The notes: generated by a model not told the origin, from the letters alone. A stretch of DNA of 64,000 nt from Candidatus Latescibacterota bacterium (GCA_965261395.1 OZ253462.1:6400001-6464000), one strand, 5' to 3'. Shown: positions 1 through 64,000, counted from the stretch's first letter. Numbers and translations: made by a program.

Positions 1-161
1 TCGCGGGCTACCATGATGATCGTGTCACCTGGACGAGCATGATTAAGCGCCCGTTGCAAGGCCGTTCGATCTGAGGCTGGCTTCTCGATAGCATTACTTT
101 GGTCTGCCACGAAAAAGGATAGTGCCAGACAGAATGGTATAATCATTGCGACATCCCTCAT
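1..161 (-). CDS. Secreted protein, N-terminal fragment running off the window; possibly a beta-helix (pectin lyase-like) fold
   Basis: Manual translation: MRDVAMIIPFCLALSFFVADQSNAIEKPASDRTALQRALNHARPGDTIIMVAR. Signal-peptide-like start and an LQxALxxAxPGDTI motif typical of beta-helix N-termini. Confidence 0.55.
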   Translation of the reverse strand, partial: MRDVAMIIPFCLALSFFVADQSNAIEKPASDRTALQRALNHARPGDTIIMVAR

Positions 162-505
162 TCCTTGCAGATTTGATGACCTATGCTGAGTTGTGGTGTC
201 TTTTCTGCACCAGTGGTTTGTCTTTTCCTATCAGCCCGTATCGGGGGCGACGGGATGGGCCTGCTCTCAAACCCAACCTAAGCCGCCCACGCCGTCGCAC
301 AAAGCGCCAAGCACCCGGGGGGGCCGCCGTCGATTCGCGCTTGAACGCCCTTAACCTGCTATCCTATGGGAACAAGCGAGTGTAGCGGCTCCTCGACGAC
401 ACATATAGCACCAACCCGTGCCGCGAGTTGGCCGCCTCTCTTGAACCGCTACGCTCTGGTTGTTGCCCGCGCCGAGTTGGTGCGCTTTAGAGCGGAGCTT
501 TAACC

Positions 506-2394
506 ATGCAGCAAAAGCCCCCCTTTTGGAACGAATTGACCAAGACCAAGCGCGAGGCTTGGGACGCCCTCGAGAGGGCCAGCCGCGACAACTTGACCGA
601 GATATATCAAGCCAACTATGACCAGCACGGCCCCGACCGCGCCCTCGAGGTCGTGCGCAAAGCCCTCGACAACAACACCACCCCCGGCACTGAAACAGCC
701 CGAACCGACGCCCGGGCCCACCAAGAACGGCCTACTACTGACGAGCAGCTTGAGCAGTACCAACAGGAGCGCGAGCACGAGCGCGAAGCCAGAAAGCAAG
801 ACGTGTCCCGCCGATCAAAGGGTTGGGGCGAGGAAATCCCCACCCAGCGTGAGGAACGCTTGAGGCGTGAAGCCAAAGCCTCGACCGCCGATCGACACCA
901 TCCCAAGCCCGCCAACAAACCCAAGCCCTCGACAAGGCCCTGCTCGAAGCCACCAGCCCCACCGACGTGCTCGAAGCCCTTGCCCGTGTAGCTTGGGCCG
1001 AAGCGCACAACGCCGAGTGTCCCAACGAGCAGATACCCACCGAGGCCGACCTGTGCGGCTGGACTTGGAAGATACCCGAGGAGGACAAAGCCAAGGCCGC
1101 CGACCACGTGGCCGCTTTCTTGCCCCCTCTCGATAGCTACGACTATCACGACGGCGACCCGAGGGCCAACCGCTGGCAGTGGATACAGGTCGCAGACCCG
1201 GCTGGGCCAACCGAACCGAACCGCCTAGTCGTGGCCCTGATCGACGGCAATGGCGTAACGGGACGAGTAGCGTTTACCGCCTCGATCCTTGACGAAAAGA
1301 CCGGCGAGTTGGTCGAAGCACCCTTGATCCTCAGCTTGGAGCAGATGCAAACCACTTGGTGCAAGGTTCACCGCGATCGACTACCGCCTCACCCACTCGC
1401 GCCACTGGTCAGGGCATGGCAAGCACGGCCCAAGCCTGCCGATCCGTTCCGCCCGAAGAACAAGGCCAGCTTACCCGCGCTCCAACGTAAACCGAAGGAG
1501 CCCGACCAGCTCCAGCTTATCGAAACGCCCTATCTGATAGGACCACCGCCCGGCCAGCAGTTGGCCCTTGGCTGGCTACTCAACACCTACCGACGAGCTG
1601 GAGGGCCTGACAAGCGCCCAGGCCGAGGCGGTCAATGGGACTTGCACCTGATGGTTGGCGTACTCCTGTACACGGACATAGCCGACCGCGACGGCCAATG
1701 GCACAGTTTCGAGATACCGACTGAGGAGCTGATCCAATGGCTACACCCCCACCCCAACGGCTGGACCAACCGCGGCCGCGACTGGGAACGCCTTCCTGCA
1801 GCCCTGTACGAACTCAACAAGCTGGGCTGGATCGAGATTGAGGGGGTCGGGCTGGTACAGGTGGTCAATGCCAGTGTAATCCCCCTCACTCCCAAGGACC
1901 CATACGCTCAGTTTATAGTCCGGATCCCGAGCGCGGCCGCACACGGCGCACGGATCGACTAGCAAACCCTTTGCCACTATCGGTGTATATCCGGCCCGAT
2001 CTACCGTGCCTACCTGTCCGCTTGCGACCTCATGCACCAATCCGCGCGGGACGGCCAGCCCATCACTCGATTAATCGGCCAAGTGCTGACGGCCGAAGAT
2101 GGGACGTTTCGCCGCGGCAAAGGAGGCAAGCCCATACGGTCTAAAACCAAGATGGTGGACAATCCCGCCACTCGCTATGTGCGAGGATTGAGCAAATACC
2201 AGCTTGCTCAACTGATCGGAATCAATCCGGAGCCGCGAGAAAATCGCAGGAATGCGCTGGCAGCCTTCGAGCAGCTCGACGCGGACGGGATAATCGAGCT
2301 GCACAGGGACGGCCGAGGAAAGAACGAGCAATACCACATCTTTGGCCGGAACGTCCTGGTCGATGCCCAAGCGGACGAATTCATCAACCACTGA
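506..2394 (+). pseudogene. Degenerate replication-initiator-like (Rep-like) gene with C-terminal winged-helix; one frameshift near 900 and an in-frame TAG at 1960-1962
   Basis: ORFs 506-991, 967-1962 and 2032-2394 join into one frame. After ~900 the second frame reads QARQQTQALDKALLEATSPTDVLEALAR. RID*QTLCHYRCISGPIYRAYLSACDLMHQ continues in frame across the TAG. C-terminal LSKYQLAQLIGI...AFEQLDADGIIEL is wHTH-like. Iterons follow immediately. Confidence 0.55.
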
Positions 2395-2468
2395 CGCTTT
2401 GCTCACCAACCACTGACGCTTTGCTCATCAACCACTGACACTTTACTCATCAACCACTGACGCTTTGC
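2381..2468 (+). repeat. Four tandem 22-bp direct repeats (iteron-like), consensus TCATCAACCACTGACGCTTTGC
   Basis: Copies at 2381-2402, 2403-2424, 2425-2446 and 2447-2468 with 0-2 mismatches; the first overlaps the Rep-like stop codon. Confidence 0.9.
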
Positions 2469-3846
2469 ACCCTGCATTTTTGCCGCAACCTCAGTGAAGG
2501 CAAGCAGTTAGGGGAAAAGTCCGATTGTCGCCCCTTAATTACCCTTTCTTTCCCTTAACTACCCAAAGGTTAAGGGGAAGGAAGGAAGGGCTTGCGCTTG
2601 GGCCGTGGAGCGGCCCGCGCTGCCCTCTTCCTTGTCCCGATACCGCCCCGCCAGCACCACTCGCCGCCCTGCTCGCTTGCCCCACCCCGTCGAAGTCGTT
2701 CTCGACCTACCGAGCGCAGCCCGTCCGTCCGGTAGTCCGTCATTGACCCGCCGCGGCCGTGCTACCGTAGTGCCGTTGCGCGGCCGCGCTGTCGTTCGAC
2801 GTTCCCTGTCCGTTGCCCCGACTGGTTCCGACCAGCTCCAGGGCTTTTTGTGTGCTGAACGCGCTGGACGCGCTCAAACGCCGTCGAAGCGTTTTCACCA
2901 GCAACAGGCTCCGAACCAACCCGCCGCCGTCCGTTGAGCCTTGCCCCGAAAGAACCAGCCCGTCGAAGCCCAAACAACGCTGCTCAAACTATCTTCAGTA
3001 CTTCGCCGCGGCCGGCCTCTCAGGGGCCTTGATCCGCGCGCGAAAATTTTGGGGAATTCCTATTTGCCAGACCAGACCAGAGCTTCTAGAAAAAACTAGG
3101 GGCTGCCAGAACGCCAGCAACTCCCCCGGATACTCCTCATAAACGGCGTTATCGGGAGTATCCTAACGGCGGCCGCGTCAGGATTGGTCAGAGAGCGCCT
3201 GTATAGTCCACACCTCCAGGCGGCCCGTTGACCTGTTTTAACTAGTTATCTATTTTGAAGATAAGCAGCAAGACGCCCCGGCTAGAAGGCTTTAGCCGGG
3301 GCATCAACGGTCCCACTCGCGTTTGAGCGAACGCGACGGGCATCGACCACAGAAAGAATGGGGCTTTCAATGGCCAAATTTCCCCCAATATACCCGCGCA
3401 GTACCCCCATTGCAACTATGAGCTTGAGTAGCTTCGCCGTGGGAATGCCGTCCAATCTTCGTCGGCACCATCCTATGCACAATGGCTGGATCAGTTCCTG
3501 GCCGATTACTACCACTGAGGAGGGAGATAATGGAAAAAAAATGCAAGAATTAATGAACTTGGCGAGGCGAGACTAACGCGATAGGTTTTATTCAAAGAGG
3601 ACTCCACACGGGAGACCTCATAAAAGTAGGGGTGTCTATCCCCGAGTCAACCACTCATCTTCAGAAGGCCCTGCAGTGCAAAGAAGGCCCGACGAGGCGC
3701 CCGAAGAGGCCGCGAGACACCGCCTGGCCGAGGACTATCCTGGTGTGTTTTTTTAACTTGCTCGAAGGAAAGCCGTATTGTCCCCAGACAAAAGGGTGGG
3801 ATATTGAGTTCTGGGAAGGGCCTATAGTCTTCGTTGAGGATTGTGA

Positions 3847-4200
3847 TTGAGACTACCCAATGCACAACAGGCTCGCGTTGCTCCAGCGAAGATTACCGAC
3901 TATTTGCTTTCAGCAAGTCATCCAAAGGGTCGAGAAAAGGCTAACTTCTTTTCCCGCTTCGGCTTTCGCTCAGAACAATGGCAAATCTTTTCGAAGGCAT
4001 TACGAGTTCACGGAGAGAGCCATGAAGTTGTCGAGATTGAAGAAGGTAGCCACGGTATAATGTATGCTATAGAGGGATCGCTTGAGACTCCCAATGGACG
4101 CAACCCATATGTGCGGACTGTCTGGCAGATCGACAAGGGATGCGACCATCCTAGGTTCATTACGGCATATCCGGAGAGACAGATATGTTCAAGGAACTAG
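3847..4200 (+). CDS. DUF6883-family protein (putative nuclease/toxin domain)
   Basis: LPNAQQARVAPAKITDYLLSASHPKGREKANFFSRFGF...TPNGRNPYVRTVWQID...PRFITAYP matches DUF6883. TTG start with GAGGA RBS. Overlaps the next gene. Confidence 0.75.
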   Translation: MRLPNAQQARVAPAKITDYLLSASHPKGREKANFFSRFGFRSEQWQIFSKALRVHGESHEVVEIEEGSHGIMYAIEGSLETPNGRNPYVRTVWQIDKGCDHPRFITAYPERQICSRN

Positions 4201-7200
4201 ACGTTATAGCGCTTACAACCGAAATTCCGCCTGATCGCATTTGGGATATCCCACCTAGCAGCCCGCTGAGCGAGAATCGCAATCTGGGGGAAGGGCTGAA
4301 AGTCGGCGACACCGGCACGATTGTATATATACAGGGTAATGAGGAAGCCCTCGAGGTTGAATTTCTGGGCCCAGACGGTAACACAGTAGCCATTGCCACG
4401 GTCTTGCCATCGCAGGCCCGCCTAGCAGAGCAAGAAGACCTCACTAAACGATCTCCTCAGAAAGAAGCCGGGGACGACCACAGGAACTACAACGAGCAGG
4501 ATATACGGGTCGGGGCCCTCGTTCAGTGGACAAGTCGCCCGGAAGCGTATGGCGTCGTAGCAAAAATTGAGGCCGGCCGGATCCATGTCCGATGGGATGA
4601 CGACGAGAATATCCCCACCCAATTTGTAGAATCAGGCCCGCCGCTTACTAGAGTGAAGCTCCAAAGAAAAACCCTTCAACGGCGGTCAACAGGCGAAAAG
4701 GCCACCGTGCTAGCCCCATTGCAGGCCGAGAAACCGGCTTGGGAGTGCTTTGTCGAGGGAGGGGAAACCATTAACGTCCCGGAGGCCGACCTAAGGCCCC
4801 TGCGTATCACTAACCCAGTTGAACGACTTAAGGTCGGCGAGATCGGCTCACTCCAACAGTACCGGCTTCAGCAAGTGACTAGGTCGTACCAGACGCTCCA
4901 TCTCTACGACGACCTGATTTCTCTAGGGCAGGTTGGAGTAGATATCAAGCCACACCAAGTGTCTGTGGTTCACAAGGTGATTAGCAACTATCCACACCGT
5001 TTTCTGTTGTGTGATGAGGTTGGCCTCGGGAAGACAATCGAGGCGGGAATGATCCTAAAGGAACTGCGGGCAAGAGGTGGTGCTCGGAGAGTCTTGATAA
5101 TTGTACCTCCCAGCCTAGTTCGCCAATGGCAGTTCGAAATGAAGACAAAGTTCAATGAGATTTTCGCCGTACTAAACAGAGATACTGTTAAATTCTTGGA
5201 GAACCAAGGTGACACAGGTAATCCCTTCCTGCACAGAGATAGCATTCTGTGTTCATCGGGATGGATTGTCAATGACAGCTGGGCGAAGGCCTGTACCGAG
5301 GTGGACTGGGATCTTATCATCGTGGACGAGGCTCATCATGCGCGACGGCAAGCCTCAGGCGAAATGGTCCGACTCTATCGACTCGTCCGAGACCTCGCGG
5401 ATCCGGAACATTGTACCAGCCGCGGGGTACTTCTTCTCACGGCAACGCCGATGCAACTCCACCCTTATGAGCTCTATTCACTCATAGAACTCCTCGACCC
5501 TGCTCTCTTCCCATCAGAAGAGCACTTTGAAAAACATCGTCAAGAGATGCCCGGCCTTTCCCAGTTTGTCGAAGACCTAAACCGCCATGAATTTAGGTTG
5601 CCGACCGAAAGCCTCAACGGGACGACCGAGAAGGTAGCAAACTGGCTTGACTCTGATGTCGAAGTGGTACGTAAACGACTCTCCGCCGGCATAGAAGAAC
5701 AGAAAAAAATCGCGAACGAACTCGCCGACCGACACCTCCTCAGCGAAGTGTTGATTCGGAATCGAAAGAGCGTGGTTGGCGGGTTCATGCCTCGCGTCGC
5801 CAACCGCTGGGAGGTTGAGTTAACAACGGAAGAACGCACAGCCCTGCAAGCCGTGGAAGAGTATGTCCAATACGGCTTTCAACTCGCCGATTTACATAGT
5901 GATAGGTCTGCTGGTTTTGTGATGGTTGTATATCAGAAGATGATGGCCTCCAGCATCGCCGCCATCCGAGAGTCGTTGAGTAGGCGTCGAGAGAAAATCG
6001 AAGCTGGCATCAAAGCCTCTTGGTCTTCCACCGATGTTACCGAGCTTGAAGAAAGACTAGATGCTGATGAGGACGCGAGTGATGTCGCTGGATCTGCCGG
6101 CATCGCGACGAAAGCTGAACTATCTCTCCTTGACAAAGCTATCAGGGCACTAGGACAAGTGAAAAGCGATTCAAAGTCGCGCGTACTGGTCGAACGGCTC
6201 ACCGAATTGTTTGATGATAGCCCGAATGGAGAGAAAGTGCTCGTATTCACTCAGTTCCGAGAAACCCAGCGGCACCTTGAAGACCTGATCAAAGATCAGG
6301 GTTGGGGTGTCAATATTTTTCATGGGGGGATGAAACCAGAAGAAAAGGATCGTGCCGTAGAACTTTTTAAAAACGATACCGGGCCCCAAGTCCTCATTAG
6401 CACCGAGGCCGGAGGCGAAGGCCGGAACTTTCAATTCTGCCATCTGCTTGTCAACTACGATCTACCTTGGAACCCGATGAAGGTCGAGCAGCGCATCGGC
6501 CGGGTCGATCGCATCGGCCAAGAGCATACAGTTAAAATCTTCAATCTCTGGGCCAAAGACACAATCGAAGAACGCGTCCTGGATGTACTCGAAAACCGCA
6601 TCAAAGTATTCGAGGAGACTGTGGGCGGACTTGATCCTATCCTCGGCGGGACTGAGGGTGACATCAAGAAAATCATGCGGCTGGCGATGGAAAAGCGGGA
6701 ATCTGCTCATAAAGAGTTTGGCAAACGAGTAGAGGGCGATGTCCGCCGCGCCCGAGAAGCCGAGGGGAAACTGGGCGACTTCATCATGGACACAAAGTCC
6801 TTCCGACGAGAGATCGCCGAACGAATCGCCGGGAAGCCCTCGCCGATAACCGATGATGCTCTCGATCTATTCATCGGTCAACTCCTCTCCGACAAGCGCA
6901 CATACATCAAACCTCGGGGAAATATCTATGAACTGACTTTTCGTGGTGAATTCGTCGAGACTCACAAAGATTTATTCCCCGTAGGATTGAAACAGAAAGT
7001 AGTATTCCGCCCGGATCAAAGACCCGACGCCGAGGATGTTGAGTTCATGACTTTCGGTCACCCAATAGTAGATGCAATTGTTGCATCAGTCCTCAGCGAA
7101 AGCTACGGGGGCACAACCGGCACTCGTCGTATTCCCGCCAGCGATGATCTCTCACCCACTTCCGGGTGGCTCTTCAACTACCAGCTCAAGGTTCCTGGAC

Positions 7201-8015
7201 CTCAACCCATAGAACATTTCGTGCCAGTTTTTATAAGTGACGCTGGGGAAGTAGACGAGGAGATTGGTCGCAACTTGGTCCGGCGAGCGTGTCGATTCGA
7301 GGACGTAGAACAGGGGATAGAACCGGCTGACATTCCCGATAATCTTGGCCAGATATCTGAGCTTGCCGACCAGTTCATTAACTCCAAGCAGGAGACACTC
7401 CAACAGCAGGCTGAGAGTCAAGCCACTGAGCGAATTGATAGGGAAGTCGCTAGACTAGAGAAATGGTTCGACTATAGAGAAACCTCCGCCAGGGACAAAG
7501 TAGAAGCGACTCATTCCACAGTAAGCCGCTTTCAAGAGAGCCACGAAGCGGCGCATCGCCAAATCTTGCCCGCCTGGGAAGACAGGCTCAGACGAGACGA
7601 GGAACTGCTCAGCAACTTACCAAAAGATCGCCAACGCCGGATCGACGAGTTGGAAAAATATCGGTATCCACAAGTCGCTTGGGCCCTTAACTCCCTCGGT
7701 CGCATTGAAGTAATCGCTGGTGGCGAGGACTGTACCCAAACGACGGAGGATAAGCCGATGGCTACTCAAGACCAAATAGATAATCACCGAAGGGAGTTAA
7801 TCAACGAATTTTGTGGTTTGTTGACGCAACACAAAGATTTTGTCAATACGACCACGGATGAGATTAAGGATATTCTAATACATAAAAGAGACAAAGATCG
7901 TTTCTCAGAGGAGGATATGACCAGAGCGCTTAAAACTTTTTTGAGGAAGCAAAAAGGAGTAAGTCCTCTCCGTGTGAGGGATATGTGGGAAATTAAGCCG
8001 CCGTTGAATCCATGA
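4185..8015 (+). CDS. SNF2/RapA-like helicase with N-terminal DUF4926 domain
   Basis: N-terminus FKELDVIAL...GLKVGDTGTIVYI...LEVEFLGPDGNTVAIATV is DUF4926-like. Helicase motifs: LCDEVGLGKT, IVDEAHH, LTATP, EAGGEGRNFQ, NYDLPWNPMKVEQRIGRVDRIGQ. Confidence 0.85.
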   Translation: MFKELDVIALTTEIPPDRIWDIPPSSPLSENRNLGEGLKVGDTGTIVYIQGNEEALEVEFLGPDGNTVAIATVLPSQARLAEQEDLTKRSPQKEAGDDHRNYNEQDIRVGALVQWTSRPEAYGVVAKIEAGRIHVRWDDDENIPTQFVESGPPLTRVKLQRKTLQRRSTGEKATVLAPLQAEKPAWECFVEGGETINVPEADLRPLRITNPVERLKVGEIGSLQQYRLQQVTRSYQTLHLYDDLISLGQVGVDIKPHQVSVVHKVISNYPHRFLLCDEVGLGKTIEAGMILKELRARGGARRVLIIVPPSLVRQWQFEMKTKFNEIFAVLNRDTVKFLENQGDTGNPFLHRDSILCSSGWIVNDSWAKACTEVDWDLIIVDEAHHARRQASGEMVRLYRLVRDLADPEHCTSRGVLLLTATPMQLHPYELYSLIELLDPALFPSEEHFEKHRQEMPGLSQFVEDLNRHEFRLPTESLNGTTEKVANWLDSDVEVVRKRLSAGIEEQKKIANELADRHLLSEVLIRNRKSVVGGFMPRVANRWEVELTTEERTALQAVEEYVQYGFQLADLHSDRSAGFVMVVYQKMMASSIAAIRESLSRRREKIEAGIKASWSSTDVTELEERLDADEDASDVAGSAGIATKAELSLLDKAIRALGQVKSDSKSRVLVERLTELFDDSPNGEKVLVFTQFRETQRHLEDLIKDQGWGVNIFHGGMKPEEKDRAVELFKNDTGPQVLISTEAGGEGRNFQFCHLLVNYDLPWNPMKVEQRIGRVDRIGQEHTVKIFNLWAKDTIEERVLDVLENRIKVFEETVGGLDPILGGTEGDIKKIMRLAMEKRESAHKEFGKRVEGDVRRAREAEGKLGDFIMDTKSFRREIAERIAGKPSPITDDALDLFIGQLLSDKRTYIKPRGNIYELTFRGEFVETHKDLFPVGLKQKVVFRPDQRPDAEDVEFMTFGHPIVDAIVASVLSESYGGTTGTRRIPASDDLSPTSGWLFNYQLKVPGPQPIEHFVPVFISDAGEVDEEIGRNLVRRACRFEDVEQGIEPADIPDNLGQISELADQFINSKQETLQQQAESQATERIDREVARLEKWFDYRETSARDKVEATHSTVSRFQESHEAAHRQILPAWEDRLRRDEELLSNLPKDRQRRIDELEKYRYPQVAWALNSLGRIEVIAGGEDCTQTTEDKPMATQDQIDNHRRELINEFCGLLTQHKDFVNTTTDEIKDILIHKRDKDRFSEEDMTRALKTFLRKQKGVSPLRVRDMWEIKPPLNP

Positions 8016-8344
8016 GCGCCACTTGGTTGCACTGATGGTATTACTGTCGCCTGCCTCTGTTCAGTATAATCCCCCCGCGTTACAAGCAACGGCTGCTGGC
8101 TGCCGGTCGCCGTGATCGCGGCCGCTGAAAGGCAAAGGAAGACACTACCTCGTCCGCTGATCGCCCGATGGCCTATCCAGCGGCACGCCCCATAGGAAGG
8201 ATCGGTAATTTGTCACTTATCGTAGTCGTATGCCTGACGGCTCTCGTAGCAACCGCGCCGCTTTTTGCCCAGGAGAGGGAAGAGTCCGCCGCCGGTATCG
8301 AAGTTTCCCAGTGAAGCACTGTCCATTGGCCCGGAATTCAGTCT

Positions 8345-9434
8345 TATTGACCTCTGCATTTTTAAAGGAATAGTTTATATTCATTTATATGAGACCTAAA
8401 GGTAGTGCCGATCGGCTGGAATATCGTCGTCAATGGGCGGCTCAGTTGCTTGATGCCGGCAAAGGCGTCAACGAAGTAGCTCGTCTGGTCCAAGTCTCCC
8501 CTTCCTCGGTGTCTCGTTGGAAGTCGATGAAAGCGCAAGCCGGCGAGGCGGGACTCAAAGCCAAACCGCATCCGGGTCGGGGCTGTCAGTTGAGTCCCCA
8601 AGACAAGGATCAGTTGAAACAGCTTCTACTCCAAGGTCCCCAGGCGGCTGGCTTTGATAGCGCGCTGTGGACCTGTCGGCGTGTCGCGCAGGTGATGGCC
8701 CAAACGTTTGGGGTGTCCTATCATCCCGATCACGTGGGTCGTCTGCTGCATGGGTTGGGTTTTTCATGCCAGTATCCCCAGCACCGGGCGCGCGAACGGG
8801 AGGAGGAGGCCATCCGCCAATGGCGCTTAGTGGAGTGGCCGCGGATTAAAAAAAAGCCCGGCACCAGGGGGCGACCATCGCCTTGATGGATCAGAGCGGC
8901 TTCATGCTGCAACCCACCCGTCGTAGGACGTGGGCTTTGTCGGGTCACACGCCCATACACAAGGTGTGGGATCGCCACGATCGCTTGTCGGTTCAGGCCG
9001 CCGTTACCTTGCCGCCTCGGCGCCAGCGGTTGGGCGTTTATTTCCGAATGTATGAGCATAATATCGACCGGCAGGATGTGGTATCCTTTGTCGGTCATCT
9101 GCTGCGTATGATACGACGCAAGGTCGTGCTCATTTTGGATCGGTGGAGTGTCCATCGCGCCGCGGTGGCGGTATTGCACAAAAGGTATCCGGATCGACTC
9201 ACCATCGAATGGTTGCCCGCCTATGCACCCGAATTGAATCCGGCTGAACAGGTCTGGAATCATACTAAGTATGGCGATCTAGCCAACTTCATTCCAGACC
9301 ACATCGACGACGTAGCAGATGCGGTCTGCATGTCAATCACCGCCCAGCATCACGATAACGACCTGATTCGAGGCTTCTTCAAGTATGCACAACTTAAACT
9401 GTAAAACATTCCTTTATATTTGCAGGACTCAATA
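8345..9434 (+). mobile_element. IS630-family insertion sequence
   Basis: Imperfect ~27-bp terminal inverted repeats (TATTGACCTCTGCATTTTTAAAGGAAT / ATTCCTTTATATTTGCAGGACTCAATA) with TA at both ends, enclosing a two-ORF transposase. Confidence 0.9.
8389..9404 (+). CDS. IS630 transposase (HTH orfA 8389-8886 plus DDE orfB to 9404), joined by a -1 frameshift at the A8G run 8848-8856
   Basis: orfA has HTH/winged-helix motifs (VSPSSVSRW, WTCRRVA). orfB has DQSGF, LILDRWSVH and LPAYAPELNPAEQVW. Slippery ATT AAA AAA AAG lies at the junction and orfB is in the -1 frame. Confidence 0.88.
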
Positions 9435-9621
9435 GTAGAGCTTCATCGAAGAATGGATTCGCCTTCAACACCCTTTATCTAGGCGGTCGGGGTGCCTTCT
9501 CTCTGCGGGTCAACACGATGTCCGGGGCCTATGTCCTTGTACAGGGGGCTCTTTCGGTTGTAAACAATGGGGCCAGTACCGCTATATAATTGCTAATAAG
9601 CCCCTACCAGGAGAAATATAG

Positions 9622-9816
9622 ATGGAATGGTTAAAGAATATAGCTATTAATCTAAGAGCCACTGGCCCTGCTGCTGTAATAATAGTATGGCTTATATGCT
9701 CCACTGTATTAGGAATATGGGGTAATGGACCGCAAGCAAAAAACGCTATGCTGCTTATGTTTTTTGCGGGGGGTGGAATTATTATATCCCTATCTAGGAA
9801 AGTCAAGGATAGCTAG
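9622..9816 (+). CDS. Small two-helix membrane protein (64 aa)
   Basis: AGGAG RBS, AT-rich sequence, two hydrophobic segments. Confidence 0.6.
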   Translation: MEWLKNIAINLRATGPAAVIIVWLICSTVLGIWGNGPQAKNAMLLMFFAGGGIIISLSRKVKDS

Positions 9817-9939
9817 AGGCGGCATGTTTGTGTGCGCTGGTCTCCTTGGCAAAAACCGTGCCAACCACCCCTTATTTTTCGTACTCACCCACTACCCGAA
9901 ATTCAGCCGACACATCTAACCTAAAAAGGAGATTATCTC

Positions 9940-10416
9940 ATGGCACTCAGATTCAATACGTTGGTTCGGCACGACCGACCCGATATCACCGGCCTAGAGG
10001 AGGCCGCTGATTTCGTGCGCACAAAGACGGCTGATTTAGAGTCGATGGTGTTCATGTCTCACAAGACTGGCGACATCCATGCGGAGATAGAGGCAATGCG
10101 CATCGCTGAAAAGCACCACGTGCGGGTATATATGGCCGAATGGGACGAAAATGTAGTTGGCGACACAGACGAACTGCCCGACCAAATTATGGACGCTATT
10201 CAGGAAAGCGACGCATTCTTGGTCCATGTAATAGCTCAGATCAAAAACTCGATGTGGATTGGGTACGAAATTGGTGGGGCACACGCTATGAGCAAGGAGC
10301 GGGCCAGGATCATGCACACCAAGATAGATGATGATGATCTGATCTCCGTCGTGAGAGCCTTAGATCCCTTGGGTACTCCGTTTGAAGTGGACTCTTGGAT
10401 CAGACGCAACGCATAA
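9940..10416 (+). CDS. TIR-domain protein (ThsB-like)
   Basis: VFMSHK beta-A strand, IMDAIQESDAFLV, and NSMWIGYEIGGAHA carrying the TIR catalytic Glu. AGGAG RBS. Confidence 0.75.
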   Translation: MALRFNTLVRHDRPDITGLEEAADFVRTKTADLESMVFMSHKTGDIHAEIEAMRIAEKHHVRVYMAEWDENVVGDTDELPDQIMDAIQESDAFLVHVIAQIKNSMWIGYEIGGAHAMSKERARIMHTKIDDDDLISVVRALDPLGTPFEVDSWIRRNA

Positions 10417-10433
10417 TTGAGAGGTGGAATAGG

Positions 10434-10892
10434 ATGTGTTCCAACAACATCGACATCCAGTTCGAGACGTACAAGCTTCACGCCGAGCTTGCAGAGCGGG
10501 TAGCCCATATCAGAGAGAGCCTGAACAGGTTGTATTCGGGCATGGTCGTCGGTCTCGTTGCAGCGATGGTCCTCGTGAACCGACTCGCTACAGGAACGGA
10601 GAACCGACTCGCTATAGAGACGGATATAACTTGGTTGTTTTACGCACTTGGTGCTGTGATATCTATAACGTGGATGCTCTCGATACATTCGGTGAGGGGC
10701 CGGCTGAAGGCAAAGCACGCCGTTTTGGTGGCCCTGGAGGATAAGCTACCATTCAAATTTCTGCGCCAAGAAGAAGAGGAGTACAACAAGGGGTGTTTGG
10801 TCTTGAGAAGGTCGTGGTCAGGGGTGGTGATGCCGTCGCTCTTATTAATCTATTGCATCGTGCAGCTAATTCAATATTTTTTCTGCGGCTGA
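10434..10892 (+). CDS. Multi-pass membrane protein, RipA-like (putative oligomeric pore effector)
   Basis: FETYKLHAELAERVAHIRESLNRLY, then TM-TM, then WMLSIHSVRGRLKAKHAVLVALEDKLPF, then TM. ATG at 10434 lies 17 nt after the TIR stop, with a GAGG RBS. Confidence 0.65.
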   Translation: MCSNNIDIQFETYKLHAELAERVAHIRESLNRLYSGMVVGLVAAMVLVNRLATGTENRLAIETDITWLFYALGAVISITWMLSIHSVRGRLKAKHAVLVALEDKLPFKFLRQEEEEYNKGCLVLRRSWSGVVMPSLLLIYCIVQLIQYFFCG

Positions 10893-11411
10893 GGCGAGAA
10901 GCACCCACACAGGCACAAAACAGCAAAAATCGCGGTCGGGGGCCGTCGATTGGGACATGCCCCCCCTCGATTTCCTACCCGCGCTCCATCCTCTGCCCTG
11001 CCGCTGGCCGCGCCCCAGGCCCTACCGCCGCCGTCCCGACCACTCACCGACCCCACCAGCCCACCGCCCCACGCCGCGCTAGCTAGCCGAGGCCGTCCCC
11101 GCGCTGTCCGCGCCGCTCCCACCAACCCCATGCACCGCACCGGCCCAACCCTCGCCAGTGCCGCCGATCCGCGCCGAGGTCGCCCACCGTGCCCCCGTCG
11201 AGGCCGTCCGCCGCTGGCCGTCCGCCGCCGTCCCGATCCCGACCGCCCCGCTTCGCCCCCCATCAAGCCCGTCGAACCGGCCCGCAAAGAAAGTTCTTGA
11301 CTTGCTCAAATCACTCCATATATCCCAAAGTATCCGCCCTGTTGGTGGTGTGCCTGATCGCGTTTAACGAGCCTGCACCGCGTTGGATCCACCCCGAACC
11401 CCGAGAGCCGC

Positions 11412-11684
11412 TGTAACGCCGTCTAATCGACGAGCGGCCCAAGACGCCCGAACACACCGGCCAGCCCGAGGACGTGGGCGAGCGACGCAAAAGCGCGACG
11501 GGATTGGGTAAAGTTGCCGCTCAGAGCGTTTCCGCCGGCGTCCGCGATCGGCCGCAGCTCGGGGCCCAGCTCGTAACCTGCTTATTCCCGCCGATCCACC
11601 GCCCCAGACGCCGCCAGACGTAGCCGGCCGCCTCGATGCCAGCGACACCCCCGGACGCCGGCGCACGGCTCAGACGGCGTTACA
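11412..11684. mobile_element. Putative non-autonomous element or IS remnant with 13-bp perfect terminal inverted repeats (TGTAACGCCGTCT)
   Basis: 11412-11424 and 11672-11684 are exact reverse complements with TG...CA ends. No credible ORF inside and no target duplication seen. Confidence 0.45.
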
Positions 11685-14152
11685 TCACCCCAAGGTCGCT
11701 TCAACTCTGTGCCGCACGGTACGATCAACGCAGTAGGGTGAGCTTGCGCGTCAGGACGCCCTCGGTCGTTACCAGCCTATATAGGTAGATGCCGCTGGCC
11801 AGGGGGCGGCCCTCCTCGTCCTGGGCATTCCAGTGGAGGCGGTGATAGCCGGCCTGCTGCGGTCCTTGGCGTAAGACCGCCACCCGCTGCCCGATCACCG
11901 AGAACAGTTCTAGGCGCGTCGGCCCCGATTTCGGCAGGAAGTAGGAGAGGACCGTCTCGCTGTTGAACGGGTTGGGCACGTTCTGCTCAAGCTGCACCGT
12001 AGTTGGCTGGGCGGCTAGCGGCTTGGCACTGCCTTGTTCGATCTCGAAACGAAGGATCTCGGTAAAGTCCGCCAAGAACTTGTTTTGAGCTTTGTCCCAT
12101 ACCGTCATCTCAGCCAGCCCCCAAGTTCCAGGGACACTGCCTACCGGCAAGGTGATGGTGTACTCATACGTCTCGTACACCGTCGGATCGCCTTCAAAAT
12201 AGACCTTGTAATAGTCGTGCCGGTGATGCCTAAAAAAATGCTCTACGCCTTGGGGATCGCGTAAGTACATGTCGGTAGACCGATAGCCGCTGATATTGTC
12301 TTTGACTTTGAAGGTGATATCGACCCTCGTCTCTCCATTGGGAGTCTCCTTGTTAGTCGGTTCAGCCTCAATCGTGATGTTGTTTAGGTCGAGTGTGGGC
12401 CGTTGAGTATCCGGAGTGGTCGTCTGGATAGTGATAGAGGCCGGTTCTTCGTCAATGACTCGTTGCTCTTCTCTTAGCCCGTGTCCTGGATGGGTGAAGT
12501 ACACGCCACGGCCGTTGAGTGCAATATCTTCCATTATTATATAGTTGAGTTTCCACACGCCGCTGGGGAAGTAATCAGGAACCACCATATCAACAGAAGC
12601 GATCCCCGTTGCATGATCATAATCGCCCCAATTTTCTGAACGACGAGAAGCGGTCTCGGCGTCCCCATCGTTGAGCTGAGCCAACACTCCGTTTATGCCA
12701 TTGGCCTCAAAAAGCTTCCATTGAGCGGTCAATATCTGATACGGCCTCCCCGCTTCGGTGGCATCCCTGAGAGATAGCTCCATCGAATTCTTGACATAGA
12801 CCGGGGGGTCGGTGTCGGCGAGTGGATTGTCAATATACAACTTCCAACCAAAATCGGCCTGCGATTCGTGTCGTTCGTTGCCATGTCGGTCTGTAAGCGT
12901 GATCTGATCGGGTCGCCAGTAGCCATCAGCGATATACTTGGAAAGCGTGATCCTCCCGCGCAAGATATAGCCTATTTCAATGCGCCGGCCGTTGGTATCA
13001 ACAGGATCAAGCCAAAGATCAAAGAAGGTGCCTTTATCGCTGAAGATCCTCAGTTGAGACGCATCGACCAAGTCCAAGTCGCCCTCTTGGTGAAGCTCAA
13101 TTTCTATCGTTATCTCTTTATCTTCCTCCGGCTCGCCCTCGACTTGTATATCAACGCGCACGATTCGCCCCGGGTACACCACATCGGGATACAGATTGTA
13201 CACCTCAAAGGTCAGATCCTCACGAATCCGTGAGATATAGCGCGTCCCATGCATGATCCTGTTCTGTATGAACTCATACTTGGCGGGCGCTCTTGAGCGC
13301 AGCTTATCCGGCGTTACGATATAATAGCTGATGCTCTCGGCCATGTCCTCATCGGGATTTTTTGCATGGGCATAGGCAGAGACAAACTCGGTCTGCTTGG
13401 TCGTAGACCATCCCTCCTGGTCGCGCGAGCTGGCGAAACTTGCAGGGCCACCGGCTGAGGGTGCACAGCCTTGCTCAAGGACATCGAACAAGGATCCCGA
13501 TAAGAGGACCTCTTGACAGCGAGTGTCCTCTTCTTGCCCCTGGTCGGCTATGTTGCCATCGCTTTTATACCACCCTCCTAATTCGATCCAGTCTTGCTTG
13601 AGCTGCTCATCAAACAGATGCTCCCAGAGAAAGTGTGCCTTCTCGTGAAGGATCAAGCGGTGCATATAGGCTGGCCCAGACTCTTTGAAAGCTGATTCCA
13701 TGAACTCGATATAGCCTTCGGTTGTCCATGCCACCGCCGGCGCAGCGGGATAAAGAGGATGGGGTGTCCCATCTAGCCGGCGAACCAAGTAATTCAGACC
13801 GGCCGTATGACGCATTCCACTGGGAAACTCTTCCAGCATGGAGGCAATCGAAATCAGCTCTTCATTCTTGAATTCGGCGAAACGGCTCGAAGACTCCTTT
13901 GTCGTATTCTTTGTCAGCTCACGATAGTCCGGCACGTTCAAGCTGATGGCATAGCGCTCTTGCAATATACGTTCCAGCGCATGTCGATCGGAGCCATTAT
14001 CCGTTACAAACCGGACTACAGCACGATGGAGTCTTTTAGAAAAGAAACGCCCACGAACCCCTTCTATTTCAGCTAAAAGAGGTTCGGCGTAGGTGAAAGC
14101 CTCTCGGGCAACCGTTACGCGCCGTTGCCCATCCTCTACTGTGATCTGAATA

Positions 14153-15337
14153 GGCTTTGGTGCATGAATTGGTGTTTTTTTCGGTTGATCGGTTGAATAA
14201 AAACAGGCTCCTCAGTAGATTGAGCACGACTTTCGCCAAAAAACCCATGCTTTCTCGTCCAAGGAACCTGTCATGGCCAACCTATCGTCTTGCCCCTCTT
14301 CCGTCAAGCCTGGTCGCTCGCCTCGCCGTCGCTCCAACGTCGTGTACCGGGTACGTAATTGGGCCGACTATGAGGCCGGGCTGCAACAGCGCGGTAGTCT
14401 GACGGTGTGGTTCACGCCCCAGGCCGTCGAAGCTTGGTATTATCAAGGGCCGCCTCAGCGGGGGGCGCAATATACCTTTTCGGAGGTCGCCATCCAAACG
14501 GCGTTGACGCTGCGTCTTTTGTATCACTTGCCCCTACGCCAAACCGAGGGGTTTGTCGCTTCGGTGTTGGCCCTGATGGGCTTGGATCTGCGGGTGCCCG
14601 ATCACACGACCCTGTCGCGCCGTCAGGCGGGTTTAGCCGTGGCGTGGCCGCCCCAGCGGGGAGACCAACCGATGCACTTGGTGGTGGATTCGACCGGGCT
14701 GAAAGTGTATGGCGAAGGCGAATGGAAGGTGCGTCAGCACGGCTGGAGCAAGCGGCGCACGTGGCGCAAATTGCACCTCGGGGTTAATGAAGCCACCGGC
14801 GAGATCGTCGCGCAGACCTTGACGACGAATAGCCACGATGATGCGGGGCAGGTGGAGCCGTTGCTGGCACAGATCGAGGCCCCCGTGGAGGCGTTGGGCG
14901 GCGATGGGGCCTATGACAAACGCAAGGTGTTCAAGGCGTTGGCCGCGCCCGAGCAGGGGGCACCTATTCATCCGATCATTCCGCCGCGCAAGGACGCCAA
15001 AATCGAGCAACATGGCAACACCAACGCCGAGCCGTTGCCCCGCGATGAGACGATTCGAGCCATCCGCAAACGGGGCCGTCGAGGTTGGAAACACGAGAGC
15101 GGCTATCATCGACGCTCGGTAGCCGAAACGCAGATAGGCCGCTACAAACAGATACTTGGTGACACCTTGCGCACCCGAACCCTAACCAACCAACAGACCG
15201 AAGCGCGGTTGGGCTGTGCCTTGCTCAACCGGATGCGGGCGTTGGCGAAACCTGAGTCCTATCCGCTAACCAAAAAAGCGTAAATCACACGCGAAAGAAG
15301 CCAACACGGCCCCGACCGGTTTTCATGCAACAAAGCC
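14153..15337 (+). mobile_element. IS5 family (IS903 group) insertion sequence
   Basis: TIRs GGCTTTGGTGCATGAA / TTCATGCAACAAAGCC. 9-bp target duplication ATCTGAATA at 14144-14152 and 15338-15346. Confidence 0.95.
14273..15283 (+). CDS. IS5/IS903-group transposase
   Basis: RNWADYEAGLQQRGSLTVW, DSTGLKVYGEGEW, WRKLHLG, GDGAYD, GYHRRSVAE. Confidence 0.95.
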   Translation: MANLSSCPSSVKPGRSPRRRSNVVYRVRNWADYEAGLQQRGSLTVWFTPQAVEAWYYQGPPQRGAQYTFSEVAIQTALTLRLLYHLPLRQTEGFVASVLALMGLDLRVPDHTTLSRRQAGLAVAWPPQRGDQPMHLVVDSTGLKVYGEGEWKVRQHGWSKRRTWRKLHLGVNEATGEIVAQTLTTNSHDDAGQVEPLLAQIEAPVEALGGDGAYDKRKVFKALAAPEQGAPIHPIIPPRKDAKIEQHGNTNAEPLPRDETIRAIRKRGRRGWKHESGYHRRSVAETQIGRYKQILGDTLRTRTLTNQQTEARLGCALLNRMRALAKPESYPLTKKA

Positions 15338-15775
15338 ATCTGAATATCATGCTCTATATGGTCATCGCTTAATTCCCAAAAGGAAGGGACTACTTGGGGT
15401 TCATCCTCGTAAGAATCATTAGTATCCTGTGGTATAGATTCAAAAGTTCGCATCAAGCTATAGGCTTCTTGGGCCGTCCATGCGGTATCAAGATGGACAG
15501 AGTATTCCATCCTTAATTGCAAGGATGCACTGTGCGAAGTAACGTCCACGACTTCATCTAAAAGCTCTACCTGTACCGGCTCGATAAGGCTTGCGCTTTC
15601 AGTGCCGGAGATCGTCTCATCTATCTCCCAATGGTACGTATAGGCTTCGCTTTGGGAGGCTAAGACGCCAGACGCCAACGAGAAAACAACTGCGAGAGTG
15701 CGTATCATACTCAACCTGCTGTGTGATGGGTGATTAGCATGGACTTCTTGCCAAGATAGGAGATTCCCCTGTTAA

Positions 15776-16017
15776 GAAGCTGTCTGAAAACCCCTAGTGG
15801 CTTCGCGCGGCTGCAAAGCGGTGGTCGGAACACGCCCGGAATTCCCAGACAGCTTCCTAACAGACACAAGTCAAAAAGAAAAACGTGTGCAAAATACATA
15901 GAAAAACGTGTGCATACAAACATATAAGCTTAGGAACTCCGAAAAACAAGAACGCTCCATTCTAGGGATTCTCGACCACTGCTCAACACGGTCCGCCGGG
16001 AGTTTTCAGACAGCTTC
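15776..16017. mobile_element. MITE with 16-bp TIRs (GAAGCTGTCTGAAAAC) and TAA target duplication; internal extra right end at 15846-15856
   Basis: Perfect inverted repeats 15776-15791 / 16002-16017, flanked by TAA at 15773-15775 and 16018-16020. No transposase inside. Confidence 0.75.
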
Positions 16018-16048
16018 TAAGACAACGGCCAACCCAAAATAATTCATA

Positions 16049-16229
16049 GACCCATATTTATCCCAATGAACAGAAAGCCCCAAAGGGGCCGGGCCTGTTC
16101 ACGTTCCCACAGAGTTGTCAAGGAAAGTCTGCCTATTTACCTAGACAAAGGGAGCTACCCTCGTCGGATTCAAGGCTCTTGTATTTAGCAGAGGACCCGA
16201 CGAATCGGGACTCTGTGAGGAACATGAAC
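16049..16229 (-). ncRNA. Candidate structured leader RNA, copy B (family unassigned)
   Basis: Homologous to 22850-23037. The 5' end GUUCAUGUUCCUCACAGAG pairs with CUCUGUGGGAACGUGAAC. A sigma70-like promoter ends 6 nt upstream. Confidence 0.65.
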
Positions 16230-16235
16230 GTGTTA

Positions 16236-16264
16236 AGGGTACTAGCCGTTGTACAAAAAATCAA
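16236..16264 (-). promoter_or_regulatory. sigma70-like promoter (TTGATT-17-TACCCT) for RNA copy B
   Basis: Same 6-nt distance to the first stem base as the promoter of copy A. Confidence 0.5.
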
Positions 16265-16413
16265 GTTCTAACACACTTACTCTAAATTTCAAAATAGCCC
16301 ACTACCCAATTTCACTATAGCAACCCTGAAAGACTTGAACGATTCGAGATGCGGAGCGTCTTGTTTCTACTATTCTGCGTCCATCTGCGTCCATCTGCGG
16401 ATACAAAACGCAA

Positions 16414-17094
16414 CTACGCCAGCTTCTCGTCAGAAGCAATGCGCCCGTCGTGGATGCGGATCAGCCGCTTGGCCTGTAGGGCAATGACGGGATCGTGGGT
16501 CACCAACAGCACGGTGTTGCCCTCGTCTTGCAAGGTATCGAAGAGAATCATGATCTCCTCGCCGGTGCTAGAGTCGAGGTTGCCAGTCGGCTCGTCGGCC
16601 AACAGCAGCGAAGGTCCGTTGGCTAAGGCGCGGGCAATGGCCACCCGCTGACATTGGCCGCCGGACAGCTCAGTCGGGCGGTGCGTCATGCGGTCGGCCA
16701 AACCAACCCGCTCCAGCGCCTGCATCGCCCGTTCACGGCGCACCTTGCGGCGTTGGCCATTGTAAATCAGCGGCAGCTCGACGTTTTGCAGGGCCGATGC
16801 GCGCGGCAGCAAATTGAAGGTCTGGAAGATGAAGCCAACGCGGCTGTTGCGCACTTCGGCCAGCTCGTTGGCATTCATCCGCGACACATCCGTGCCGTCC
16901 ATGCGATACGTCCCATCCGTGGGCGAGTCCAAGCAGCCGAGGATGTTCATCAGCGTGGATTTGCCCGAGCCAGAAGGCCCCATCAGCGCGACGTATTCAT
17001 TGTCCCCAATCGCCAAATCCACCTCCCGCAAGGCATGGACCTCTTCGGTTCCACGCACGTAAACCTTGCTAATGCCATTCAGTTCGATCAGCAC
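16414..17094 (-). CDS. ABC transporter ATP-binding protein (MacB/LolD type)
   Basis: [35 protein letters not shown]. Likely GTG start at 17094 with GGAG RBS. Confidence 0.95.
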
Positions 17095-17098
17095 GAGA

Positions 17099-18322
17099 TC
17101 ACTCCGAGCGCAAAGCATCCACCGGATCGAGCCGCGAGGCGCGGGCCGCCGGATAGATGCCAAAGAAAAGGCCAATCGCAATGGACAGGGCCAGCACCAG
17201 CAGCGTGGCCTCTGGCGAAACAATGCTGGGAAAGTTCAATTCGCTGTAATGGGAAATGACGCGCGCAATGCCCTCGCCCAACCCGTATCCCGCAGCCACC
17301 CCCAGCGCTCCCCCCGTCAAGCTCAAGGCCATCGCCTCGATCACGAATTGCCACAGCAGCGTCACCGGCTTGGCACCGAGGGCCTTGCGGATGCCAATCT
17401 CGCGGGTGCGCTCGGCCACCGACACCAGCAAGATGTTCATAATGCCAATGCCCCCGACCAAAAGCGAAATCCCCGCAATCCCACCCACGACCAACTTCAA
17501 CAGCAAAATGGTCTGCTCGACCTGCTCGAGGATGCTGCGGCCGCTGATGATCTGATAGCTAGCCTCTGGGCCGTGGCGCTTTTTGAGCGCCTTTTCAATG
17601 GCAGTGGTAATGTGGGGAACGTCTTCTTGCTCCTTGGCGTGAGCTACCAAGCCTTGGATGAACTTGTTGCCGGCGAGGCGTCGCTGGGCCGTCGTCACCG
17701 GCACCAGCACTTGGTCTCCCCAATCCTCGCCAAAGGTCAGGCGATCCTCCATGAGGCCGACGACCGTAAAGCGCTGGCCGTTGAGCTTGAGCTCGCGGCC
17801 CAAAAAGGGAGCCAAGCCAAACACCTCCTCGCGCACCTTTTGCCCAATCACGCAGACCCGGCGCAGCTTGTCCAAGTCGGCGTTGATCAGGAAGCGACCC
17901 TCGGCCACCTGCCAGTTGTACACCTCGGCGAACTTGGGCAAGGTCCCGGCCGCCCTGCTCTGGTAGCTGGCCTTGCGATAGCGCAGATTGGCCCCATGCG
18001 TCATAGAGGGCAGGACCGCGGCTAAGCGGTCGGAGGACTGCTCGACTACGCGCAGGTCGTCCAAGGTCAAGGGCTTATAGCGGGGGTTGGGCACCCAGCG
18101 GCCGTCCTTGAGCTGCATGTATTGCGGCGTAATCATCACGAACTGCGCCCCGCCCAGCTTGCCAAACTCGTCAATGACAAACTGCCGCATCCCCTCGCCA
18201 ATGGACACGATGCCGACGACCGCGCCGACCCCAATCATCATGCCCAGCAAGGTCAGCGCCGTGCGCAGCTTGTTGACCCATATTTGCCCGAGGGCAATGC
18301 GGATGGCTTCGAGGAAGATCAC
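17099..18322 (-). CDS. ABC transporter permease (MacB/FtsX family)
   Basis: [16 protein letters not shown]...[28 protein letters not shown]...[15 protein letters not shown]. Confidence 0.95.
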
Positions 18323-19548
18323 GAGCGGCGCAGCGCTTCTACCGGATCGAGCCGGGCAGCGCGAAAAGCGGGATAGACGCCAAAGAAGATGCCCACCGCC
18401 GATGAAAAGCCGACGGCCCAGAGCACGGACTCAGCCGAGACAATGCTGGTAAAAGGCGCACCGGGCGCGAGCTGCTGAATGACGAAGGCCGCTCCCAAGC
18501 CAAAGCCGAAGCCGGTGAGGATGCCCAACAGACCGCCGACCATGCTCAAGACTACGGCCTCGGCGAGGAACTGGCCGAGGATGTGGCGCGGCTTGGCACC
18601 GAGAGCTTTGCGGATGCCAATCTCGCGGGTGCGCTCGGCCACCGACACCAGCAAGATGTTCATAATGCCAATGCCGCCGACCAACAGCGAAATCCCCGCA
18701 ATCCCACCGCCCACTTGCTGCAGGACGCGGAAGAACTCATTGGCGTCGTCTATCTGCCCCTCGCTGGTTTCCACCTCAAAGGCGTCGCCGTGCTCGTGGT
18801 GCCGCCGGAGGACGCGGCGCACCGCAGCGACGACCCGCGCAACGGCATCCAAATCCTCGACGAAAAGCGTGAGTTCCGAAAAGTGATCCACGCCTTGCAG
18901 CCGCTTTTGGGCCGTGGTGTACGGGACCAATACGATATTGCCCTCACTTCTGCCAAAGCGGACGCGCTCGTCGAGCACGCCAACGACCACGTAGCGGTCG
19001 CCGTTGAGTAGGATCTCCTTACCCAGCGGGTTGGCCCCCTGAAAGAGGCTTCCATACACATCGTCACCGAGCAGGCAGACCTTGCGGGCGAGGCGCAAGT
19101 CGTCCGCGCTCAGCGGCCGGCCACCGAGCACGGGCCAGTTGAAGCCCTCGTTGAACGCAGCGGATGTGCCTGTATAGCTCGCATCCACGGTGGTTTTGCC
19201 GCGCTGTAGCGCGGCACTGCCTTGAATCACGGGCACGAGCGCGTGCAACCCGTCGATTTCCCGCTGCATGGCCGCCATGTCGGCCTCGGTCAAGTACTCC
19301 TGCCAAGGCCGTCGCACCCAGCGGCCATCCTTGCGCACCCACTGGCGCGGCGGCTCCACCTGGATCATGCCCGCCCCGCCGCTGAAGATAAACTGCGAGA
19401 TCACTTGGCGGCGCAGCCCCTCCCCGAGCGACACCACCGCAATAATAGCCGCCACGCCAATGACAATGCCCAACAGCGTCAACAGCGAACGCAACTTATG
19501 CGCCCGGAGCTGGCCCAAGCCAGCGAAGAGGGGTTCGAGAACGGTCAT
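18319..19548 (-). CDS. ABC transporter permease (MacB/FtsX family)
   Basis: Same MacB_PCD plus FtsX motifs; paralog of the adjacent permease. Confidence 0.95.
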   Translation of the reverse strand: MTVLEPLFAGLGQLRAHKLRSLLTLLGIVIGVAAIIAVVSLGEGLRRQVISQFIFSGGAGMIQVEPPRQWVRKDGRWVRRPWQEYLTEADMAAMQREIDGLHALVPVIQGSAALQRGKTTVDASYTGTSAAFNEGFNWPVLGGRPLSADDLRLARKVCLLGDDVYGSLFQGANPLGKEILLNGDRYVVVGVLDERVRFGRSEGNIVLVPYTTAQKRLQGVDHFSELTLFVEDLDAVARVVAAVRRVLRRHHEHGDAFEVETSEGQIDDANEFFRVLQQVGGGIAGISLLVGGIGIMNILLVSVAERTREIGIRKALGAKPRHILGQFLAEAVVLSMVGGLLGILTGFGFGLGAAFVIQQLAPGAPFTSIVSAESVLWAVGFSSAVGIFFGVYPAFRAARLDPVEALRRS

Positions 19549-20837
19549 TAGCGTTCCTCGTCCTGCTCCTGCTCCTCGTCCTCGTCCTCGTCCTTCTGCT
19601 CCAGTTTGCTGCGAATGACGCTTGGGTCTTCAGCGACGCGGTCGCCACTGGCTAGGCCGGAGAGGATTTCGAGGCGGGTTGAGGTCTCAATGCCGATGGC
19701 TAGTTCCACCTCGGCGAAGGCGCTGAGAGGTAGTTGAAACGCGCTGTCTGGACGCGTGCTGTCCGGAACGGCGGCTAGCGAATCCGGCGACTGAGCGAGA
19801 TACGCGACAAAGCGGCCGCTCGTGCCCTCGCGCTCGTCTTCTTTGTCCTCGTCGTCAAAAACCTCCAGCACCCGCTCAACCGGCAGGTACACCGCGCTGT
19901 CGCGCCGCGCAAAGAGAATGTCGATGTCGCAGGACATGCCCTGGCGCAGGCGCGGCGCGTTGTCGGTAATCTCGATCTCGGTGTCAAAGGTGACGATGGT
20001 ACTGCCCTGCTTCTGCTGGCCCACGGGCGCAATCCAGCGCACCCGGCCGCTATACGCGGTGTCGGGATACGCATCCACGACAATGTCCACGTCTTGGCCG
20101 ACCTGCACCCGGCCAATGTCGATTTCCGCGATGTCGCCGCGCACGATCATCTGGCTGGGATCGCCGATTTCAAAGAGTACCGTTCCGCCCGAATACGACG
20201 AAAGCCCAGAGGCCACCACCTCGCCCACCTCTACGTCGCGGCGGATGACGATGCCGTCGATCGGGGCGAGGATGCGCACCTCGTCGAGCGCGACTTGGTC
20301 TGGCCCGAGTTGGTCGCTGTGCAGGTTGGCCTTGGCTTCGAGCATGTCGAGTTCGAGCTGGGCCAAGCGCAGGCTGGTGCGCACGCGCGTCAGACGCACC
20401 TCGGCTTCCTCAAATTGCTTGGCCGGCACCATCTTGCTGTCGAAGAGGGCCTTCTGGCGCGCGAAGTTGCGCTCCTCTTCCGCCAAGTTGATCTTGCCCT
20501 GCTCCACGTTCGAGCGCTTCTGATATAATTGCAGCGATTGATTGGGGTCTGGCTCGATGACCACCATCAGCTCACCCGTCTCCACCCACGCGCCGGCCTC
20601 TATGGGCAGGTCGCGGATTTCGCCGGCAATCGTCGATTTGACCTCCACGGTCCGCACCAACTCAATGCGACCCGTTTCGGCTAGCTTATCGACGACCGCG
20701 CCCCGCTCGACTAGCTCCGTGGCATAGGTCTCTTCGGTCTTCTCCTGCCGTAAGTTGAAATAGACCGCGGCCCCAACTGAGCCGGCCAAGAGCAAGAAGA
20801 CGAGGAGCTTCAAGAGGCCGCGCTTCTTGGTCGCCAC
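19548..20837 (-). CDS. Efflux periplasmic adaptor subunit (MacA/HlyD family)
   Basis: N-terminal TM anchor, IxAPIDGIV lipoyl half-motif, LRQGMS, LEILSGLASGD. Likely GTG start at 20837 after GGAGG. Confidence 0.9.
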   Translation of the reverse strand: MATKKRGLLKLLVFLLLAGSVGAAVYFNLRQEKTEETYATELVERGAVVDKLAETGRIELVRTVEVKSTIAGEIRDLPIEAGAWVETGELMVVIEPDPNQSLQLYQKRSNVEQGKINLAEEERNFARQKALFDSKMVPAKQFEEAEVRLTRVRTSLRLAQLELDMLEAKANLHSDQLGPDQVALDEVRILAPIDGIVIRRDVEVGEVVASGLSSYSGGTVLFEIGDPSQMIVRGDIAEIDIGRVQVGQDVDIVVDAYPDTAYSGRVRWIAPVGQQKQGSTIVTFDTEIEITDNAPRLRQGMSCDIDILFARRDSAVYLPVERVLEVFDDEDKEDEREGTSGRFVAYLAQSPDSLAAVPDSTRPDSAFQLPLSAFAEVELAIGIETSTRLEILSGLASGDRVAEDPSVIRSKLEQKDEDEDEEQEQDEER

Positions 20838-20838
20838 A

Positions 20839-21510
20839 TCAACCTCCAGGTCCGAGGGTGCTGAAGAATGCGCCGACGGCGAGGAAGATAAGCGTGATGG
20901 CCGCAACGCCTGCATAGGCGCGGCTGCGCTCTACCTGCCCGATGATAGCTAGCCCGAGGCCAGCGATGACCACCATCCAGATGCCAAAGGGATCAATGGA
21001 ACTCAATAAAGCTCCCCCGAAACTTTTTCGGGCCTCCTCGGAGAGAAACATCCCCAGCCCTATTTGTACCTTCATCGTCTCATTGGCTAAGACCAGCGGC
21101 GTCTTGACAATATGCTGGAGAATGGCAATCAGCGACGTGTACGCGACGATGACCAAGCACTGACCATAGCCGAGCAGGCCGCCGAGTAATCTACCTACCA
21201 AGAGGTAGATCGCAGCACCAATAAAGAGCATGACAAACGTCATAATCGGCGCGGCAATTAGCGAACTGACCTTTATGGCGGTTTGAGCTCCCTCCCGCTG
21301 GTCTGCGGGCATCTGCTGCGTCATCTCGGCCAATTGGACAGGTATGGTTAAATACGTGGAGATGAAGATCACCACCGCGACTAGCGCGGTCGGCACCAGC
21401 CAGTCGGCAGCACTGCGCTGCTCGCTTACGGCCTCAAAGGTCTCGGATGGAGCGTAGAAGACGCGCAACATGCGGCCGACGACGCTCATTTCTGCTTGGG
21501 GAGCTTCCAT
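20839..21510 (-). CDS. Yip1-family membrane protein
   Basis: VFYAPSETFEAV start, about 5 TM helices, SIDPFGIW motif; first gene of the ABC operon. Confidence 0.75.
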   Translation of the reverse strand: MEAPQAEMSVVGRMLRVFYAPSETFEAVSEQRSAADWLVPTALVAVVIFISTYLTIPVQLAEMTQQMPADQREGAQTAIKVSSLIAAPIMTFVMLFIGAAIYLLVGRLLGGLLGYGQCLVIVAYTSLIAILQHIVKTPLVLANETMKVQIGLGMFLSEEARKSFGGALLSSIDPFGIWMVVIAGLGLAIIGQVERSRAYAGVAAITLIFLAVGAFFSTLGPGG

Positions 21511-21700
21511 GGCGGTTCCTTTGTGTTAGGGGTGAGGTCTTTCGCCGACAGCGGCGAATGCTCCGTCCATGGAAGCAAATTAAGGGTTGCCTAGGACCTT
21601 TCCAAACAAATTCCCACAGGGTAATCACAAGGATTATCCCCACCCAATCGCCGTAGGAGCCGCTCTTGTGGCGACCCTCCGATCGTCCCCAACGGATCCG

Positions 21701-22690
21701 CTACAACCACTGTAACAAGAACCGAGCCTGTGCCTCCTCTAAGCTTAGCAAGCCCTGGACGTACTCGCGGATGCGCTTCAGCATGGCCGCCGGATCGTTG
21801 CACGCTCCCTTGAAGAACAAGACGCGCGTCGCTTCCCAACGCCGGCCTATGTCCCCAAAGGTATCGGCCGCAGCCGACAGGGCACCTAAGCCGGTTGCAG
21901 CCGCCAGCCGCCGCAGGTTGTCGTCCATCCGTCGGCGCTGAGGGCCGAGTAGGGATATCTGGCAGAACACCTCCCGCATCCAAACGCGCAGGCTCTCTTC
22001 GTCCTGCTCAGTCTGACGCTCTATCTCCTCGACAAAGCGCTGCGCGGCCGGCAGGCCCGTCTCTACCCGGCCGACCTTGTTGCCCGCGAGCATCTCCCGC
22101 ACATCCGCCAAGAGGACCTGCCCCATTTTTTTAACTGGATAAGGGTCGAGATCCTCGGGTACCGCGTAGTCGTACACCACCAGCTCGGGCAACATCTCGG
22201 ACAGACAAGAGAGCGGCACCCGCCCTACAAAGCCCTGTGGATTGACTAAGACCATCAACATATCCGCCGCTTGATCGTACCCGTAGATGAGCATGGCTTC
22301 GCTCGCGCCGGGGGTGCGATTGTAGCGAAAGGCCGCATCGCTTACATCGCGGGCATCCACCCAAGCGAGCAGCACCCGGTCTGCGGCAATTGACTCCTCA
22401 ATGGCCTGCCACAGGTCGGCAAAATTGTCGCGGCGCACCTCGCGGCGCTCAATTCCGTGGAGATAGTACAAATTGCGATGGATAAGCTCGTTGGCGGGCA
22501 GGCCGACTGGCATTCTCTCCTCGGCGTCAAAAAAGAACGACCAGCTCATCAAGGCCCCGTAGTACGCTCGCTCGTCGGCGAGCTGGGGGCTATGGTATTG
22601 GAGCGCGGCCATAATAGTCTCCCCAGGGGCGAACAACATAGGATCCCTCTCGACTCGGTATAGATTAACAGGGCGACGTACCTTTTTCAC
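21701..22690 (-). CDS. BtrH N-terminal-domain-like protein (papain-like fold) with helical C-terminus
   Basis: AIEESIAADRVLLAWVD...MLIYGYDQAAD and GLPAAQRFVEEI...E..A pattern. Catalytic Cys/His are not evident. Confidence 0.55.
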   Translation of the reverse strand: MKKVRRPVNLYRVERDPMLFAPGETIMAALQYHSPQLADERAYYGALMSWSFFFDAEERMPVGLPANELIHRNLYYLHGIERREVRRDNFADLWQAIEESIAADRVLLAWVDARDVSDAAFRYNRTPGASEAMLIYGYDQAADMLMVLVNPQGFVGRVPLSCLSEMLPELVVYDYAVPEDLDPYPVKKMGQVLLADVREMLAGNKVGRVETGLPAAQRFVEEIERQTEQDEESLRVWMREVFCQISLLGPQRRRMDDNLRRLAAATGLGALSAAADTFGDIGRRWEATRVLFFKGACNDPAAMLKRIREYVQGLLSLEEAQARFLLQWL

Positions 22691-22849
22691 GGTATCCTCA
22701 ATCGGTTAGGGTGAGTTGCCAAAGTCAGGGCAAGGCGCACATATAGAGTGGTCTAAAAAGGACTTCTGCTCTAGACAGCGGATGGGATGGTAATGAGCAA
22801 GTCGCCTTGGGCCGAGGCGGGCTTTCACCGCGCCTTCAGGCGTGAACAT

Positions 22850-23037
22850 GACCCATCTCCTTTGGAGAAGGGAACAGGAGGCCCCCGAAGGGGCCGGGCC
22901 GTGTCCAACATTCCCTGCAGAATGCAGCGATGTCTCTACCTATTCACCAAGGCGGAGGGAGCGACCCTTCGCCGGGTTTCGGCTATTGTATTAAGCAGAT
23001 AACCCGACTAAGGCGGGATCTGCAAGGAATGATGGAC
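22850..23037 (-). ncRNA. Candidate structured leader RNA, copy A (family unassigned)
   Basis: Closing stem GUCCAUCAUUCCUUGCAGA / UCUGCAGGGAAUGUUGGAC. Internal core conserved with copy B, with compensatory changes. Lies between a terminator plus promoter and the BtrH-like gene. Confidence 0.65.
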
Positions 23038-23043
23038 AGCCTG

Positions 23044-23073
23044 AAGATAGGGGGAGATGGTCACTGGCGACAA
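23044..23073 (-). promoter_or_regulatory. sigma70-like promoter (TTGTCG-18-TATCTT) for RNA copy A
   Basis: Sits just downstream of the terminator and 6 nt before the closing stem. Confidence 0.5.
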
Positions 23074-23096
23074 GGCAAACTTGTTTGGTGATGGGC

Positions 23097-23126
23097 AAAA
23101 AAAACCAGCCCCTTGGCGGGGCTGGT
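23097..23126 (-). terminator. Rho-independent terminator after the DUF1854 gene
   Basis: Minus strand reads ACCAGCCCC-GCCAA-GGGGCTGG followed by T8. Confidence 0.9.
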
Positions 23127-23152
23127 CGGCACGTTGCAACGGCGAGCGCTGG

Positions 23153-23683
23153 TCAGACGACCTGCTCAACCGCGGCCAAACTCTTCTTGTCCAGTTCGTC
23201 GAGGCGCGGAATTTCAAAGCGGTTGCCGTCCACGTCGGTGATCAGCAGCCGGTGGTCGCCGAGCCACTGGGCGTTTTCCGAGACGTTCTGGACGACGAAC
23301 TCGCGCGGGCCGCGATCGGTCTGCACATCCCAATAAGAGGTGCCGTATTCGTTGCGCACCGCATTGACCTGCTGAATCGCCGCGGTCAAATAGCGGCGGT
23401 CCAACTCCTCCTCAATCAAGGCGCGCGCCTCTAAGTCGAGCTGTGTGAGTTCGTCGATCATACAGATCTCCTCATCTTTGGCGTCGAGGAAGCAGATATG
23501 GCGGGTCGGGTGGGACAGCGGCGCGGCGCGGACGACCTTTACCTTCAGGTACGAGCGGTCGCCGTCAATGGTCAAGCGCAAGATCCAAGCCGGCTCGCGG
23601 AACAGGCGCAGCTTGCCAATTTCTACGTGCTCGGGATGAGTCACGGAAATCGGGGTGATCGCTGGTTTTTCGTTATCTGCCAT
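23153..23683 (-). CDS. DUF1854-family protein
   Basis: VRAAPLSHPTRHICFLD...LIEEELDRRY...WDVQTDRG...LLITDVDGNRFEIP...LDKKS. ATG at 23683 with GAGGA RBS. This family is usually paired with such ABC exporters. Confidence 0.85.
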   Translation of the reverse strand: MADNEKPAITPISVTHPEHVEIGKLRLFREPAWILRLTIDGDRSYLKVKVVRAAPLSHPTRHICFLDAKDEEICMIDELTQLDLEARALIEEELDRRYLTAAIQQVNAVRNEYGTSYWDVQTDRGPREFVVQNVSENAQWLGDHRLLITDVDGNRFEIPRLDELDKKSLAAVEQVV

Positions 23684-23697
23684 TGCGTCGTTCCTCA

Positions 23698-24011
23698 CTA
23701 GCCGCTGGTGGCCATAACCGCCGAAGTCTCGCGTTGGGTGTTTACCAGGTTGTAGAAAATGCCCTCGCGCGCCATCAGTTCCTCGTGCGTGCCAACCTCG
23801 GCTATTTTGCCCGCGTCGAGGACCACGAGGCGATCCGCGCTGCGCAGCGTCGAGAGCCGGTGGGCAATGGCAAAAGTCGTGCGGCCTTTGACGAGCCGCT
23901 GAATAGCCTCCTGGATCTTCTTCTCGGTCGGCGTGTCGAGCGACGAAGTCGCCTCGTCTAAGATCAGGATCCTCGGGTCGTGGAGAATGGCCCGCGCAAT
24001 GGAGATGCGCT
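23698..24011 (-). repeat. 314-bp direct repeat, copy 1: orphaned 3' end of the ABC exporter gene
   Basis: Near-identical to 28227-28540. Encodes [23 protein letters not shown]...SAVMATSG* with no start, and abuts the DUF1854 RBS. Confidence 0.95.
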
Positions 24012-24065
24012 ATCGGCCGTATATGAGTATGCTCAGACTTATGAAGAAATCTGCTTCATTGGAAC

Positions 24066-25121
24066 TTACTCAGCGCCCTCGCACCAAGAGAAGTTTATGC
24101 TGAACCGGTCAGCACCAAGGACTTCAGTAACCAAGTGGTTGGAATTCGTTGATACGCGGAAGAAGAATAGTCTATTGTGGGTAGGGGTAACTGCCTCAAC
24201 AACTTCTGTTGGATCAGACCCCATTGCTACTAATACACCATCATTCGGTGCCCGATACTCGGTATCGAGAAAGAGTACGCCCCGGAGTCGCTCGCCATTG
24301 GGATGACAATCGTTGTGGAAGCCTATATAATCGCCTAAGCGCATTTTGTGAGCTACCACTTCGGGGTTGTGCAAGGCGACATGACCGGTAGCGGTTGCGA
24401 GCCAAGAAAGCATAGCATCGGAACACAAGGCTGCCGTCAAATTGCCAATCGCTGGCCCGAGGCCAGGATCGCCAGTTTGAAAAATAAACTCATCCTGTAG
24501 GTAGAAGTCGGTTTCTGCACGGAACCAGCCTTGAAGTGTTTTCAACTCCTGTAAACACTGTTCTGCGATATCTCTTTGTAGAAAGTTATCAAAGATCGCA
24601 TGGGGAAAACCTTCGGCTCCCCAGAAGCGTCCTTGGTGGCACACCAATGTTTCTACGGTCATCCATTCGGGTGACAACACCGGGCTCAGCGCATTGAGAG
24701 ATTCGGAACTCGGAAGTGGTGTCATTGGGTGCTGCGTGAAATCAATTGCTGGACATGAACTGCGACCAACAATTGCATAGGCAGCTAGACGATGCAGCCC
24801 ATCCCAAAGTGTGCCATCCAAGCCAATCACAATCGGAGGTGGTTCGAAGCCTGTCCGGAGCCTTGCGGCTAGTTGCTGTATGTACTCGACGTGTTCTTTC
24901 TGTTCCGCCGGAAGTTGGGATATCTCAGCGTCGTGCTGGGCAAGTTGAATCGCTTGGCGAAGCGTACCAACATGCTCGCCCCACCTTTCGGCATCCAACA
25001 AGTATGCTAGCTGATCCTGGACGCCTACGATCCGGACGCAACGAGGGTGATAGGACGCCAGCAGTTCTCCGATATGCCAACGGTTCCCCTGTCCGTCGTC
25101 ATAGATGCTCTCGGATTTCAC
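24066..25121 (-). CDS. Fusion of a ParB/Srx-like N-terminal domain and a 2OG-Fe(II) oxygenase
   Basis: PPPIVIGLDGTLWDGLHRLAAY is ParB-like. FPHAIFDNFL...IGFHNDC...HNRLFFF...NHLVTEV...RFSINF supplies the HxD...H...RxS motif. GTG start overlaps the HExxH stop (GTGA). Confidence 0.8.
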   Translation of the reverse strand: MKSESIYDDGQGNRWHIGELLASYHPRCVRIVGVQDQLAYLLDAERWGEHVGTLRQAIQLAQHDAEISQLPAEQKEHVEYIQQLAARLRTGFEPPPIVIGLDGTLWDGLHRLAAYAIVGRSSCPAIDFTQHPMTPLPSSESLNALSPVLSPEWMTVETLVCHQGRFWGAEGFPHAIFDNFLQRDIAEQCLQELKTLQGWFRAETDFYLQDEFIFQTGDPGLGPAIGNLTAALCSDAMLSWLATATGHVALHNPEVVAHKMRLGDYIGFHNDCHPNGERLRGVLFLDTEYRAPNDGVLVAMGSDPTEVVEAVTPTHNRLFFFRVSTNSNHLVTEVLGADRFSINFSWCEGAE

Positions 25122-26356
25122 AGAGCGGCCTCTAGCTTGGCCATGGAGTGGAATACGTCGCCGCCAGCTTGGGTGAATGGGCAATGAATGGCTAGTAGGT
25201 TATGCACTTGGCTGAGTTGCTCAGACACTTCTTCAACACGGCGTGAGGCATATCGGGATAGCTGATGCTCTCCCATTGCTACGCGCCGCCAAAACGCCCC
25301 TACAATGGCAAACACGAAGTACCCGTGCAGCAACCCGCTCAAAGGACGTGGCTCCCCCTTCCAAGGCGATGGATAACATATGATATGCGCGGAGGAGTCA
25401 TACAGAGGTATCTGGCTCTCAAGTAAGTACAGCTTTTGATGGCTGTGTTCGTGTATCAGCGAGTCCAACAGATCGCCTAGGCCGATGGGTTTGCCAGCGA
25501 CTATGGGACATAAGAACACGGCACCCGGCACACTGTTATTGCTAAAGCTGCTGACAGTGTTCTGGTTGACCAGATCGCTATAGAACACTACATGGCGGTT
25601 GATGAGCAGGAGTTCATCCCATAGTTCGGGCCACTGACCGCGGAGTATCTCCAATGCTTCCCTTAGTACGCGGTCCGTAGCGGAAGCCTCGGCCACCATC
25701 GGTATGCCGAAGTCACAGCCGGACTCAAACGGCTTCGTGAGATACGGGCTTCTAGCATCAATTTCGACATGGCCTTCGTACAACGGTGTAGCCAATGCTC
25801 GCCAGCACTCCTCGGTGGCAATTTCGGTCCAGACGGGAAGTTGTGAATCGGCAGTCAACTCCACGAGCAGGCCGTCCACCAACAGACCAGACTTCTCCAC
25901 GCTGCAATGAACGGGTCTGCCGCCACTAAGTAGAGTACCTCCGGTCCCCGCGAGTGTGAACGCAACTTGAGGATGTAGCGTCGCCTCGTGACCGACGGTG
26001 CCTGACGCGAGTCCTGCCGCTAAGGCAAAGGGGTAGAAGTCCCGGTGATCGAAGCCGCGCTGGCGGCAGGCTTGGATCTCATCCTCGTCACCGTATATGA
26101 GTACCTCGGCCATAAGTTGCCACGAAACGAACGACGGATCGGATACTAGCAAGTCGCGTCCCTTAGAATTCAGACTTTCCAACACTGACAGTGCCGAGGC
26201 TGCCCAAGCACGGTAATCATCCACCTCATGGAGCATGGTGAGGATCGCGACGAGGTCTTCCCATTGCTGGCACATCCAAGCTAGCCTCACGCACTTAAGT
26301 GTCTGCTTAGATGCGGACGGGTCGGCGAACGACGAGCAGTCGTAACCGGTACTCAT
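25118..26356 (-). CDS. aKG-HExxH family peptide-modifying protein (putative beta-hydroxylase)
   Basis: SFSNNSVPGAVFL...DSLIHEHSHQKLYLLE...SPWKGEPRPLSGLLHGYFVF. ATGA-coupled to the radical SAM gene. Confidence 0.88.
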   Translation of the reverse strand: MSTGYDCSSFADPSASKQTLKCVRLAWMCQQWEDLVAILTMLHEVDDYRAWAASALSVLESLNSKGRDLLVSDPSFVSWQLMAEVLIYGDEDEIQACRQRGFDHRDFYPFALAAGLASGTVGHEATLHPQVAFTLAGTGGTLLSGGRPVHCSVEKSGLLVDGLLVELTADSQLPVWTEIATEECWRALATPLYEGHVEIDARSPYLTKPFESGCDFGIPMVAEASATDRVLREALEILRGQWPELWDELLLINRHVVFYSDLVNQNTVSSFSNNSVPGAVFLCPIVAGKPIGLGDLLDSLIHEHSHQKLYLLESQIPLYDSSAHIICYPSPWKGEPRPLSGLLHGYFVFAIVGAFWRRVAMGEHQLSRYASRRVEEVSEQLSQVHNLLAIHCPFTQAGGDVFHSMAKLEAAL

Positions 26357-27549
26357 GAATCAACCGGTGTCGCTACCAGTCCCAAGTCCTGACGAACCAC
26401 CCTATTCACATGGCGTATCAGGTGCGCGAGGTCTCCGCAGTATATCGAAGGGTTGGCGAATCCATTCGCTTTCGAGTAACGATGCGGCAAATGTCCTGCG
26501 CCACATACCGGCGCAAGTGAACAGCTAGTGCAGGACGGTGGAAGTTGCTGATGGAGTTCCATGCGCTGACGGACGAAATCCGAGGACAGAACTTCCGCGA
26601 ATGAGGAGGAGACGACGTTCCACTTTCGACCCAGAATGGGCACCCCATGGTCAGTGATCTTCATCACGTCCACGTCTTGGATCTCGCCGTTAGTTTCAAC
26701 AGTGAGGATGGAAAAGTATCCGGGACCGATTCCCTCGGTGCGGCTCTCTCCGCCGAGTGTCAGGTCAAGGACATTCTCGAAAAGTCGAACACGGAGGTCG
26801 CCCTTTGATGCGTACCAAGAGTCAAACGCTCGTTGAAGCCACTTCCCGTAAACGGCAGCGTTGTCTCGTATTCCCGGCTCAGCAATTCCCGGGGGGATAT
26901 TCTCGTATGTTCCATCCGGCAACAAGAAGTCTATGCTGGGAATTCCCATCCGTTGTGCCCAAGTCAGGGTTTCCACGGGGTCTGCCGCAAGATCAACAAC
27001 CGCAAGGACACCCCTGAACATATCCGCGTACCTTGGTTGGCTAGTCATCAACCGGATCGCTCCCTCAACAGCCTGAAAGGTAGGCCGCCCCTGGTGGTCA
27101 ATACGGTGTACGTCATGGGATTGAGGGCCATCGGCACTCACAGCAACCGTCATGTCGTAACTAGCGAAAAGATCAAGCCAAGCAGCGTCAAGCAGTACGC
27201 CGTTGGTTTGAAGGGACATGGAAAGCTGTCGGGATGCGTTGGGGAGTTCATTTCGGACTGCTTCAATGAGCGCCCTGAACCGCTGCTTGCCGAGGAGCAA
27301 AGGCTCCCCGCCATGAAAAACTACTGTAACTTCGTCAAAGCCAGTGTCATCCAGATACTCGGCGAGGCGGCGACCAAAGGCGGTCGCAGTACCAAGCGAC
27401 ATCAGCTTGGGTTGCTCTCGCCATGATTGGTCAGGATGCTCATAGACATAACAATAGTCGCAAGCCAGATTGCACCGGCTTGCGACTTTCAGTAGGAAGC
27501 TCGTCACAAACGGGGATCGCTCGCTCCCTTCAGGCACAGCCCCATTCAT
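26353..27549 (-). CDS. Cyclophane-forming radical SAM/SPASM peptide maturase (FxsB/YhhB-like)
   Basis: LLKVASRCNLACDYCYVY, FHGGEPLL, LQTNG, VETNGEI, CTSCSLAPVCGAGHLPHRYS...NPSIYC. Confidence 0.9.
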   Translation of the reverse strand: MNGAVPEGSERSPFVTSFLLKVASRCNLACDYCYVYEHPDQSWREQPKLMSLGTATAFGRRLAEYLDDTGFDEVTVVFHGGEPLLLGKQRFRALIEAVRNELPNASRQLSMSLQTNGVLLDAAWLDLFASYDMTVAVSADGPQSHDVHRIDHQGRPTFQAVEGAIRLMTSQPRYADMFRGVLAVVDLAADPVETLTWAQRMGIPSIDFLLPDGTYENIPPGIAEPGIRDNAAVYGKWLQRAFDSWYASKGDLRVRLFENVLDLTLGGESRTEGIGPGYFSILTVETNGEIQDVDVMKITDHGVPILGRKWNVVSSSFAEVLSSDFVRQRMELHQQLPPSCTSCSLAPVCGAGHLPHRYSKANGFANPSIYCGDLAHLIRHVNRVVRQDLGLVATPVDS

Positions 27550-27555
27550 TCGCTA

Positions 27556-27726
27556 CTAGCTCTTGTTGTGCTTATGGTGCTGCCTGTCGTAGCGAACAGC
27601 TACTGCGCTACCCTTGCCTCCGCGCTCTATGACCCGCGCTACTGCGGCTTGGAGTCTATGATTCTCAATAAGAGAGTTGTCCAAGGTCTTGGGATCGATG
27701 TTCGGGAGGGTGGTTTTCTGGCTCAT
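27556..27726 (-). CDS. RiPP (triceptide-type, YhhA-like) precursor peptide, 56 aa; absent from the ORF track
   Basis: Manual translation: MSQKTTLPNIDPKTLDNSLIENHRLQAAVARVIERGGKGSAVAVRYDRQHHKHNKS*. AAGGAG RBS. Stop lies 6 nt before the rSAM ATG. Confidence 0.9.
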   Translation of the reverse strand: MSQKTTLPNIDPKTLDNSLIENHRLQAAVARVIERGGKGSAVAVRYDRQHHKHNKS

Positions 27727-27793
27727 TTACTAGCTCCTTTCTTTGCGTTCGTTGCTAAAATAAATGGCACCAAGAATTTATTTAGAGCGAATA

Positions 27794-27822
27794 AATATAT
27801 CTCGTCGGCGTCCTAAGGTCAA
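27794..27822 (-). promoter_or_regulatory. sigma70-like promoter of the RiPP operon (TTGACC-17-TATATT)
   Basis: Near-consensus hexamers with 17-bp spacing, about 70 nt upstream of the precursor ATG. Confidence 0.65.
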
Positions 27823-28226
27823 GAGCTACTAGTGGGTAGTGACTCAGTTTGAAATCCAGCTTCCGAGAGCCGAAATCAGGCCCGGAACTTGCATAGGCGC
27901 AAAAAGGCGAGGGGAGTAGTGGATCGCCCTACCAGCCTACCGAGGCCGAGGATAACCGAGCGCTAGGGAAAACCCGTGGCGTCCTATCCGTCGAACTTGC
28001 TGATCGGAGTCAAGCCTTTAGTCGATGATCTTCATCGTCTTTTTGTACAACTTCGTCCACTTGTGGAAATGTTCCGCCTTGTGGAGATGTCTAAAAGGAA
28101 ATATCAGTGCTCGGTCGAAAAGTTCCTGAGTTTCATATCTCTCAAACGTTTTTCCGGCCATTATCTTTTTACTTGTGTGGCCAGAAATCGCTCACTGTAG
28201 ATTTTGGGTCATTCAGCCTCCGCAAA

Positions 28227-28540
28227 TTACCCTCCCGTAGCCATGACAGCCGAAGTCTCGCGTTGGGTGTTTACCAGATTGTAGAAAATGCCCTCGCGCG
28301 CCATCAGTTCCTCGTGCGTGCCAACCTCGGCTATTTTGCCCGCGTCGAGGACCACGAGGCGATCCGCGCTGCGCAGCGTCGAGAGCCGGTGGGCAATGGC
28401 AAAAGTCGTGCGGCCTTTGACGAGCCGCTGAATAGCCTCCTGGATCTTCTTCTCGGTCGGCGTGTCGAGCGACGAGGTCGCCTCGTCTAAGATTAGTATC
28501 CTCGGGTCGTGGAGAATGGCCCGCGCAATGGAGATGCGCT
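28227..28540 (-). repeat. 314-bp direct repeat, copy 2: current 3' end of the ABC exporter
   Basis: About a dozen mostly synonymous mismatches to copy 1; ends SAVMATGG*. Confidence 0.95.
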
Positions 28541-30446
28541 GCTTCTCACCGCCGGCCAGCTTGTTGCCCTGCTCCCCGACGACCATGTCGTACCCGTCCG
28601 GCTGTTTGACGATGAACTCGTGGGCGTTGGCCGCGCGGGCCGCGCGCAAAATCTCGTCGAAAGTGGCACCGGGCTTGCCGTAGGCGATGTTTTCGGCAAT
28701 CGTGCCGTTGAACAAAAACGACTGCTGGGCCACCATGCCGATCTGCGAGCGCAGGTCGCGCAGGCGAATGTTGCGGATATCGACCCCGTCGATGGCGAGG
28801 CGGCCATGCGAGACATCGTAAAAGCGCGTGATTAGGTTGATCAGCGTACTCTTGCCCGTCCCAGACTTGCCGACTAGACCGATCATCTCGCCCGGCTGCA
28901 CCACCAAATCGATGTCGCGCAGGACGATTTTGCCTGGGTCGTAGCCAAAGGCCGCGTTCTCAAAGGCGACTTGACCCTCAATCGTGGGGATGCGCTGGGC
29001 ACTGGGATTGTCAAAAGGCTCGGAGGGCGCATCGACGATTTCAAAGATGCGCTCAGCACCGGCAAAGGCCCGCACCATGAAACTGTAGAAGTCGCCAAAC
29101 CACTTGAGCGGGTGGTAGAGCATCCACAGATAGGCGATAAAGGCCATCAACTCCCCTAGCGACAGGTCGCCCTCAACGATCTGCTGACCGCCGAAATACC
29201 ACACGAAGAACCCGCCAAAGCTCATAAAGAAATTGGTCACCATAAAGAAGACCAACCAAGCGCGCTCCGCGCTGACGCTGATTTGGCGCAAGGCGTGGTT
29301 GCGCTGATCAAAGCGCTCGGACTCGCGGTGCTCTTGCGCGAAAGCCTTGACCACGCGGATGCCGGAGATCGACTCGTTGAGATGAGTCGTCAGCCGCGAC
29401 CAGCGCACCGACCAACGGCCCCAGAAGCGTTGCAGGCGATTCCAGATGAGGCTCGAGCCAATGATGATCGGCGGCACCGGGGCCAGCACGTAGAGGGTCA
29501 GCTCCCAGTTCATGTAGAACAGCAGCCCCAAGATGCCGACGATCATCGCGGCATTGGAGACGATGTAGGGCATGTCAAAGAGCAGAAAGTCTTCGACCAT
29601 CTCCGAGTCGTTGTTCATGCGGGAGATCAAAGCGCCGACCTTGCGCTTGTCGTAAAAGCGCAGGGGCAGGTACTGGAGCGCCTTGAACAAGTCCGTGCGC
29701 AAGTGCTCGATGGCGCGGAAGCCGACCCGGGTGTTGAGCCAGCGGCGCACCACGCCGATGCACCACTCGACGACGCCGATGACAAAAAGGCCGCCGACCA
29801 GCCAGTAGAGTAGGTTGATATTAGCGGCGGCACCGGGGACGAGAACGTCGTCGATGAGATGCTTAACGATATAGGGCGGTGCCAGCTCCAGCAGCGAGGA
29901 TAACACGGTCAGACCCAGTAGCAACGCTAGCTGGAGGCGATAGGGCAGCATGTAGCCGATCAGGCGCTTAAAGGTATCGAATTTGGCGATGCAGACCGGG
30001 CATATCCCACCCACCTCGGGCAGGCGGCGCTGGCATTGCTCGCAGTGCGTGCGGTCCAGCTCGTGGGGCAGGTTGAGGTCTTGACCCTCTTTGAGCTGCT
30101 CAATGCCCTCGGCGACCTCGGCGAATTTGGCCGCCAGTGAGTTGGAGTAATACAAATGAGCGGGTGCACCCGCCTCGCGCTCCAGTTCCAAGCGCCCGCC
30201 GCCGACTAGCGCCTCAATGCGGGCAGACTTGACCGCTTGCAGCGCAAACTCCACTTCACCGCTCGCGCCGTTGGGCACGAGGACCATCAGGCGCTCCGAC
30301 GTCACGACCAACCAGCGTTGCTCGAAGCGGTCCTCGCCGGCCATATCCGTGGCGACCTGGATCAAGACTTTTTCCTCGCGGCCCTTGCGCGAGCGAACTT
30401 TGGCTTCGACGGTGTGCGGCAGATTTTCCAAAAAGAAGGTGGACAT
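28227..30446 (-). CDS. ABC exporter (fused TMD-NBD, MsbA-like) with N-terminal extension and CxxC..CxxC motif
   Basis: GKSGTGKST, LAGGEKQRISIARA, LDEATSS, AHRLST; CEQC...CPVC before the TMD. Confidence 0.93.
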   Translation of the reverse strand: MSTFFLENLPHTVEAKVRSRKGREEKVLIQVATDMAGEDRFEQRWLVVTSERLMVLVPNGASGEVEFALQAVKSARIEALVGGGRLELEREAGAPAHLYYSNSLAAKFAEVAEGIEQLKEGQDLNLPHELDRTHCEQCQRRLPEVGGICPVCIAKFDTFKRLIGYMLPYRLQLALLLGLTVLSSLLELAPPYIVKHLIDDVLVPGAAANINLLYWLVGGLFVIGVVEWCIGVVRRWLNTRVGFRAIEHLRTDLFKALQYLPLRFYDKRKVGALISRMNNDSEMVEDFLLFDMPYIVSNAAMIVGILGLLFYMNWELTLYVLAPVPPIIIGSSLIWNRLQRFWGRWSVRWSRLTTHLNESISGIRVVKAFAQEHRESERFDQRNHALRQISVSAERAWLVFFMVTNFFMSFGGFFVWYFGGQQIVEGDLSLGELMAFIAYLWMLYHPLKWFGDFYSFMVRAFAGAERIFEIVDAPSEPFDNPSAQRIPTIEGQVAFENAAFGYDPGKIVLRDIDLVVQPGEMIGLVGKSGTGKSTLINLITRFYDVSHGRLAIDGVDIRNIRLRDLRSQIGMVAQQSFLFNGTIAENIAYGKPGATFDEILRAARAANAHEFIVKQPDGYDMVVGEQGNKLAGGEKQRISIARAILHDPRILILDEATSSLDTPTEKKIQEAIQRLVKGRTTFAIAHRLSTLRSADRLVVLDAGKIAEVGTHEELMAREGIFYNLVNTQRETSAVMATGG

Positions 30447-30455
30447 GGATGATCT

Positions 30456-32690
30456 CTATTCCTTAATGGCGATGATCTCGGCCACTTCTTTTTGCAAATT
30501 GACCAACTCGTAAAAGGTCCCCTGCTTCGCCATAAGTTCCGCGTGCGTCCCCGATTCGACGATGCGACCGTCGTCGAGGACCATCAGCCGGTCGGCGTTG
30601 CGCAACGTCGAAAGCCGGTGGGCAATGGCCACGGTGGTGCGGCCCTCGACGAGCCGCTGAATCGCCTCCTGGATCTGCAACTCGGTCTCCACATCGACCG
30701 AGGCAGTGGCTTCGTCGAGGATCAGTACGCGGGGGTTGTGGAGGATGGCGCGGGCAATGGAGACGCGCTGGCGCTCTCCCCCCGAAAGCCCGGCCCCCTT
30801 CTCTCCGACTTGGGTCTCATAGCCATCGAGCTTGGCCATGATGAAGTTGTGGGCGTTGGCCGCGCGGGCGGCTGCCATGATGTCCGCAAAGGAGGAGCCG
30901 GGCCGGCCGTAGCCGATGTTCTCGGCAATGGTGCCGGAAAAAAGCACCGGCTCCTGCAGCACGATGCCGATCTGCGAGCGCAAGTCGCGCAGGGCGATGC
31001 CGCGGATGTCGATCCCGTCGATCTCAATGGCCCCGTAGTCGACGTCGTAGAAGCGGGCGATGAGGTTGACGGTCGTCGTCTTGCCGACTCCGGATTTGCC
31101 CACGAGGCCGATCATCTCGCCCGGCTGGATGTCCAAGTCAAAGTCCTTCAGCACCGGCTTGCTCTTGTCGTAGCCAAAGGTGACGCCCCGGAAGCGAATG
31201 GCTCCCTGCATCCTCGGCACCCGTTGCGCGGTCGGGTCCTCGTATGCCTCGGGCTGGGTGTCGATGACCTCGAAGATGCGCTCGGCCCCGGCAAAGGCCC
31301 GCGACATCCAGGCGTTGACTTGGCCGAACCACTCCAAGGGGCCGTAAAACAGCCACATATACGAGTAAAAGGCCAACAGCGTGCCCAAGGTCATCTTGCC
31401 TCCGAGGACCTGCTGTCCGCCGAGCAGCCAGACGACCAAGACCCCCAAACCCGTCAAGAACGTGATGGTAGCGAAGAACACGCCGCGATTTATCGCGGTC
31501 TTTTCGGCGACTTCGCGCAGCCTAGCATTGGGCTTGGCAAAGGCCGCTATTTCCCGGTCCTCTTGGGCAAACGCCTTGACCACGCGGATGCCGGCCAGCG
31601 TCTCTACCGTGCGCTCGGTCAGGCCAGACCAGACCTCGCCCCACTTGACGAAGTACCCGCGCAGCCGCTTCCAAAAGATCACCCCCCACAGCATGATCAG
31701 CGGCACGGGCACCAACACGTATAGGCTCAACGACCAACTCATCCAGAACAAAAACCCGAGGATGCCGAAGACCATCAGGCCGTTGATGACGATATAGGGC
31801 AAGCCATCGACGAGGAAGTCCTGCAACATCCCGGCGTCGCGGGTGGCCCGCGAGATGAGAGAGCCGACCTTGCGCTTGTCGTAAAACTGCAAGGACAGCA
31901 TTTCCAACCGGCGATAGAGGAGCGAGCGAATATCCGCGGTGAGCTGCGCGCCGAGCCAAGTCGCAATCCAGCCGTGGGCCCATTCAGCGACCCAAGCAAA
32001 GAAGCGGATGCCGACCAAGCCCAAGACGAACAGGCCCAACAGGTGGATGCGCTCGTCAAACCCCGTGGCACTGCCCTCCACCGGGACCAATACCTCATCG
32101 ACGATGTGCTTGGTAATCAGCGGTGGGGCCAATTCTGCGACCGTGGTGGCAATGGAGGCAAAAGCCAAGATGCCCGCTTTGAGCTTGTACGGGCCGATGT
32201 AGCTGGCGATGCGCTTGAGGGTCGCCAGTTTCTTGATACACGCCGGACAGATGCCGTTTTTCTCCGGCAAGAGCTGGTGACAGCGCTCACAGCGGGTCCG
32301 GTCCAAGTGCCCGTTGACGGCAAAGGGCTGGCCCTGGCGCAACTGCTCCAAGCCCCGCGCCACCTCGGACATTTTGTCGGCCTCCGAGCGCGTGTAGCCC
32401 AGCGCCAAGGTCGGTGCATCCACGCGCTCGATCTCCAACTGGCCACCGCCGACGAGCGCGTCGGTGCGCACCCCGGCCAGCGAGGCGAGTGGGATATCGA
32501 TGACCTCGCCCTGAGCAGGTACGACGAGAATCCGACGCGGGGTGGCCACCAGCCACTGGCGACCAAAGCGCCCGTCGGCATCCAAATCCGTAGCGGCGCG
32601 GATTAGCACCTCCTCCTCAGCGGGCAAGGCGGCGGCAATCCGCGCGGCCATGGGCGCGTCGGCTGACTCTAGCAGTTTTTGCATACTCAT
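30456..32690 (-). CDS. ABC exporter (fused TMD-NBD), paralog of the adjacent gene; likely heterodimer partner
   Basis: GKSGVGKTT, LSGGERQR, LDEATAS; CERC...CPAC. Confidence 0.93.
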   Translation of the reverse strand: MSMQKLLESADAPMAARIAAALPAEEEVLIRAATDLDADGRFGRQWLVATPRRILVVPAQGEVIDIPLASLAGVRTDALVGGGQLEIERVDAPTLALGYTRSEADKMSEVARGLEQLRQGQPFAVNGHLDRTRCERCHQLLPEKNGICPACIKKLATLKRIASYIGPYKLKAGILAFASIATTVAELAPPLITKHIVDEVLVPVEGSATGFDERIHLLGLFVLGLVGIRFFAWVAEWAHGWIATWLGAQLTADIRSLLYRRLEMLSLQFYDKRKVGSLISRATRDAGMLQDFLVDGLPYIVINGLMVFGILGFLFWMSWSLSLYVLVPVPLIMLWGVIFWKRLRGYFVKWGEVWSGLTERTVETLAGIRVVKAFAQEDREIAAFAKPNARLREVAEKTAINRGVFFATITFLTGLGVLVVWLLGGQQVLGGKMTLGTLLAFYSYMWLFYGPLEWFGQVNAWMSRAFAGAERIFEVIDTQPEAYEDPTAQRVPRMQGAIRFRGVTFGYDKSKPVLKDFDLDIQPGEMIGLVGKSGVGKTTTVNLIARFYDVDYGAIEIDGIDIRGIALRDLRSQIGIVLQEPVLFSGTIAENIGYGRPGSSFADIMAAARAANAHNFIMAKLDGYETQVGEKGAGLSGGERQRVSIARAILHNPRVLILDEATASVDVETELQIQEAIQRLVEGRTTVAIAHRLSTLRNADRLMVLDDGRIVESGTHAELMAKQGTFYELVNLQKEVAEIIAIKE

Positions 32691-32850
32691 ATATTAGCAA
32701 AACCCCGGGAGTGGCCCCGCAAAACAGGTGGATTCAACCCTGAAAAAGCTACTCTTGGCGCTTGGACAATGGCAAGGGAAAACTGGGTAAGGGCGCTCGG
32801 TTGTGGACCATTGTTTTTCCAATTCGCTCTTATCCTTACATTATAGGTCT

Positions 32851-33648
32851 ATGACCGCTATGACCGCAGACCAAAAGACGCTGGTGCCCTCGTCTCGCGC
32901 AGAGCGCAACCAGCAGCTAGCGCACTACCTCCGCGATCTAGCCTTGGAGCAGATGCCCGCCGAGGACCTTTTGCGCTGGGCCAGCGAGACCTTTCCCGGT
33001 CGGGCTATCCTCAATACTAGCTTCCAGTACACCGGGGTTGCGATGATCCACATGGCGATGTCCATGGGGCTAAATTTGCGCTTTGCCACCATCGACACCC
33101 TGCGGCTCCACCCCGAGACGCACGCCTTCATGGAGGAAGTCAAAGCGCGCTACGGCTGTCACTTTGAGGTCGTCCAGCCCAAGCGCGGTGATGTCGAGCG
33201 GATGGTCGCACGCCACGGCGAGTATTTGTTTTTTGACTCCAAGGAAAAACAGGAGCACTGCTGCCAAGTGCGGAAGGAATGGCCCAACAACGCGCTCTTA
33301 AAGACGGTCGATTGCTGGATCTCAGGGCAGCGTTGGGACCAGTCCGAGCATCGCCAGCAAACGGCGAAAAAGGCGACTTTGATTGACGAGTACGGCACCC
33401 GACGCAAAGTACTCAAGCTCAATCCATTGGTGGACTGGAGCGAAGAAGCGTTGATGGAGTTTACGCGGGCAAACGACTTGCCGGTGCATCCGCTCTACGG
33501 CCAAGGCTACCCGAGCTTTGGCTGCATCATCTGCTCCACCCCGATCCGGCCCGACGAACACAAGCGCAACGGTCGCTGGCGTTGGTTCAACAAGCAAGCC
33601 GACGGCGCAGACGACCACAAAGAGTGCGGACTGCACTACAACATCTGA
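32851..33648 (+). CDS. cysH: Adenylyl-sulfate/PAPS reductase (4Fe-4S APS-reductase type)
   Basis: IDTLRLHPET, EHCCQVRK, WISGQR, KLNPL, GYPSFGCIICS, GRWRW and C-terminal KECGLH. Confidence 0.9.
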   Translation: MTAMTADQKTLVPSSRAERNQQLAHYLRDLALEQMPAEDLLRWASETFPGRAILNTSFQYTGVAMIHMAMSMGLNLRFATIDTLRLHPETHAFMEEVKARYGCHFEVVQPKRGDVERMVARHGEYLFFDSKEKQEHCCQVRKEWPNNALLKTVDCWISGQRWDQSEHRQQTAKKATLIDEYGTRRKVLKLNPLVDWSEEALMEFTRANDLPVHPLYGQGYPSFGCIICSTPIRPDEHKRNGRWRWFNKQADGADDHKECGLHYNI

Positions 33649-33661
33649 GAGAAACCGCGCA

Positions 33662-34012
33662 ATGGCCCACACCTTGGAATGGCGCTACCATCGCCCCGGC
33701 TGAACGAGCTGCAAGCGCGCACAAGAGTTTCTTGTGCAGAACGGCATTGCCGACGGCGTCGTGCAGAGTGCGACCAAAAAACCAGTCTCCGGCACGGCAG
33801 CCCTCGCCTTGCTAGCGGGCGCGACCGAGCTGTTCGTCGCCCAAGGGCAGCGCGTCCTCCGCTTCGACCTAGCGTCGCAACGACCCGCGGACGAAGAATT
33901 GCTCCCACTTCTGTTGGGGCGTTCTGGCAAGCTCCGCTCACCCGCGTTCCGCTGCGGGACGCGCCTGATCGTCGGCTACAACCAAGCACTACTGCCGCTG
34001 GCTTTGGGGTAG
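33662..34012 (+). CDS. ArsC/Spx-like selenoprotein (UxxC; in-frame UGA at 33701-33703)
   Basis: MAHTLEWRYHRPG-U-TSCKRAQEFL...LLGRSGKLRSPAFRCGTRLIVGYN. The frame stays open across the TGA, and a hairpin lies at 33719-33737. Confidence 0.85.
33719..33737 (+). promoter_or_regulatory. Bacterial SECIS-like hairpin
   Basis: GCACAAGA-GTT-TCTTGTGC; the loop begins with G, 23 nt after the UGA. Confidence 0.7.
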
Positions 34013-35152
34013 ATGGAGAAGGGTATGTCAAATTCGACTTTGGAAAATGATGCCTACCTCAACGAAGAAGAGAGCGATGTTGAAGAAGAGAGGGAAGATC
34101 CGGAAGAAAAAATTACAACTCCATTCAACCCTGAGCAGATCAAAATTCGTACCACCCAGATCGTCGTCGAACAGCTTATATCGCGTATCAAGCACGAGGA
34201 AATTGACCTAGCACCAGATTTCCAACGACAGGCCGGCATCTGGAACGACGAGCGCAAGAGCCGCCTCATCGAATCGCTGTTGTTGCGCATTCCCCTCCCG
34301 GTATTCTATGTCGCCGCTGACGAGTCTGAAAAGTGGTCGGTCGTCGACGGCATTCAGCGCATGAAGACCATCTATGACTATGTGACGGGCAAGTTCCCTC
34401 TGAAACGACTTGAATATCTAACCAAACTCAACGGATGTACGCACGACGAACTGCGGAGGCCATTGCAGCGACGAATCAGTGAAACCCAACTTATCGTCAA
34501 CGTCATAGAGTCGGGTACTTCACCAGACGTGCTGTTCAATGTCTTTCGACGTATCAATACAGGTGGCATGACGTTGAATGGACAGGAAATACGCCATGCA
34601 CTGAACCCAGGTCCAGTTCGGGATTATCTGAAGGAACTTGCCGAATCCGACGAGTTCAAAAAAGCCACGGACGGTAGCATCAATCCAAAACGGATGGCTG
34701 ATCGGGAATGCGTACTCCGATTCCTCGCTTTCCATATCACTCCGTGGGAAAACTATTCCTCCAACGATCTCAATGGCTACCTTGTACGCACTATGCAGGA
34801 AATCAACGACATGAGTGAGTGTGAGCGAAACAACTTCGCTGTTGATTTCCGGAAAGCAATGTTAGCAGCGTCCGATATATTCGGTGAGAACGCATTCCGC
34901 AAACCATCTAGCGAACGCCGACTTCCAATTAATAAGGGTATTTTTGAGGCATGGACCGTTCAGTTGGCGCGTTGTTTGCCAGAGCAGATAAGAGTGCTTG
35001 TCGAACGGCGGAATGACACCCAATGTCGTTTCAAAGAACTGATAGCAGAAGACAGCGATTTTCTAGAGGCCATCTCCTATACGACTGGATCACCACAAAA
35101 CGTACAGAAGCGATTCCAAGCAATTGAGCAACTTGTCAAGGAGTTCGTCTGA
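34013..35152 (+). CDS. nsnA: DUF262 (ParB-like) protein, Menshen NsnA-like
   Basis: PDFQR...W...SRLIESLLLRIPLP...VVDGIQR...FRRINTGG..LNGQEIR. The start may be at 34025. Confidence 0.75.
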   Translation: MEKGMSNSTLENDAYLNEEESDVEEEREDPEEKITTPFNPEQIKIRTTQIVVEQLISRIKHEEIDLAPDFQRQAGIWNDERKSRLIESLLLRIPLPVFYVAADESEKWSVVDGIQRMKTIYDYVTGKFPLKRLEYLTKLNGCTHDELRRPLQRRISETQLIVNVIESGTSPDVLFNVFRRINTGGMTLNGQEIRHALNPGPVRDYLKELAESDEFKKATDGSINPKRMADRECVLRFLAFHITPWENYSSNDLNGYLVRTMQEINDMSECERNNFAVDFRKAMLAASDIFGENAFRKPSSERRLPINKGIFEAWTVQLARCLPEQIRVLVERRNDTQCRFKELIAEDSDFLEAISYTTGSPQNVQKRFQAIEQLVKEFV

Positions 35153-36402
35153 TGCTTCGCAATATCAAGCTGATGCACTTCAAGTGCTTTGAGCAGTTGG
35201 AGCTGAATTGCAAACAGCTCAATCTTCTCTGCGGTTTGAACGGGATGGGCAAGAGTAGCGTCATCCAAGCATTACTTATACTCCGGCAATCGTTCGAAAC
35301 TGGAGAATTACTCGCCGGCAGACTGGCCTTGAACGGTGAGCGAGTAGCTGTAGGTACAGGCGCGGATGTGCTGTTTGAAGACGCTGAGCACGATGTGTTG
35401 GAATTCGTACTTGAAAGCGACAAAATAGAAACACCATGGAAAATGGAGTTTGATTGTCTTAGGACTAGTACGGCGGATAGTATGGCGGACATTCTGGATA
35501 CATCGTCCAGCAGGACTAGGGCAATCAAAAGCCAAATCGACGAAAAAACGGACAAATTTTTGAAAGAGCGTCTGGATAAGGACCAAAGCCAAATCGACGG
35601 AGAGGTAATCCGAGAGGTACTCACAGAGTTTTTGTACATGCCTGTAGAATGGCGTGATATGCCACCGTTTGGAGGGGAACTCGTTTACATAAATGCAGGA
35701 CGGGTCGGGTCCCGGCAGTTGTACCCAGTCTCCACCGACGTGTTGACTAGACGAGGTGACTTCGGTGAAAGCGGCGAGTATGCGTGGGACTATCTAAATC
35801 GCCATCAGAACGACCTCCTGCAAGCGGACGATCCTCGTTGTGTTGAAGGAAGCGACCGTCGGCTGTCCACCGTCGTTGATCACTGGCTACAGGATGTGTG
35901 CCCCGGTGCTCATCTACAACTTGAAGAGGTGAAAGCTGCTGACGCGGTCATCGCCGGATTTACGTTCGACCGGGAGGACGATGTGGCTTCCCGACGGCAT
36001 CGTGCGACCAATGTCGGGTTTGGTCTGTCGTACGCGCTGCCGGTCATCCTTGCCCTGCTTTCAAAGCCCGGCACACTATGCCTGATTGAGAACCCAGAAG
36101 CTCACCTGCATCCCCGTGGCCAGACCAAGCTGGCCGAGTTGGCAGCCCGTGCGTCGAAGGCGGGCGTCCAAGTGATTGCTGAGACCCATAGCGATCACTT
36201 CATGGATGGCGTGCGGATCGCGGTCCGGGACGGCCTTATCGAACCAGAAGACGCCGCATTTCATTACTTTGAGCGTAAAGGCAACCAGACGGTCGTCACC
36301 TCGCCGCAGGTAGACTCAGACGGACGGCTGTCGTCGTGGCCGGTCGGGTTCTTCGATCAGCATGACGATAATCTGGCAAGGCTACTTGCACCAAAGGAAT
36401 GA
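35152..36402 (+). CDS. nsnB: ABC-type ATPase with DUF3696 C-terminus, Menshen NsnB-like
   Basis: FKCF...GLNGMGKSS, NVGFGLSY.LP, IENPEAHLHP, ETHSDH, GRLSSWPVGFFDQ. Confidence 0.8.
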   Translation: MLRNIKLMHFKCFEQLELNCKQLNLLCGLNGMGKSSVIQALLILRQSFETGELLAGRLALNGERVAVGTGADVLFEDAEHDVLEFVLESDKIETPWKMEFDCLRTSTADSMADILDTSSSRTRAIKSQIDEKTDKFLKERLDKDQSQIDGEVIREVLTEFLYMPVEWRDMPPFGGELVYINAGRVGSRQLYPVSTDVLTRRGDFGESGEYAWDYLNRHQNDLLQADDPRCVEGSDRRLSTVVDHWLQDVCPGAHLQLEEVKAADAVIAGFTFDREDDVASRRHRATNVGFGLSYALPVILALLSKPGTLCLIENPEAHLHPRGQTKLAELAARASKAGVQVIAETHSDHFMDGVRIAVRDGLIEPEDAAFHYFERKGNQTVVTSPQVDSDGRLSSWPVGFFDQHDDNLARLLAPKE

Positions 36403-36403
36403 T

Positions 36404-37366
36404 ATGCGCGAGTTAGTACTGAACGACACCAGTATTGCTGCCGCCGATCAGCGTACTGCTATGGATTGGCTCGTGGATATCGCTAAAGGGATGTCGTTGC
36501 TTGTTATAAAAAAAGTCGTTCAGAACACATTGCGGACGAGTCGCCCTTTACAGGCGATACATTATCGAGGCAACAACTCGCTTTGGGAGATAATCCTTGC
36601 ACTGAAGCAACACGGTTTGAGGGAAGAGTATCTATTTCTCATGCGTAGTAGCGTCAAGTCCCCTCTGACAAACGAGCTTGAACAAGGTATCAAGGATCGG
36701 TTTCTCGCCTGTGGAGGACGGACGTTTCCATCGCCAGCAGGCAATTCCCTCGTCTTATGCGCTATCTCCGATGGAATCGCTGTCAGCTTTCCCTCTGATT
36801 CGGTCTGGGATAGAAACCTAATTAAAGTTGATTTCTACGAACTGAAAGACGACGGAAGTGGCGAGGTAAGTGAGGAAGAAACGTTTGAAGAGATAGACAA
36901 TCTCGCACGCTCCGATCACGCGCCTCCAATATACGAACGCCATCGACAGAGTCTTCGCGGCCAAATCACGAGTTATGCAGAATTGTGGAATAATAGAAAA
37001 CTGGCATTTCCGAATCTCCTATTTGGGCCGGACGTGGAGGATCATCTTAAGAAACTAAATACCAGCAATTTAGGATCTATAGTCGGCAAGTTAGCGAATC
37101 TCAATGCTGCTGCGGCCGAGTGGCCCAACGTTGGAGGCGGCGCACCCCCGTGGAAGAACAGAGCCAGAGTGACCAACGAAAGCGAATCATTGCGGAACCA
37201 CCCTAGGTTGCGAGAACTACGTCTATTCAAATCTCACGATGGCACAAGCCAACTATTCCTGTGGCACGCCCGCTTCAGCGATTCTGGCCGAATTCATCTC
37301 CGTTTCGATCCAAGTTCGCACGAAATCGAAATCGGCTACATTGGACAGCACTTGCCTCTCCCCTAA
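36404..37366 (+). CDS. Putative effector with C-terminal RelE/colicin-like RNase domain (Menshen NsnC-like)
   Basis: Third tightly coupled gene; C-terminus ESESLRNHPRLRELRLF...WHARF..GRIHL...IEIGYIGQHLP. Confidence 0.6.
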   Translation: MRELVLNDTSIAAADQRTAMDWLVDIAKGMSLLVIKKVVQNTLRTSRPLQAIHYRGNNSLWEIILALKQHGLREEYLFLMRSSVKSPLTNELEQGIKDRFLACGGRTFPSPAGNSLVLCAISDGIAVSFPSDSVWDRNLIKVDFYELKDDGSGEVSEEETFEEIDNLARSDHAPPIYERHRQSLRGQITSYAELWNNRKLAFPNLLFGPDVEDHLKKLNTSNLGSIVGKLANLNAAAAEWPNVGGGAPPWKNRARVTNESESLRNHPRLRELRLFKSHDGTSQLFLWHARFSDSGRIHLRFDPSSHEIEIGYIGQHLPLP

Positions 37367-38829
37367 TCCACCTTGTGCGGATAGCTCCGCTCCCACCCCG
37401 CCGCACCGAACACCTTATTGGCCCACAGAGGGCCGCTTTCAGAGTCGTCCACCAAATTGTAGGCGTGCGAGGACTGCACGGAGCGCATAACTTCGCGCCA
37501 GAGCGCGGCGTCTAAGTGCCGGTATTCGGCTGCGTGCGAGGCGGATTCGGCGAGATTGTGCTGTTCTTGGGAATCTTCCTGTAAATCGAAAAGCCCGGTC
37601 GCGCCGTTGCCGTACTTCACCAGCTTGTGCCGCCCGTCGTAGGCCATCCAGCCGGACTGCAAGCCGCCGACGAGCATGTCGCGCGGAGAATCGCCGGCCA
37701 AGCCCAAGCCAGGCAGAGGCCTAGCGTCCATGTACTCCGGCACGCCGTGGCCAGACGCGGCCAGCAGGGTGGCGGTGACGTCCGTGAGGCAGACCAAATC
37801 GTCGCGCACCGCGCCGTCGGCACCGCCCGGCGGGCGCACTAGCATGGGCACGTGGCAGCTACCCTCGTAGAAATTGCCCTTGGCGTTTACTCCGTGATCC
37901 CCGACCAAGTCGCCGTGATCCGAGGCAAAGATGACGAGGGTGTTGTCGAGGCGACCGCTTTCCTCCAGCGCGGCGAGGATGCGGCCGACCTCGTGGTCTA
38001 TCTGCAAGATGAGCGCGGAGTAATGGGCGCGCACCTTGCGCTTCTGCTCCTCGGTGTAAGGGCCTTCGGTCTCTGGAGTCCATATCGGCACGCCCGGCCG
38101 AGGCCGGGGATGGATGCCCTCGCGGACATTGCGGTGGATGGGGTCGCCGGGGGCGGGGGCGGGAATTTTATCGACATCGACTTTGGCCAAAAACTCCGGC
38201 GTGGGGTCGTAGGGGTCGTGCGGGCCGGGAAAGCCCACTATGCAGGCGAAGGGCCGTTCGTCGTCGTACTCGCGGATGAAGCGCGCCGCCTCCTCGCCGA
38301 CGAAGTAATCCCAGTAGCAGTCCCAAGGCAAAAGCGACACGCAAGCACCGCGATTCTCGTCGTAGCCAGCGTGTTCCTTGCCCATGTACTTGCGGTGGCC
38401 GCGCTGTTGCAAATAGTGCCAGTAGTCGTCTTGGATGTTGACCCACACCTTGTCCTCGCAGGCGATGCGATGTTGGAAGCCAAAAGAGGCGTCCCAAGGA
38501 TAGAAGTGCATTTTGCCGATGGCCGAGGTGCAATAGCCGTAGTCGGTCAACATCTCCGCCCAAGTGCGGATGCCGCACGCAGCGTGGTCCGGGCGCAGGT
38601 AGTTGCCGTTGGTCAGCACGTGAGTTCGCCAAGCGTTGAGACCAGTAAGCAGCGAACAACGCGCCGGCACGCAGACCGGGTGCAAGCTATAGGCGCGGTC
38701 GTAGCGGATGCCCTCAGCAGCGATGCGGTCGATGTTGGGCGTGGAAATGTGGGGGGCACCATAGCAGCCGAGAAAGTCGTGGCGCATCTGGTCGGGCATG
38801 ATGAACAGCAAATTGGGTCGATCGCTCAT
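37363..38829 (-). CDS. Sulfatase (formylglycine-dependent, choline-sulfatase-like)
   Basis: RPNLLFIMPDQ, CVPARCSLLTG (CxPxR), GKMH, PHDPY, SDHG. Confidence 0.92.
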   Translation of the reverse strand: MSDRPNLLFIMPDQMRHDFLGCYGAPHISTPNIDRIAAEGIRYDRAYSLHPVCVPARCSLLTGLNAWRTHVLTNGNYLRPDHAACGIRTWAEMLTDYGYCTSAIGKMHFYPWDASFGFQHRIACEDKVWVNIQDDYWHYLQQRGHRKYMGKEHAGYDENRGACVSLLPWDCYWDYFVGEEAARFIREYDDERPFACIVGFPGPHDPYDPTPEFLAKVDVDKIPAPAPGDPIHRNVREGIHPRPRPGVPIWTPETEGPYTEEQKRKVRAHYSALILQIDHEVGRILAALEESGRLDNTLVIFASDHGDLVGDHGVNAKGNFYEGSCHVPMLVRPPGGADGAVRDDLVCLTDVTATLLAASGHGVPEYMDARPLPGLGLAGDSPRDMLVGGLQSGWMAYDGRHKLVKYGNGATGLFDLQEDSQEQHNLAESASHAAEYRHLDAALWREVMRSVQSSHAYNLVDDSESGPLWANKVFGAAGWERSYPHKVD

Positions 38830-38986
38830 AGTTGCATTCTCTTCTCTACGGCCTATCTGTTCGTTGAGATCCTCGGTTGACAACGGCGCGACGTGCGGAT
38901 CCATCGCTGTTGGGCAGGTGAGTGGATTTTCTGCCGGCGATCTACAAAGTAAAGGAGATCGGGCCGTTCATACAATGATGAGGCGG

Positions 38987-40381
38987 CTATGGTTTTGGCC
39001 GGGCGATGACCAGTCGTTTGAACAGGTCACCGCGCTCGGCGTAGCTGGAGAACTGATCGAAGCTGGCGCAGGCCGGCGAAAGCAACACCACGTCGCCGCT
39101 TTGGCCGAGCTGGCGGACCGCGTCCAAGGCCGCGGCAAGGTCGTCGCATTGGTGGATAAGCGAGCCGGCACCGGCTTGCTGTATGGCGGCGGCAAGGCGC
39201 GGAGCTTCTTGGCCGATGAGCAGGGCCGCGCGGACGTTGGCTGCGGCAATAGCGGTGCCCAAGGCACTAAAGTCGGCCCCTTTGGAAGCGCCACCCGCGA
39301 TCAGCAGCAGGGGCGCGTCAAAGGCGCGGATGGCAGCACAGGTCGCATCGACTGTCGTCGCCAGCGAGTCGTTGTAATAGGCCACGCCGTCGCGCTCGGC
39401 GACGTATTCGAGGCGGTGGGGCAGGCCCGCAAAGGAGCGAATGGCCTCGGCAAAATGGGTCGCTGGCGCACCAAAAGCCAAAGCACCGGCTACCGCGGCG
39501 GCGGCGTTGCTCCAGTTGTGCCGTCCCCGCAGAGGAATGTCGGCCACCGGACAAATGGCGATCGGCTGTGCCCCAGGGCAGCAAGCCCACAACTGGCCGT
39601 CGGCAATCCACGCACCCGGAGCGCTCGGAGCGGTTGTGCTAAAGGCCCAAAGGGTGGCTGGACTCTCTGCAGCAAAAGCCCGAGCCGTGGGACAGTCCCG
39701 ATTGACGACGAGGATATCGCCGGGCTTTTGGTAGCGACACACCGGCTTTTTAGCGGCGACGTATTCGGCGCGGTCGGCGTGGTAGTCGAGGTGGTCCTCG
39801 GTGATGGAGAGGACCACGGCGATGTGGGGGCTTTGGTCGAGGTCTTGCAATTGGAAGCTGGACAGCTCTAGGACCACGCGGTCGGTTGGCTGCAACTCGT
39901 CAATGAATTCGAGCGGCGGCAGGCCGATGTTGCCGCCGCTAAACACCCGGACCGCAGGATCTGTAGCTAAAAGCGCGTGCAATAGCGTGGTTGTGGTGCC
40001 TTTGCCCTTGGTGCCGGTGACGCCAAGCACTGGCGCGGGACATAGCTGTAAAAAAAGGCGGGTCTGGCTCGACACTTCGACGCCGCAACGGCGCGCAGCG
40101 CGCAGGCACGGGTCCAGCGTCGGCAGACCCGGCGTGCGGAACAGCAGGTCGAAGTCGATCAGGTCGTCGAGATAGCGGTCGCCGATGCGCCACTGTTGCA
40201 CGCCCTCCACCGGAGTGGCCGGGGCGCGGGCGTCGCACACGGAGAAGGGAATCTGGCGCGCATGGAGAAAGCGGGCCAGCGCGCGGTTTTCCACGCCGAG
40301 GCCGAGAAGGGCAATGCGCCGCTGGTGCAAGTGTTGGGTCGCGCTTGACTCTTTGGGGCCGGAGGATTTCTTTAGCGCCAT
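38987..40381 (-). CDS. murD: UDP-N-acetylmuramoyl-L-alanine:D-glutamate ligase
   Basis: GVTGTKGKGTT, GGNIG, ELSSFQL, DHLDYH, LPHRLE, YNDSLAT, LLSPACASFDQF...RGDLF. Confidence 0.95.
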   Translation of the reverse strand: MALKKSSGPKESSATQHLHQRRIALLGLGVENRALARFLHARQIPFSVCDARAPATPVEGVQQWRIGDRYLDDLIDFDLLFRTPGLPTLDPCLRAARRCGVEVSSQTRLFLQLCPAPVLGVTGTKGKGTTTTLLHALLATDPAVRVFSGGNIGLPPLEFIDELQPTDRVVLELSSFQLQDLDQSPHIAVVLSITEDHLDYHADRAEYVAAKKPVCRYQKPGDILVVNRDCPTARAFAAESPATLWAFSTTAPSAPGAWIADGQLWACCPGAQPIAICPVADIPLRGRHNWSNAAAAVAGALAFGAPATHFAEAIRSFAGLPHRLEYVAERDGVAYYNDSLATTVDATCAAIRAFDAPLLLIAGGASKGADFSALGTAIAAANVRAALLIGQEAPRLAAAIQQAGAGSLIHQCDDLAAALDAVRQLGQSGDVVLLSPACASFDQFSSYAERGDLFKRLVIARPKP

Positions 40382-40444
40382 TGAATTCGCAATACGCGCT
40401 TTAACTAAATTAGATAGCGAGAAGGTGCTGTGGCTGTAACAATT

Positions 40445-40807
40445 ATGCGTACGGTGCGGCCTAGTCCGCAATGGCAAGACAGCTTGATCCGGCTAGAGAA
40501 CGGCCAGCGGGTCGTCATCGACGCCGAGGAAACTTGGTCGCCGGACATGCGCAATCAAATCGCTTGGTGCGGTGCCGATGGCTTGTACAACCTGCCGGCT
40601 GGCGAGGGGTATCTCCTGCCGGGGGCCAATGTCGGTGCGCTCGTCGCCCGCATTGGCGACGACGGGCCGATCTTTGCCGTAGGTAGCCGCTGCGACTTTA
40701 TCGCCGACCGCGCGGGCATCCTGCATTTGGCCATGAATGAAAACCCGAGCTTCAACAACCAAGCCGGCAAAATCGTCGCCCAGATCATCGTCTTTGACTC
40801 GCGATGA
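40445..40807 (+). CDS. Small beta-sandwich protein, LecA/PA-IL-like
   Basis: WQDS..RL..GQ.V.I.A...W...GADG...GALVARIG...FAVG...G.LHLAMNE...NNQAG.I pattern; no signal peptide. Confidence 0.5.
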   Translation: MRTVRPSPQWQDSLIRLENGQRVVIDAEETWSPDMRNQIAWCGADGLYNLPAGEGYLLPGANVGALVARIGDDGPIFAVGSRCDFIADRAGILHLAMNENPSFNNQAGKIVAQIIVFDSR

Positions 40808-41850
40808 GCCTGACGGGCAAAGCGTATCTGCGCGCCCAAGTGCCGCAGATGCTCGCCGACCATCCGGCCGTCCGCGCGATCGCGCCGCTTGCGGATCAGG
40901 TTTGGCGCGTCGAAACCGCAGACGGCCGCAAGATCGTGGTCAAGTATCAGCTCTTTGGGTGGCTAACGCAGGGTAGGGCTTACGATCTGTTGGAGGTCGA
41001 GCGCGACGTGCTCGGCCTCTTGCACAGAGCGGGTTGCCCGGTGCCGGCCGTGCTGGGCATCGATCAGGAGGCGCACTGCATTTTTTTACAATGGGTCGGC
41101 GATCGCACCCTCGACGACGCCATTCAGGACGGAGATCAAGCGACGACAACGCAGGCTATACGCGGGCTGTGCGCCATTGAGCGAGCGTGCGCCCAACGCG
41201 CCGACCAGCTAGCGCCGAGGGTAGTGCCGAGCGCCAACCGCGCAGCCCTAGCCACCGCCTGGGATGAGGCGGGAACGCGGGCGCACGCTGGAATCGAGCA
41301 GCTATGCAGCCGTCTCCAGCGGTCCTTAGACGCTGGGATGCGACCGCTAATCGCCGCCATGCACGGTTGGCTGGCGGCGCGGCCGGCCGCGCTGGGCAGC
41401 GTAGATTACAACGCGCGCAACGCAGTAGTCGAGCCGGGGGGAACGCGCGTTTACTTCCTCGAATTTGCCAAGATCGGTTGGGACTGGACGGAAAGGCGCT
41501 TGACGCAGTATACTTCTAGTATGGGTAGCGGCCGGCAGAACGGGCGCATGTGCTCGCTGCTGGACGCGCCCGCAGCGCGTTTGTACGCCGAGGAGTCTGG
41601 GCGCAGCGACGGCGCACGCGCACTCGATTATCACCGAATTTTTTTTCTTTTAAACAGCGCGGCCCTGTTGTGCGCGGCCCTCGACGGCGAGCCGCACGCA
41701 CTGGCCCTGCGCCAACACTGGAAAAGGCCCCTTGCGCGGCTGCGGCAATGCGCGGCCATGTTGGCCCAGGGCTTGAGCACAGACCCAAGTGCAGCCGAGT
41801 TCAGAAGCCGGTTGCAATTTTGTATATCACCACGCGGAGGTACCCTATGA
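40804..41850 (+). CDS. Phosphotransferase/kinase-like protein (APH family, atypical catalytic motifs)
   Basis: IVVKY, EVERDVL..L..AGCPVP, GSVDYNARN (HGD..N-like), FLEFAK (DFE-like with E). Confidence 0.6.
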   Translation: MSLTGKAYLRAQVPQMLADHPAVRAIAPLADQVWRVETADGRKIVVKYQLFGWLTQGRAYDLLEVERDVLGLLHRAGCPVPAVLGIDQEAHCIFLQWVGDRTLDDAIQDGDQATTTQAIRGLCAIERACAQRADQLAPRVVPSANRAALATAWDEAGTRAHAGIEQLCSRLQRSLDAGMRPLIAAMHGWLAARPAALGSVDYNARNAVVEPGGTRVYFLEFAKIGWDWTERRLTQYTSSMGSGRQNGRMCSLLDAPAARLYAEESGRSDGARALDYHRIFFLLNSAALLCAALDGEPHALALRQHWKRPLARLRQCAAMLAQGLSTDPSAAEFRSRLQFCISPRGGTL

Positions 41851-42113
41851 GCGAGTGGAACACGCTCGACTTCAAGCCCCGGGCCCGAGGAATGATCATC
41901 GGCGATATTCCCTGGCTGGCGCGCATCGCCGACAAGGCGCGGGCGCACCAACAGCAACGCATCGGCGACTACGTATTTCCCTGACCAGCCGACAAGCACT
42001 TCCTGGAGGAAGTGGAGCTGACAGCCGCAGCATTCGAGGAGATGGTGGCCTCGTCCGCAGACGACGATGCGCTGATCGAAAAGATGAAAGCGCACTTGGC
42101 CAGAAAGCACTAG
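41847..42113 (+). CDS. DUF5069-like selenoprotein candidate, 88 aa (in-frame UGA at 41982-41984)
   Basis: MSEWNTLDFKPRARGMIIGDIPWLARIADKARAHQQQRIGDYVFP-U-PADKHFLEEVELTAAAFEEMVASSADDDALIEKMKAHLARKH*. GGAGG RBS, ATGA overlap with the upstream gene, and TAG 1 nt before the next ATG. Confidence 0.82.
41986..42020 (+). promoter_or_regulatory. Bacterial SECIS-like hairpin
   Basis: CAGC...CACTTCC-TGGA-GGAAGTG..GCTG; the loop starts 19 nt after the UGA with G at position 2. Confidence 0.7.
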
Positions 42114-42114
42114 C

Positions 42115-43002
42115 ATGAGTACTTCAGCGCAAACAACACGCACGCCAAGGCGGCGAGTCCGGGAACTGGAGGTAGAAGTCGTCCAAGCACGTCGCGACAC
42201 CCCAGACACCACCACGCTCTTTATGTCCACTGGCGACGAGCCGACCGAATACGAGGCCGGCCACTTCTGCACCATCGATCCTCACCAGTTCGGCGAGTTG
42301 GAGCACTTCACCGCCTACTTAGAAGATCAAAAGGGGCAGCGGGAAAAGCCGCGGGCCTATTCCATGGCCTCTGCACCGCACGAACAACACCTCGCCATCA
42401 CCATCAAAGAGGAGCGCTACGAGAGCGGCGAGACGCCGTACCCGCCGCTGCTATCGCCGCTCTTGACGTACTACATCCAAGAGGGCCGGCGGCTGGTCAT
42501 CAGCGGTTTTACCGGGGCGTACACCTTTCCCGCCGATGTCTACGAGCGCACCGAGCACATTGTCCACGTGTGCGCTGGCAGCGGCATCGTGCCCAACAGG
42601 AGCCTGATCAAGGAAAGCCTGCACCGCGGCGATCCGCTCCGGCACACCTTGCTGTTTAGCAACAAGACGCGCGGCGACGTCATTTACTTCGAGGAATTCG
42701 AGGTGCTGCGGGAGCAGTACCCCGACCGGCTCGACGTGATCCACTGCATCACCCGCGAAGACCCGGCCGGCATCCGCGGCGCCCGCAACGGGCGTATCTC
42801 CGAGGAGCTTTTGCGCGAAGTCGCACCCAATCCCTCCAAGGTGATGGCCTACAGCTGCGGCCCGGGCATCACGCCCTACGAGCGCCGAGCGGCCCGGGCT
42901 AAGGGCGAGACTCCCGAGCCGCGCTTCGTCGAAAACATGGTCGCGCTCTTGCAGGAGCACGGGCTGGACAAGAAGCAGATCCGGCAGGAAAGCTGGGGGT
43001 GA
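42115..43002 (+). CDS. FAD/NAD(P)-binding oxidoreductase (ferredoxin-reductase fold)
   Basis: RAYSMAS, CAGSGIVP, LLFSNKT, YSCGP, C-terminal ESWG. Confidence 0.88.
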   Translation: MSTSAQTTRTPRRRVRELEVEVVQARRDTPDTTTLFMSTGDEPTEYEAGHFCTIDPHQFGELEHFTAYLEDQKGQREKPRAYSMASAPHEQHLAITIKEERYESGETPYPPLLSPLLTYYIQEGRRLVISGFTGAYTFPADVYERTEHIVHVCAGSGIVPNRSLIKESLHRGDPLRHTLLFSNKTRGDVIYFEEFEVLREQYPDRLDVIHCITREDPAGIRGARNGRISEELLREVAPNPSKVMAYSCGPGITPYERRAARAKGETPEPRFVENMVALLQEHGLDKKQIRQESWG

Positions 43003-43959
43003 ATGAAGTTAATCGTGCAGATTCCCTGCTTTGACGAAGAGCAAACCCTGCCCGCTGTAATCCGCGACATCCCGCGCCAAGTGCCCGGCATTGACCAGGT
43101 CGAAATTTTGGTCATCGACGACGGCTCTAACGACCTCACCAGCGAGGTGGCGCGTGAATGCGGCGCGGATCACGTAATTCGCTTCCCGCACAACCGAGGA
43201 CTGGGCCAAGCCTTTAAGGCCGGTTTTGACGCTTGTCTGCGGCTGGGGGCCGACATTATCGTCAACACCGACGGCGACAACCAGTACTACGGCGGCGATA
43301 TCGGCAAGCTAGTCGCGCCCATCCTCTGCGGCCGGGCCGACATGGTCATCGGCGACCGGCAGACACAGGCCATTGCCCATTTCTCCGCCCTCAAGCGCTA
43401 CCTACAGAGCTTGGGCAGTCGGGTGATTAGCCGCCTCGCCGGCTTACAGGTACCGGATGTGGCCAGCGGCTTTCGCGCCTTTAGCCGCGAGTGCGCGCTT
43501 CAGCTTTCGACCTTTACCAACTTCGACCACACGGCCGAGCACGTGATCGAGGCCGGATACAGGAATTTGGCCGTGACCTCTGTCGCGGTCCGCACCAACC
43601 CCAAGACGCGCGAGTCGCGCCTCTTTTCCAACATCGGCAAGTTCGTCTTCAAATCCGGGGAGATCAGTTTGCGCACCTATGCGCGCTACGCCGCGCTCAA
43701 GGTATTCGCCCTATGCGGCATTTTGACCTTTGTCGCCGGCTTTTGCCTCGGCGTGCGCTTTCTCTACTTCTTCTTTTTTACCGACGAAGGGATGCTGCAC
43801 GTGCAGTCGCTTATTTTGGCGGCAATTCTGCTGTTGGCCGGGTTTCAGATGTTTCTCACCGGCGTCATAGCCGATTTGATCGCCACCAATAGGGACTTGC
43901 TCGAAGATGCGTTGCAGCGGGTCAAGAAGTTGGAATTGCGCGATACGAGCAAAACATAA
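43003..43959 (+). CDS. Glycosyltransferase family 2 (polyprenol-phosphate sugar synthase-like)
   Basis: QIPCFDEE, IDDGS, NRGLG, NTDGDNQY, SGFRAFSR and two C-terminal TM helices. Confidence 0.92.
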   Translation: MKLIVQIPCFDEEQTLPAVIRDIPRQVPGIDQVEILVIDDGSNDLTSEVARECGADHVIRFPHNRGLGQAFKAGFDACLRLGADIIVNTDGDNQYYGGDIGKLVAPILCGRADMVIGDRQTQAIAHFSALKRYLQSLGSRVISRLAGLQVPDVASGFRAFSRECALQLSTFTNFDHTAEHVIEAGYRNLAVTSVAVRTNPKTRESRLFSNIGKFVFKSGEISLRTYARYAALKVFALCGILTFVAGFCLGVRFLYFFFFTDEGMLHVQSLILAAILLLAGFQMFLTGVIADLIATNRDLLEDALQRVKKLELRDTSKT

Positions 43960-43967
43960 TTTCCCAG

Positions 43968-44915
43968 ATGAAAAAACCTGCGGTTTACCTAGACGGCCAA
44001 GAGGGGACCACCGGGCTGCGCATTCGCCAGATGCTAACCGGGCGCGAGGATGTGGAGGTGTTGCTCATTCCACCGGAACATCGTCGGGACCAACGCGCTC
44101 GGGCCGAGTTTCTCAACCGCGCGGACTTGTGCGTACTCTGCCTGCCCGACGACGCGGCAGCCGAGGCCCTCGCCCTGCTCGACAACCCGCAGACCAAGGT
44201 CATCGATACGAGTACGGCGCGGCGGGTCCACTCCGAGTGGGTCTACGGGCTGCCCGAGATTTCACCCGCGCACAAAGAGCGGATTCGCCGCGCGCAGAGA
44301 GTCGCCAATTGCGGTTGCTATCCCGTCGGCTTCATCCTCGCCGTGCGGCCCCTCATCTCGCAGGGGCTGCTCCTGCCCACCGCACCGCTGGCCATCAACG
44401 CAGTGTCCGGCTATTCCGGTGGGGGACGCCAGATGATCGCCGAATACGAAGGGGAGGGCGACCACAAGCCTTTCTGCCTGTACGGCCTCGACGGCGACCA
44501 CAAGCACCTGCCCGAGATATGGAAATTCAGCGGGTGCGACAAGCAGCCGCTCTTTGTGCCGTCCGTCGATCATTCGTTCTGCGGCATGGTCGTCAGCACG
44601 CCGGTGCCCACGGAATTTTTCGCCCGTCCCCACGTCAATCGCGAAGCCGTGTACGAGGTTTGGCGCGAGTACTACGCGGACTGTCCCTTTGTGAAGTTGG
44701 TCGCGCCTCAAACCGCTGTACTGCGCGACGACAAGTTCCTCGACCTAACGGGGTTGAGCCATACCAACTTCGTCGAGCTATCGGTCTGGGGCGACCCAGA
44801 GCAGGGGTTGGTTTTGGTCGGGCGGCTCGACAATCTCGGCAAAGGAGCGTCGGGCAATGCCGTGCAGTGCCTCAACTTGATGCTCGGCTGCGACGAGACC
44901 GCAGGGCTAGGCTAG
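43968..44915 (+). CDS. argC: N-acetyl-gamma-glutamyl-phosphate reductase (short/uncommon form)
   Basis: DGQEGTTGLRI, LCLPDDAA, IDTSTARR, VANCGCYP, VSGYSGGG, LDNLGKGASGNAVQ. Confidence 0.93.
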   Translation: MKKPAVYLDGQEGTTGLRIRQMLTGREDVEVLLIPPEHRRDQRARAEFLNRADLCVLCLPDDAAAEALALLDNPQTKVIDTSTARRVHSEWVYGLPEISPAHKERIRRAQRVANCGCYPVGFILAVRPLISQGLLLPTAPLAINAVSGYSGGGRQMIAEYEGEGDHKPFCLYGLDGDHKHLPEIWKFSGCDKQPLFVPSVDHSFCGMVVSTPVPTEFFARPHVNREAVYEVWREYYADCPFVKLVAPQTAVLRDDKFLDLTGLSHTNFVELSVWGDPEQGLVLVGRLDNLGKGASGNAVQCLNLMLGCDETAGLG

Positions 44916-45665
44916 ATGCTCGTCGATAGCCACTGTCATCTCGACCAATTCGCCGATGCCGACGCCGTGCTTGCGGCAGCCGCACAGGCCGGGGTGGGGC
45001 AGGTCGTCGCCGTCAGCGAAAGTGCCAGCTCCATGCGCACAGTGCTCGCGCTCAAGCGGCAGCACCCAGACCAAGTGCTGGCCGGGCTGGGCTTGCATCC
45101 AGCATGGGTCACCCAAGCCACAGATGCAGAGCTCGCAGACGCACTCGCTTATCTGGCCGTGCATCTGCCCGAAGCCGATGTCCTCGGCGAGGTCGGCCTC
45201 GACTACAAATGGGCGACCAGCCCGGAGCAGCAGGCCCAGCAGCAGGACGTCCTCGCGCAGCAGTTCGACCTCGCGGCCCAGTGCGGCAAGCCGATCAACC
45301 TGCACTCGCGCCGCGCCCAGCGACAGACCTTGGAACAAGCCGTGGAATTTCGCCGCCGCACCCAGCTCAACGCCCAGCTACACTGGTTCACCCAATCCAA
45401 AAAACTCGTGCGGATATGCCGTGCAGAGCGGATTTACGTGTCCGTCGGTCCGTCCGTTCTGGGCGACCCGCAGACCCAAGCCGTGGTCGCGGAGATCGAC
45501 CGCGAGTTGCTGCTGTTGGAGACGGACGCGCCCGTGCCCATCGACGGGGTCCCAGGCCATCCAGTGCGGGTGGCAGCAGTTGCCGCAAAACTAGCCGAAC
45601 TAACCGGGTTCACCGAGGAGGAGGCCGCGGCCAATTGGGCGCGCTATTTGGGCAAACTGCCGTGA
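44916..45665 (+). CDS. tatD: TatD-family hydrolase
   Basis: DSHCHL, GLHP, GEVGLDY, LHSR, LHWF, LLLETDAP. Confidence 0.9.
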   Translation: MLVDSHCHLDQFADADAVLAAAAQAGVGQVVAVSESASSMRTVLALKRQHPDQVLAGLGLHPAWVTQATDAELADALAYLAVHLPEADVLGEVGLDYKWATSPEQQAQQQDVLAQQFDLAAQCGKPINLHSRRAQRQTLEQAVEFRRRTQLNAQLHWFTQSKKLVRICRAERIYVSVGPSVLGDPQTQAVVAEIDRELLLLETDAPVPIDGVPGHPVRVAAVAAKLAELTGFTEEEAAANWARYLGKLP

Positions 45666-45720
45666 AAACATCGACATTATGGGAAATACTATTAGCGCAA
45701 TTAGGCAAACAGGAGGAACC

Positions 45721-47475
45721 ATGCCAACGAGCATTTTTGTCCTTGCTTTCGCCCTCGTCTTTTGCGGGCTAGCAGGGCCAGCAAGCGCCCAACAAGGCCT
45801 AGGCAGCTTAGAAAGTCTGATCAAGCGAGGCGAAAAAGAAGTCAGACCACAGGCCCTTTCCGCGTCCGACCTACCGGACCTAAATCAGGATTTGATCTCC
45901 GATAAGGCGCGCCTGCCCGGCAGCTTAAGCGCGGATAAGACGCGCATCGGTCAGGATCGCGATATAGACCCAGACGCGTACATCGTCGGCCCTAACGACG
46001 TACTTCAGCTTTACATCTGGGGCGAATTTGACCAGCCCTACACCTTGCAGGTCAATCCAGAGGGCAATGTCCTCATCCCCACCGTCGGCTCGTTTCACAC
46101 TTCGGGCCTATCGCTGACCGCGGCCAAAGAGCGCCTCTCGACCGCAGTCCAAAACAAATATCCTAACGTGGACATCAGCATCTCCCTCGTGAGTATGCGC
46201 TTCTTCACCGCGTACGTCACCGGCGCAGTGCTGAACGAGGGCAGCTTCACTATCCATCCGACTACGCGAGTTTTAGATATAATCAAACAGGCTGGCGGCT
46301 TTGAGAACCGATTGCAACGGATCGCGTTGCCGGATCAAGATGCCGGTGGAGCCACTAACCGCAACACAGGCCGGCGCTCCATCCAACTAATCCACCGCGA
46401 CGGCACCAGCGAGCGCGTGGATCTCGATATGTTCCTCGCCACCGGCAACCTCGTGCACAATCCCTACGTGCGCATGGGCGACGTGGTCCACGTCTCGTTT
46501 CGCAAGCATTCGGTGTCCATCTTCGGCGCGGTCAATGAAGAGGGCGAATACGAGTTCCTACCCGGGGATACCCTCGGCGACCTAGTGACATTGGCCAAGG
46601 GTTTGAACCGCTCCAAGCCGCTGATCAGTGCCGAACTCTGGCGCTTTCAGGAGGGCAGCGAGCAGGCCGAAGTCATTGAGCTAGGCAGCGCCAAAGAGAC
46701 GCTGGAGGAACTGAACTACGAGACCATCCGCCACATTGAGCTGCGCCCCAACGACGCGATCTTTATCCGCGCGCAATCGCTGTGGCAGTCCACGCACACG
46801 GTCGTGATCTCTGGCGAGGTCAGGTTCCAAGGCCCCTACCGCATCGAACCCGGCATTACCCGCATCAAGGACGTGGTGGCCGCGGCCGGCGGCCTAACCG
46901 ATGAGGCGTCTCTCATCGGTGCCCGAGTAATCCGCACCAAGGTACGGGCCGAGAAAGACCCGCAGCTAGAGCAGCTAAAGAGACAGAGCGAGGTGGCAGG
47001 CCTCACCTACATGAACATCGAGGATCGGGCTTATCTCAAGACCAAAACCCGCGAAGAAAAGGGGCGGATCGCAGTCGATTTCGAGCGGTTGTTTGTGGAT
47101 GGTGACGAGGGGCAAAACATCTTACTCGCCAGCGGCGATGTGATCTTTTTCCCCTTGCAGCGGCACACTATTAGCGTCAGTGGCCAAGTGCAACGAGCCG
47201 GGCTGATCGACTACGAGCCAGGCCGCAAAGTGCGCTACTACATAACCAAGGCCGGCGGGTACTTGTACGACGCCGACAAACGCAATGCCCGCCTAGTCCG
47301 AGCGCGCACTGGCGTCCGCGAGAAACTCAAAGACAACCTGCTAGTCGAGGTCGGCGACGAAATATGGATACCCCAGAAGGAGCGCATCGACTACTGGGCA
47401 TTCACCCAGGAAACTATTCCCACCGTCTTCAATATCCTGACCCTCGCGGCCTTGTTGAAGGGGGCTTTTTTTTAG
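45721..47475 (+). CDS. Polysaccharide export protein with SLBB repeats (Wza/KpsD-like)
   Basis: Signal peptide, YIVGPNDVL.L.IWG, repeated V.V.GAV..G / AGG SLBB units; AGGAGG RBS. Confidence 0.85.
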   Translation: MPTSIFVLAFALVFCGLAGPASAQQGLGSLESLIKRGEKEVRPQALSASDLPDLNQDLISDKARLPGSLSADKTRIGQDRDIDPDAYIVGPNDVLQLYIWGEFDQPYTLQVNPEGNVLIPTVGSFHTSGLSLTAAKERLSTAVQNKYPNVDISISLVSMRFFTAYVTGAVLNEGSFTIHPTTRVLDIIKQAGGFENRLQRIALPDQDAGGATNRNTGRRSIQLIHRDGTSERVDLDMFLATGNLVHNPYVRMGDVVHVSFRKHSVSIFGAVNEEGEYEFLPGDTLGDLVTLAKGLNRSKPLISAELWRFQEGSEQAEVIELGSAKETLEELNYETIRHIELRPNDAIFIRAQSLWQSTHTVVISGEVRFQGPYRIEPGITRIKDVVAAAGGLTDEASLIGARVIRTKVRAEKDPQLEQLKRQSEVAGLTYMNIEDRAYLKTKTREEKGRIAVDFERLFVDGDEGQNILLASGDVIFFPLQRHTISVSGQVQRAGLIDYEPGRKVRYYITKAGGYLYDADKRNARLVRARTGVREKLKDNLLVEVGDEIWIPQKERIDYWAFTQETIPTVFNILTLAALLKGAFF

Positions 47476-47502
47476 AACAAGGATCTCAAGGAGCACTACT
47501 TG

Positions 47503-48696
47503 ATGAATACCCCAAAGAAAGAAATCGACATCATCGATCTGCTGACGGCGCTACACGCGGGCCGATGGCTGATCATTGGCGGCACCTTGGCCATTTGCGT
47601 CTTGGCCGGTGGCCTCAGCTTCCTCTTGCCAAAGGAATACGAGGCCACCGTGCAAATTCTGCCCCCCCGCGAGAAGAAGGAGAGTTTTGGTTTTTCCAGC
47701 CTGCTCTCGTCCTTACCCATACCCGCCTTCCGCCTCGGGGAGAGGGGCACGCCATCTGACATTTCGCTCGCGACCATCAGGAGCCTAACGGCGCGGCGGC
47801 GGATGGTCGAGAAATTCGGTTTGATGCAGCGCTACGAGGCTCGCACCCTGACCGACGCGATTGAGGTCCTCGCCGACAAAACCACGGCCGCCATGACCGA
47901 AGAGGGCATGCTTGGAGTCTCAGTTCTAGACAAAGACCCGCAAATGGCCGCCGACATGGCCAATTACTACATCGTACTACTCGATAGCACCAACAAGCGG
48001 TTCTCGCACAAGACGGCCTCCGACCGCTTGGACTTTACCCGCGAGATTTTGCAAGAAGAAGATAAAAGGCTCGATGACAAGATGAAGCGGCTGGAGGAGT
48101 TCCAGTCCGAGCACAACGCCATCTCGATCGAAGACCAAGCCCGCGCGGCGATTCTGACTGCCACCTCGATGCACACCGCCGCAATGGAACTCGCAATTGA
48201 GCGCCAGCGGCTCATTCTATCGGGGCTAGGTCCCAACCACGACAAGGTCAAACAGCTCGAGCGCGAAATTAACCTGCGGCAGGTGACCATAGCTTTCTTG
48301 CGCGACGGCCTCAAGCCTGCCGACAACACCATGCTGCAAAACAAAGCGCTGCAACTACAGCTAGACGAAAACCTCTTCCTACCGCTGAATCAGATCCCAG
48401 GCGTGGCCCAAGAGTACGCAAACCTCGAAAAGGATGTGCTTGTACAGACGTCCCTTTTGCTGGTCCTGTTGCAACAGGAGGCCCAATCCCTGATTGAGGC
48501 CAAAGACGCCACTTCGACCGTGCAGATACTCGACCCGGCCACTCCGCCCGAAATCAAGGCCAAGCCCCAGCGCCTGCTGATCGTATTTATCGCCGGCCTA
48601 CTCAGCCTCATCGCCTCAGTCTCCTATGTGCTGGGGGCGGTGTACATGCGGGAGCTCCAACAGCGCTGGCGCGAGCGGCGCGAGACGACGGTCTGA
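47503..48696 (+). CDS. Polysaccharide chain-length determinant (Wzz/GumC family)
   Basis: IDIIDLL, TM, PKEYEATVQILP, coiled coil, QILDPATPPEIKAKPQR, TM. Confidence 0.85.
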   Translation: MNTPKKEIDIIDLLTALHAGRWLIIGGTLAICVLAGGLSFLLPKEYEATVQILPPREKKESFGFSSLLSSLPIPAFRLGERGTPSDISLATIRSLTARRRMVEKFGLMQRYEARTLTDAIEVLADKTTAAMTEEGMLGVSVLDKDPQMAADMANYYIVLLDSTNKRFSHKTASDRLDFTREILQEEDKRLDDKMKRLEEFQSEHNAISIEDQARAAILTATSMHTAAMELAIERQRLILSGLGPNHDKVKQLEREINLRQVTIAFLRDGLKPADNTMLQNKALQLQLDENLFLPLNQIPGVAQEYANLEKDVLVQTSLLLVLLQQEAQSLIEAKDATSTVQILDPATPPEIKAKPQRLLIVFIAGLLSLIASVSYVLGAVYMRELQQRWRERRETTV

Positions 48697-48701
48697 TTCT
48701 T

Positions 48702-49142
48702 ATGACTATTCAAGTGAAGGTGATCAACAAAGGAGGCCAACCGCTGCCCACCTATGAGACGGCGCATAGCGCGGGCCTCGACTTGCGCGCCGCCTTGTCA
48801 AAAGAAGTGGTCTTAGCGCCCGGCGAGCGCGGCCTCATTCCCACGGGCCTGTTTCTCGAAATCCCCCCAGGCTACGAGGCACAGGTCAGGCCGCGCAGTG
48901 GCTTGGCCCTCAAGCGCGGCCTGACGTTGCTCAACGCCCCGGGCACGATCGACGCCGACTACCGAGGCGAAGTCGGCGTCATCATGGTCAACCTTTCGGC
49001 CGAGGAACAGCGCATCGGCCCGGGCGACCGCATCGCCCAACTCATTTTCGCGCCGGTGACACGCGGCGAGTGGATCGAGGTCGATACGCTGGATGAAACG
49101 GAGCGCGGCAGCGGCGGCTTTGGCTCGACGGGGGGGCGCTGA
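48702..49142 (+). CDS. dut: dUTP diphosphatase
   Basis: SAGLDL, RPRSGLA, GTIDADYRGE, GDRIAQL, RGSGGFGSTG. Confidence 0.97.
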   Translation: MTIQVKVINKGGQPLPTYETAHSAGLDLRAALSKEVVLAPGERGLIPTGLFLEIPPGYEAQVRPRSGLALKRGLTLLNAPGTIDADYRGEVGVIMVNLSAEEQRIGPGDRIAQLIFAPVTRGEWIEVDTLDETERGSGGFGSTGGR

Positions 49143-49168
49143 AACTGTTCAAAAGTGGATTAAAAGAG

Positions 49169-49204
49169 AAGAGGCCGGTGTTCCAAAAGGAGCACCGGCC
49201 TCTT
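49169..49204. terminator. Hairpin terminator between convergent operons, probably bidirectional
   Basis: AAGAGGCCGGTGTTCC-AAAA-GGAGCACCGGCCTCTT. Confidence 0.8.
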
Positions 49205-49227
49205 TGCGTTGTATCCGTTACGGCTGC

Positions 49228-49497
49228 TTAACTCGCGCCCCCCGATATAGCGGGCAGGAAGTGAACCTCGCTTTGCGGCCCCACCTTAGCCCTAAGCCCG
49301 GCCGCAACGATTTCGCCATCTACCGCAACGGCAATCTCGGTCTTGATGCGGTCGCCATTGAGGATTCGCTCCTTAAAGCCAGGGTAGCGGGCGTCGAGCG
49401 CGGCAACGACCTCGCGCACCGTCGCACCCTCTACCTCTACTTGCTGCTGGCCAGCGGTCAGCTTCTGCATCAGCGAGGGAATCCAAGCTACGGGCAC
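49228..49497 (-). CDS. MoaD/ThiS-family ubiquitin-like sulfur carrier
   Basis: GATVREVVAALDARYPG...AVDGE...EVHFLPAISGG, followed by AS. Confidence 0.85.
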   Translation of the reverse strand: MPVAWIPSLMQKLTAGQQQVEVEGATVREVVAALDARYPGFKERILNGDRIKTEIAVAVDGEIVAAGLRAKVGPQSEVHFLPAISGGAS

Positions 49498-49502
49498 AGC
49501 TT

Positions 49503-51758
49503 TTAGCTACTCTCTGCCAACGCGGCGACAATGCGGTCGGGCTTCATAGGCAATTCCTGCGGACGCACGCCAACGGCATCCCCAATGGCGGCGGCTATGG
49601 CGGCGGGCGGCGGGGCGATGTTGGCCTCGCCAACGCCGCGCACTCCGTAGGGATGGCCCGGATTGGGGACCTCGACGATGATGGTCTCAATCATCGGCAG
49701 GTCGAGGCTGGTCGGGATCCGGTAGTCGAGATAGCTGGAGTTGTCGAGGTGGCCGTCTGGATTGTAGAAGTACTCCTCGTTGAGCGCCCAACCAATGCCT
49801 TGGGCCGAGCCACCCTGCATCTGGCCTTCGACGTACGCCGGGTGAATGGCCCGGCCGGCGTCTTGGACGACCGTAAAGCGCACAATCTCGACCTTGCCGG
49901 TATCGGGATCCACTTCGACATCGGCGATGTTAGCCGCAAAGGAGCCGCCGACGCCCGAGTCTGGATCCACGGAGGCGCGGCCAATGACGGGGCCGCCGGT
50001 CTCTTCGAGCCGGCCAGCCAATTCCTTAAAGGTCAGCGCGTTATCGCCGGAACGGAAAACGCCGTCGTCAAACTCCACTTGGCTTTCTTCGACCTCCCAG
50101 AGCTGGGCCGCGCGTTCGCAGAGCTGGTCCCGCACGTCGAGGGCGGCCTTGTACGCAGCCCAGCCGGTGGCGTACGTCACGCGGCTGCCGCCGGTTACGT
50201 CCGTGTGGCCAATCGAGTCCGTGTCGGCCACCTGCGGTTTGACGTCTTCGGCCCGCAGGCCCAAGGTCTCGGCAAACTGCATGGCGATCGACGTGCGCGT
50301 GCCACCGATGTCGGTCGAACCCTCGACTAAGTTAACCGTGCCGTCTGCGTTGACGCTGGCCACGCAGGAGGACTTAAGCCCAACGTTGAACCAATAGCCG
50401 ACCGAGATGCCGCGCCCGCCGTTGGGACCAGCGGCTGCTGGACTCTGATAGTGCTCTGAGTCGCGGATGGCTTCCAACACCTCCTTGCAGCCCATCTTCG
50501 GGTACACCACCCCATCAATCCGGCGGGTGCCGGTCGTCGCGGTGTTTTTGAGCCGGAACTCCAACGGCTCTATCCCCAATTCGGCGGCCAGCAAATCGAC
50601 CACGTGCTCGGTGGCGAAGGCCACCTGCGTCGAACCCGGGGCGCGATACGCGAAACTCCGCGGCTTGTTGACCACTACGTCATAGCAGTCAATCCGGCCA
50701 TCGGGTATGTCGTAGCACGAGAACACGCACATCGCGGCCGCGCCGACCAAGCCGCCGGGATAAGCTCCAGACTCAAAGGCGATATAAGCGTCGGCGGCCA
50801 CGATCTTGCCGCTCTTGTCCGCACCCATCTTGATCTTGATGTACGACCCAGGCGTCGGGCCGGTACTCTCAAAGACGGCTGGCCGGGTCATAATCAGTTT
50901 GACGGGTTGGCCGCTCGCCTTGGAGAGCAGGGCGGCGACCGGCTCTAAGTACACCGGGATTTTGCCGCCAAAGCCGCCGCCGATCTCCTGGGGTACGACC
51001 TTGATCTTGGAAATGGGCATGTCCAAGACCGCGCCGATTTGGGCACGCGCGGTGAACGAACCTTGGGTGCTGGTCCAAATCGTCAGTTGGCCGTCGGCGT
51101 TCCAGCTCGCCGTGGCGTTGTGCGGCTCGATGTACCCTTGATGCACGGTGGCGGTCTGAAACTCGCGCTCCACGATCACGTCGGCCTCGGCAAAGGCCCT
51201 GTCTGGGTCGCCGAGCTTGTGCTCGAAGTGGGTGGCGAGGTTGCTCTTGCGGCCGGTGTCTTCCCCAAACTCTTGGGTGGTCATGTCGTCGTGGAGCTGG
51301 GGCGCGCCCTCCTGCATGGCCTCGCGCACATCGAGCACAAGCTCTAGTACCTCGTATTCGACTTCGATCAGGTCGAGTGCCTCTTCGGCAACATGGACGT
51401 TGATGGCGGCGACCGCGGCTACTGGGTGCCCGCTGTACAGGACCTTATCCGTGGCCAGCACGTTGTCGCGCAGGTATTTGAGCCGGGCCGGACCTTCGCC
51501 GAGATCGACGATTAGGTCTCCGGCATCGGGCAGATCAATGCCCGTGAGGACGGCCTTGACCCCGGGCAAAGCAGCGGCTTTAGAAGTATCTATGGACTTG
51601 ATGCGCGCATGGGCGTGGGGCGAGCGCAGGATCTGTCCGTAGAGCAAGCCGGCCAACCGGGTGTCACCGCCGTAAATAGCGCGCCCAATGACCTTATCGA
51701 CGCCGTCGTGGCGGATGGGACGGGTGCCAATGACTTTGTAGCCGTTGGTGGCAGACAT
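49503..51758 (-). CDS. Xanthine dehydrogenase/CoxL-family molybdopterin-binding subunit
   Basis: RSPHAHARI, GGGFGGK, AYRAPG, EGQMQGG, GVRGVGE. Confidence 0.93.
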   Translation of the reverse strand: MSATNGYKVIGTRPIRHDGVDKVIGRAIYGGDTRLAGLLYGQILRSPHAHARIKSIDTSKAAALPGVKAVLTGIDLPDAGDLIVDLGEGPARLKYLRDNVLATDKVLYSGHPVAAVAAINVHVAEEALDLIEVEYEVLELVLDVREAMQEGAPQLHDDMTTQEFGEDTGRKSNLATHFEHKLGDPDRAFAEADVIVEREFQTATVHQGYIEPHNATASWNADGQLTIWTSTQGSFTARAQIGAVLDMPISKIKVVPQEIGGGFGGKIPVYLEPVAALLSKASGQPVKLIMTRPAVFESTGPTPGSYIKIKMGADKSGKIVAADAYIAFESGAYPGGLVGAAAMCVFSCYDIPDGRIDCYDVVVNKPRSFAYRAPGSTQVAFATEHVVDLLAAELGIEPLEFRLKNTATTGTRRIDGVVYPKMGCKEVLEAIRDSEHYQSPAAAGPNGGRGISVGYWFNVGLKSSCVASVNADGTVNLVEGSTDIGGTRTSIAMQFAETLGLRAEDVKPQVADTDSIGHTDVTGGSRVTYATGWAAYKAALDVRDQLCERAAQLWEVEESQVEFDDGVFRSGDNALTFKELAGRLEETGGPVIGRASVDPDSGVGGSFAANIADVEVDPDTGKVEIVRFTVVQDAGRAIHPAYVEGQMQGGSAQGIGWALNEEYFYNPDGHLDNSSYLDYRIPTSLDLPMIETIIVEVPNPGHPYGVRGVGEANIAPPPAAIAAAIGDAVGVRPQELPMKPDRIVAALAESS

Positions 51759-51778
51759 GGCGTTCCTCCTCGTTGGGT

Positions 51779-52258
51779 TCAGGCGCTTTGGCGCACTTCC
51801 TCAGCGGCGTCGAGGACGGCGCGGACGATCTTGTCGTAGCCCGTACAGCGGCACAAGTTGCCGGCCAGCCAGTGCCGCACTTCGTGCTCGGAAGGGTTGG
51901 GGTTGTGGTCGAGCAGGGCTTTGGAGGCCACCAAAAAGCCCGGGGTGCAGATACCGCATTGCAGCGCGGCGTGTTCGAGGAACTTCTGCTGCACTGGGTG
52001 CAGGCTATCCGGGCTGGCAAGGCCCTCGACCGTGCCGATCTCCTTGCCCTCGGCCTCGACGGCCAGCATTAGACAAGAATCGACGAGGATGCCATCGACG
52101 ACGACGGAGCACGCGCCGCAGTTGCCGTCGTTGCAGCCTTCCTTGGTGCCGGTGAAGCCGAGCGTCTCGCGCAACACTTCGAGCAGGCTTTGGCGCGACT
52201 CGCAGAGAAATTCGGTCGGCTCCCCGTTAATCGTGGTTTGGACGTGCGTTTTGCTCAT
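51779..52258 (-). CDS. (2Fe-2S)-binding subunit (CoxS-like)
   Basis: GCNDGNCGAC...SC...QCGICTPG...GNLCRCTGY. Confidence 0.95.
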   Translation of the reverse strand: MSKTHVQTTINGEPTEFLCESRQSLLEVLRETLGFTGTKEGCNDGNCGACSVVVDGILVDSCLMLAVEAEGKEIGTVEGLASPDSLHPVQQKFLEHAALQCGICTPGFLVASKALLDHNPNPSEHEVRHWLAGNLCRCTGYDKIVRAVLDAAEEVRQSA

Positions 52259-52300
52259 GTACCTTAACTCCGAATTTGGGCCGCCTGTTGCGGCTAGTGA

Positions 52301-52364
52301 AGAGCTTTTCTCGCCGACCGGATGGTCGGTGCAGAGCTTTTCTCGCCGACCAAATGGTCGGTGT
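52301..52364. repeat. Two tandem 32-bp repeats, each with a CCGACC-N4-GGTCGG hairpin (REP-like)
   Basis: AGAGCTTTTCTCGCCGACCGGATGGTCGGTGC / AGAGCTTTTCTCGCCGACCAAATGGTCGGTGT. Confidence 0.75.
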
Positions 52365-52376
52365 AACTTCTAACTT

Positions 52377-53285
52377 CTAACCGGCCGCTTCCTGCACGGC
52401 GTTGGCGACGAACTGGCCGCGAGCCCGGGCGACAGCACCCGCGAGGGTGCGCTTGACCAGCACCCCGACGAGGTGGGTGCGGAACTCGGCCGGGCCGCGC
52501 ATATCGGAAATCGGGCGGGCCGCGCTCTGGGTAGCCGCCGCTGCTGCTGCTATGGCCTCGTCTGAGACGGCTTGGCCCGCTAGACGGTCGCCGGCCTCGC
52601 GGGCGAAAATCGGCGTGGGGCCGACCGCGGCGAGCGCGATGCGCACGGCCTTGAACTCCTTGCCGCGATTGGCCAACACAACGTGGGAGGACACCCCGAC
52701 GACGGCGATGTCCATCTCGTTGCGCGGAATGAAGCGCTGGTAGTGAGAGCTGGTGTTCTTCTTGACAATCGGGATCTGGAGAGAAACTAAGATCTCGCCG
52801 AGCGCGAGCACGCTGCGGCCCGGGGCAGTGCAAAAATCCTCTACCGCGACTTGGCGCTTGCCGTCCGGCCCGGCGATGTGGCACACGGCCGAGTGGGTAA
52901 TTAGGCTGGGGATCGTGTCCGCGCTGGGAGAGGCATTGCACAAATTGCCGCCAAAGGTGGCGCGGCCCTGTATTTGGATGCCGCCGATAATGGCGGCCGA
53001 ATCGACGAGCCCTGGGTATCGCGCGACGATTTCGGGGTCATTGTAGATGCGCCAGCAGGGCACGCCCGCGCCGATGACCAAACCCCGGCGGGGTCCGTAG
53101 GAAAGCTCGTTGACCTCGGGGACATTCTTGATGTCGATGATGCAGTCGGGCGTAAAACGCTTGCCGCGCAACTGGACGATCAAGTCGGTGCCGCCAGCGA
53201 GGACGCGGGCGGCTTCGCCCTTTTCGGCCTTGAGGGCCACGGCCTCACGCAATGTGCTGGGGGCGCAGTATGCAAAATCTTTCAA
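52377..53285 (-). CDS. FAD-binding subunit (CoxM-like)
   Basis: LAGGTDL, IQGRATFGGNLCNASPSAD, PISDMRG.AEFR. Confidence 0.93.
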   Translation of the reverse strand: MKDFAYCAPSTLREAVALKAEKGEAARVLAGGTDLIVQLRGKRFTPDCIIDIKNVPEVNELSYGPRRGLVIGAGVPCWRIYNDPEIVARYPGLVDSAAIIGGIQIQGRATFGGNLCNASPSADTIPSLITHSAVCHIAGPDGKRQVAVEDFCTAPGRSVLALGEILVSLQIPIVKKNTSSHYQRFIPRNEMDIAVVGVSSHVVLANRGKEFKAVRIALAAVGPTPIFAREAGDRLAGQAVSDEAIAAAAAATQSAARPISDMRGPAEFRTHLVGVLVKRTLAGAVARARGQFVANAVQEAAG

Positions 53286-53513
53286 GGAAAACCCTCCTCG
53301 CTATATTAAGTAGTGGTCGCTGCGTTCGCGCCTAATTATGGACTGCCCCATCCCCGCTGTCAAGAGCGGTAAAAGGCGCGGCGCAATGGGCTAGATAGCT
53401 GGATTTTTTTGGGTAAACCCTCAATGTGGGGTGCTTCAATCCGTGGGCGACTGAGCCGACGAGATCCGGCCTACTCGTCCGTCGTCAGCGACGAATATTT
53501 TTTTGCCCTCTCC

Positions 53514-55355
53514 TCAAGGCAGCTTCGTCATCTTCTTGGCTTCCACGCGCCCATCCACCTCGACCCGATAGAGATACACGCCAGCGGCCACTGCCTTACC
53601 CGCCGCGTCGTGGCCATCCCAAGTAAAACGATGCGTACCCGCCCGCAGCGACCCCTGCCATAACTGCCGCACCCGACGACCCAGCACATCGTACACCGTC
53701 AGCGACACCCCCGCCGCGTCTGCTGCCAAATCAAGGGGAATCACTACCGCCGGATTGAACGGATTGGGATAGCTGTCGCCCAGCCGATACTGCGCCGGCA
53801 GAGCAACCGCCGCCGTCATCACCGCCGTCGGCTGCCCAGCCCCCGAATTCTTGAGCACATGCACACCGCCCAAGGCCGAATCCAACACGACCAAGTCCAG
53901 ATCGCCGTCGTCATCGACATCGCCGGGCAGCACTCCGGTCCCATCGCCAGTCAAGCGATGCGTCTCCTCTTCTTGGGTTGGATTCAAGCCCCCACCCCAC
54001 TCGACAAATACCCCAAGGCCCGACGCCCGGTTGCCGCCGACAAACACCCAATCATCTACCCCGTCGGCGTTCAAGTCGCGCACCACCACCCACGTGCGCA
54101 GAAACAAATGCTCATCATACAGCACCTCCAGCACCTCTTCGGACAGCACCCCTTCTGCGGACAGCCTTTTCACAACGAGTCCCATGTTTCCTTCATAGGA
54201 GTTGTGTTGGAGTTCTACGGGTATCTCCTGCCGCCCATCGCCATCAAAATCGCCCGCGACCGTAGCAAAAAGCCTGCTGTAGTACAAATCCCAGATGGCT
54301 TCGAGGTCGTCCGGATTTATAGTGAGTACCTCTTCCTGGAGATCTGGCCCGATAGACCAAACCACTGTTTCGGAGCCTACCCTTATCACAATCTCGTCTT
54401 GGCCATCGCCATCCACATCGCTGGCGAGTAGATGCATAAATCCTCCCACTTCTCGGGTATACCCGATGCGCGCGATTTCAAAGGCCCCGCTACCATCATT
54501 GAGGGCCATGACCCAGCCATGGGGGGGCCTCCAGCCGGAGGGAGGATCACCCTCATAAGGGGCAAACCGAGTAGAAAAAAGATCTAAGTCGCCATCGCCA
54601 TCTAAGTCGGTCAAGACGCCACTCCCCCCGGTGTACCCTAAACCCGGCGTAATCGGATAAAACACCGGTGGTGCAAAAAGACCGGGGCCATCAAACTCAA
54701 AATACTTCACCGGCGGCGGGGCTAATTCGCCCTGCGAGCGCTCTTCAGGGCCGGTCATCTCGATCCAGTCGATCTCAAAATGCCCGACCTCCTCCTCCTC
54801 CGACCGAGGCTCCTCCGCTTCGTTTCGGTCCAAGCTAAAACGCAGCCGAATATCCCGTAAAAGGCCTGCCCATACGATCTCATCTTGGCCAGAGAGAGTA
54901 AACTCTACTTCCTGCCACTCGGTCGTGTACGCGAAGTCTATGGAGAGGATCGCAAATCGGTTTTCTGACGGCCCTTCAGGATCGAGCCCTGGTGCTGCAA
55001 GGTTGTGCTCATTGGTCCAAGCAAGCCCAACGCGCCCTACCGTAGGGCGATCGTGCAGGGTGCGGAACCGGACTCGCACCCGGTCGAACAGGTGCGAATC
55101 GTAGCCGATGAGATAAGAAATCAAGGCCGCATTCGGAGCAGGATCCCTCTTCCCCACTACCGAAGGCGAGACATCGACCCTCCACACGCCGTCTTCAACT
55201 TCCCCTGGGAACAAATAAAATTCATTTGGGCCACCCCATTCAAGCGCTCTTTTGGCGGACCACCCTTGCATCGTCCCGTCGTCGAAATCCCACTTGACCG
55301 CCTCGGCGAGACCGCTCCATAGCACTAAGCATGTAACAACGGCGAGCTTTAACAT
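53514..55355 (-). CDS. Secreted FG-GAP/VCBS-repeat protein with C-terminal FlgD-Ig/T9SS-like domain
   Basis: Signal peptide, DxDGDGDLD repeats, YPNPFNP...WDGHDAAGKAVAAGVYLYRV...KMTKLP. Confidence 0.85.
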   Translation of the reverse strand: MLKLAVVTCLVLWSGLAEAVKWDFDDGTMQGWSAKRALEWGGPNEFYLFPGEVEDGVWRVDVSPSVVGKRDPAPNAALISYLIGYDSHLFDRVRVRFRTLHDRPTVGRVGLAWTNEHNLAAPGLDPEGPSENRFAILSIDFAYTTEWQEVEFTLSGQDEIVWAGLLRDIRLRFSLDRNEAEEPRSEEEEVGHFEIDWIEMTGPEERSQGELAPPPVKYFEFDGPGLFAPPVFYPITPGLGYTGGSGVLTDLDGDGDLDLFSTRFAPYEGDPPSGWRPPHGWVMALNDGSGAFEIARIGYTREVGGFMHLLASDVDGDGQDEIVIRVGSETVVWSIGPDLQEEVLTINPDDLEAIWDLYYSRLFATVAGDFDGDGRQEIPVELQHNSYEGNMGLVVKRLSAEGVLSEEVLEVLYDEHLFLRTWVVVRDLNADGVDDWVFVGGNRASGLGVFVEWGGGLNPTQEEETHRLTGDGTGVLPGDVDDDGDLDLVVLDSALGGVHVLKNSGAGQPTAVMTAAVALPAQYRLGDSYPNPFNPAVVIPLDLAADAAGVSLTVYDVLGRRVRQLWQGSLRAGTHRFTWDGHDAAGKAVAAGVYLYRVEVDGRVEAKKMTKLP

Positions 55356-55468
55356 GACAACACCTCCATAGAACTTTCCACAAGACAGCGCAACGAAAAG
55401 AAGTCTGATTCAATCGACTACTGTATTGAATTATATGGCCAGCGACAGGTCGTATCAACAGCTTCTCG

Positions 55469-56347
55469 TCAATCGCTCCCTACCCCCGCTTCCAAGCTCC
55501 AATAGACCGTTTCGATCCAGCGCTGCGCTGGCACGAAAGACCACTCCCACGAAGCCCATTGCGAGTCGAGTCCCTCGGCGCTGATCTGGTCGAGCGACAG
55601 GCCCGCGCTCCGGCGCGTGCGCACGCTGGCCGTAGTTTCCACCAACATGCGGTGATAGGTCTTCAGGTCGTCGAGCGTGGCGACCGGGCCGTGGCCGGGG
55701 ATGATTTTGGCGTCTGCGGGAAGCTGGTCGATGAGCGTGGCAATGTGTTGCGTCAGAGTCTCGACGTCGCCGCCGTACTCTAGATCGACAAAGGGGAAGA
55801 GGCCGTTGAAGAACAGGTCGCCGAGATGGGCTATCTGGGCGTTGACAAAGAATACGGCGATGTCCCCGTCGGTATGGCCGCGCGGAAAGTGAACGGCGCG
55901 GATTTCCTCGTCGTTGAAGAACACGGACGCCGACTGCTCAAACGCAACCTCTGGCAAGGCAACCGCCGGCGCAGGCTCAATGAACCGCTTGCCAAATTCA
56001 CCACCCATCGCCAGGCGTTTGCGGACATTGGCGTGGGCCAAAATCGTCGCGTGCTGGCCAAAGGCGCGGTTGCCGCCGGTGTGGTCGCCGTGGAAATGCG
56101 TGTTGAAGATGTACTGGGGCTGGCCGTCAAAACGGGCTAGCGCGGCACGCACCGCATCGGCCTGCGACGCCAATTTGGCATCCACCAACAGAATGCCATC
56201 GCCGCCGACGCAAACCCCGACATTGCCGCCACCGCCTTGCAACACATACACCGCGTCGCTGAGCTGGTGGAGCGATAGCTCGGCGGTCGCTGGGCCAGCC
56301 GCTAACAGTGCCGCGATTAATAATGGGCGAACATTTAATAAGCGCAT
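55469..56347 (-). CDS. Secreted MBL-fold metallo-hydrolase (cyclase-like)
   Basis: NTHFHGDHTGGN, GHTDGD, HLGDL, IPGHG. Confidence 0.9.
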   Translation of the reverse strand: MRLLNVRPLLIAALLAAGPATAELSLHQLSDAVYVLQGGGGNVGVCVGGDGILLVDAKLASQADAVRAALARFDGQPQYIFNTHFHGDHTGGNRAFGQHATILAHANVRKRLAMGGEFGKRFIEPAPAVALPEVAFEQSASVFFNDEEIRAVHFPRGHTDGDIAVFFVNAQIAHLGDLFFNGLFPFVDLEYGGDVETLTQHIATLIDQLPADAKIIPGHGPVATLDDLKTYHRMLVETTASVRTRRSAGLSLDQISAEGLDSQWASWEWSFVPAQRWIETVYWSLEAGVGSD

Positions 56348-56380
56348 GGTTCCTTACCCCTATGATTAGAAATTATTTAT

Positions 56381-56408
56381 GTAGGGGCGACCGGCCGGTC
56401 GCCCCTAC
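56381..56408. repeat. Perfect 28-bp palindrome, GTAG-type REP-like element
   Basis: GTAGGGGCGACCGG/CCGGTCGCCCCTAC; supplies the stop codon of the CRTAC1 gene. Confidence 0.75.
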
Positions 56409-58036
56409 CAAGACCGATCGCTACTTCTCTCTTCTATCGTCAAGTACCGATTGACCGGCAGGTCGGTAAAAATTTCGCGGTGCTGGTCGGGCCAGCGCAC
56501 TTCGAGCGTATCGACCCGCTTGACGCGCCCTAGCCCAAAGTGGAGGCGGCGGTCCTCGCTGGAGAGGAAACTGCTGCCGCAGATGAGGTCGCGAATCTGC
56601 GTCCGCTTGCCAGCAACGAGTCGCGCTCGGGCACCAATGCCATCGCGGTTGCCGCGCGTACCGACCAAGCGCAGGCCCAGCCAATTCTGCCGGTTGCCCA
56701 CATCGTTCCGCAACAGCGAGGGCCGGTCGTCGAGATTGGCAACGAAAACATCCAAGTCGCCGTCGTTGTCAAAGTCGAACATGTTGGCCCCTCGGCTGAC
56801 GCGGGGCACCTCGGAGCCAAGCTCGACCTGAGTAAACGTTCCATCGCCAACATTGGCAAAAAGATGATTGGGTTGGGCATACGTGCTGCCGCTGCCGGCG
56901 CGGGCGATCTGCGGATACACGTGGCCGTTGGCCACCAACAGATCGAGATCACCGTCGTTGTCAAAATCGCAGAACCCCGCGCCAAAGCCCACGTGCGCCC
57001 ACCCCGCAGGTGTCAAGGCAGCTTCCGCACTGACATCCGCAAAGGTGCCGTCGCCTTCGTTGCGATAGAGGGTGTTGTACTCGTCTTCAAAATGCGTGGT
57101 GAGCAAATCGGGGTGGCCGTCGTTGTCGTAGTCGCCCCAAGCCACGCCCATGCTCGCTTGGATTTGTCCGCTGCGGCCATAGGCCAAGTGGGCCGGGAGG
57201 GAGCGGTCGGTAAAGCGGCCATCGCCGCGATTGCGATAAAAAAAGTTCGGGCTGGAGTCGTTGGCCACGAATAGATCGGGCCAGCCGTCGGCATCCGCGT
57301 CCGCAAATAGTACACCCAAGCCGTAGCCTGGAGAGGGGTGGTTGAGACGCGCCCAAGCGGTGATGTCGGCAAACTCGTCGCCGTCGTTGCGATAAAACAC
57401 ATCCGCGGCCCCCATCAATCCCCTCGGGCCGACGAAGACCCCCACCCCCTTCCATTGCGCACCTAAGCGTTCGACCGCCGCGGAATCGAATACCGCATAG
57501 CTCGCCACGTATAGGTCGAGGTCGCCGTCGCGGTCGTAGTCGGCCCACGCTGCGCCCGTACTCCAACGGGGCGTAGCCACGCCAGCCGCTGCGGCCACCT
57601 CGGCAAAGCGGTCGCCATCGTTGCGGTAGAGCAGATTCTCCCGCAACTGGGTCGCGTACAGGTCTTGGTCCCCATCGTTGTCAAAGTCCGCGCTGGTTGC
57701 GCCCATGCCCCAGCCGCGGCCCGCGACCCCAAGTGTCTCGCCCACATCGACAAAGCCGGTCAGGCCGTCGTTGCGGTAGAGCGCGTGGCCGCCGCCTTGG
57801 CCATTGACCCAGTAGAGGTCTTGGTCGCCGTCGCGATCAAAGTCAAGCGCGGCGGTGCCGCCGCCTTTGGCCTCGGGGATATAGCCCTTTTCCAAGCTGC
57901 CGCTCGTGTGGGCGCGGGTCAGGCCGAGTTCGGCGGCAACATCGACGAAGGGCGCAAGCGGCTCGGCGGCGGCGCAGCAGGTCCACAGGATGGTCGCGCA
58001 AAGGCCGCCGGCTATGTTTGGGGAAAACGCGGACAC
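56405..58036 (-). CDS. CRTAC1-family protein (FG-GAP repeats plus ASPIC/UnbV domain)
   Basis: Multiple D(F/Y)DNDGDxDL repeats; NRDGIGAR...SFLSSEDRRLHFGLG...LEVRWP. GTG start at about 58036 is uncertain. Confidence 0.9.
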   Translation of the reverse strand: MSAFSPNIAGGLCATILWTCCAAAEPLAPFVDVAAELGLTRAHTSGSLEKGYIPEAKGGGTAALDFDRDGDQDLYWVNGQGGGHALYRNDGLTGFVDVGETLGVAGRGWGMGATSADFDNDGDQDLYATQLRENLLYRNDGDRFAEVAAAAGVATPRWSTGAAWADYDRDGDLDLYVASYAVFDSAAVERLGAQWKGVGVFVGPRGLMGAADVFYRNDGDEFADITAWARLNHPSPGYGLGVLFADADADGWPDLFVANDSSPNFFYRNRGDGRFTDRSLPAHLAYGRSGQIQASMGVAWGDYDNDGHPDLLTTHFEDEYNTLYRNEGDGTFADVSAEAALTPAGWAHVGFGAGFCDFDNDGDLDLLVANGHVYPQIARAGSGSTYAQPNHLFANVGDGTFTQVELGSEVPRVSRGANMFDFDNDGDLDVFVANLDDRPSLLRNDVGNRQNWLGLRLVGTRGNRDGIGARARLVAGKRTQIRDLICGSSFLSSEDRRLHFGLGRVKRVDTLEVRWPDQHREIFTDLPVNRYLTIEERSSDRSW

Positions 58037-58049
58037 TAAGAAACAGCTA

Positions 58050-60542
58050 CTAGTACACGCTGGCGACGAGTTTGGTGATCGTCGTTTGCTCGCCTTCGGC
58101 GTCAACTTCCACGCCGACGCGACACAAATACAGTCCCGGCGGCAGCAGCCGGCCCAGTCGGTCCCGCCCATCCCAAGTCAGCCGCTGTACTCCCGCAGCA
58201 GTCGCGACCGCCTGTTCGATGTGCTGCACTGACTGGCCATCTAAACCATAGACCTCCAGAATCAACGCCTTGGCTCCCTGCACTTGGAATATCGGAAAGA
58301 CCAATTCCACCACGTCGTTGATCCCGTCCCCATTGGGCGTAAACGGATTTGACGACGCGACCACTGGACCCAAAACCGCCTTGGTAAAAGGCGTAAACAC
58401 AGTCAAGCCACGACCGGCGTTGACTCCGCTATCCACGCGCTGCCACACTTGGTCGGCCCCTTGGCCGCGCCCAACCTGCACCCCAAAGGCATTGCTCACC
58501 AAGTAGAGCGCGCCGGAAAAGCGCAGCGATACGAGGTCCTGTCCCTGCACGACCGGCGCAGGCAGCCGCACCCACAGCGAATCCGGGCCGGTCGGCAGCC
58601 GCTCTAGCCGATCGCGTCCATACTGCTCCACACCCACAGCCCCGTCGATCAGGTCCATCTCCGTGCCCGGCGGCAGCTCCACCAGAATTTGGTCGAACCC
58701 GTTATTGCCGTCTTGGAACGCGGGCCGCAAGAGCAAGGTGAAGGTCTGCGGCTGCCCGCGTTGGAGCGTTCTGCTGGGGGTAATCTCACCACGGATCTGG
58801 CTGGCGAGGGGCGCGTCCAGCGCTAGGCGCAGGGAGCGCAGCAGCACGGCCGCGTCTGGATCGTCCGAGCGCAGGGTAGCCTCGATCATCACGTAGCGGC
58901 GCGGACTCGGCGAGGTGATGGGCGCGCCCGGGACCGAATAAGGCAAACTCCAAGGGCTCCAATCCGGACCGGGGATGATGGTAACAGTCGAATCGCCGCG
59001 TTGAAAGCTGAGCAGTTTACGGTACTTGGCCTCGTTGACTTCTTGGCCCGTGCTCGTGAAGTAGCGGATGTGCTGGTCGAGTTGGTTCCCACTGCGGGTG
59101 CGGACCCGCACTTGGGTGCCGGGCGGCGCGTTGGCCGTCCAGTGCATGGCCGACAGGATGCGGGCCGCGCCCCCCAATTCGATCGGCTCAGATATAAGCG
59201 ACACCTCGGGGAGAAAGCCGCGTCCGTATAGCTGGAGCTCGCGGATGGCGGGGCGGGCCGACCCTTGGACCAAGGTGTAATCCATCCTGAAGTAACGCGC
59301 CTTGGTCAGCGGAAACACATTGTCCTGAAAGAGAATGCTGCGATGCGCGGTGCCCTCGCCACCTTCCTGGCCACGCGCCGTCAAGGCGACGTAGCTCAAG
59401 CTGCCGTCCGGTGCGCGGCTGCCGTCGGAAAGTGCGATCCCATAATTGGGAAACGCTTGGCTGTACCTATCGCCAAAGACGATGGCAGCGCGGTTGACCC
59501 AGTACCAGGTTCCCAAGTCGAAATAGATATTGCGATGCGGATCCTGAAATACAACCGCCGGGTCGTTGAGGCTAAAGCCCACTTCCACGCTCCAGAAGGA
59601 CCCCCACTCGCCGTCCACGGTTAGCTTTTCCGCGCCCAAGTTGCCGTAGCCGACAATCTCCCCGCCGCGAGCTATAGCGCCAAGGCTAATGTTGTCGCCC
59701 ATGGTCCACACCTCGATTTCGGTCAGCCGCGGCCGCTCCCGGCGATAGTATTCGACCGGGCCTTGCCATTCCGCCGCAATGGCCTCGTATGTCGCTTGAT
59801 CTACTTGCCGCAAAACGCCGGAAGATTCGCGGCGAAAGTAGAGCACATCACCGCGCTCCTCCTCTGGCAGGCCGTTCCAGCGCGCGGCACTGATTTGCTC
59901 GGCTTGGCCCAAGTCGCTGGCCGTCGCCACCACCTGGAGAAACTGAATCAGACGACCGCTAAGCCCCGGGTCCACTTTGCGGGTAGGCTGCAACTCGAAC
60001 TCATAGACGCGCTGCAATTTGTTTAACCCCTCGCTGTGGCCGGCTGGCAGGTAGTTGAAGGACTTGCTTTGTAGGAAGGCGGGATCGCCATTGGCGGTGA
60101 GCACCTTGAACTGGAGGAATGGATCGCCCTGGCCTTCAACCGCGAACTTCACCACCACCTTCTGCGCCCACACCAGCCGGCCCAAATCGATTTCGATCCA
60201 CCACTTGTCGAGTGGGTCCGCCAAGTCCGGTTCCCAGAAGGTATCCTCCCGGCCATCTAGGATGTTCGCGGCTCCTGCTAGGTCGGTTCCAGCGCTGCGG
60301 ATACCTCCCTGCATCCCATCTCCATAAGTAAACGAGCTCGCATCCAAGGCGGCGTTGACCTGCTCGCGGACAAAGATGGGCCGGACGCCTTCGTCGCTGA
60401 AGTCCAAGCTGCCCGGCGGAAAGTTCCACGCCGGCCAGTGCTCCGGAGCGACGTCCAACCCGTTGTCGTCGAGTTGGTACGCTTGGCACCACGCCGCCGA
60501 TGCCATCAGCAGAGCCGTGCCCACAATCGCAACGCTTTTCAT
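58050..60542 (-). CDS. Large secreted protein with C-terminal FlgD-Ig domain
   Basis: Signal peptide, discoidin-like IDLG/FDLG segments, NPFTPNGDGIND...WDGRD..G.LLPPGLYLCRV. Confidence 0.8.
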   Translation of the reverse strand: MKSVAIVGTALLMASAAWCQAYQLDDNGLDVAPEHWPAWNFPPGSLDFSDEGVRPIFVREQVNAALDASSFTYGDGMQGGIRSAGTDLAGAANILDGREDTFWEPDLADPLDKWWIEIDLGRLVWAQKVVVKFAVEGQGDPFLQFKVLTANGDPAFLQSKSFNYLPAGHSEGLNKLQRVYEFELQPTRKVDPGLSGRLIQFLQVVATASDLGQAEQISAARWNGLPEEERGDVLYFRRESSGVLRQVDQATYEAIAAEWQGPVEYYRRERPRLTEIEVWTMGDNISLGAIARGGEIVGYGNLGAEKLTVDGEWGSFWSVEVGFSLNDPAVVFQDPHRNIYFDLGTWYWVNRAAIVFGDRYSQAFPNYGIALSDGSRAPDGSLSYVALTARGQEGGEGTAHRSILFQDNVFPLTKARYFRMDYTLVQGSARPAIRELQLYGRGFLPEVSLISEPIELGGAARILSAMHWTANAPPGTQVRVRTRSGNQLDQHIRYFTSTGQEVNEAKYRKLLSFQRGDSTVTIIPGPDWSPWSLPYSVPGAPITSPSPRRYVMIEATLRSDDPDAAVLLRSLRLALDAPLASQIRGEITPSRTLQRGQPQTFTLLLRPAFQDGNNGFDQILVELPPGTEMDLIDGAVGVEQYGRDRLERLPTGPDSLWVRLPAPVVQGQDLVSLRFSGALYLVSNAFGVQVGRGQGADQVWQRVDSGVNAGRGLTVFTPFTKAVLGPVVASSNPFTPNGDGINDVVELVFPIFQVQGAKALILEVYGLDGQSVQHIEQAVATAAGVQRLTWDGRDRLGRLLPPGLYLCRVGVEVDAEGEQTTITKLVASVY

Positions 60543-60549
60543 GGCAGCA

Positions 60550-61671
60550 TCAATGTGGATCGCCCACTCGCCAGCGGTGTTTTTCTACCCCATCCATGTC
60601 CAGCTCAATCCCCAAACCCGGCCCTTCCGGCAACACAATGCAACTATCCTCCACCCGCAGCGGCTCGGTGATGATCTCGTCCCGCCACGCAATACCGGTG
60701 ACGAACTCCATAGGGGCCACATTCGGTATGGAGGCCATCAAATGCGCGGCCGCTATGATGCCGACCGGGCCTTTGGTGTTGTGCGGCGATATGGGGACGT
60801 GAAAAGTGTCGGCAATGGCCGCGATTTTGCGCACCTCGGTAATCCCGCCGGCGTACATCAGGTCCGGTTGCGCCACGTCGATGCCGTCTAGCTCCAACAA
60901 TTGGCGGTAGTGGCTCTTGGTATTCAGCCGCTCGCTGCCCATGACCGGAATGGAGATTTCCCGCCGCACCTTGGGATAGGCGTGCAGGTCTTCCGGCGGC
61001 ACGGGATCTTCAAACACGTAGAGATCGTACGACTCTATGGCGCGGGCCAAGCGGATGCACTGGGCCACCGTGAAGCGGCCGTGGCAATCGATCAACAGCT
61101 TGACATCCGGCCCCACCGCTTCCCGCACTGCGGCGAAATGCTCTGCTGTCTCTACAGGATGGCCGTCGTCCGCGTACTGACCGAAGTCGGACCTACTCCG
61201 CGACCGCGCTCCACCCTTGAGCGCGGTGTACCCCTCGTCCGCCTTTTCCCGCGCCATGTTTGCCGAATCCTCCGGCGTGGCACCGCCAAAGTGCGTATAG
61301 ACCTCGACCCGGTCGCGGAACTTGCCGCCCAACAGCTCGACCACCGGCAGGTTCGCCACCTTGCCCTTGATGTCCCACAGGGCTTGGTCAATGCCGCTCA
61401 TGGCGCTCATCCACACAGGACCCGCCATGCGCCAGATGCCGCTCAGCGAGGAGCGCAGATAGAGCTTGTGCCACAAGTACTCGATGCGCGCCGGGTCTTC
61501 GCCAATCAGTTCCTGTTTGAGGTGCTCGATCGCGGCGACGACCACCGGCTCCTTTTGGGAATACGTGGCCTCGCCCAAGCCCACTAGGCCCTCGTCCGTA
61601 AAGACCCGCACAATCGTCCATTTGCGACCCGGCGAGTCGATCAGAATGGTGTCAATATCGCGTATTTTCAT
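60550..61671 (-). CDS. Mandelate racemase/enolase-superfamily dehydratase (galactonate dehydratase-like)
   Basis: TDEGLVGLGEA, SGIDQALWDIKGK, IDCHGRF, FEDP, GGITEVRKIA, PHN, GPGLGIE. Confidence 0.9.
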   Translation of the reverse strand: MKIRDIDTILIDSPGRKWTIVRVFTDEGLVGLGEATYSQKEPVVVAAIEHLKQELIGEDPARIEYLWHKLYLRSSLSGIWRMAGPVWMSAMSGIDQALWDIKGKVANLPVVELLGGKFRDRVEVYTHFGGATPEDSANMAREKADEGYTALKGGARSRSRSDFGQYADDGHPVETAEHFAAVREAVGPDVKLLIDCHGRFTVAQCIRLARAIESYDLYVFEDPVPPEDLHAYPKVRREISIPVMGSERLNTKSHYRQLLELDGIDVAQPDLMYAGGITEVRKIAAIADTFHVPISPHNTKGPVGIIAAAHLMASIPNVAPMEFVTGIAWRDEIITEPLRVEDSCIVLPEGPGLGIELDMDGVEKHRWRVGDPH

Positions 61672-61711
61672 CGCACTAATCTTCCTTTTGCATTGTGAAG
61701 GGGGACGCCGA

Positions 61712-62965
61712 TCAGAATACGGGTTCGGCTATTGACGGCTCCGTGCCATTATACGCCCATTGCAAATATACAGAGATGGTATTCCTCCCCTGTGCCCGTT
61801 CCCAGCGATGGGGTGTCAACACGCCCTGCACTTCTTGGTAGTGATCGTAAACAGTGATCCAAGTCGGCGGCTTCGAGTTGGGCCTAGCTTGCCTGAACCA
61901 TTGCTCTTCTTGGGGTGTCAGCTTTTCTCTGGTCACGGCCAAAAGCGCGGTGCGACAGTCAAAGAGCGCCTCGAAATAGTGCCCGAACTTCCGGTCATCC
62001 ACCAGCACAACATCAAAGCAAGCCCCGTCCCTACTGCGCTCTTGACCCAAGTAATCCAAGGCCACGCCCTCGCCCATAAAGCGGTCGATGAAATGCCAAC
62101 GGACCTCTTCGCCCCGGTGGCGCATGGCGGCTAAACTAGGAGGCAGGTTGCCTCCATACCGCCTCCAGCGATCGTTAAAGAGCTCCTCGAATATCCTCCG
62201 CTGTAGCTTGGGATTTTTGCTCACATAAGACGGGTTGGGGACCGCAGGGTCGAACGAAACCTCTACCTTGTATTTTTCTTTTGTAGAGACAGCGCGATCT
62301 CCCAATCCCTCGTAGTGCCAAGTTGCTACCGGATACAGATATGGGGTCACCGAAATCACCGTTAGGGCAACACCACCTTGCCAAGAAGGCATTTCTAACT
62401 CTTTTAAGCTCGCCTCTATCCACACCATCGCGCTCATTTCTCGTAATGCGAGCAGGCGCTTCATGCCGCCCATGGCCTCAATCGCACGCTCGACCACCTC
62501 CAAGGCCCGGTCGCGGTCTGCGCCCATATTGGCTAGGGGAAAGCGCGCATAGTCCTCGCGAAAGTTTTCCTCGGCGGCCATGTGCGCCAAGAGCAAAGAG
62601 TCGATATTCACATCGCCAGACCGCTCTATCCGCAGCCTCTTTTCCAAGTGAGCCATGTCGGCATGTACCTCGGGCGGCAACTGTTCCACAATCTCGCCAA
62701 GAGAAACGGATTCGGTGGGTTCCTGTGCAATCTGAGGCAGCGCAGACTCGACAACCAAGCGCTGCATTTGCCGCTCGCTCAAAGCAGGTCTAGTGGGATC
62801 AAATGCCCTCGTTTCTAGTGTGCGCGGCGGCGGCCGAAAAACCACCTGGAGGGCCGGTTGCGGGTCGGGTGTGGAAGGAGTCAACAAGACGACAGCTAGA
62901 TGCAAGAGGGCCGAAAGGAATAAGCAGACAGCCAATCTCTTGGTTTCTGTCGCGGACCGGTGCAT
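61712..62965 (-). CDS. Hypothetical membrane-anchored protein
   Basis: 417-aa ORF with a TonB-like SALLH TM anchor and VERAIEAMGG...DHYQEVQGVLTPHR outer-envelope-type segment. Confidence 0.65.
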   Translation of the reverse strand: MHRSATETKRLAVCLFLSALLHLAVVLLTPSTPDPQPALQVVFRPPPRTLETRAFDPTRPALSERQMQRLVVESALPQIAQEPTESVSLGEIVEQLPPEVHADMAHLEKRLRIERSGDVNIDSLLLAHMAAEENFREDYARFPLANMGADRDRALEVVERAIEAMGGMKRLLALREMSAMVWIEASLKELEMPSWQGGVALTVISVTPYLYPVATWHYEGLGDRAVSTKEKYKVEVSFDPAVPNPSYVSKNPKLQRRIFEELFNDRWRRYGGNLPPSLAAMRHRGEEVRWHFIDRFMGEGVALDYLGQERSRDGACFDVVLVDDRKFGHYFEALFDCRTALLAVTREKLTPQEEQWFRQARPNSKPPTWITVYDHYQEVQGVLTPHRWERAQGRNTISVYLQWAYNGTEPSIAEPVF

Positions 62966-62983
62966 ATCAATCTCTTTTCGTAC

Positions 62984-63979
62984 TCAGCGACGCAGACGAC
63001 CGTCTTCGATCAAACAGTCGAACACTTCTTGCGCCACAGTGCTGGCTACTTCTTGATAAAAATCATCGAGAATAGGTTCCTCGTCCACATTGAAGGCCGT
63101 ATTGACGCCGAGCCACTTATTCAACACCTCTTTGTCCTCAAGCGCATCTTTCATTACCAACAGCGCGCCGGTGCTTAGTTTGAATTGTTGCCGGTCCCTA
63201 TCCGTGCCGCATGAGTACGAGTCTGCTACGTAATCCAAAATATAGCGGGCGTCCTTGACAGATGCGATATCCGTGGTCCAATGGACGCGGCTGAACTGTT
63301 TGAGTTCGTCCAAGAGGGACGCTCGAATGGGCTCATGCATTGCAAGGAGCTTTTCCTTTTGTATATCCTCCTGACGCGAAGCGGTCTTAAGTATCTTAGA
63401 AAATATCCTATCGTCTATAAAAATTCGAGTGCGGACCATCATACTACGGGTGCGGCCTGGCTTGATAACTGTACTGGCCTGTAAGTCCTCACTGTTGCGC
63501 GTTTTCACCAACACAGTGAAAGTTCCAGTCGGGGCGTTCACCCCGCCCTCCTCCCCGGCTGGCTCTTCCGCCACCGGCGACCCGACGAATGGAACCAGCA
63601 GAGCCGCGGTATAATCCAAGGCTTGGAACTTGAGCAATTTGCTTTTGCTCGCCGCTTTGGCGATGAGCGGTTCCAGTCCAACGTTCTCTTCTTTCTTTAA
63701 CAGGTCGCCGGCCATATCCACAACCCGCACCAAGTACGACTTGGCCTCGCGCTCAGAAAAATGCGCTCCGTGCAGCGCAAAAAGCTGTTCGCCGAGTGCC
63801 GTAGATTTCTTGCAATGAGTCTTTAGGTCCCGCAACAATGAGACCAAGGAATCCCGGCTCACAGTAGCAGACAATCCAGACGCGGTACTGACATCCGCGA
63901 CGAACTCGTCCAACGTTCCCTTATCATCTCGTTCTAAGCGGTCGCGCAACTGCTCCAAAGATACGAGCACAAAATCCAT
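62984..63979 (-). CDS. Hypothetical protein
   Basis: 331-aa ORF in operon orientation; no family recognised. Confidence 0.65.
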   Translation of the reverse strand: MDFVLVSLEQLRDRLERDDKGTLDEFVADVSTASGLSATVSRDSLVSLLRDLKTHCKKSTALGEQLFALHGAHFSEREAKSYLVRVVDMAGDLLKKEENVGLEPLIAKAASKSKLLKFQALDYTAALLVPFVGSPVAEEPAGEEGGVNAPTGTFTVLVKTRNSEDLQASTVIKPGRTRSMMVRTRIFIDDRIFSKILKTASRQEDIQKEKLLAMHEPIRASLLDELKQFSRVHWTTDIASVKDARYILDYVADSYSCGTDRDRQQFKLSTGALLVMKDALEDKEVLNKWLGVNTAFNVDEEPILDDFYQEVASTVAQEVFDCLIEDGRLRR

Positions 63980-64000
63980 CTCTTGTGAAAGAGCGGCAGA

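Follow-up and report, generated by a model that had tools for sequence, protein, structure and literature searches.

Both structured RNAs in the window (the whole 64-kb stretch of DNA that was analysed) are members of a large RNA family that is absent from Rfam 15. In numerous unrelated bacteria this RNA precedes genes whose products are secreted or lie at the surface, and it resembles a portable genetic switch, having its own promoter, exported-protein genes downstream and, sometimes, a location inside jumping genes. With roughly even probability, it is a new mobile, riboswitch-like ON leader of mRNA that acts in cis and has a putative ligand. The preliminary description of the two copies had proposed an unassigned, riboswitch-like family of leader RNAs with its own promoter, and this proposal was supported by Rfam searches, covariation, orientation to genes and comparison with MITEs.

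Copy A (23038-22893) and copy B (16229-16088) both lie on the minus strand. Copy A folded at -90.6 kcal/mol (z -4.70) and copy B at -75.8 kcal/mol (z -4.68); neither value was equalled by any of 200 shuffles. The common core reported earlier, together with the downstream GGCCCGGCCCC hairpin, CUGUUC and AUGGGUC, was found on the minus strand, and the -10 boxes of both copies were shown to end 6 nt upstream of the G previously assigned as the first of the stem. As described, the closing stems were unlike in sequence yet both paired (19 bp in copy A and 18 bp in copy B, by RNAduplex), and the UCUCC-AAA-GGAGA hairpin of copy A was confirmed. The inner helices proposed previously (GUCGGGUU/AACCCGGC and UCCGCCU/AGGUAGA) did pair in both window copies, but were genus-specific and not conserved in the family.

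Features of the two RNA copies and of the adjoining ORFs in the window.
Feature	Position	Strand	Basis or remark
Copy A -10 box TATCTT	23044-23049	-	Sequence reading; family TAnnnT 3-7 nt before P1
Copy A P1 5' strand	23019-23038	-	RNAduplex -32.3 kcal/mol vs -14.4 shuffled; MFE fold
Copy A J1/2 UCCCGCCUUA	23009-23018	-	Contains conserved CCCG
Copy A GUCGGGU (segment 2)	23002-23008	-	Near-invariant; complementary to downstream GCCCGGC
Copy A P2 5' strand UCUGCU	22994-22999	-	R2 alignment; 5/6 pairs covary
Copy A conserved internal loop, 5' side UAAUACAAUA	22984-22993	-	Invariant or near-invariant alignment columns
Copy A P3 5' strand GCCGA	22979-22983	-	R2 alignment; 4/5 pairs covary
Copy A P4 hairpin GGCGaAGGG-UCGCU-CCCUcCGCC	22951-22973	-	R2 alignment; covariation analysis
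Copy A P3 3' strand UUGGU	22946-22950	-	R2 alignment; covariation analysis
Copy A conserved internal loop, 3' side GAAUA	22941-22945	-	R2 alignment
Copy A P2 3' strand GGUAGA	22935-22940	-	R2 alignment; covariation analysis
Copy A J2/1	22922-22934	-	
Copy A P1 3' strand	22902-22921	-	RNAduplex
Copy A GCCCGGC (segment 3)	22899-22893	-	Merges into next hairpin
Copy A hairpin GGCCCC-UUCG-GGGGCC	22895-22880	-	
Copy A CUGUUC	22877-22872	-	Sequence reading; fold
Copy A hairpin UCUCC-AAA-GGAGA	22868-22856	-	Sequence reading; fold
First long ORF after copy A	21701-22690	-	BtrH_N-like (weak)
Copy B promoter TTGATT, 17 nt, TACCCT	16264-16259, 16241-16236	-	
Copy B P1 5' strand	16211-16229	-	RNAduplex -29.6 kcal/mol vs -9.9 shuffled; fold
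Copy B J1/2 UCCCGAUUC	16210-16202	-	
Copy B GUCGGGU	16201-16195	-	
Copy B P2-P3-P4 domain	16128-16192	-	R2 alignment; covariation analysis
Copy B P2	16192-16187 with 16133-16128	-	
Copy B internal loops	16186-16177, 16138-16134	-	
Copy B P3	16176-16173 with 16142-16139	-	
Copy B P4	16165-16144	-	
Copy B J2/1	16127-16115	-	
Copy B P1 3' strand	16114-16097	-	RNAduplex
Copy B GCCCGGC	16094-16088	-	
Copy B hairpin GCCCC-UUU-GGGGC	16089-16077	-	
Copy B CUGUUC	16073-16068	-	Complementary to end of P1 3' strand
ORF after copy B	15259-15714	-	Signal-peptide-like start; apparently truncated by IS5-family element

No match at the gathering score was found in the window using Rfam 15. At E≤10 the two copies gave chance-level matches alone, of which the best to touch the element reached 12.9 bits where the gathering score is 45, and seven loci of other lineages gave no match at E≤1. 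Covariance models recovered the element in hundreds of further places, which argues that it is not a product of chance. Of 61 related genomes, 47 contained the family, which also occurred in named MAG records of more than ten phyla; 80 named loci from many phyla together gave 84 model matches. In even samples of two other lineages the family was found in 4/151 and 2/151 genomes. The host bacteria are apparently marine sponge symbionts. Five copies were carried by the genome of the window, scattered over 6.5 Mb and not arrayed.

Family-wide covariation revised the earlier fold of the RNA (approximately 150 nt) to P1, an invariant GUCGGGU, a nested P2-P3-P4 and then GCCCGRC with a hairpin. P1 is a helix of 13-24 bp (median 17.5 bp, about -28 kcal/mol) that begins at the 5' end of the transcript predicted from the promoter. 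Among 111 unique elements, the mean P1 duplex energy was -28.2 kcal/mol, compared to -11.6 kcal/mol for shuffles, and 109 elements were at or below -15 kcal/mol. Cognate strands paired at -27.7 kcal/mol and non-cognate strands at -13.8 kcal/mol; an energy of -20 kcal/mol or lower was reached by 65 of 68 cognate pairs and 55 of 680 non-cognate pairs. P2, P3 and P4 were tested on an alignment that had not been fitted to structure. Pairing was seen in 87.9% of cells compared to 80.8% in shuffles, changes on both sides occurred in 19 of 27 pairs, and the covariation score was 0.311, as opposed to 0.190 for shuffles (0/500 reached the observed value) and 0.04-0.10 with slid partners. All four helices were supported family-wide by these analyses, and the RNA has in them a covarying structured domain of the kind expected of a riboswitch. 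The many G-U pairs in P2-P4, which occur on one strand only, fixed the strand of the RNA.

Inside the P2-P3-P4 rod, the conserved internal loop (GAAUACAAnA opposite GAAUA) was almost invariant. GUCGGGU paired with GCCCGRC in 99.6% of cases, albeit in a set selected for having CCCGRC, and changes in this pairing were compensatory in two cases (L081 and L058) and disruptive in two (L151 and L057); the complementarity could reflect a pseudoknot or an alternative pairing. In many members, the CUGCGUGA/UCArGCAG segment of P1 also contained a purine-purine mismatch that was conserved. The hairpin after GCCCGRC was rarely followed by a U run.

Canonical sigma-70-type -35 and -10 boxes were found throughout the family, ending 3-7 nt before P1, and near-consensus TTGACA-17-TAnnnT promoters occurred in distant phyla. 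As in a riboswitch, the element was located in the 5' UTR on the strand of the gene: the promoter preceded P1, the downstream gene was on the same strand in 93 cases and on the opposite strand in 18 (52 and 55, respectively, for the upstream control, so that orientation was non-random), and most members had a Shine-Dalgarno sequence and a start codon 65-105 nt past the core. A hydrophobic, signal-peptide-like N-terminus was encoded by 39/49 nearby ORFs, compared to 22.7% of 3077 background ORFs, and a lipobox by 12/49, compared to 5.4% of the background. The downstream genes comprised 75 singletons and 14 small clusters, most without a Pfam family, and offered no metabolic clue. A regulator gene conserved as a neighbour was not seen in the set of 81 representative downstream ORFs.

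In the window, the first long ORFs began 244 and 419 nt past the core, as opposed to the usual 65-105 nt. The gene after copy A had been called BtrH-like; a BtrH_N match was present, but at 20.1 bits it was below the Pfam cut-off of 29.7. This ORF heads a run of genes (Yip1, HlyD, two MacB-type permeases and an ABC ATPase) that reaches position 16414. Copy B had been described as preceding a gene for a secreted HExxH protein. The signal-peptide ORF was indeed found there, but the weak metallopeptidase match was in a separate ORF (11725-13965). The IS5-family element that apparently cuts the signal-peptide ORF has its transposase gene at 14273-15283 on the plus strand.

If the RNA is an ON leader, transcription would start at the sigma-70-type promoter a few nucleotides before P1, and P1 would enclose the C-rich joining strand, GUCGGGU and the rod of P2, P3 and P4, whose GAAUACAAnA/GAAUA internal loop is the likely binding pocket of this putative aptamer. 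Binding of a small ligand, either widely available or habitat-specific, would favour the fold in which P1 is closed. In the other fold, the P1 3' strand and the joining strand before it would pair downstream, either building an intrinsic terminator or covering the ribosome-binding site. After P1 would come GCCCGRC and the hairpin, followed by the ribosome-binding site that serves a gene usually encoding an exported protein. Since the P1 3' strand can instead build a terminator or cover the ribosome-binding site in about a third of leaders, a closed P1 would correspond to the ON state in vivo. Because the RNA is portable across phyla, the trans factor should already be in every recipient and would most simply be a small molecule.

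J2/1 and the P1 3' strand paired with the region before the ORF at z<-2 in 25/81 leaders and at z<-3 in 13/81; the pairing was not significant in 56/81, and most members from Binatia and alphaproteobacteria had none. The MFE fold of one leader (L068) was an extended terminator rod with U8 at its end, that of another (L163) hid the Shine-Dalgarno sequence, and 35/121 leaders had a T run of at least five. P1 greatly exceeds that of known riboswitches in length and stability and should form by default, which counts against a switch. In the pbuE and add adenine riboswitches, the gene is turned on when P1 closes, since this keeps a terminator from forming or leaves the ribosome-binding site accessible. 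The present RNA is similar in having an aptamer-like core closed by P1, a putative downstream competitor for the P1 3' strand, and candidate platforms of both terminator and Shine-Dalgarno type within one family. In contrast to the adenine riboswitches, P1 has 13-24 bp rather than just a few, the RNA has an unrelated fold that matches no Rfam model, and the competing pairing was significant in just 25/81 leaders.

Second messengers were considered as ligands, and both c-di-GMP and c-di-AMP are unlikely. The family resembles the c-di-GMP-I and c-di-GMP-II riboswitches (GEMM; RF01051), whose regulons comprise diverse genes for surface, secreted and hypothetical proteins, in having several copies per genome before such genes. 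It differs in that no such model matched in the window; a whole-genome RF01051 scan was also empty, but its control failed. A c-di-GMP riboswitch was judged unlikely on the basis that GGDEF was found in 1/6 motif-bearing genomes (not in the genome of the window, in a search whose control matched in 8/14 genomes, but in 1/5 others, of completeness not given). With the ydaO c-di-AMP riboswitch the RNA shares a link to envelope-related genes and, as an impression only, a pseudo-symmetric conserved loop; in contrast, it had no Rfam match, and a c-di-AMP riboswitch was judged unlikely since DAC was found in just 2/6 motif-bearing genomes (that of the window and 1/5 others, again of completeness not given).

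An IS1595-family transposase was found beside 26/154 loci, and the flanks retrieved for the other 128 contained no IS1595-like gene; in one genome (G064) the transposase adjoined 6/10 RNA copies. Terminal inverted repeats enclosed the transposase, the RNA and a cargo gene in two cases, L113 (with three near-identical sister copies) and L161, which showed that RNA-plus-gene cassettes are carried inside IS1595-family transposons. The genome of the window has two IS1595-like genes, and all five of its RNA copies lie more than 80 kb from them. The transposon-borne units resemble the passenger-carrying IS of this family, which fall under the ISfinder term 'transporter IS', in their DDE_Tnp_IS1595 transposase, terminal inverted repeats of 22-32 nt, single cargo gene and identical multi-copy units. 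They differ in that the cargo has a conserved promoter and a structured leader, of which no description was found in the literature searched, and in that most RNA copies, including all five in the genome of the window, have no adjoining transposase.

The partner bound by the leader may be not a small ligand but a protein or a second RNA, for instance an antiterminator, translational repressor or regulator linked to the envelope or to secretion, with the same two folds reporting it. The long, stable P1 and its purine-purine mismatch are more in keeping with recognition by a protein than with a pocket for a metabolite, and the exported-protein regulon resembles envelope and secretion regulons more than metabolic ones; however, the element persists in more than ten phyla and moves on transposons, so a protein partner must be universal or travel with it, and no conserved regulator gene was seen in the representative downstream set. 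This explanation is judged unlikely. A similarly doubtful alternative is a portable expression module with no sensor, in which a strong promoter is coupled to a 5'-terminal helix and a compact fold that stabilise the mRNA, or that RNase III cleaves to set its 5' end, and cargo genes are thereby expressed in any host. The predicted transcript does begin at the base of the 13-24-bp P1, whose length matches RNase III substrates and 5' stabilisers like the ompA leader. The near-consensus promoters in distant phyla, the carriage as cargo inside IS1595 elements and the 56/81 leaders without significant alternative pairing are also consistent with such a module. A stabiliser needs no invariant loop, GUCGGGU, GCCCGRC or covarying P2-P3-P4 rod, however, and the terminators and Shine-Dalgarno-sequestering helices that compete with P1 would be left unexplained.

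That the element is the gene of a trans-acting small RNA, with the downstream genes mere neighbours, is improbable. Its own promoter, the hairpin right after the structured part and the distance to the next long ORFs in the window are in keeping with this possibility; against it are the scarcity of U runs behind that hairpin, the translation start signals close to the core in most members, the strong co-orientation with downstream genes and the over-representation of a single class among the downstream proteins. A DNA-level element (a MITE, an integron attC-like site, an IS end or the gene of a transposase guide RNA) is very improbable and largely refuted, despite the conserved core between long inverted repeat arms, the several copies per genome and the IS1595 transposase at some loci. 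The arms differ between copies of one genome and covary rather than remaining constant, the G-U pairs are on one strand, the copies in the genome of the window are dispersed and distant from its IS1595-like genes, most loci have no such transposase, and the IS has separate terminal repeats of its own. A MITE was rejected because stems within that genome differ, non-cognate stems do not pair, and the flanks are a fixed promoter and GCCCGRC rather than duplications. The attC reading was also rejected, as the five scattered copies each have a promoter and precede a gene; the comparison with the core-site consensus was visual only. Like the bridge RNA of IS110 and the omega RNA of IS200/605, this RNA is structured and can lie near a transposase gene. 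A transposon guide RNA was nevertheless rejected: the RNA has no fixed place or orientation relative to the recombinase, which either shared its strand or converged on it across an intervening gene, its variable helix pairs with itself, and the transposase is a DDE enzyme.

Both copies of the structured leader RNA that lie on the minus strand of the window, copies A and B, were found to share the core, the GGCCCGGCCCC hairpin and the CUGUUC segment reported in the preliminary description, and the UCUCC-AAA-GGAGA hairpin claimed for copy A was present. The copies folded with z-scores of -4.70 (A) and -4.68 (B), and none of 200 shuffles of either copy folded as well. As had been stated, each -10 box (TATCTT in A, TACCCT in B) ends 6 nt ahead of the proposed first stem G. 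A comparison with Rfam 15, suggested as a check on novelty, returned no family at gathering score and nothing relevant even at E≤10.

The strong hairpin with eight U that precedes the copy A promoter terminates the upstream DUF1854 gene, and copy A would therefore begin a separate transcription unit. Downstream of it are a weak BtrH_N-like gene and genes for Yip1, HlyD, two MacB-type permeases and an ABC ATPase. The idea that a conserved leader peptide follows copy A was rejected, since sister genomes do not retain the AUG of AUGGGUC; the short AUG-started frame in the spacer before the BtrH_N-like gene likewise lacks conservation. The features near both copies, and those discussed at other loci, were collected by position.

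Positions of the RNA elements and of the features associated with them
Feature	Sequence or locus	Position	Strand	Remarks
Copy A, element	window	23038-22893	-	
Copy A, shared core with hairpin and CUGUUC	window	23038-22850	-	
Hairpin plus U8	window	23097-23126	-	CCAGCCCCG-loop-CGGGGCUGG-UUUUUUUU; just before copy A promoter
Spacer, copy A to BtrH_N-like gene	window	22690-22850	-	160 nt; conserved in sister genomes; contains CGCCUGAAGGCG hairpin
Copy B, element	window	16229-16088	-	
Copy B, shared core with hairpin and CUGUUC	window	16229-16049	-	
Short tandem repeat	window	about 16375-16400	-	upstream of copy B promoter; units of ~10 nt (cagatggacg)
Signal-peptide ORF downstream of copy B	window	15259-15714	-	seemingly cut by the IS5-family element
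IS5-family transposase gene	window	14273-15283	+	DDE_Tnp_1_5, DDE_Tnp_1; between ORFs 15259-15714 and 11725-13965
ORF	window	11725-13965	-	746 aa; weak Peptidase_Mx and FlgD_ig matches
Fifth, diverged copy in the window's genome	L208	C1:1449376-1449528	-	50.5 bits with R2
IS1595 unit, Nitrospirales MAG	L113	2144-4563		also at L107, L124, L147
IS1595 unit, 'Ca. Poriferihabitaceae' MAG	L161	5344-7911		
Tandem elements	L041	1401-1466; 1501-1582		first copy degenerate in 5' half
Tandem elements	L155	6416-6499; 6535-6621		first copy degenerate in 5' half
Element in Gemmatimonadota-titled record	L140	5764-5847		

BLAST and R1, the first of two successive covariance models, identified four copies of the RNA in the window's genome (6.55 Mb), and only the second model, R2, added the fifth. 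In that fifth copy the GAAUACAA loop is degenerate, and its downstream gene resembles the one behind the tandem copies at L041 and L155. The search of relatives that the preliminary description had advised was productive: R1 detected the RNA in 47 of 61 genomes from the window's class, at 1-9 copies per genome. A scan for the exact pattern in one genome per species gave at least 119 stretches, and the 80 loci listed were all MAG records. Titles among the matches listed included Latescibacterota, Gemmatimonadota and Longimicrobiales, Binatia, Nitrospirales, Acidobacteriota orders, Rhodothermales, Alpha- and Gammaproteobacteria, Dehalococcoidia and 'Ca. Poriferihabitaceae', among others. When these 80 loci were checked with R1, 84 matches were confirmed, and genomes of other phyla also carried the RNA in multiple copies, the range being 1 to 10 per genome. 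The set of 135 hits used below comprised 61 plus 74 matches; 23 of the 84, at loci with labels beginning Latescibacter, were omitted because that phylum had already been sampled.

The distribution was patchy. Of 151 genomes sampled evenly from the family to which a Rhodobacteraceae-titled MAG belongs, 4 were positive. The corresponding counts, again out of 151, were 2 (one of them weak) for the class that includes a gammaproteobacterial MAG, 35 for the order that includes a Bryobacterales MAG and 62 for the window's phylum; all come from mutually non-independent genomes and from models with rough E-values. Within the window's phylum the RNA was concentrated in three families (24/63, 19/30 and 17/19 genomes), and it was found in none of 37 genomes from ten other families.

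The elements share a conserved order. From 5' to 3', the promoter is followed by the 5' strand of P1, the long closing helix; a joining strand with CCCG; GUCGGGU; the 5' strand of P2 (CCUGCU); the loop GAAUACAAnA; the 5' strand of P3 (GCCnn); the variable hairpin P4, whose tip is often GGG-UAGCU-CCC; the 3' strand of P3; the loop GAAUA; the 3' strand of P2 (GGCAGG); a joining strand of 12-20 nt; the 3' strand of P1; and, after 1-3 nt, GCCCGRC leading into a hairpin. An earlier fold in R1, derived from MFE folds of the four copies in the window's genome and RNAalifold, had contained a helix GUCGGGU/ACCCGGC, in line with the preliminary description; distant members lack its 3' strand, and the helix was therefore removed and the model rebuilt as R2. 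The inner helices of the preliminary description, GUCGGGUU/AACCCGGC and UCCGCCU/AGGUAGA, do exist in the window's genus but are confined to it.

The inner helices were evaluated on a MAFFT alignment to which no structure had been fitted. It held 68 non-redundant elements out of 123 hits with a downstream CCCGRC, chosen by length (140-175 nt) and similarity (<0.8). In this alignment 87.9% of inner-helix cells were paired compared to 80.8% in shuffles, and both sides had changed in 19 of 27 pairs. The covariation analysis called for in the preliminary description gave a score of 0.311 compared to 0.190 in shuffles (reached by none of 500) and 0.04-0.10 with slid partners. Double changes were seen in P2 (5/6 pairs), P3 (4/5), the P4 tip (4/4) and the P4 base (5/5), the last being only 65% paired. 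P1, with a median length of 17.5 bp, had a mean energy of -28.2 kcal/mol compared to -11.6 in shuffles (111 unique elements); cognate strands averaged -27.7 and non-cognate strands -13.8, with values of -20 or lower in 65 of 68 cognate and 55 of 680 non-cognate pairs.

The segments GUCGGGU and GCCCGRC are mutually complementary and almost invariant. Their 99.6% pairing is no independent evidence, because the covariation set was chosen for having CCCGRC; compensatory changes occurred in two members (L081 and L058) and mismatches in two (L151 and L057). This pairing could coexist with P1 as a pseudoknot, which the two long joining strands would allow, or it may instead compete with the local hairpin into which GCCCGRC also folds.

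Just upstream of the element, members from many phyla have canonical -35 and -10 boxes. The distance from the end of the -10 box to the first paired base of P1 is 3-7 nt, most often 5 nt (21 of 68 elements), and the transcript is therefore predicted to start at the foot of P1. Orientation to neighbouring genes, which the preliminary description had singled out for checking, was scored after removal of near-identical duplicates, as were P1 energies, leaders and exported proteins. The longest frame 150-450 nt downstream shared the strand of the element in 93 cases and lay on the other strand in 18, with no such frame in 13; the upstream control gave 52 same and 55 opposite. By a simple rule, which also set ORF starts, 127 of 135 hits had a downstream ORF, most beginning 65-105 nt past the core behind a Shine-Dalgarno sequence.

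These ORFs were very diverse: 75 were singletons and the others fell into 14 small clusters, some with members from more than one phylum. Pfam named just a minority of 81 representatives. The named products include outer-membrane beta-barrels, surface antigens, collagen repeats, LRR and Sel1 repeats, CsgG, glycosyltransferases and a nuclease. A hydrophobic, signal-peptide-like start, called by a crude hydropathy rule rather than by SignalP, was found in 39 of 49 unique nearby ORFs compared to 22.7% of 3077 background ORFs from the window's genome (binomial p ~5e-17), and a lipobox in 12 of 49 compared to 5.4% of the background.

At some loci the RNA lies within a transposon. A 2.42-kb unit is present at least four times, at 99.9-100% identity, in a Nitrospirales MAG; its 22-nt terminal inverted repeats enclose, in this order, an IS1595-family transposase gene, the promoter with the RNA and a family-25 glycosyltransferase gene. 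In the 'Ca. Poriferihabitaceae' MAG, the span between 32-nt inverted repeats contains the promoter with its RNA, a gene for a lipoprotein and an IS1595-family transposase gene in convergent orientation. IS1595-like transposase genes occurred in the retrieved flanks of 26 of 154 loci, and in a Bryobacterales MAG within 1.5 kb of 6 of its 10 RNA copies; the window's genome has just two such genes, each more than 80 kb from every RNA copy. The RNA-plus-gene cassette is thus sometimes transposon cargo and could have spread between phyla by this route; the RNA itself is neither the transposon nor tied to the transposase. As identities for the RNA, a MITE, an integron attC and a transposon guide RNA were each rejected: the stems vary among the copies of one genome and are flanked by a promoter and GCCCGRC; the five copies in the window's genome are dispersed, each with a promoter; and at 128 of 154 loci the retrieved flanks contain no IS1595-like gene. 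A phage origin was also rejected: the one exact pattern match among viral contigs was unconfirmed by R2 and lies inside a phage coding region.

Predicted folds of individual leaders suggest how the element might act. In the MFE fold of the L068 leader, a long rod, a downstream repeat of the 5' strand serves as the partner of the P1 3' strand, and the joining strand pairs with a segment preceding eight U, a predicted intrinsic terminator that excludes P1. At L163 the P1 3' strand and joining region are predicted to pair with the Shine-Dalgarno sequence. Where such a platform is visible, a closed P1 would correspond to gene on, and it is the agreement of both platform types on this point that makes an ON switch the preferred model: something bound by the conserved core would favour the P1-closed fold, and the downstream gene would be turned on. 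Compared to shuffles, alternative pairing reached z<-2 in 25 of 81 leaders and z<-3 in 13, and in 15 of the 25 it ended no more than 11 nt from the start codon; a run of at least five T preceded the start codon in 35 of 121 leaders. The alternative pairing was not significant in the remaining 56 of the 81 leaders, including most Binatia and alphaproteobacterial members, and a universal switch of P1 against downstream sequence is therefore unsupported.

The proposed ON switch would work like riboswitch-type leaders, but the RNA matches no known family and its closing helix is unusual. The length of P1 poses a real problem for an ON switch and keeps two other explanations in contention, namely that a protein partner binds the leader, or that the element is a constitutive stabilising or processing module. 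With regard to a ligand for the ON switch, the regulon resembles those of cyclic-dinucleotide riboswitches. No match to GGDEF or to class III nucleotide cyclase was found in the window's genome (6.55 Mb, 95% complete); GGDEF was present in one of five other motif-bearing MAGs, and DAC in one of five other motif-bearing genomes and in the window's genome. Since these synthases are missing from most motif-bearing genomes, c-di-GMP and c-di-AMP are unlikely as common ligands. A scan of the window's genome with RF01051 gave no matches, but neither did its control.

The record titles used to assess habitat include 'Candidatus Poriferihabitaceae', and the isolate labels of the named MAG records are presumably those of sponge MAG sets. 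Passages of PMC8163846 name the sponge species sampled and list phyla typical of sponge microbiomes, which the RNA-bearing taxa match. From the titles, the presumed labels and this phylum list we infer that the named records come from sponges. A speculative and rather improbable extension is that the RNA is a candidate riboswitch for a sponge-holobiont signal, a host- or community-derived small molecule, that turns on surface, secreted and eukaryote-like proteins in the host and has spread with its cargo, by IS1595-type transposons, over more than ten phyla sharing the habitat. If so, these phyla would have in common a mobile 'you are in the host' switch.

Literature searches, at the level of listings, gave no description of the RNA family or of RNA-bearing IS1595 cargo, although supplements may list such motifs, and passages of preprint 10.64898/2026.09.22.753630 had no bearing on the RNA. 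The family would add a new class to the structured regulatory RNAs; its hundreds of members are absent from catalogues and occur in uncultured bacteria whose gene regulation is almost unknown. Its target genes encode exported, lipoprotein, LRR, Sel1 and collagen-like proteins, which are believed to support life within a host. Its patchy spread and transposon carriage show a regulatory RNA module moving horizontally with its cargo, which to our knowledge has rarely been documented. Should a ligand exist, its discovery would identify a signal read by very different symbionts; if there is none, the element would be a natural broad-host-range expression cassette.

Two further observations concern individual loci. 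Behind the tandem elements at L041 and L155 lies a gene for a large secreted protein that matches DUF6851 and FlgD_ig and, weakly, VCPO_2nd and Por_Secre_tail. At L140, L135 and L155, in records titled Gemmatimonadetes or Gemmatimonadota, the elements, like the genes that follow them, are nearly identical to their counterparts in window-related genomes (for example, 95.6 bits, equal to L024-L028), which indicates either recent transfer or contigs that were binned or labelled differently.

Follow-up and report, generated by a model that had tools for sequence, protein, structure and literature searches.

A predicted triceptide islet flanked by imperfect repeats of an ABC transporter gene end in Candidatus Latescibacterota

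Campbell-type integration, as exploited with suicide plasmids, spares the target gene if the incoming circle bears the gene's 3' portion together with its stop codon; a promoterless orphan fragment is then left downstream. Elements with a comparable outcome were described in Escherichia coli. The cryptic prophage e14 of strain K-12 sits in the 3' end of icd (icd / icdC), for which it supplies an alternative, mostly synonymous end. The displaced C-terminal part persists as an orphan pseudogene on the opposite side of the element, and the two recombine upon excision (PMC13626634). The microcin H47 island is integrase-less and recombines at several identity blocks of long imperfect repeats to yield hybrid sites, relatives displaying empty sites; its mobility was shown at the bench, also in a recA-deficient host (PMC3191183). 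As for triceptides, YhhB makes an HNR cyclophane (PMC11499958) and YhhC makes erythro-beta-hydroxy-Asp (PMC12186529).

The locus considered here lies in a window of 64,000 nucleotides (the whole stretch of DNA analysed) from a Latescibacterota genome. It displayed a 4,215-nt islet of lower GC content, encoding a predicted triceptide (cyclophane RiPP) pathway, in the order ABC2 body, repeat copy 2, islet, repeat copy 1, DUF1854 gene. This topology is identical to that of suicide-plasmid insertion-duplication; the latter is a laboratory construct, whereas the present case is a natural and apparently polymorphic chromosomal feature with a biosynthetic islet. The transporter genes and repeats are distributed as follows:

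30456..32690, minus strand: ABC1, a 744-aa half-transporter and first member of the exporter pair (Pfam ABC_membrane and ABC_tran), upstream of ABC2 in relatives too
28227..30446, minus strand: ABC2, gene of an intact half-transporter, 739 aa, with repeat copy 2 as its 3' end and a product ending in ...AVMATGG
28227..28540, minus strand: repeat copy 2, 314 nt, its 5' side continuous with the native ABC2 body
28227..28248, minus strand: 'recoded' foreign end of copy 2, repeat positions 293-314 (22 nt), with 8 differences from copy 1, a Ser to Gly replacement and a TAA stop
23698..24011, minus strand: repeat copy 1, 314 nt, orphaned original ABC2 3' end (...AVMATSG, TAG), adjoining the native spacer and DUF1854
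23153..23683, minus strand: DUF1854 gene, 176 aa, native downstream partner of ABC2 (PF08909 at 143.8 bits)

The best-matching families were NF052233 ('cyanophycin metabolism-associated ABC transporter') for the ABC pair and NF052234 for the DUF1854 protein, though all scores remained below the equivalog cut-offs (647.8 and 644, the latter for ABC1, against 880; 100 bits against 150). The 176-aa DUF1854 form is the one present in databases. A first reading of the DNA from sequence alone (hereafter the sequence-only reading) had proposed that the exporter could also export the islet peptide. This found no support. The ABC1-ABC2-DUF1854 arrangement was kept in 69 of 80 islet-free loci, the family is cyanophycin-linked, and Pfam revealed no peptidase domain in the exporter.

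The two direct repeats, both read on the minus strand, aligned without gaps and were identical at 302 of 314 positions, in agreement with the dozen or so mostly synonymous changes initially reported. They are far closer than paralogy predicts because the paralogous 3' end of ABC1 (30499-30798) was just 73 % identical to the reference copy. Homology set in within the Gln codon of LAGGEKQ, of which it covers the final two bases, and extended through the stop codon, which reads TAG in copy 1 but TAA in copy 2. Of the codons affected by the 12 differences, nine changed synonymously, one exchanged Ser for Gly (AGC to GGA) and one was the stop codon. The differences were strongly clustered, with eight falling in positions 293-314, three in 44-65 and one at 263, while the stretch 66-262 was free of them (hypergeometric P = 6e-8 for at least eight of 12 in the last 22 nt). 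The peptide encoded by these last 22 nt was otherwise kept (AVMATGG in copy 2, AVMATSG in copy 1). All four differences at positions 1-292 and five of the six changed codons at positions 293-311 were synonymous, which places the origin of the variants in functional ABC2 genes and not in a decaying pseudogene. The ABC2 reading frame was preserved at 739 aa despite the islet, so that the target protein is indeed spared, as had been claimed.

ABC1, ABC2 and DUF1854 were contiguous and islet-free in all 22 closest loci (L001-L022), whose ABC2 displayed 91-97 % amino acid identity to that of the window. The gap between the ABC2 stop and the DUF1854 start ranged from 11 to 116 nt in 21 of these 22 loci (all but L020). 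On a broader scale, ABC2 was found directly upstream of DUF1854 in 69 of 80 related loci, all islet-free, and none of the 80 matched the islet DNA or any of the four islet proteins; a second copy of the ABC2 tail was absent from all related loci searched. Copy 1, with its L010-like end, aligned to relatives through the stop codon, whereas in 21 of the 22 closest loci the alignment of copy 2 stopped at position 304. The native spacer between copy 1 and the DUF1854 start (TAGTGAGGAACGACGCAATG) was letter-identical in relatives L002 and L010. This comparison supports an insertion into a once contiguous ABC2-DUF1854 junction, with copy 1 as the original gene end. The sequence-only reading had anticipated both, along with the empty junction that relatives ought to display.

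The content of the islet, from its left to its right end, is as follows:

27727..28226, minus strand: non-coding left end, GC 0.47; a sigma-70-like site (27822-27794) precedes the precursor gene by ~70 nt
28018-28161: unsupported 47-aa ORF within the left end, without family match in Pfam and NCBIfam searches
27556..27726, minus strand: precursor peptide, 56 aa, core ...VRYDRQHHKHNKS, with aromatic-X-basic motifs YDR, HHK and HNK
26353..27549, minus strand: radical SAM/SPASM maturase, 398 aa, cyclophane-forming type, FxsB family, YhhB-like (Pfam Radical_SAM)
25118..26356, minus strand: peptide beta-hydroxylase of aKG-HExxH type, 412 aa (TIGR04267 at 106.6 bits, above the cut-off of 40)
24066..25121, minus strand: oxygenase fusion, 351 aa, a ParB/sulfiredoxin-like N-domain joined to a YhhC-like 2OG-Fe(II) oxygenase, its GTG start overlapping the upstream stop
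24012..24065, minus strand: right-end spacer, 54 nt, from the oxygenase stop codon to the copy 1 junction, where the junction codon TAG closes the orphan frame

The maturase exceeded the cut-off of TIGR04269 (384.3 against 370 bits). Scores against the three Yhh equivalog families were all below the NCBIfam cut-offs (precursor against NF041705 YhhA, 22.5 versus 36 bits; maturase against NF041707 YhhB, 410.9 versus 445; oxygenase against NF041706 YhhC, 77.2 versus 150), and by these scores the predicted islet proteins are related to YhhA, YhhB and YhhC but are not equivalogs. Three precursor homologues, 80-88 % identical and originating from contigs that match those of rSAM homologues by size in nt, kept Y46, H50, H51 and H53 as well as the basic residue at each third position, these features being common to all four precursor sequences compared. 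The islet thus displays the two sequence features expected of a triceptide cluster, an FxsB-family rSAM/SPASM maturase and an adjacent precursor bearing aromatic-X-X motifs, in the sense given in PMC11499958.

The oxygenase, assigned by Pfam to 2OG-FeII_Oxy_3/4, starts in the database at residue 22 of the open frame, where the GTG was verified. Neither its N-terminal half nor that of the HExxH protein gave a usable Pfam match, the latter over ~230 aa. The N-domain of the oxygenase displayed a WDGxHRLxA motif invariant in nine sequences, and its structural model (pLDDT 82.5) had ParB-N, Srx and Noc as top PDB fold matches, all weak (E 0.03-2); it thus looks ParB/Srx-like and not recombinase-like. 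Like YhhABC and other FxsB-type triceptide clusters, the islet combines an aromatic-X-basic precursor, an FxsB-family rSAM/SPASM protein and a YhhC-related 2OG oxygenase; unlike YhhABC clusters, it displays an extra aKG-HExxH hydroxylase, a ParB/Srx-like domain fused to the oxygenase and a Latescibacterota host. As judged from these features, the cargo is an uncharacterised predicted pathway of triceptide type that unites a three-motif precursor, two hydroxylases and the ParB/Srx-like fusion. Its GC content (0.533) contrasted with that of the flanks (0.60-0.615), and GC3 of the three islet enzyme genes (0.51-0.62) with that of flanking genes (0.68-0.84).

Orphan-tail ORFs with the same islet junction recurred, in at least five translated versions, on contigs of other assemblies, which come from several sources, the junction being in open frame there and reading MLRDGR(H/Q) / RISIARAIL... 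Records of an rSAM homologue and an orphan ORF were each found for contigs of 733,409, 45,821 and 13,985 nt (linked by equal contig size only), and the size of 733,409 nt was also listed for records of a MATGG-ending ABC2, an rSAM, a DUF1854 protein and an orphan. On this 733-kb contig the rSAM was 91.7 % identical versus 98.0 % for ABC2, which faster evolution under vertical descent could explain. Within one host clade, two sub-clades contained MATGG-ending ABC2, both alongside MATSG sisters of 99.5-99.6 % identity, and all islet-marked ABC2 alleles belonged to one clade (support 98/92). Because the same junction was found elsewhere and MATGG and MATSG alleles are interleaved within a single clade, the islet looks polymorphic among strains, its presence or absence being read here from a single C-terminal residue and equal contig sizes, not from DNA.

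The polarity of the variants was examined with L010, the closest relative on every flank (87.7-95.3 % nt identity), which served as a proxy for the native state although it lies outside the clade of the window in the ABC2 tree. The tree rejected an exclusive sister pair of the window and L010, since it grouped the window type with the 737-aa ABC2 type (98/92) and left L010 outside. The L010 state was encountered in copy 2 at positions 44, 47, 65 and 263, and in copy 1 at positions 293, 302, 305, 306, 308, 311 and 314, position 296 being the sole exception. With this reference, the non-native variants occupied the islet-facing side of both copies, the pattern expected from a Campbell-type reciprocal crossover; the arrangement fits the integration mode put forward in the sequence-only reading. 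In effect, what makes the pattern reciprocal is a single group of three linked sites (44, 47 and 65), where copy 1 displayed majority-type and copy 2 L010-type bases. Over the last 22 nt, copy 2 had six to eight differences from each of the 22 relatives and copy 1 one to six, with a single difference from L010; at five of the eight variant sites, copy 2 carried a base seen in none of the 22. These 22 nt thus match no relative, yet encode the C-terminus of the clade. The description of a recoded 314-bp replacement 3' end has to be narrowed to the foreign last 22 nt, copy 2 being host sequence over positions 1-292. From the variants, one exchange can be located between positions 65 and 293, with only the last 22 nt clearly element-derived, in a single genome where a fixed core and a free crossover look alike.

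The explanation that we favour, by a modest preference, is an insertion-duplication in which a horizontally acquired 4.2-kb triceptide islet would have entered the 3' end of ABC2 via a Campbell-type crossover performed by host homologous recombination, which probably also reverses it. A circle carrying the islet and one ABC2-tail homology arm would undergo a single reciprocal crossover inside the chromosomal ABC2 tail, somewhere in positions 66-292; because the arm would include the stop codon, ABC2 would stay whole and an orphan tail would be left before DUF1854. Given that no recombinase was found in the islet and that the crossover falls inside the 314-nt homology, the host homologous-recombination machinery is taken as the presumable agent. 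The repeats would then allow both precise loss of the islet, restoring the MATSG end, and gene conversion between copies. The 22 nt at the left end of the islet may be the relic of a more distant ABC2 orthologue that formerly preceded it, and the right junction would use near-clade sequence. The circular intermediate, RecA dependence, repeated excision and re-integration, and a distant first donor are what we infer from this scheme. Its more ambitious version, which we regard as rather doubtful, is that the islet moves as a cassette without any recombinase, its identity residing in a portable homology arm. It would alternate between a chromosomal form and a 4.5-kb circle, and pass between strains, with host homologous recombination as the only machinery and a 314-nt copy of the conserved exporter gene's tail as substrate. 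In every cycle the middle of the arm would be renewed from the host of the moment, whereas its cargo-proximal edge would persist unchanged as a synonymously 'recoded' relic, and the target gene would never be broken.

A serious competitor to insertion-duplication, if a distinctly less probable one, is a one-off capture without a circle. Linear DNA from a distant relative would have been anchored by homeology at about positions 264-292, with its far end joined illegitimately to position 1 of the tail and the host's 292 nt duplicated in situ; vertical inheritance in the clade uniting the window and 737-aa types, gene conversion and occasional repeat-mediated deletion would have followed, the islet itself not being mobile. 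The edges of the homology are consistent with this, being unequal in a manner unexpected for a single old travelling arm (the 3' edge is ~36 % diverged, while positions 1-43 are identical). At positions 66-262 the copies were identical and displayed window-specific variants (eight to 24 differences from each relative), so that in-situ duplication or later gene conversion fits equally well. The right junction, without microhomology or other structure, and the confinement of islet-marked alleles to one clade, compatible with a single gain, point the same way. However, capture leaves the majority-type and L010-type bases at positions 44, 47 and 65 unexplained, and replacing the islet-facing end of the orphan would require a donor that also bears the islet. 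At least three independent losses on the ABC2 tree would be needed, as would duplication in place of deletion at the illegitimate joint, and in homology-facilitated illegitimate recombination duplication is the rarer outcome.

Site-specific integration of a non-autonomous element, comparable to cis-mobilisable ones, appears unlikely. The repeats would represent attL and attR, a tyrosine or serine recombinase would be encoded elsewhere and a short core would lie in positions 66-292. Attachment sites are typically far shorter than a homology of 314 nt, and here at least 65 nt of gene homology precede any possible core, with further homology on its 3' side. Neither Pfam nor NCBIfam revealed an integrase, resolvase or transposase in the islet ORFs, the 47-aa ORF included, and no tyrosine or serine recombinase domain, usually encoded next to one att site in integrase-borne elements, was detected among the 56 window ORFs scanned, coverage below 70 aa being confined to the two short ORFs of the islet; the sole mobility gene among these 56 was a DDE transposase at 14273-15283. 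The sequence-only reading was thus right that no integrase accompanies the islet, but overstated the case in suggesting that one was lost, as no remnant indicates that it was ever present. The usual targets were lacking as well, with no tRNA gene in the window. In favour of this explanation, e14 in icd and other integrase-borne elements display this topology and a replacement gene end as well (PMC13626634), the microcin H47 island moves without a recombinase of its own in a recA-deficient host (PMC3191183), and the inspected window amounts to 64 kb of 6.55 Mb.

Several other candidate signals were discarded. A donor DUF1854 remnant at the left end of the islet, suggested by a resemblance to MTQNLQ*AIS, was not sustained by blastn or tblastn, which found nothing beyond the ABC2 tail (best DUF1854 E 0.59). 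Rfam searches gave a single chance-level match at the junctions (E 0.41) and nothing at or near any gathering score in the islet left end. The DNA fold of the right junction was unremarkable as a hairpin (z = -1.02). The scan revealed no DUF1854 promoter inside copy 1, promoter-like sites not being enriched overall (four found versus 2.7 +/- 1.6 expected), and the 4,215-nt islet had no blastn match in plasmid or phage collections.

That the islet was ancestral at this site and deleted in all relatives is highly improbable: the repeats would permit clean deletion, but none of the 80 loci, across several phylum-level labels, displayed it, its GC3 is foreign, its nearest rSAM relatives outside a group of at least 89 % identity fall to ~60 % (59.2 % measured for P0123) and then to ~45 % for actinobacterial FxsB, and the foreign 22 nt, like the duplication itself, are signatures of an insertion event. 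Weaker still is an assembly artefact, with strain variants or a graph bubble laid out in tandem; strain mixtures in a metagenome-type genome such as this one do yield repeats with a dozen differences, but misassembly is very unlikely because of the recurrent junction, the interleaved alleles and the MATGG-ending ABC2 on a second contig, and the right junction offers no shared overlap for an assembler to join.

Taken by analogy, the islet under the favoured insertion-duplication is a variation on known kinds. It resembles e14 in icd in its position in the 3' end of a protein-coding gene, its mostly synonymous replacement end and its orphan tail; e14, a prophage of 15 kb, possesses a site-specific system of its own, whereas no recombinase was found for the islet. 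With the microcin H47 island it shares its small size, a ribosomal-peptide cargo, extensive imperfect direct repeats, the lack of an island recombinase and empty sites in relatives. The replacement gene end of e14 is reportedly wholly element-derived; here only 22 of 314 nt are so on the gene side, and the orphan also displays non-native variants. The account of the microcin H47 island does not describe its repeats as a duplicated gene end that keeps the target whole, and documents mobility experimentally in a recA-deficient host (PMC3191183), while the islet is known from sequence and homologous recombination is favoured for it.

The locus offers a natural example of a small biosynthetic cluster that appears to have joined a conserved operon while leaving it unbroken and bringing no mobility gene along. 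Islets of this type would be missed by screens relying on integrases, transposases or tRNA sites. If the repeats mediate repeated gain and loss, long gene-end duplications beside lower-GC cargo may provide a search signature for such cassettes; and should the cassette reading be true, it would represent a general and easily overlooked route for the spread of small biosynthetic clusters in uncultured phyla.

Two direct repeats of 314 nt (copy 1, 23698-24011; copy 2, 28227-28540; both on the minus strand) aligned without gaps at 302 of 314 positions and encoded the end of the exporter half-transporter ABC2, the homology starting within the Gln codon of LAGGEKQ and finishing at the stop codon. 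They were much closer than paralogy would yield, since the 3' end of the paralogous half-transporter ABC1 displayed only 73% identity to the reference copy. Copy 2 completed ABC2, whereas copy 1 was an orphan tail, its reading frame shut by TAG precisely at the junction (codon 24009-24011). In other assemblies this codon was His or Gln and an ATG lay a few codons upstream, giving an open orphan ORF of 110-114 aa; frameshifts were absent from all junction-bearing orphan tails seen among called ORFs. Copy 1 still adjoined the native partner gene DUF1854 (23153-23683) via the spacer TAGTGAGGAACGACGCAATG. The sequence-only reading had already noted both the repeats and the orphaned tail. The segment between the repeats, or islet, is a real, well-delimited feature, and the core idea of that reading stands with corrections. 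The islet comprised 4,215 nt and four genes, all oriented like the exporter genes.

Features of the islet and its target gene (all minus strand)
24066-25121, minus strand, YhhC-like 2OG oxygenase
24615-25121, minus strand, ParB/sulfiredoxin-like N-domain fused to that oxygenase
25118-26356, minus strand, aKG-HExxH peptide beta-hydroxylase (TIGR04267, 106.6 against a cut-off of 40)
26353-27549, minus strand, FxsB-family radical SAM/SPASM maturase (rSAM; TIGR04269, 384 against a cut-off of 370)
27556-27726, minus strand, precursor peptide of 56 aa
28227-30446, minus strand, ABC2, intact half-transporter of 739 aa with its 3' end supplied by copy 2

The precursor core VRYDRQHHKHNKS displayed three aromatic-X-basic motifs (YDR, HHK and HNK), of which the aromatic residues and basic third positions were kept in three precursor homologues (80-88% identity). 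Motifs of this type are described as defining triceptides, the YhhB product being an HNR cyclophane (PMC11499958), and YhhC is described as an Asp beta-hydroxylase (PMC12186529). Scores against all three Yhh equivalog profiles were under the cut-off, which argues for a triceptide cluster related to, but distinct from, Yhh. The extra N-domain of the oxygenase carried an invariant WDGxHRLxA motif. A sulfiredoxin profile (E 0.42), atlas leads at 0.84 and the top fold matches (ParB-N, Srx and Noc; E 0.03-2) of a predicted model (pLDDT 82.5) gave weak but concordant indications of a ParB/sulfiredoxin-like fold, as a lead and not a proof; the predicted fold is other than that of a recombinase. In the representative library, the same domain was also found in stand-alone proteins of ~135-160 aa.

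Relatives were 80 loci (L numbers below), mostly labelled Latescibacterota, gathered by a DUF1854 scan of species-representative genomes. All 22 closest loci (DUF1854 85-95% identical) shared the gene order of the window (PAPS reductase, ABC1, ABC2, DUF1854, BtrH-like, Yip1, HlyD) with an empty junction, and in 21 of them (all but L020) the ABC2 stop preceded the DUF1854 start by 11-116 nt. The contiguous junction on which the sequence-only reading had depended was widespread: ABC2 lay directly upstream of DUF1854 in 69 of the 80 loci, seven had a tail remnant only and four had neither (one at a contig end). Among these 80 loci, no match was found to the four islet proteins or to islet DNA, nor was there a second ABC2-tail copy. 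The composition of the islet was foreign, with a GC of 0.533 against 0.60-0.615 in the flanks and a GC3 of 0.51-0.62 in its three enzyme genes against 0.68-0.84 in flanking genes. Beyond a small group at ≥89% identity, the next relatives of the maturase were at ~60% (protein record P0123, measured at 59.2%), followed by actinobacterial FxsB at ~45%. On this comparative evidence the islet is an insertion.

The ABC2-DUF1854 junction was variable even without the islet. Its spacer was 11-14 nt in most close relatives, with unrelated short inserts in several, and reached 116 nt in L004, 67-76 nt in L012-L014 and 36-40 nt in L005 and L009; one family of inserts displayed a GC-rich hairpin. Seven loci (L024, L028, L031, L038, L042, L049 and L058) had lost ABC1 and ABC2 and retained an ABC2-tail remnant of ~29 to ~90 codons directly before DUF1854. 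The 5' break points of these remnants fell at three or more distinct places, and the short ORFs P0283 and P0284 added further ones. This suggests that the ABC2 tail supplies a need of DUF1854 (for instance a promoter or translational coupling) or is a deletion hotspot. Five loci labelled Poribacteria (L071, L074, L075, L078 and L079) displayed ABC2 without an upstream ABC1, a gap of ~240-960 nt to DUF1854 and acidic C-terminal extensions of ABC2 (...DSEDDDE). Locus L019 held a ~5.3 kb insert between DUF1854 and the BtrH-like gene (10523-15850), and L020, ~7 kb upstream of its main locus, an additional, incomplete ABC nucleotide-binding fragment (2289-2618) that gave a weak DUF1854-like match. 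Elsewhere in the window, a low-GC gene pair beside the PAPS reductase gene (34013-36402, plus strand; GC 0.485 and 0.536) encoded a GmrSD_N/DUF262-type protein and, after it, an AAA_15/AAA_21/DUF3696 ATPase, and is probably a variable defence islet; among the closest loci, a GmrSD homologue was seen in L010 and L012 only. A DUF6883 protein followed by a 1,276-aa SNF2/helicase protein with N-terminal DUF4926 (3847-8015, plus strand), and a TIR_2 protein encoded ahead of an 8xMP membrane protein (9940-10892, plus strand), look like defence-type modules.

The sequence-only reading had counted about a dozen mostly synonymous changes between the copies, with MATGG against MATSG at the end; there were twelve (positions 44, 47, 65, 263, 293, 296, 302, 305, 306, 308, 311 and 314). 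The final 22 nt contained eight of them (P = 6e-8), and positions 66-262 were free of differences, so the earlier description of a recoded 314-bp end holds for the final 22 nt only. The changes were synonymous at all four sites in 1-292 and in five of the six terminal codons that differed, which argues that the variants arose in working genes and not in a decaying orphan. Judged against L010, the nearest relative on each flank (87.7-95.3% nt), copy 2 was native at 44, 47, 65 and 263, and copy 1 at seven of the eight final sites (the exception being 296). In both copies, native variants thus faced the chromosome and non-native ones the islet. Across its final 22 nt, copy 2 differed from each of the 22 closest relatives at 6-8 positions, with a base found in none of them at five sites, and still encoded AVMATGG where the clade has invariant AVMATSG; this indicates that the islet brought along the 3' terminus of a different ABC2 orthologue. 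Its donor probably stood at roughly the distance of L024 or L028, in which the same C-terminal peptide was kept at ~76% nt identity.

This pattern fits a single reciprocal exchange in which a tail on the chromosome recombined with a tail carried by the islet. Three linked sites, with L010 as proxy, carry most of the fit; L010 sat outside the window-holding clade in the ABC2 tree (built without the 103 repeat-encoded residues). The Campbell-type integration proposed earlier agrees with the reciprocal arrangement, but the window-specific variants over 66-262 were common to both copies and would be explained equally well by in-situ duplication or later gene conversion.

The claim of an element without integrase was borne out: no integrase, resolvase or transposase matched Pfam or NCBIfam in the islet, and the sole mobility gene among 56 window ORFs scanned with Pfam was a DDE transposase (14273-15283, plus strand), 9 kb away. 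The latter carried DDE_Tnp_1_5 and DDE_Tnp_1 domains, with no link to the islet seen. No tRNA genes were found in the window. As the recombinase scan covered 64 kb of a 6.55-Mb contig, an enzyme encoded elsewhere in the genome may act in trans.

In an exact look-up, the maturase cluster of the window (≥90% identity) comprised 10 distinct sequences, spread over many contigs. A short-ORF cluster consisted of ABC2 tails preceded by islet-end residues (variants MLRDARH, MLRDGRQ, MLRGGRQ and MSLNILRDDRQ). Maturase homologues and orphan ORFs were both recorded on contigs of 733,409, 45,821 and 13,985 nt (matched by equal size), and precursor homologues on contigs of 47,012, 733,409 and 75,760 nt, matching maturase records. 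Besides the window, the 733,409-nt contig also encoded an ABC2 ending in MATGG (98.0% identical); proteins 99.6% and ~99.5% identical to these two alleles ended in MATSG. In the tree, a well-supported clade (98/92) contained both MATGG alleles, in separate sub-clades that each included MATSG sisters. These proteins and matching contig sizes point to an islet polymorphic in presence and absence, with either a single gain followed by three or more repeat-mediated losses, or two or more gains. Between the 733-kb contig and the window, identity was 91.7% for the maturase, 98.0% for ABC2 and 99.4% for DUF1854, which suggests separate histories of islet and flanks; faster evolution of the maturase would also explain its lower value. 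Misassembly of strain variants, the refutation envisaged by the sequence-only reading, is very unlikely, because the islet-to-orphan junction and MATGG ABC2 recur in other assemblies.

The edges of homology were unlike, the 3' edge being ~36% diverged and the 5' edge (1-43) identical. Under a crossover origin, the islet of a distant donor would first have been captured in a near-clade strain by homeologous crossover near 264-292, while the right junction would have formed on local sequence; the finished structure may since have been inherited, lost and perhaps re-inserted via its long repeats.

The islet has the topology of laboratory insertion-duplication, in which a suicide plasmid carries the 3' fragment of a gene. 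Element e14 likewise leaves a replacement gene end and an orphan tail at icd-icdC, but is described with its own site-specific system (PMC13626634), whereas the islet displayed no recombinase match. The microcin H47 island shares ribosomal-peptide cargo, long imperfect repeats, empty sites in relatives and the lack of an integrase; its recombination, spread over several identity blocks, yields hybrid sites, mobility was seen in a recA-deficient host, and its repeats, unlike those of the islet, are not presented there as a duplicated gene end (PMC3191183). This arrangement was not found described for triceptide or any RiPP clusters in Latescibacterota, in a literature search too thin for a claim of absence. 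The arrangement would be of greater interest if the repeats proved to drive repeated gain and loss without a dedicated enzyme.
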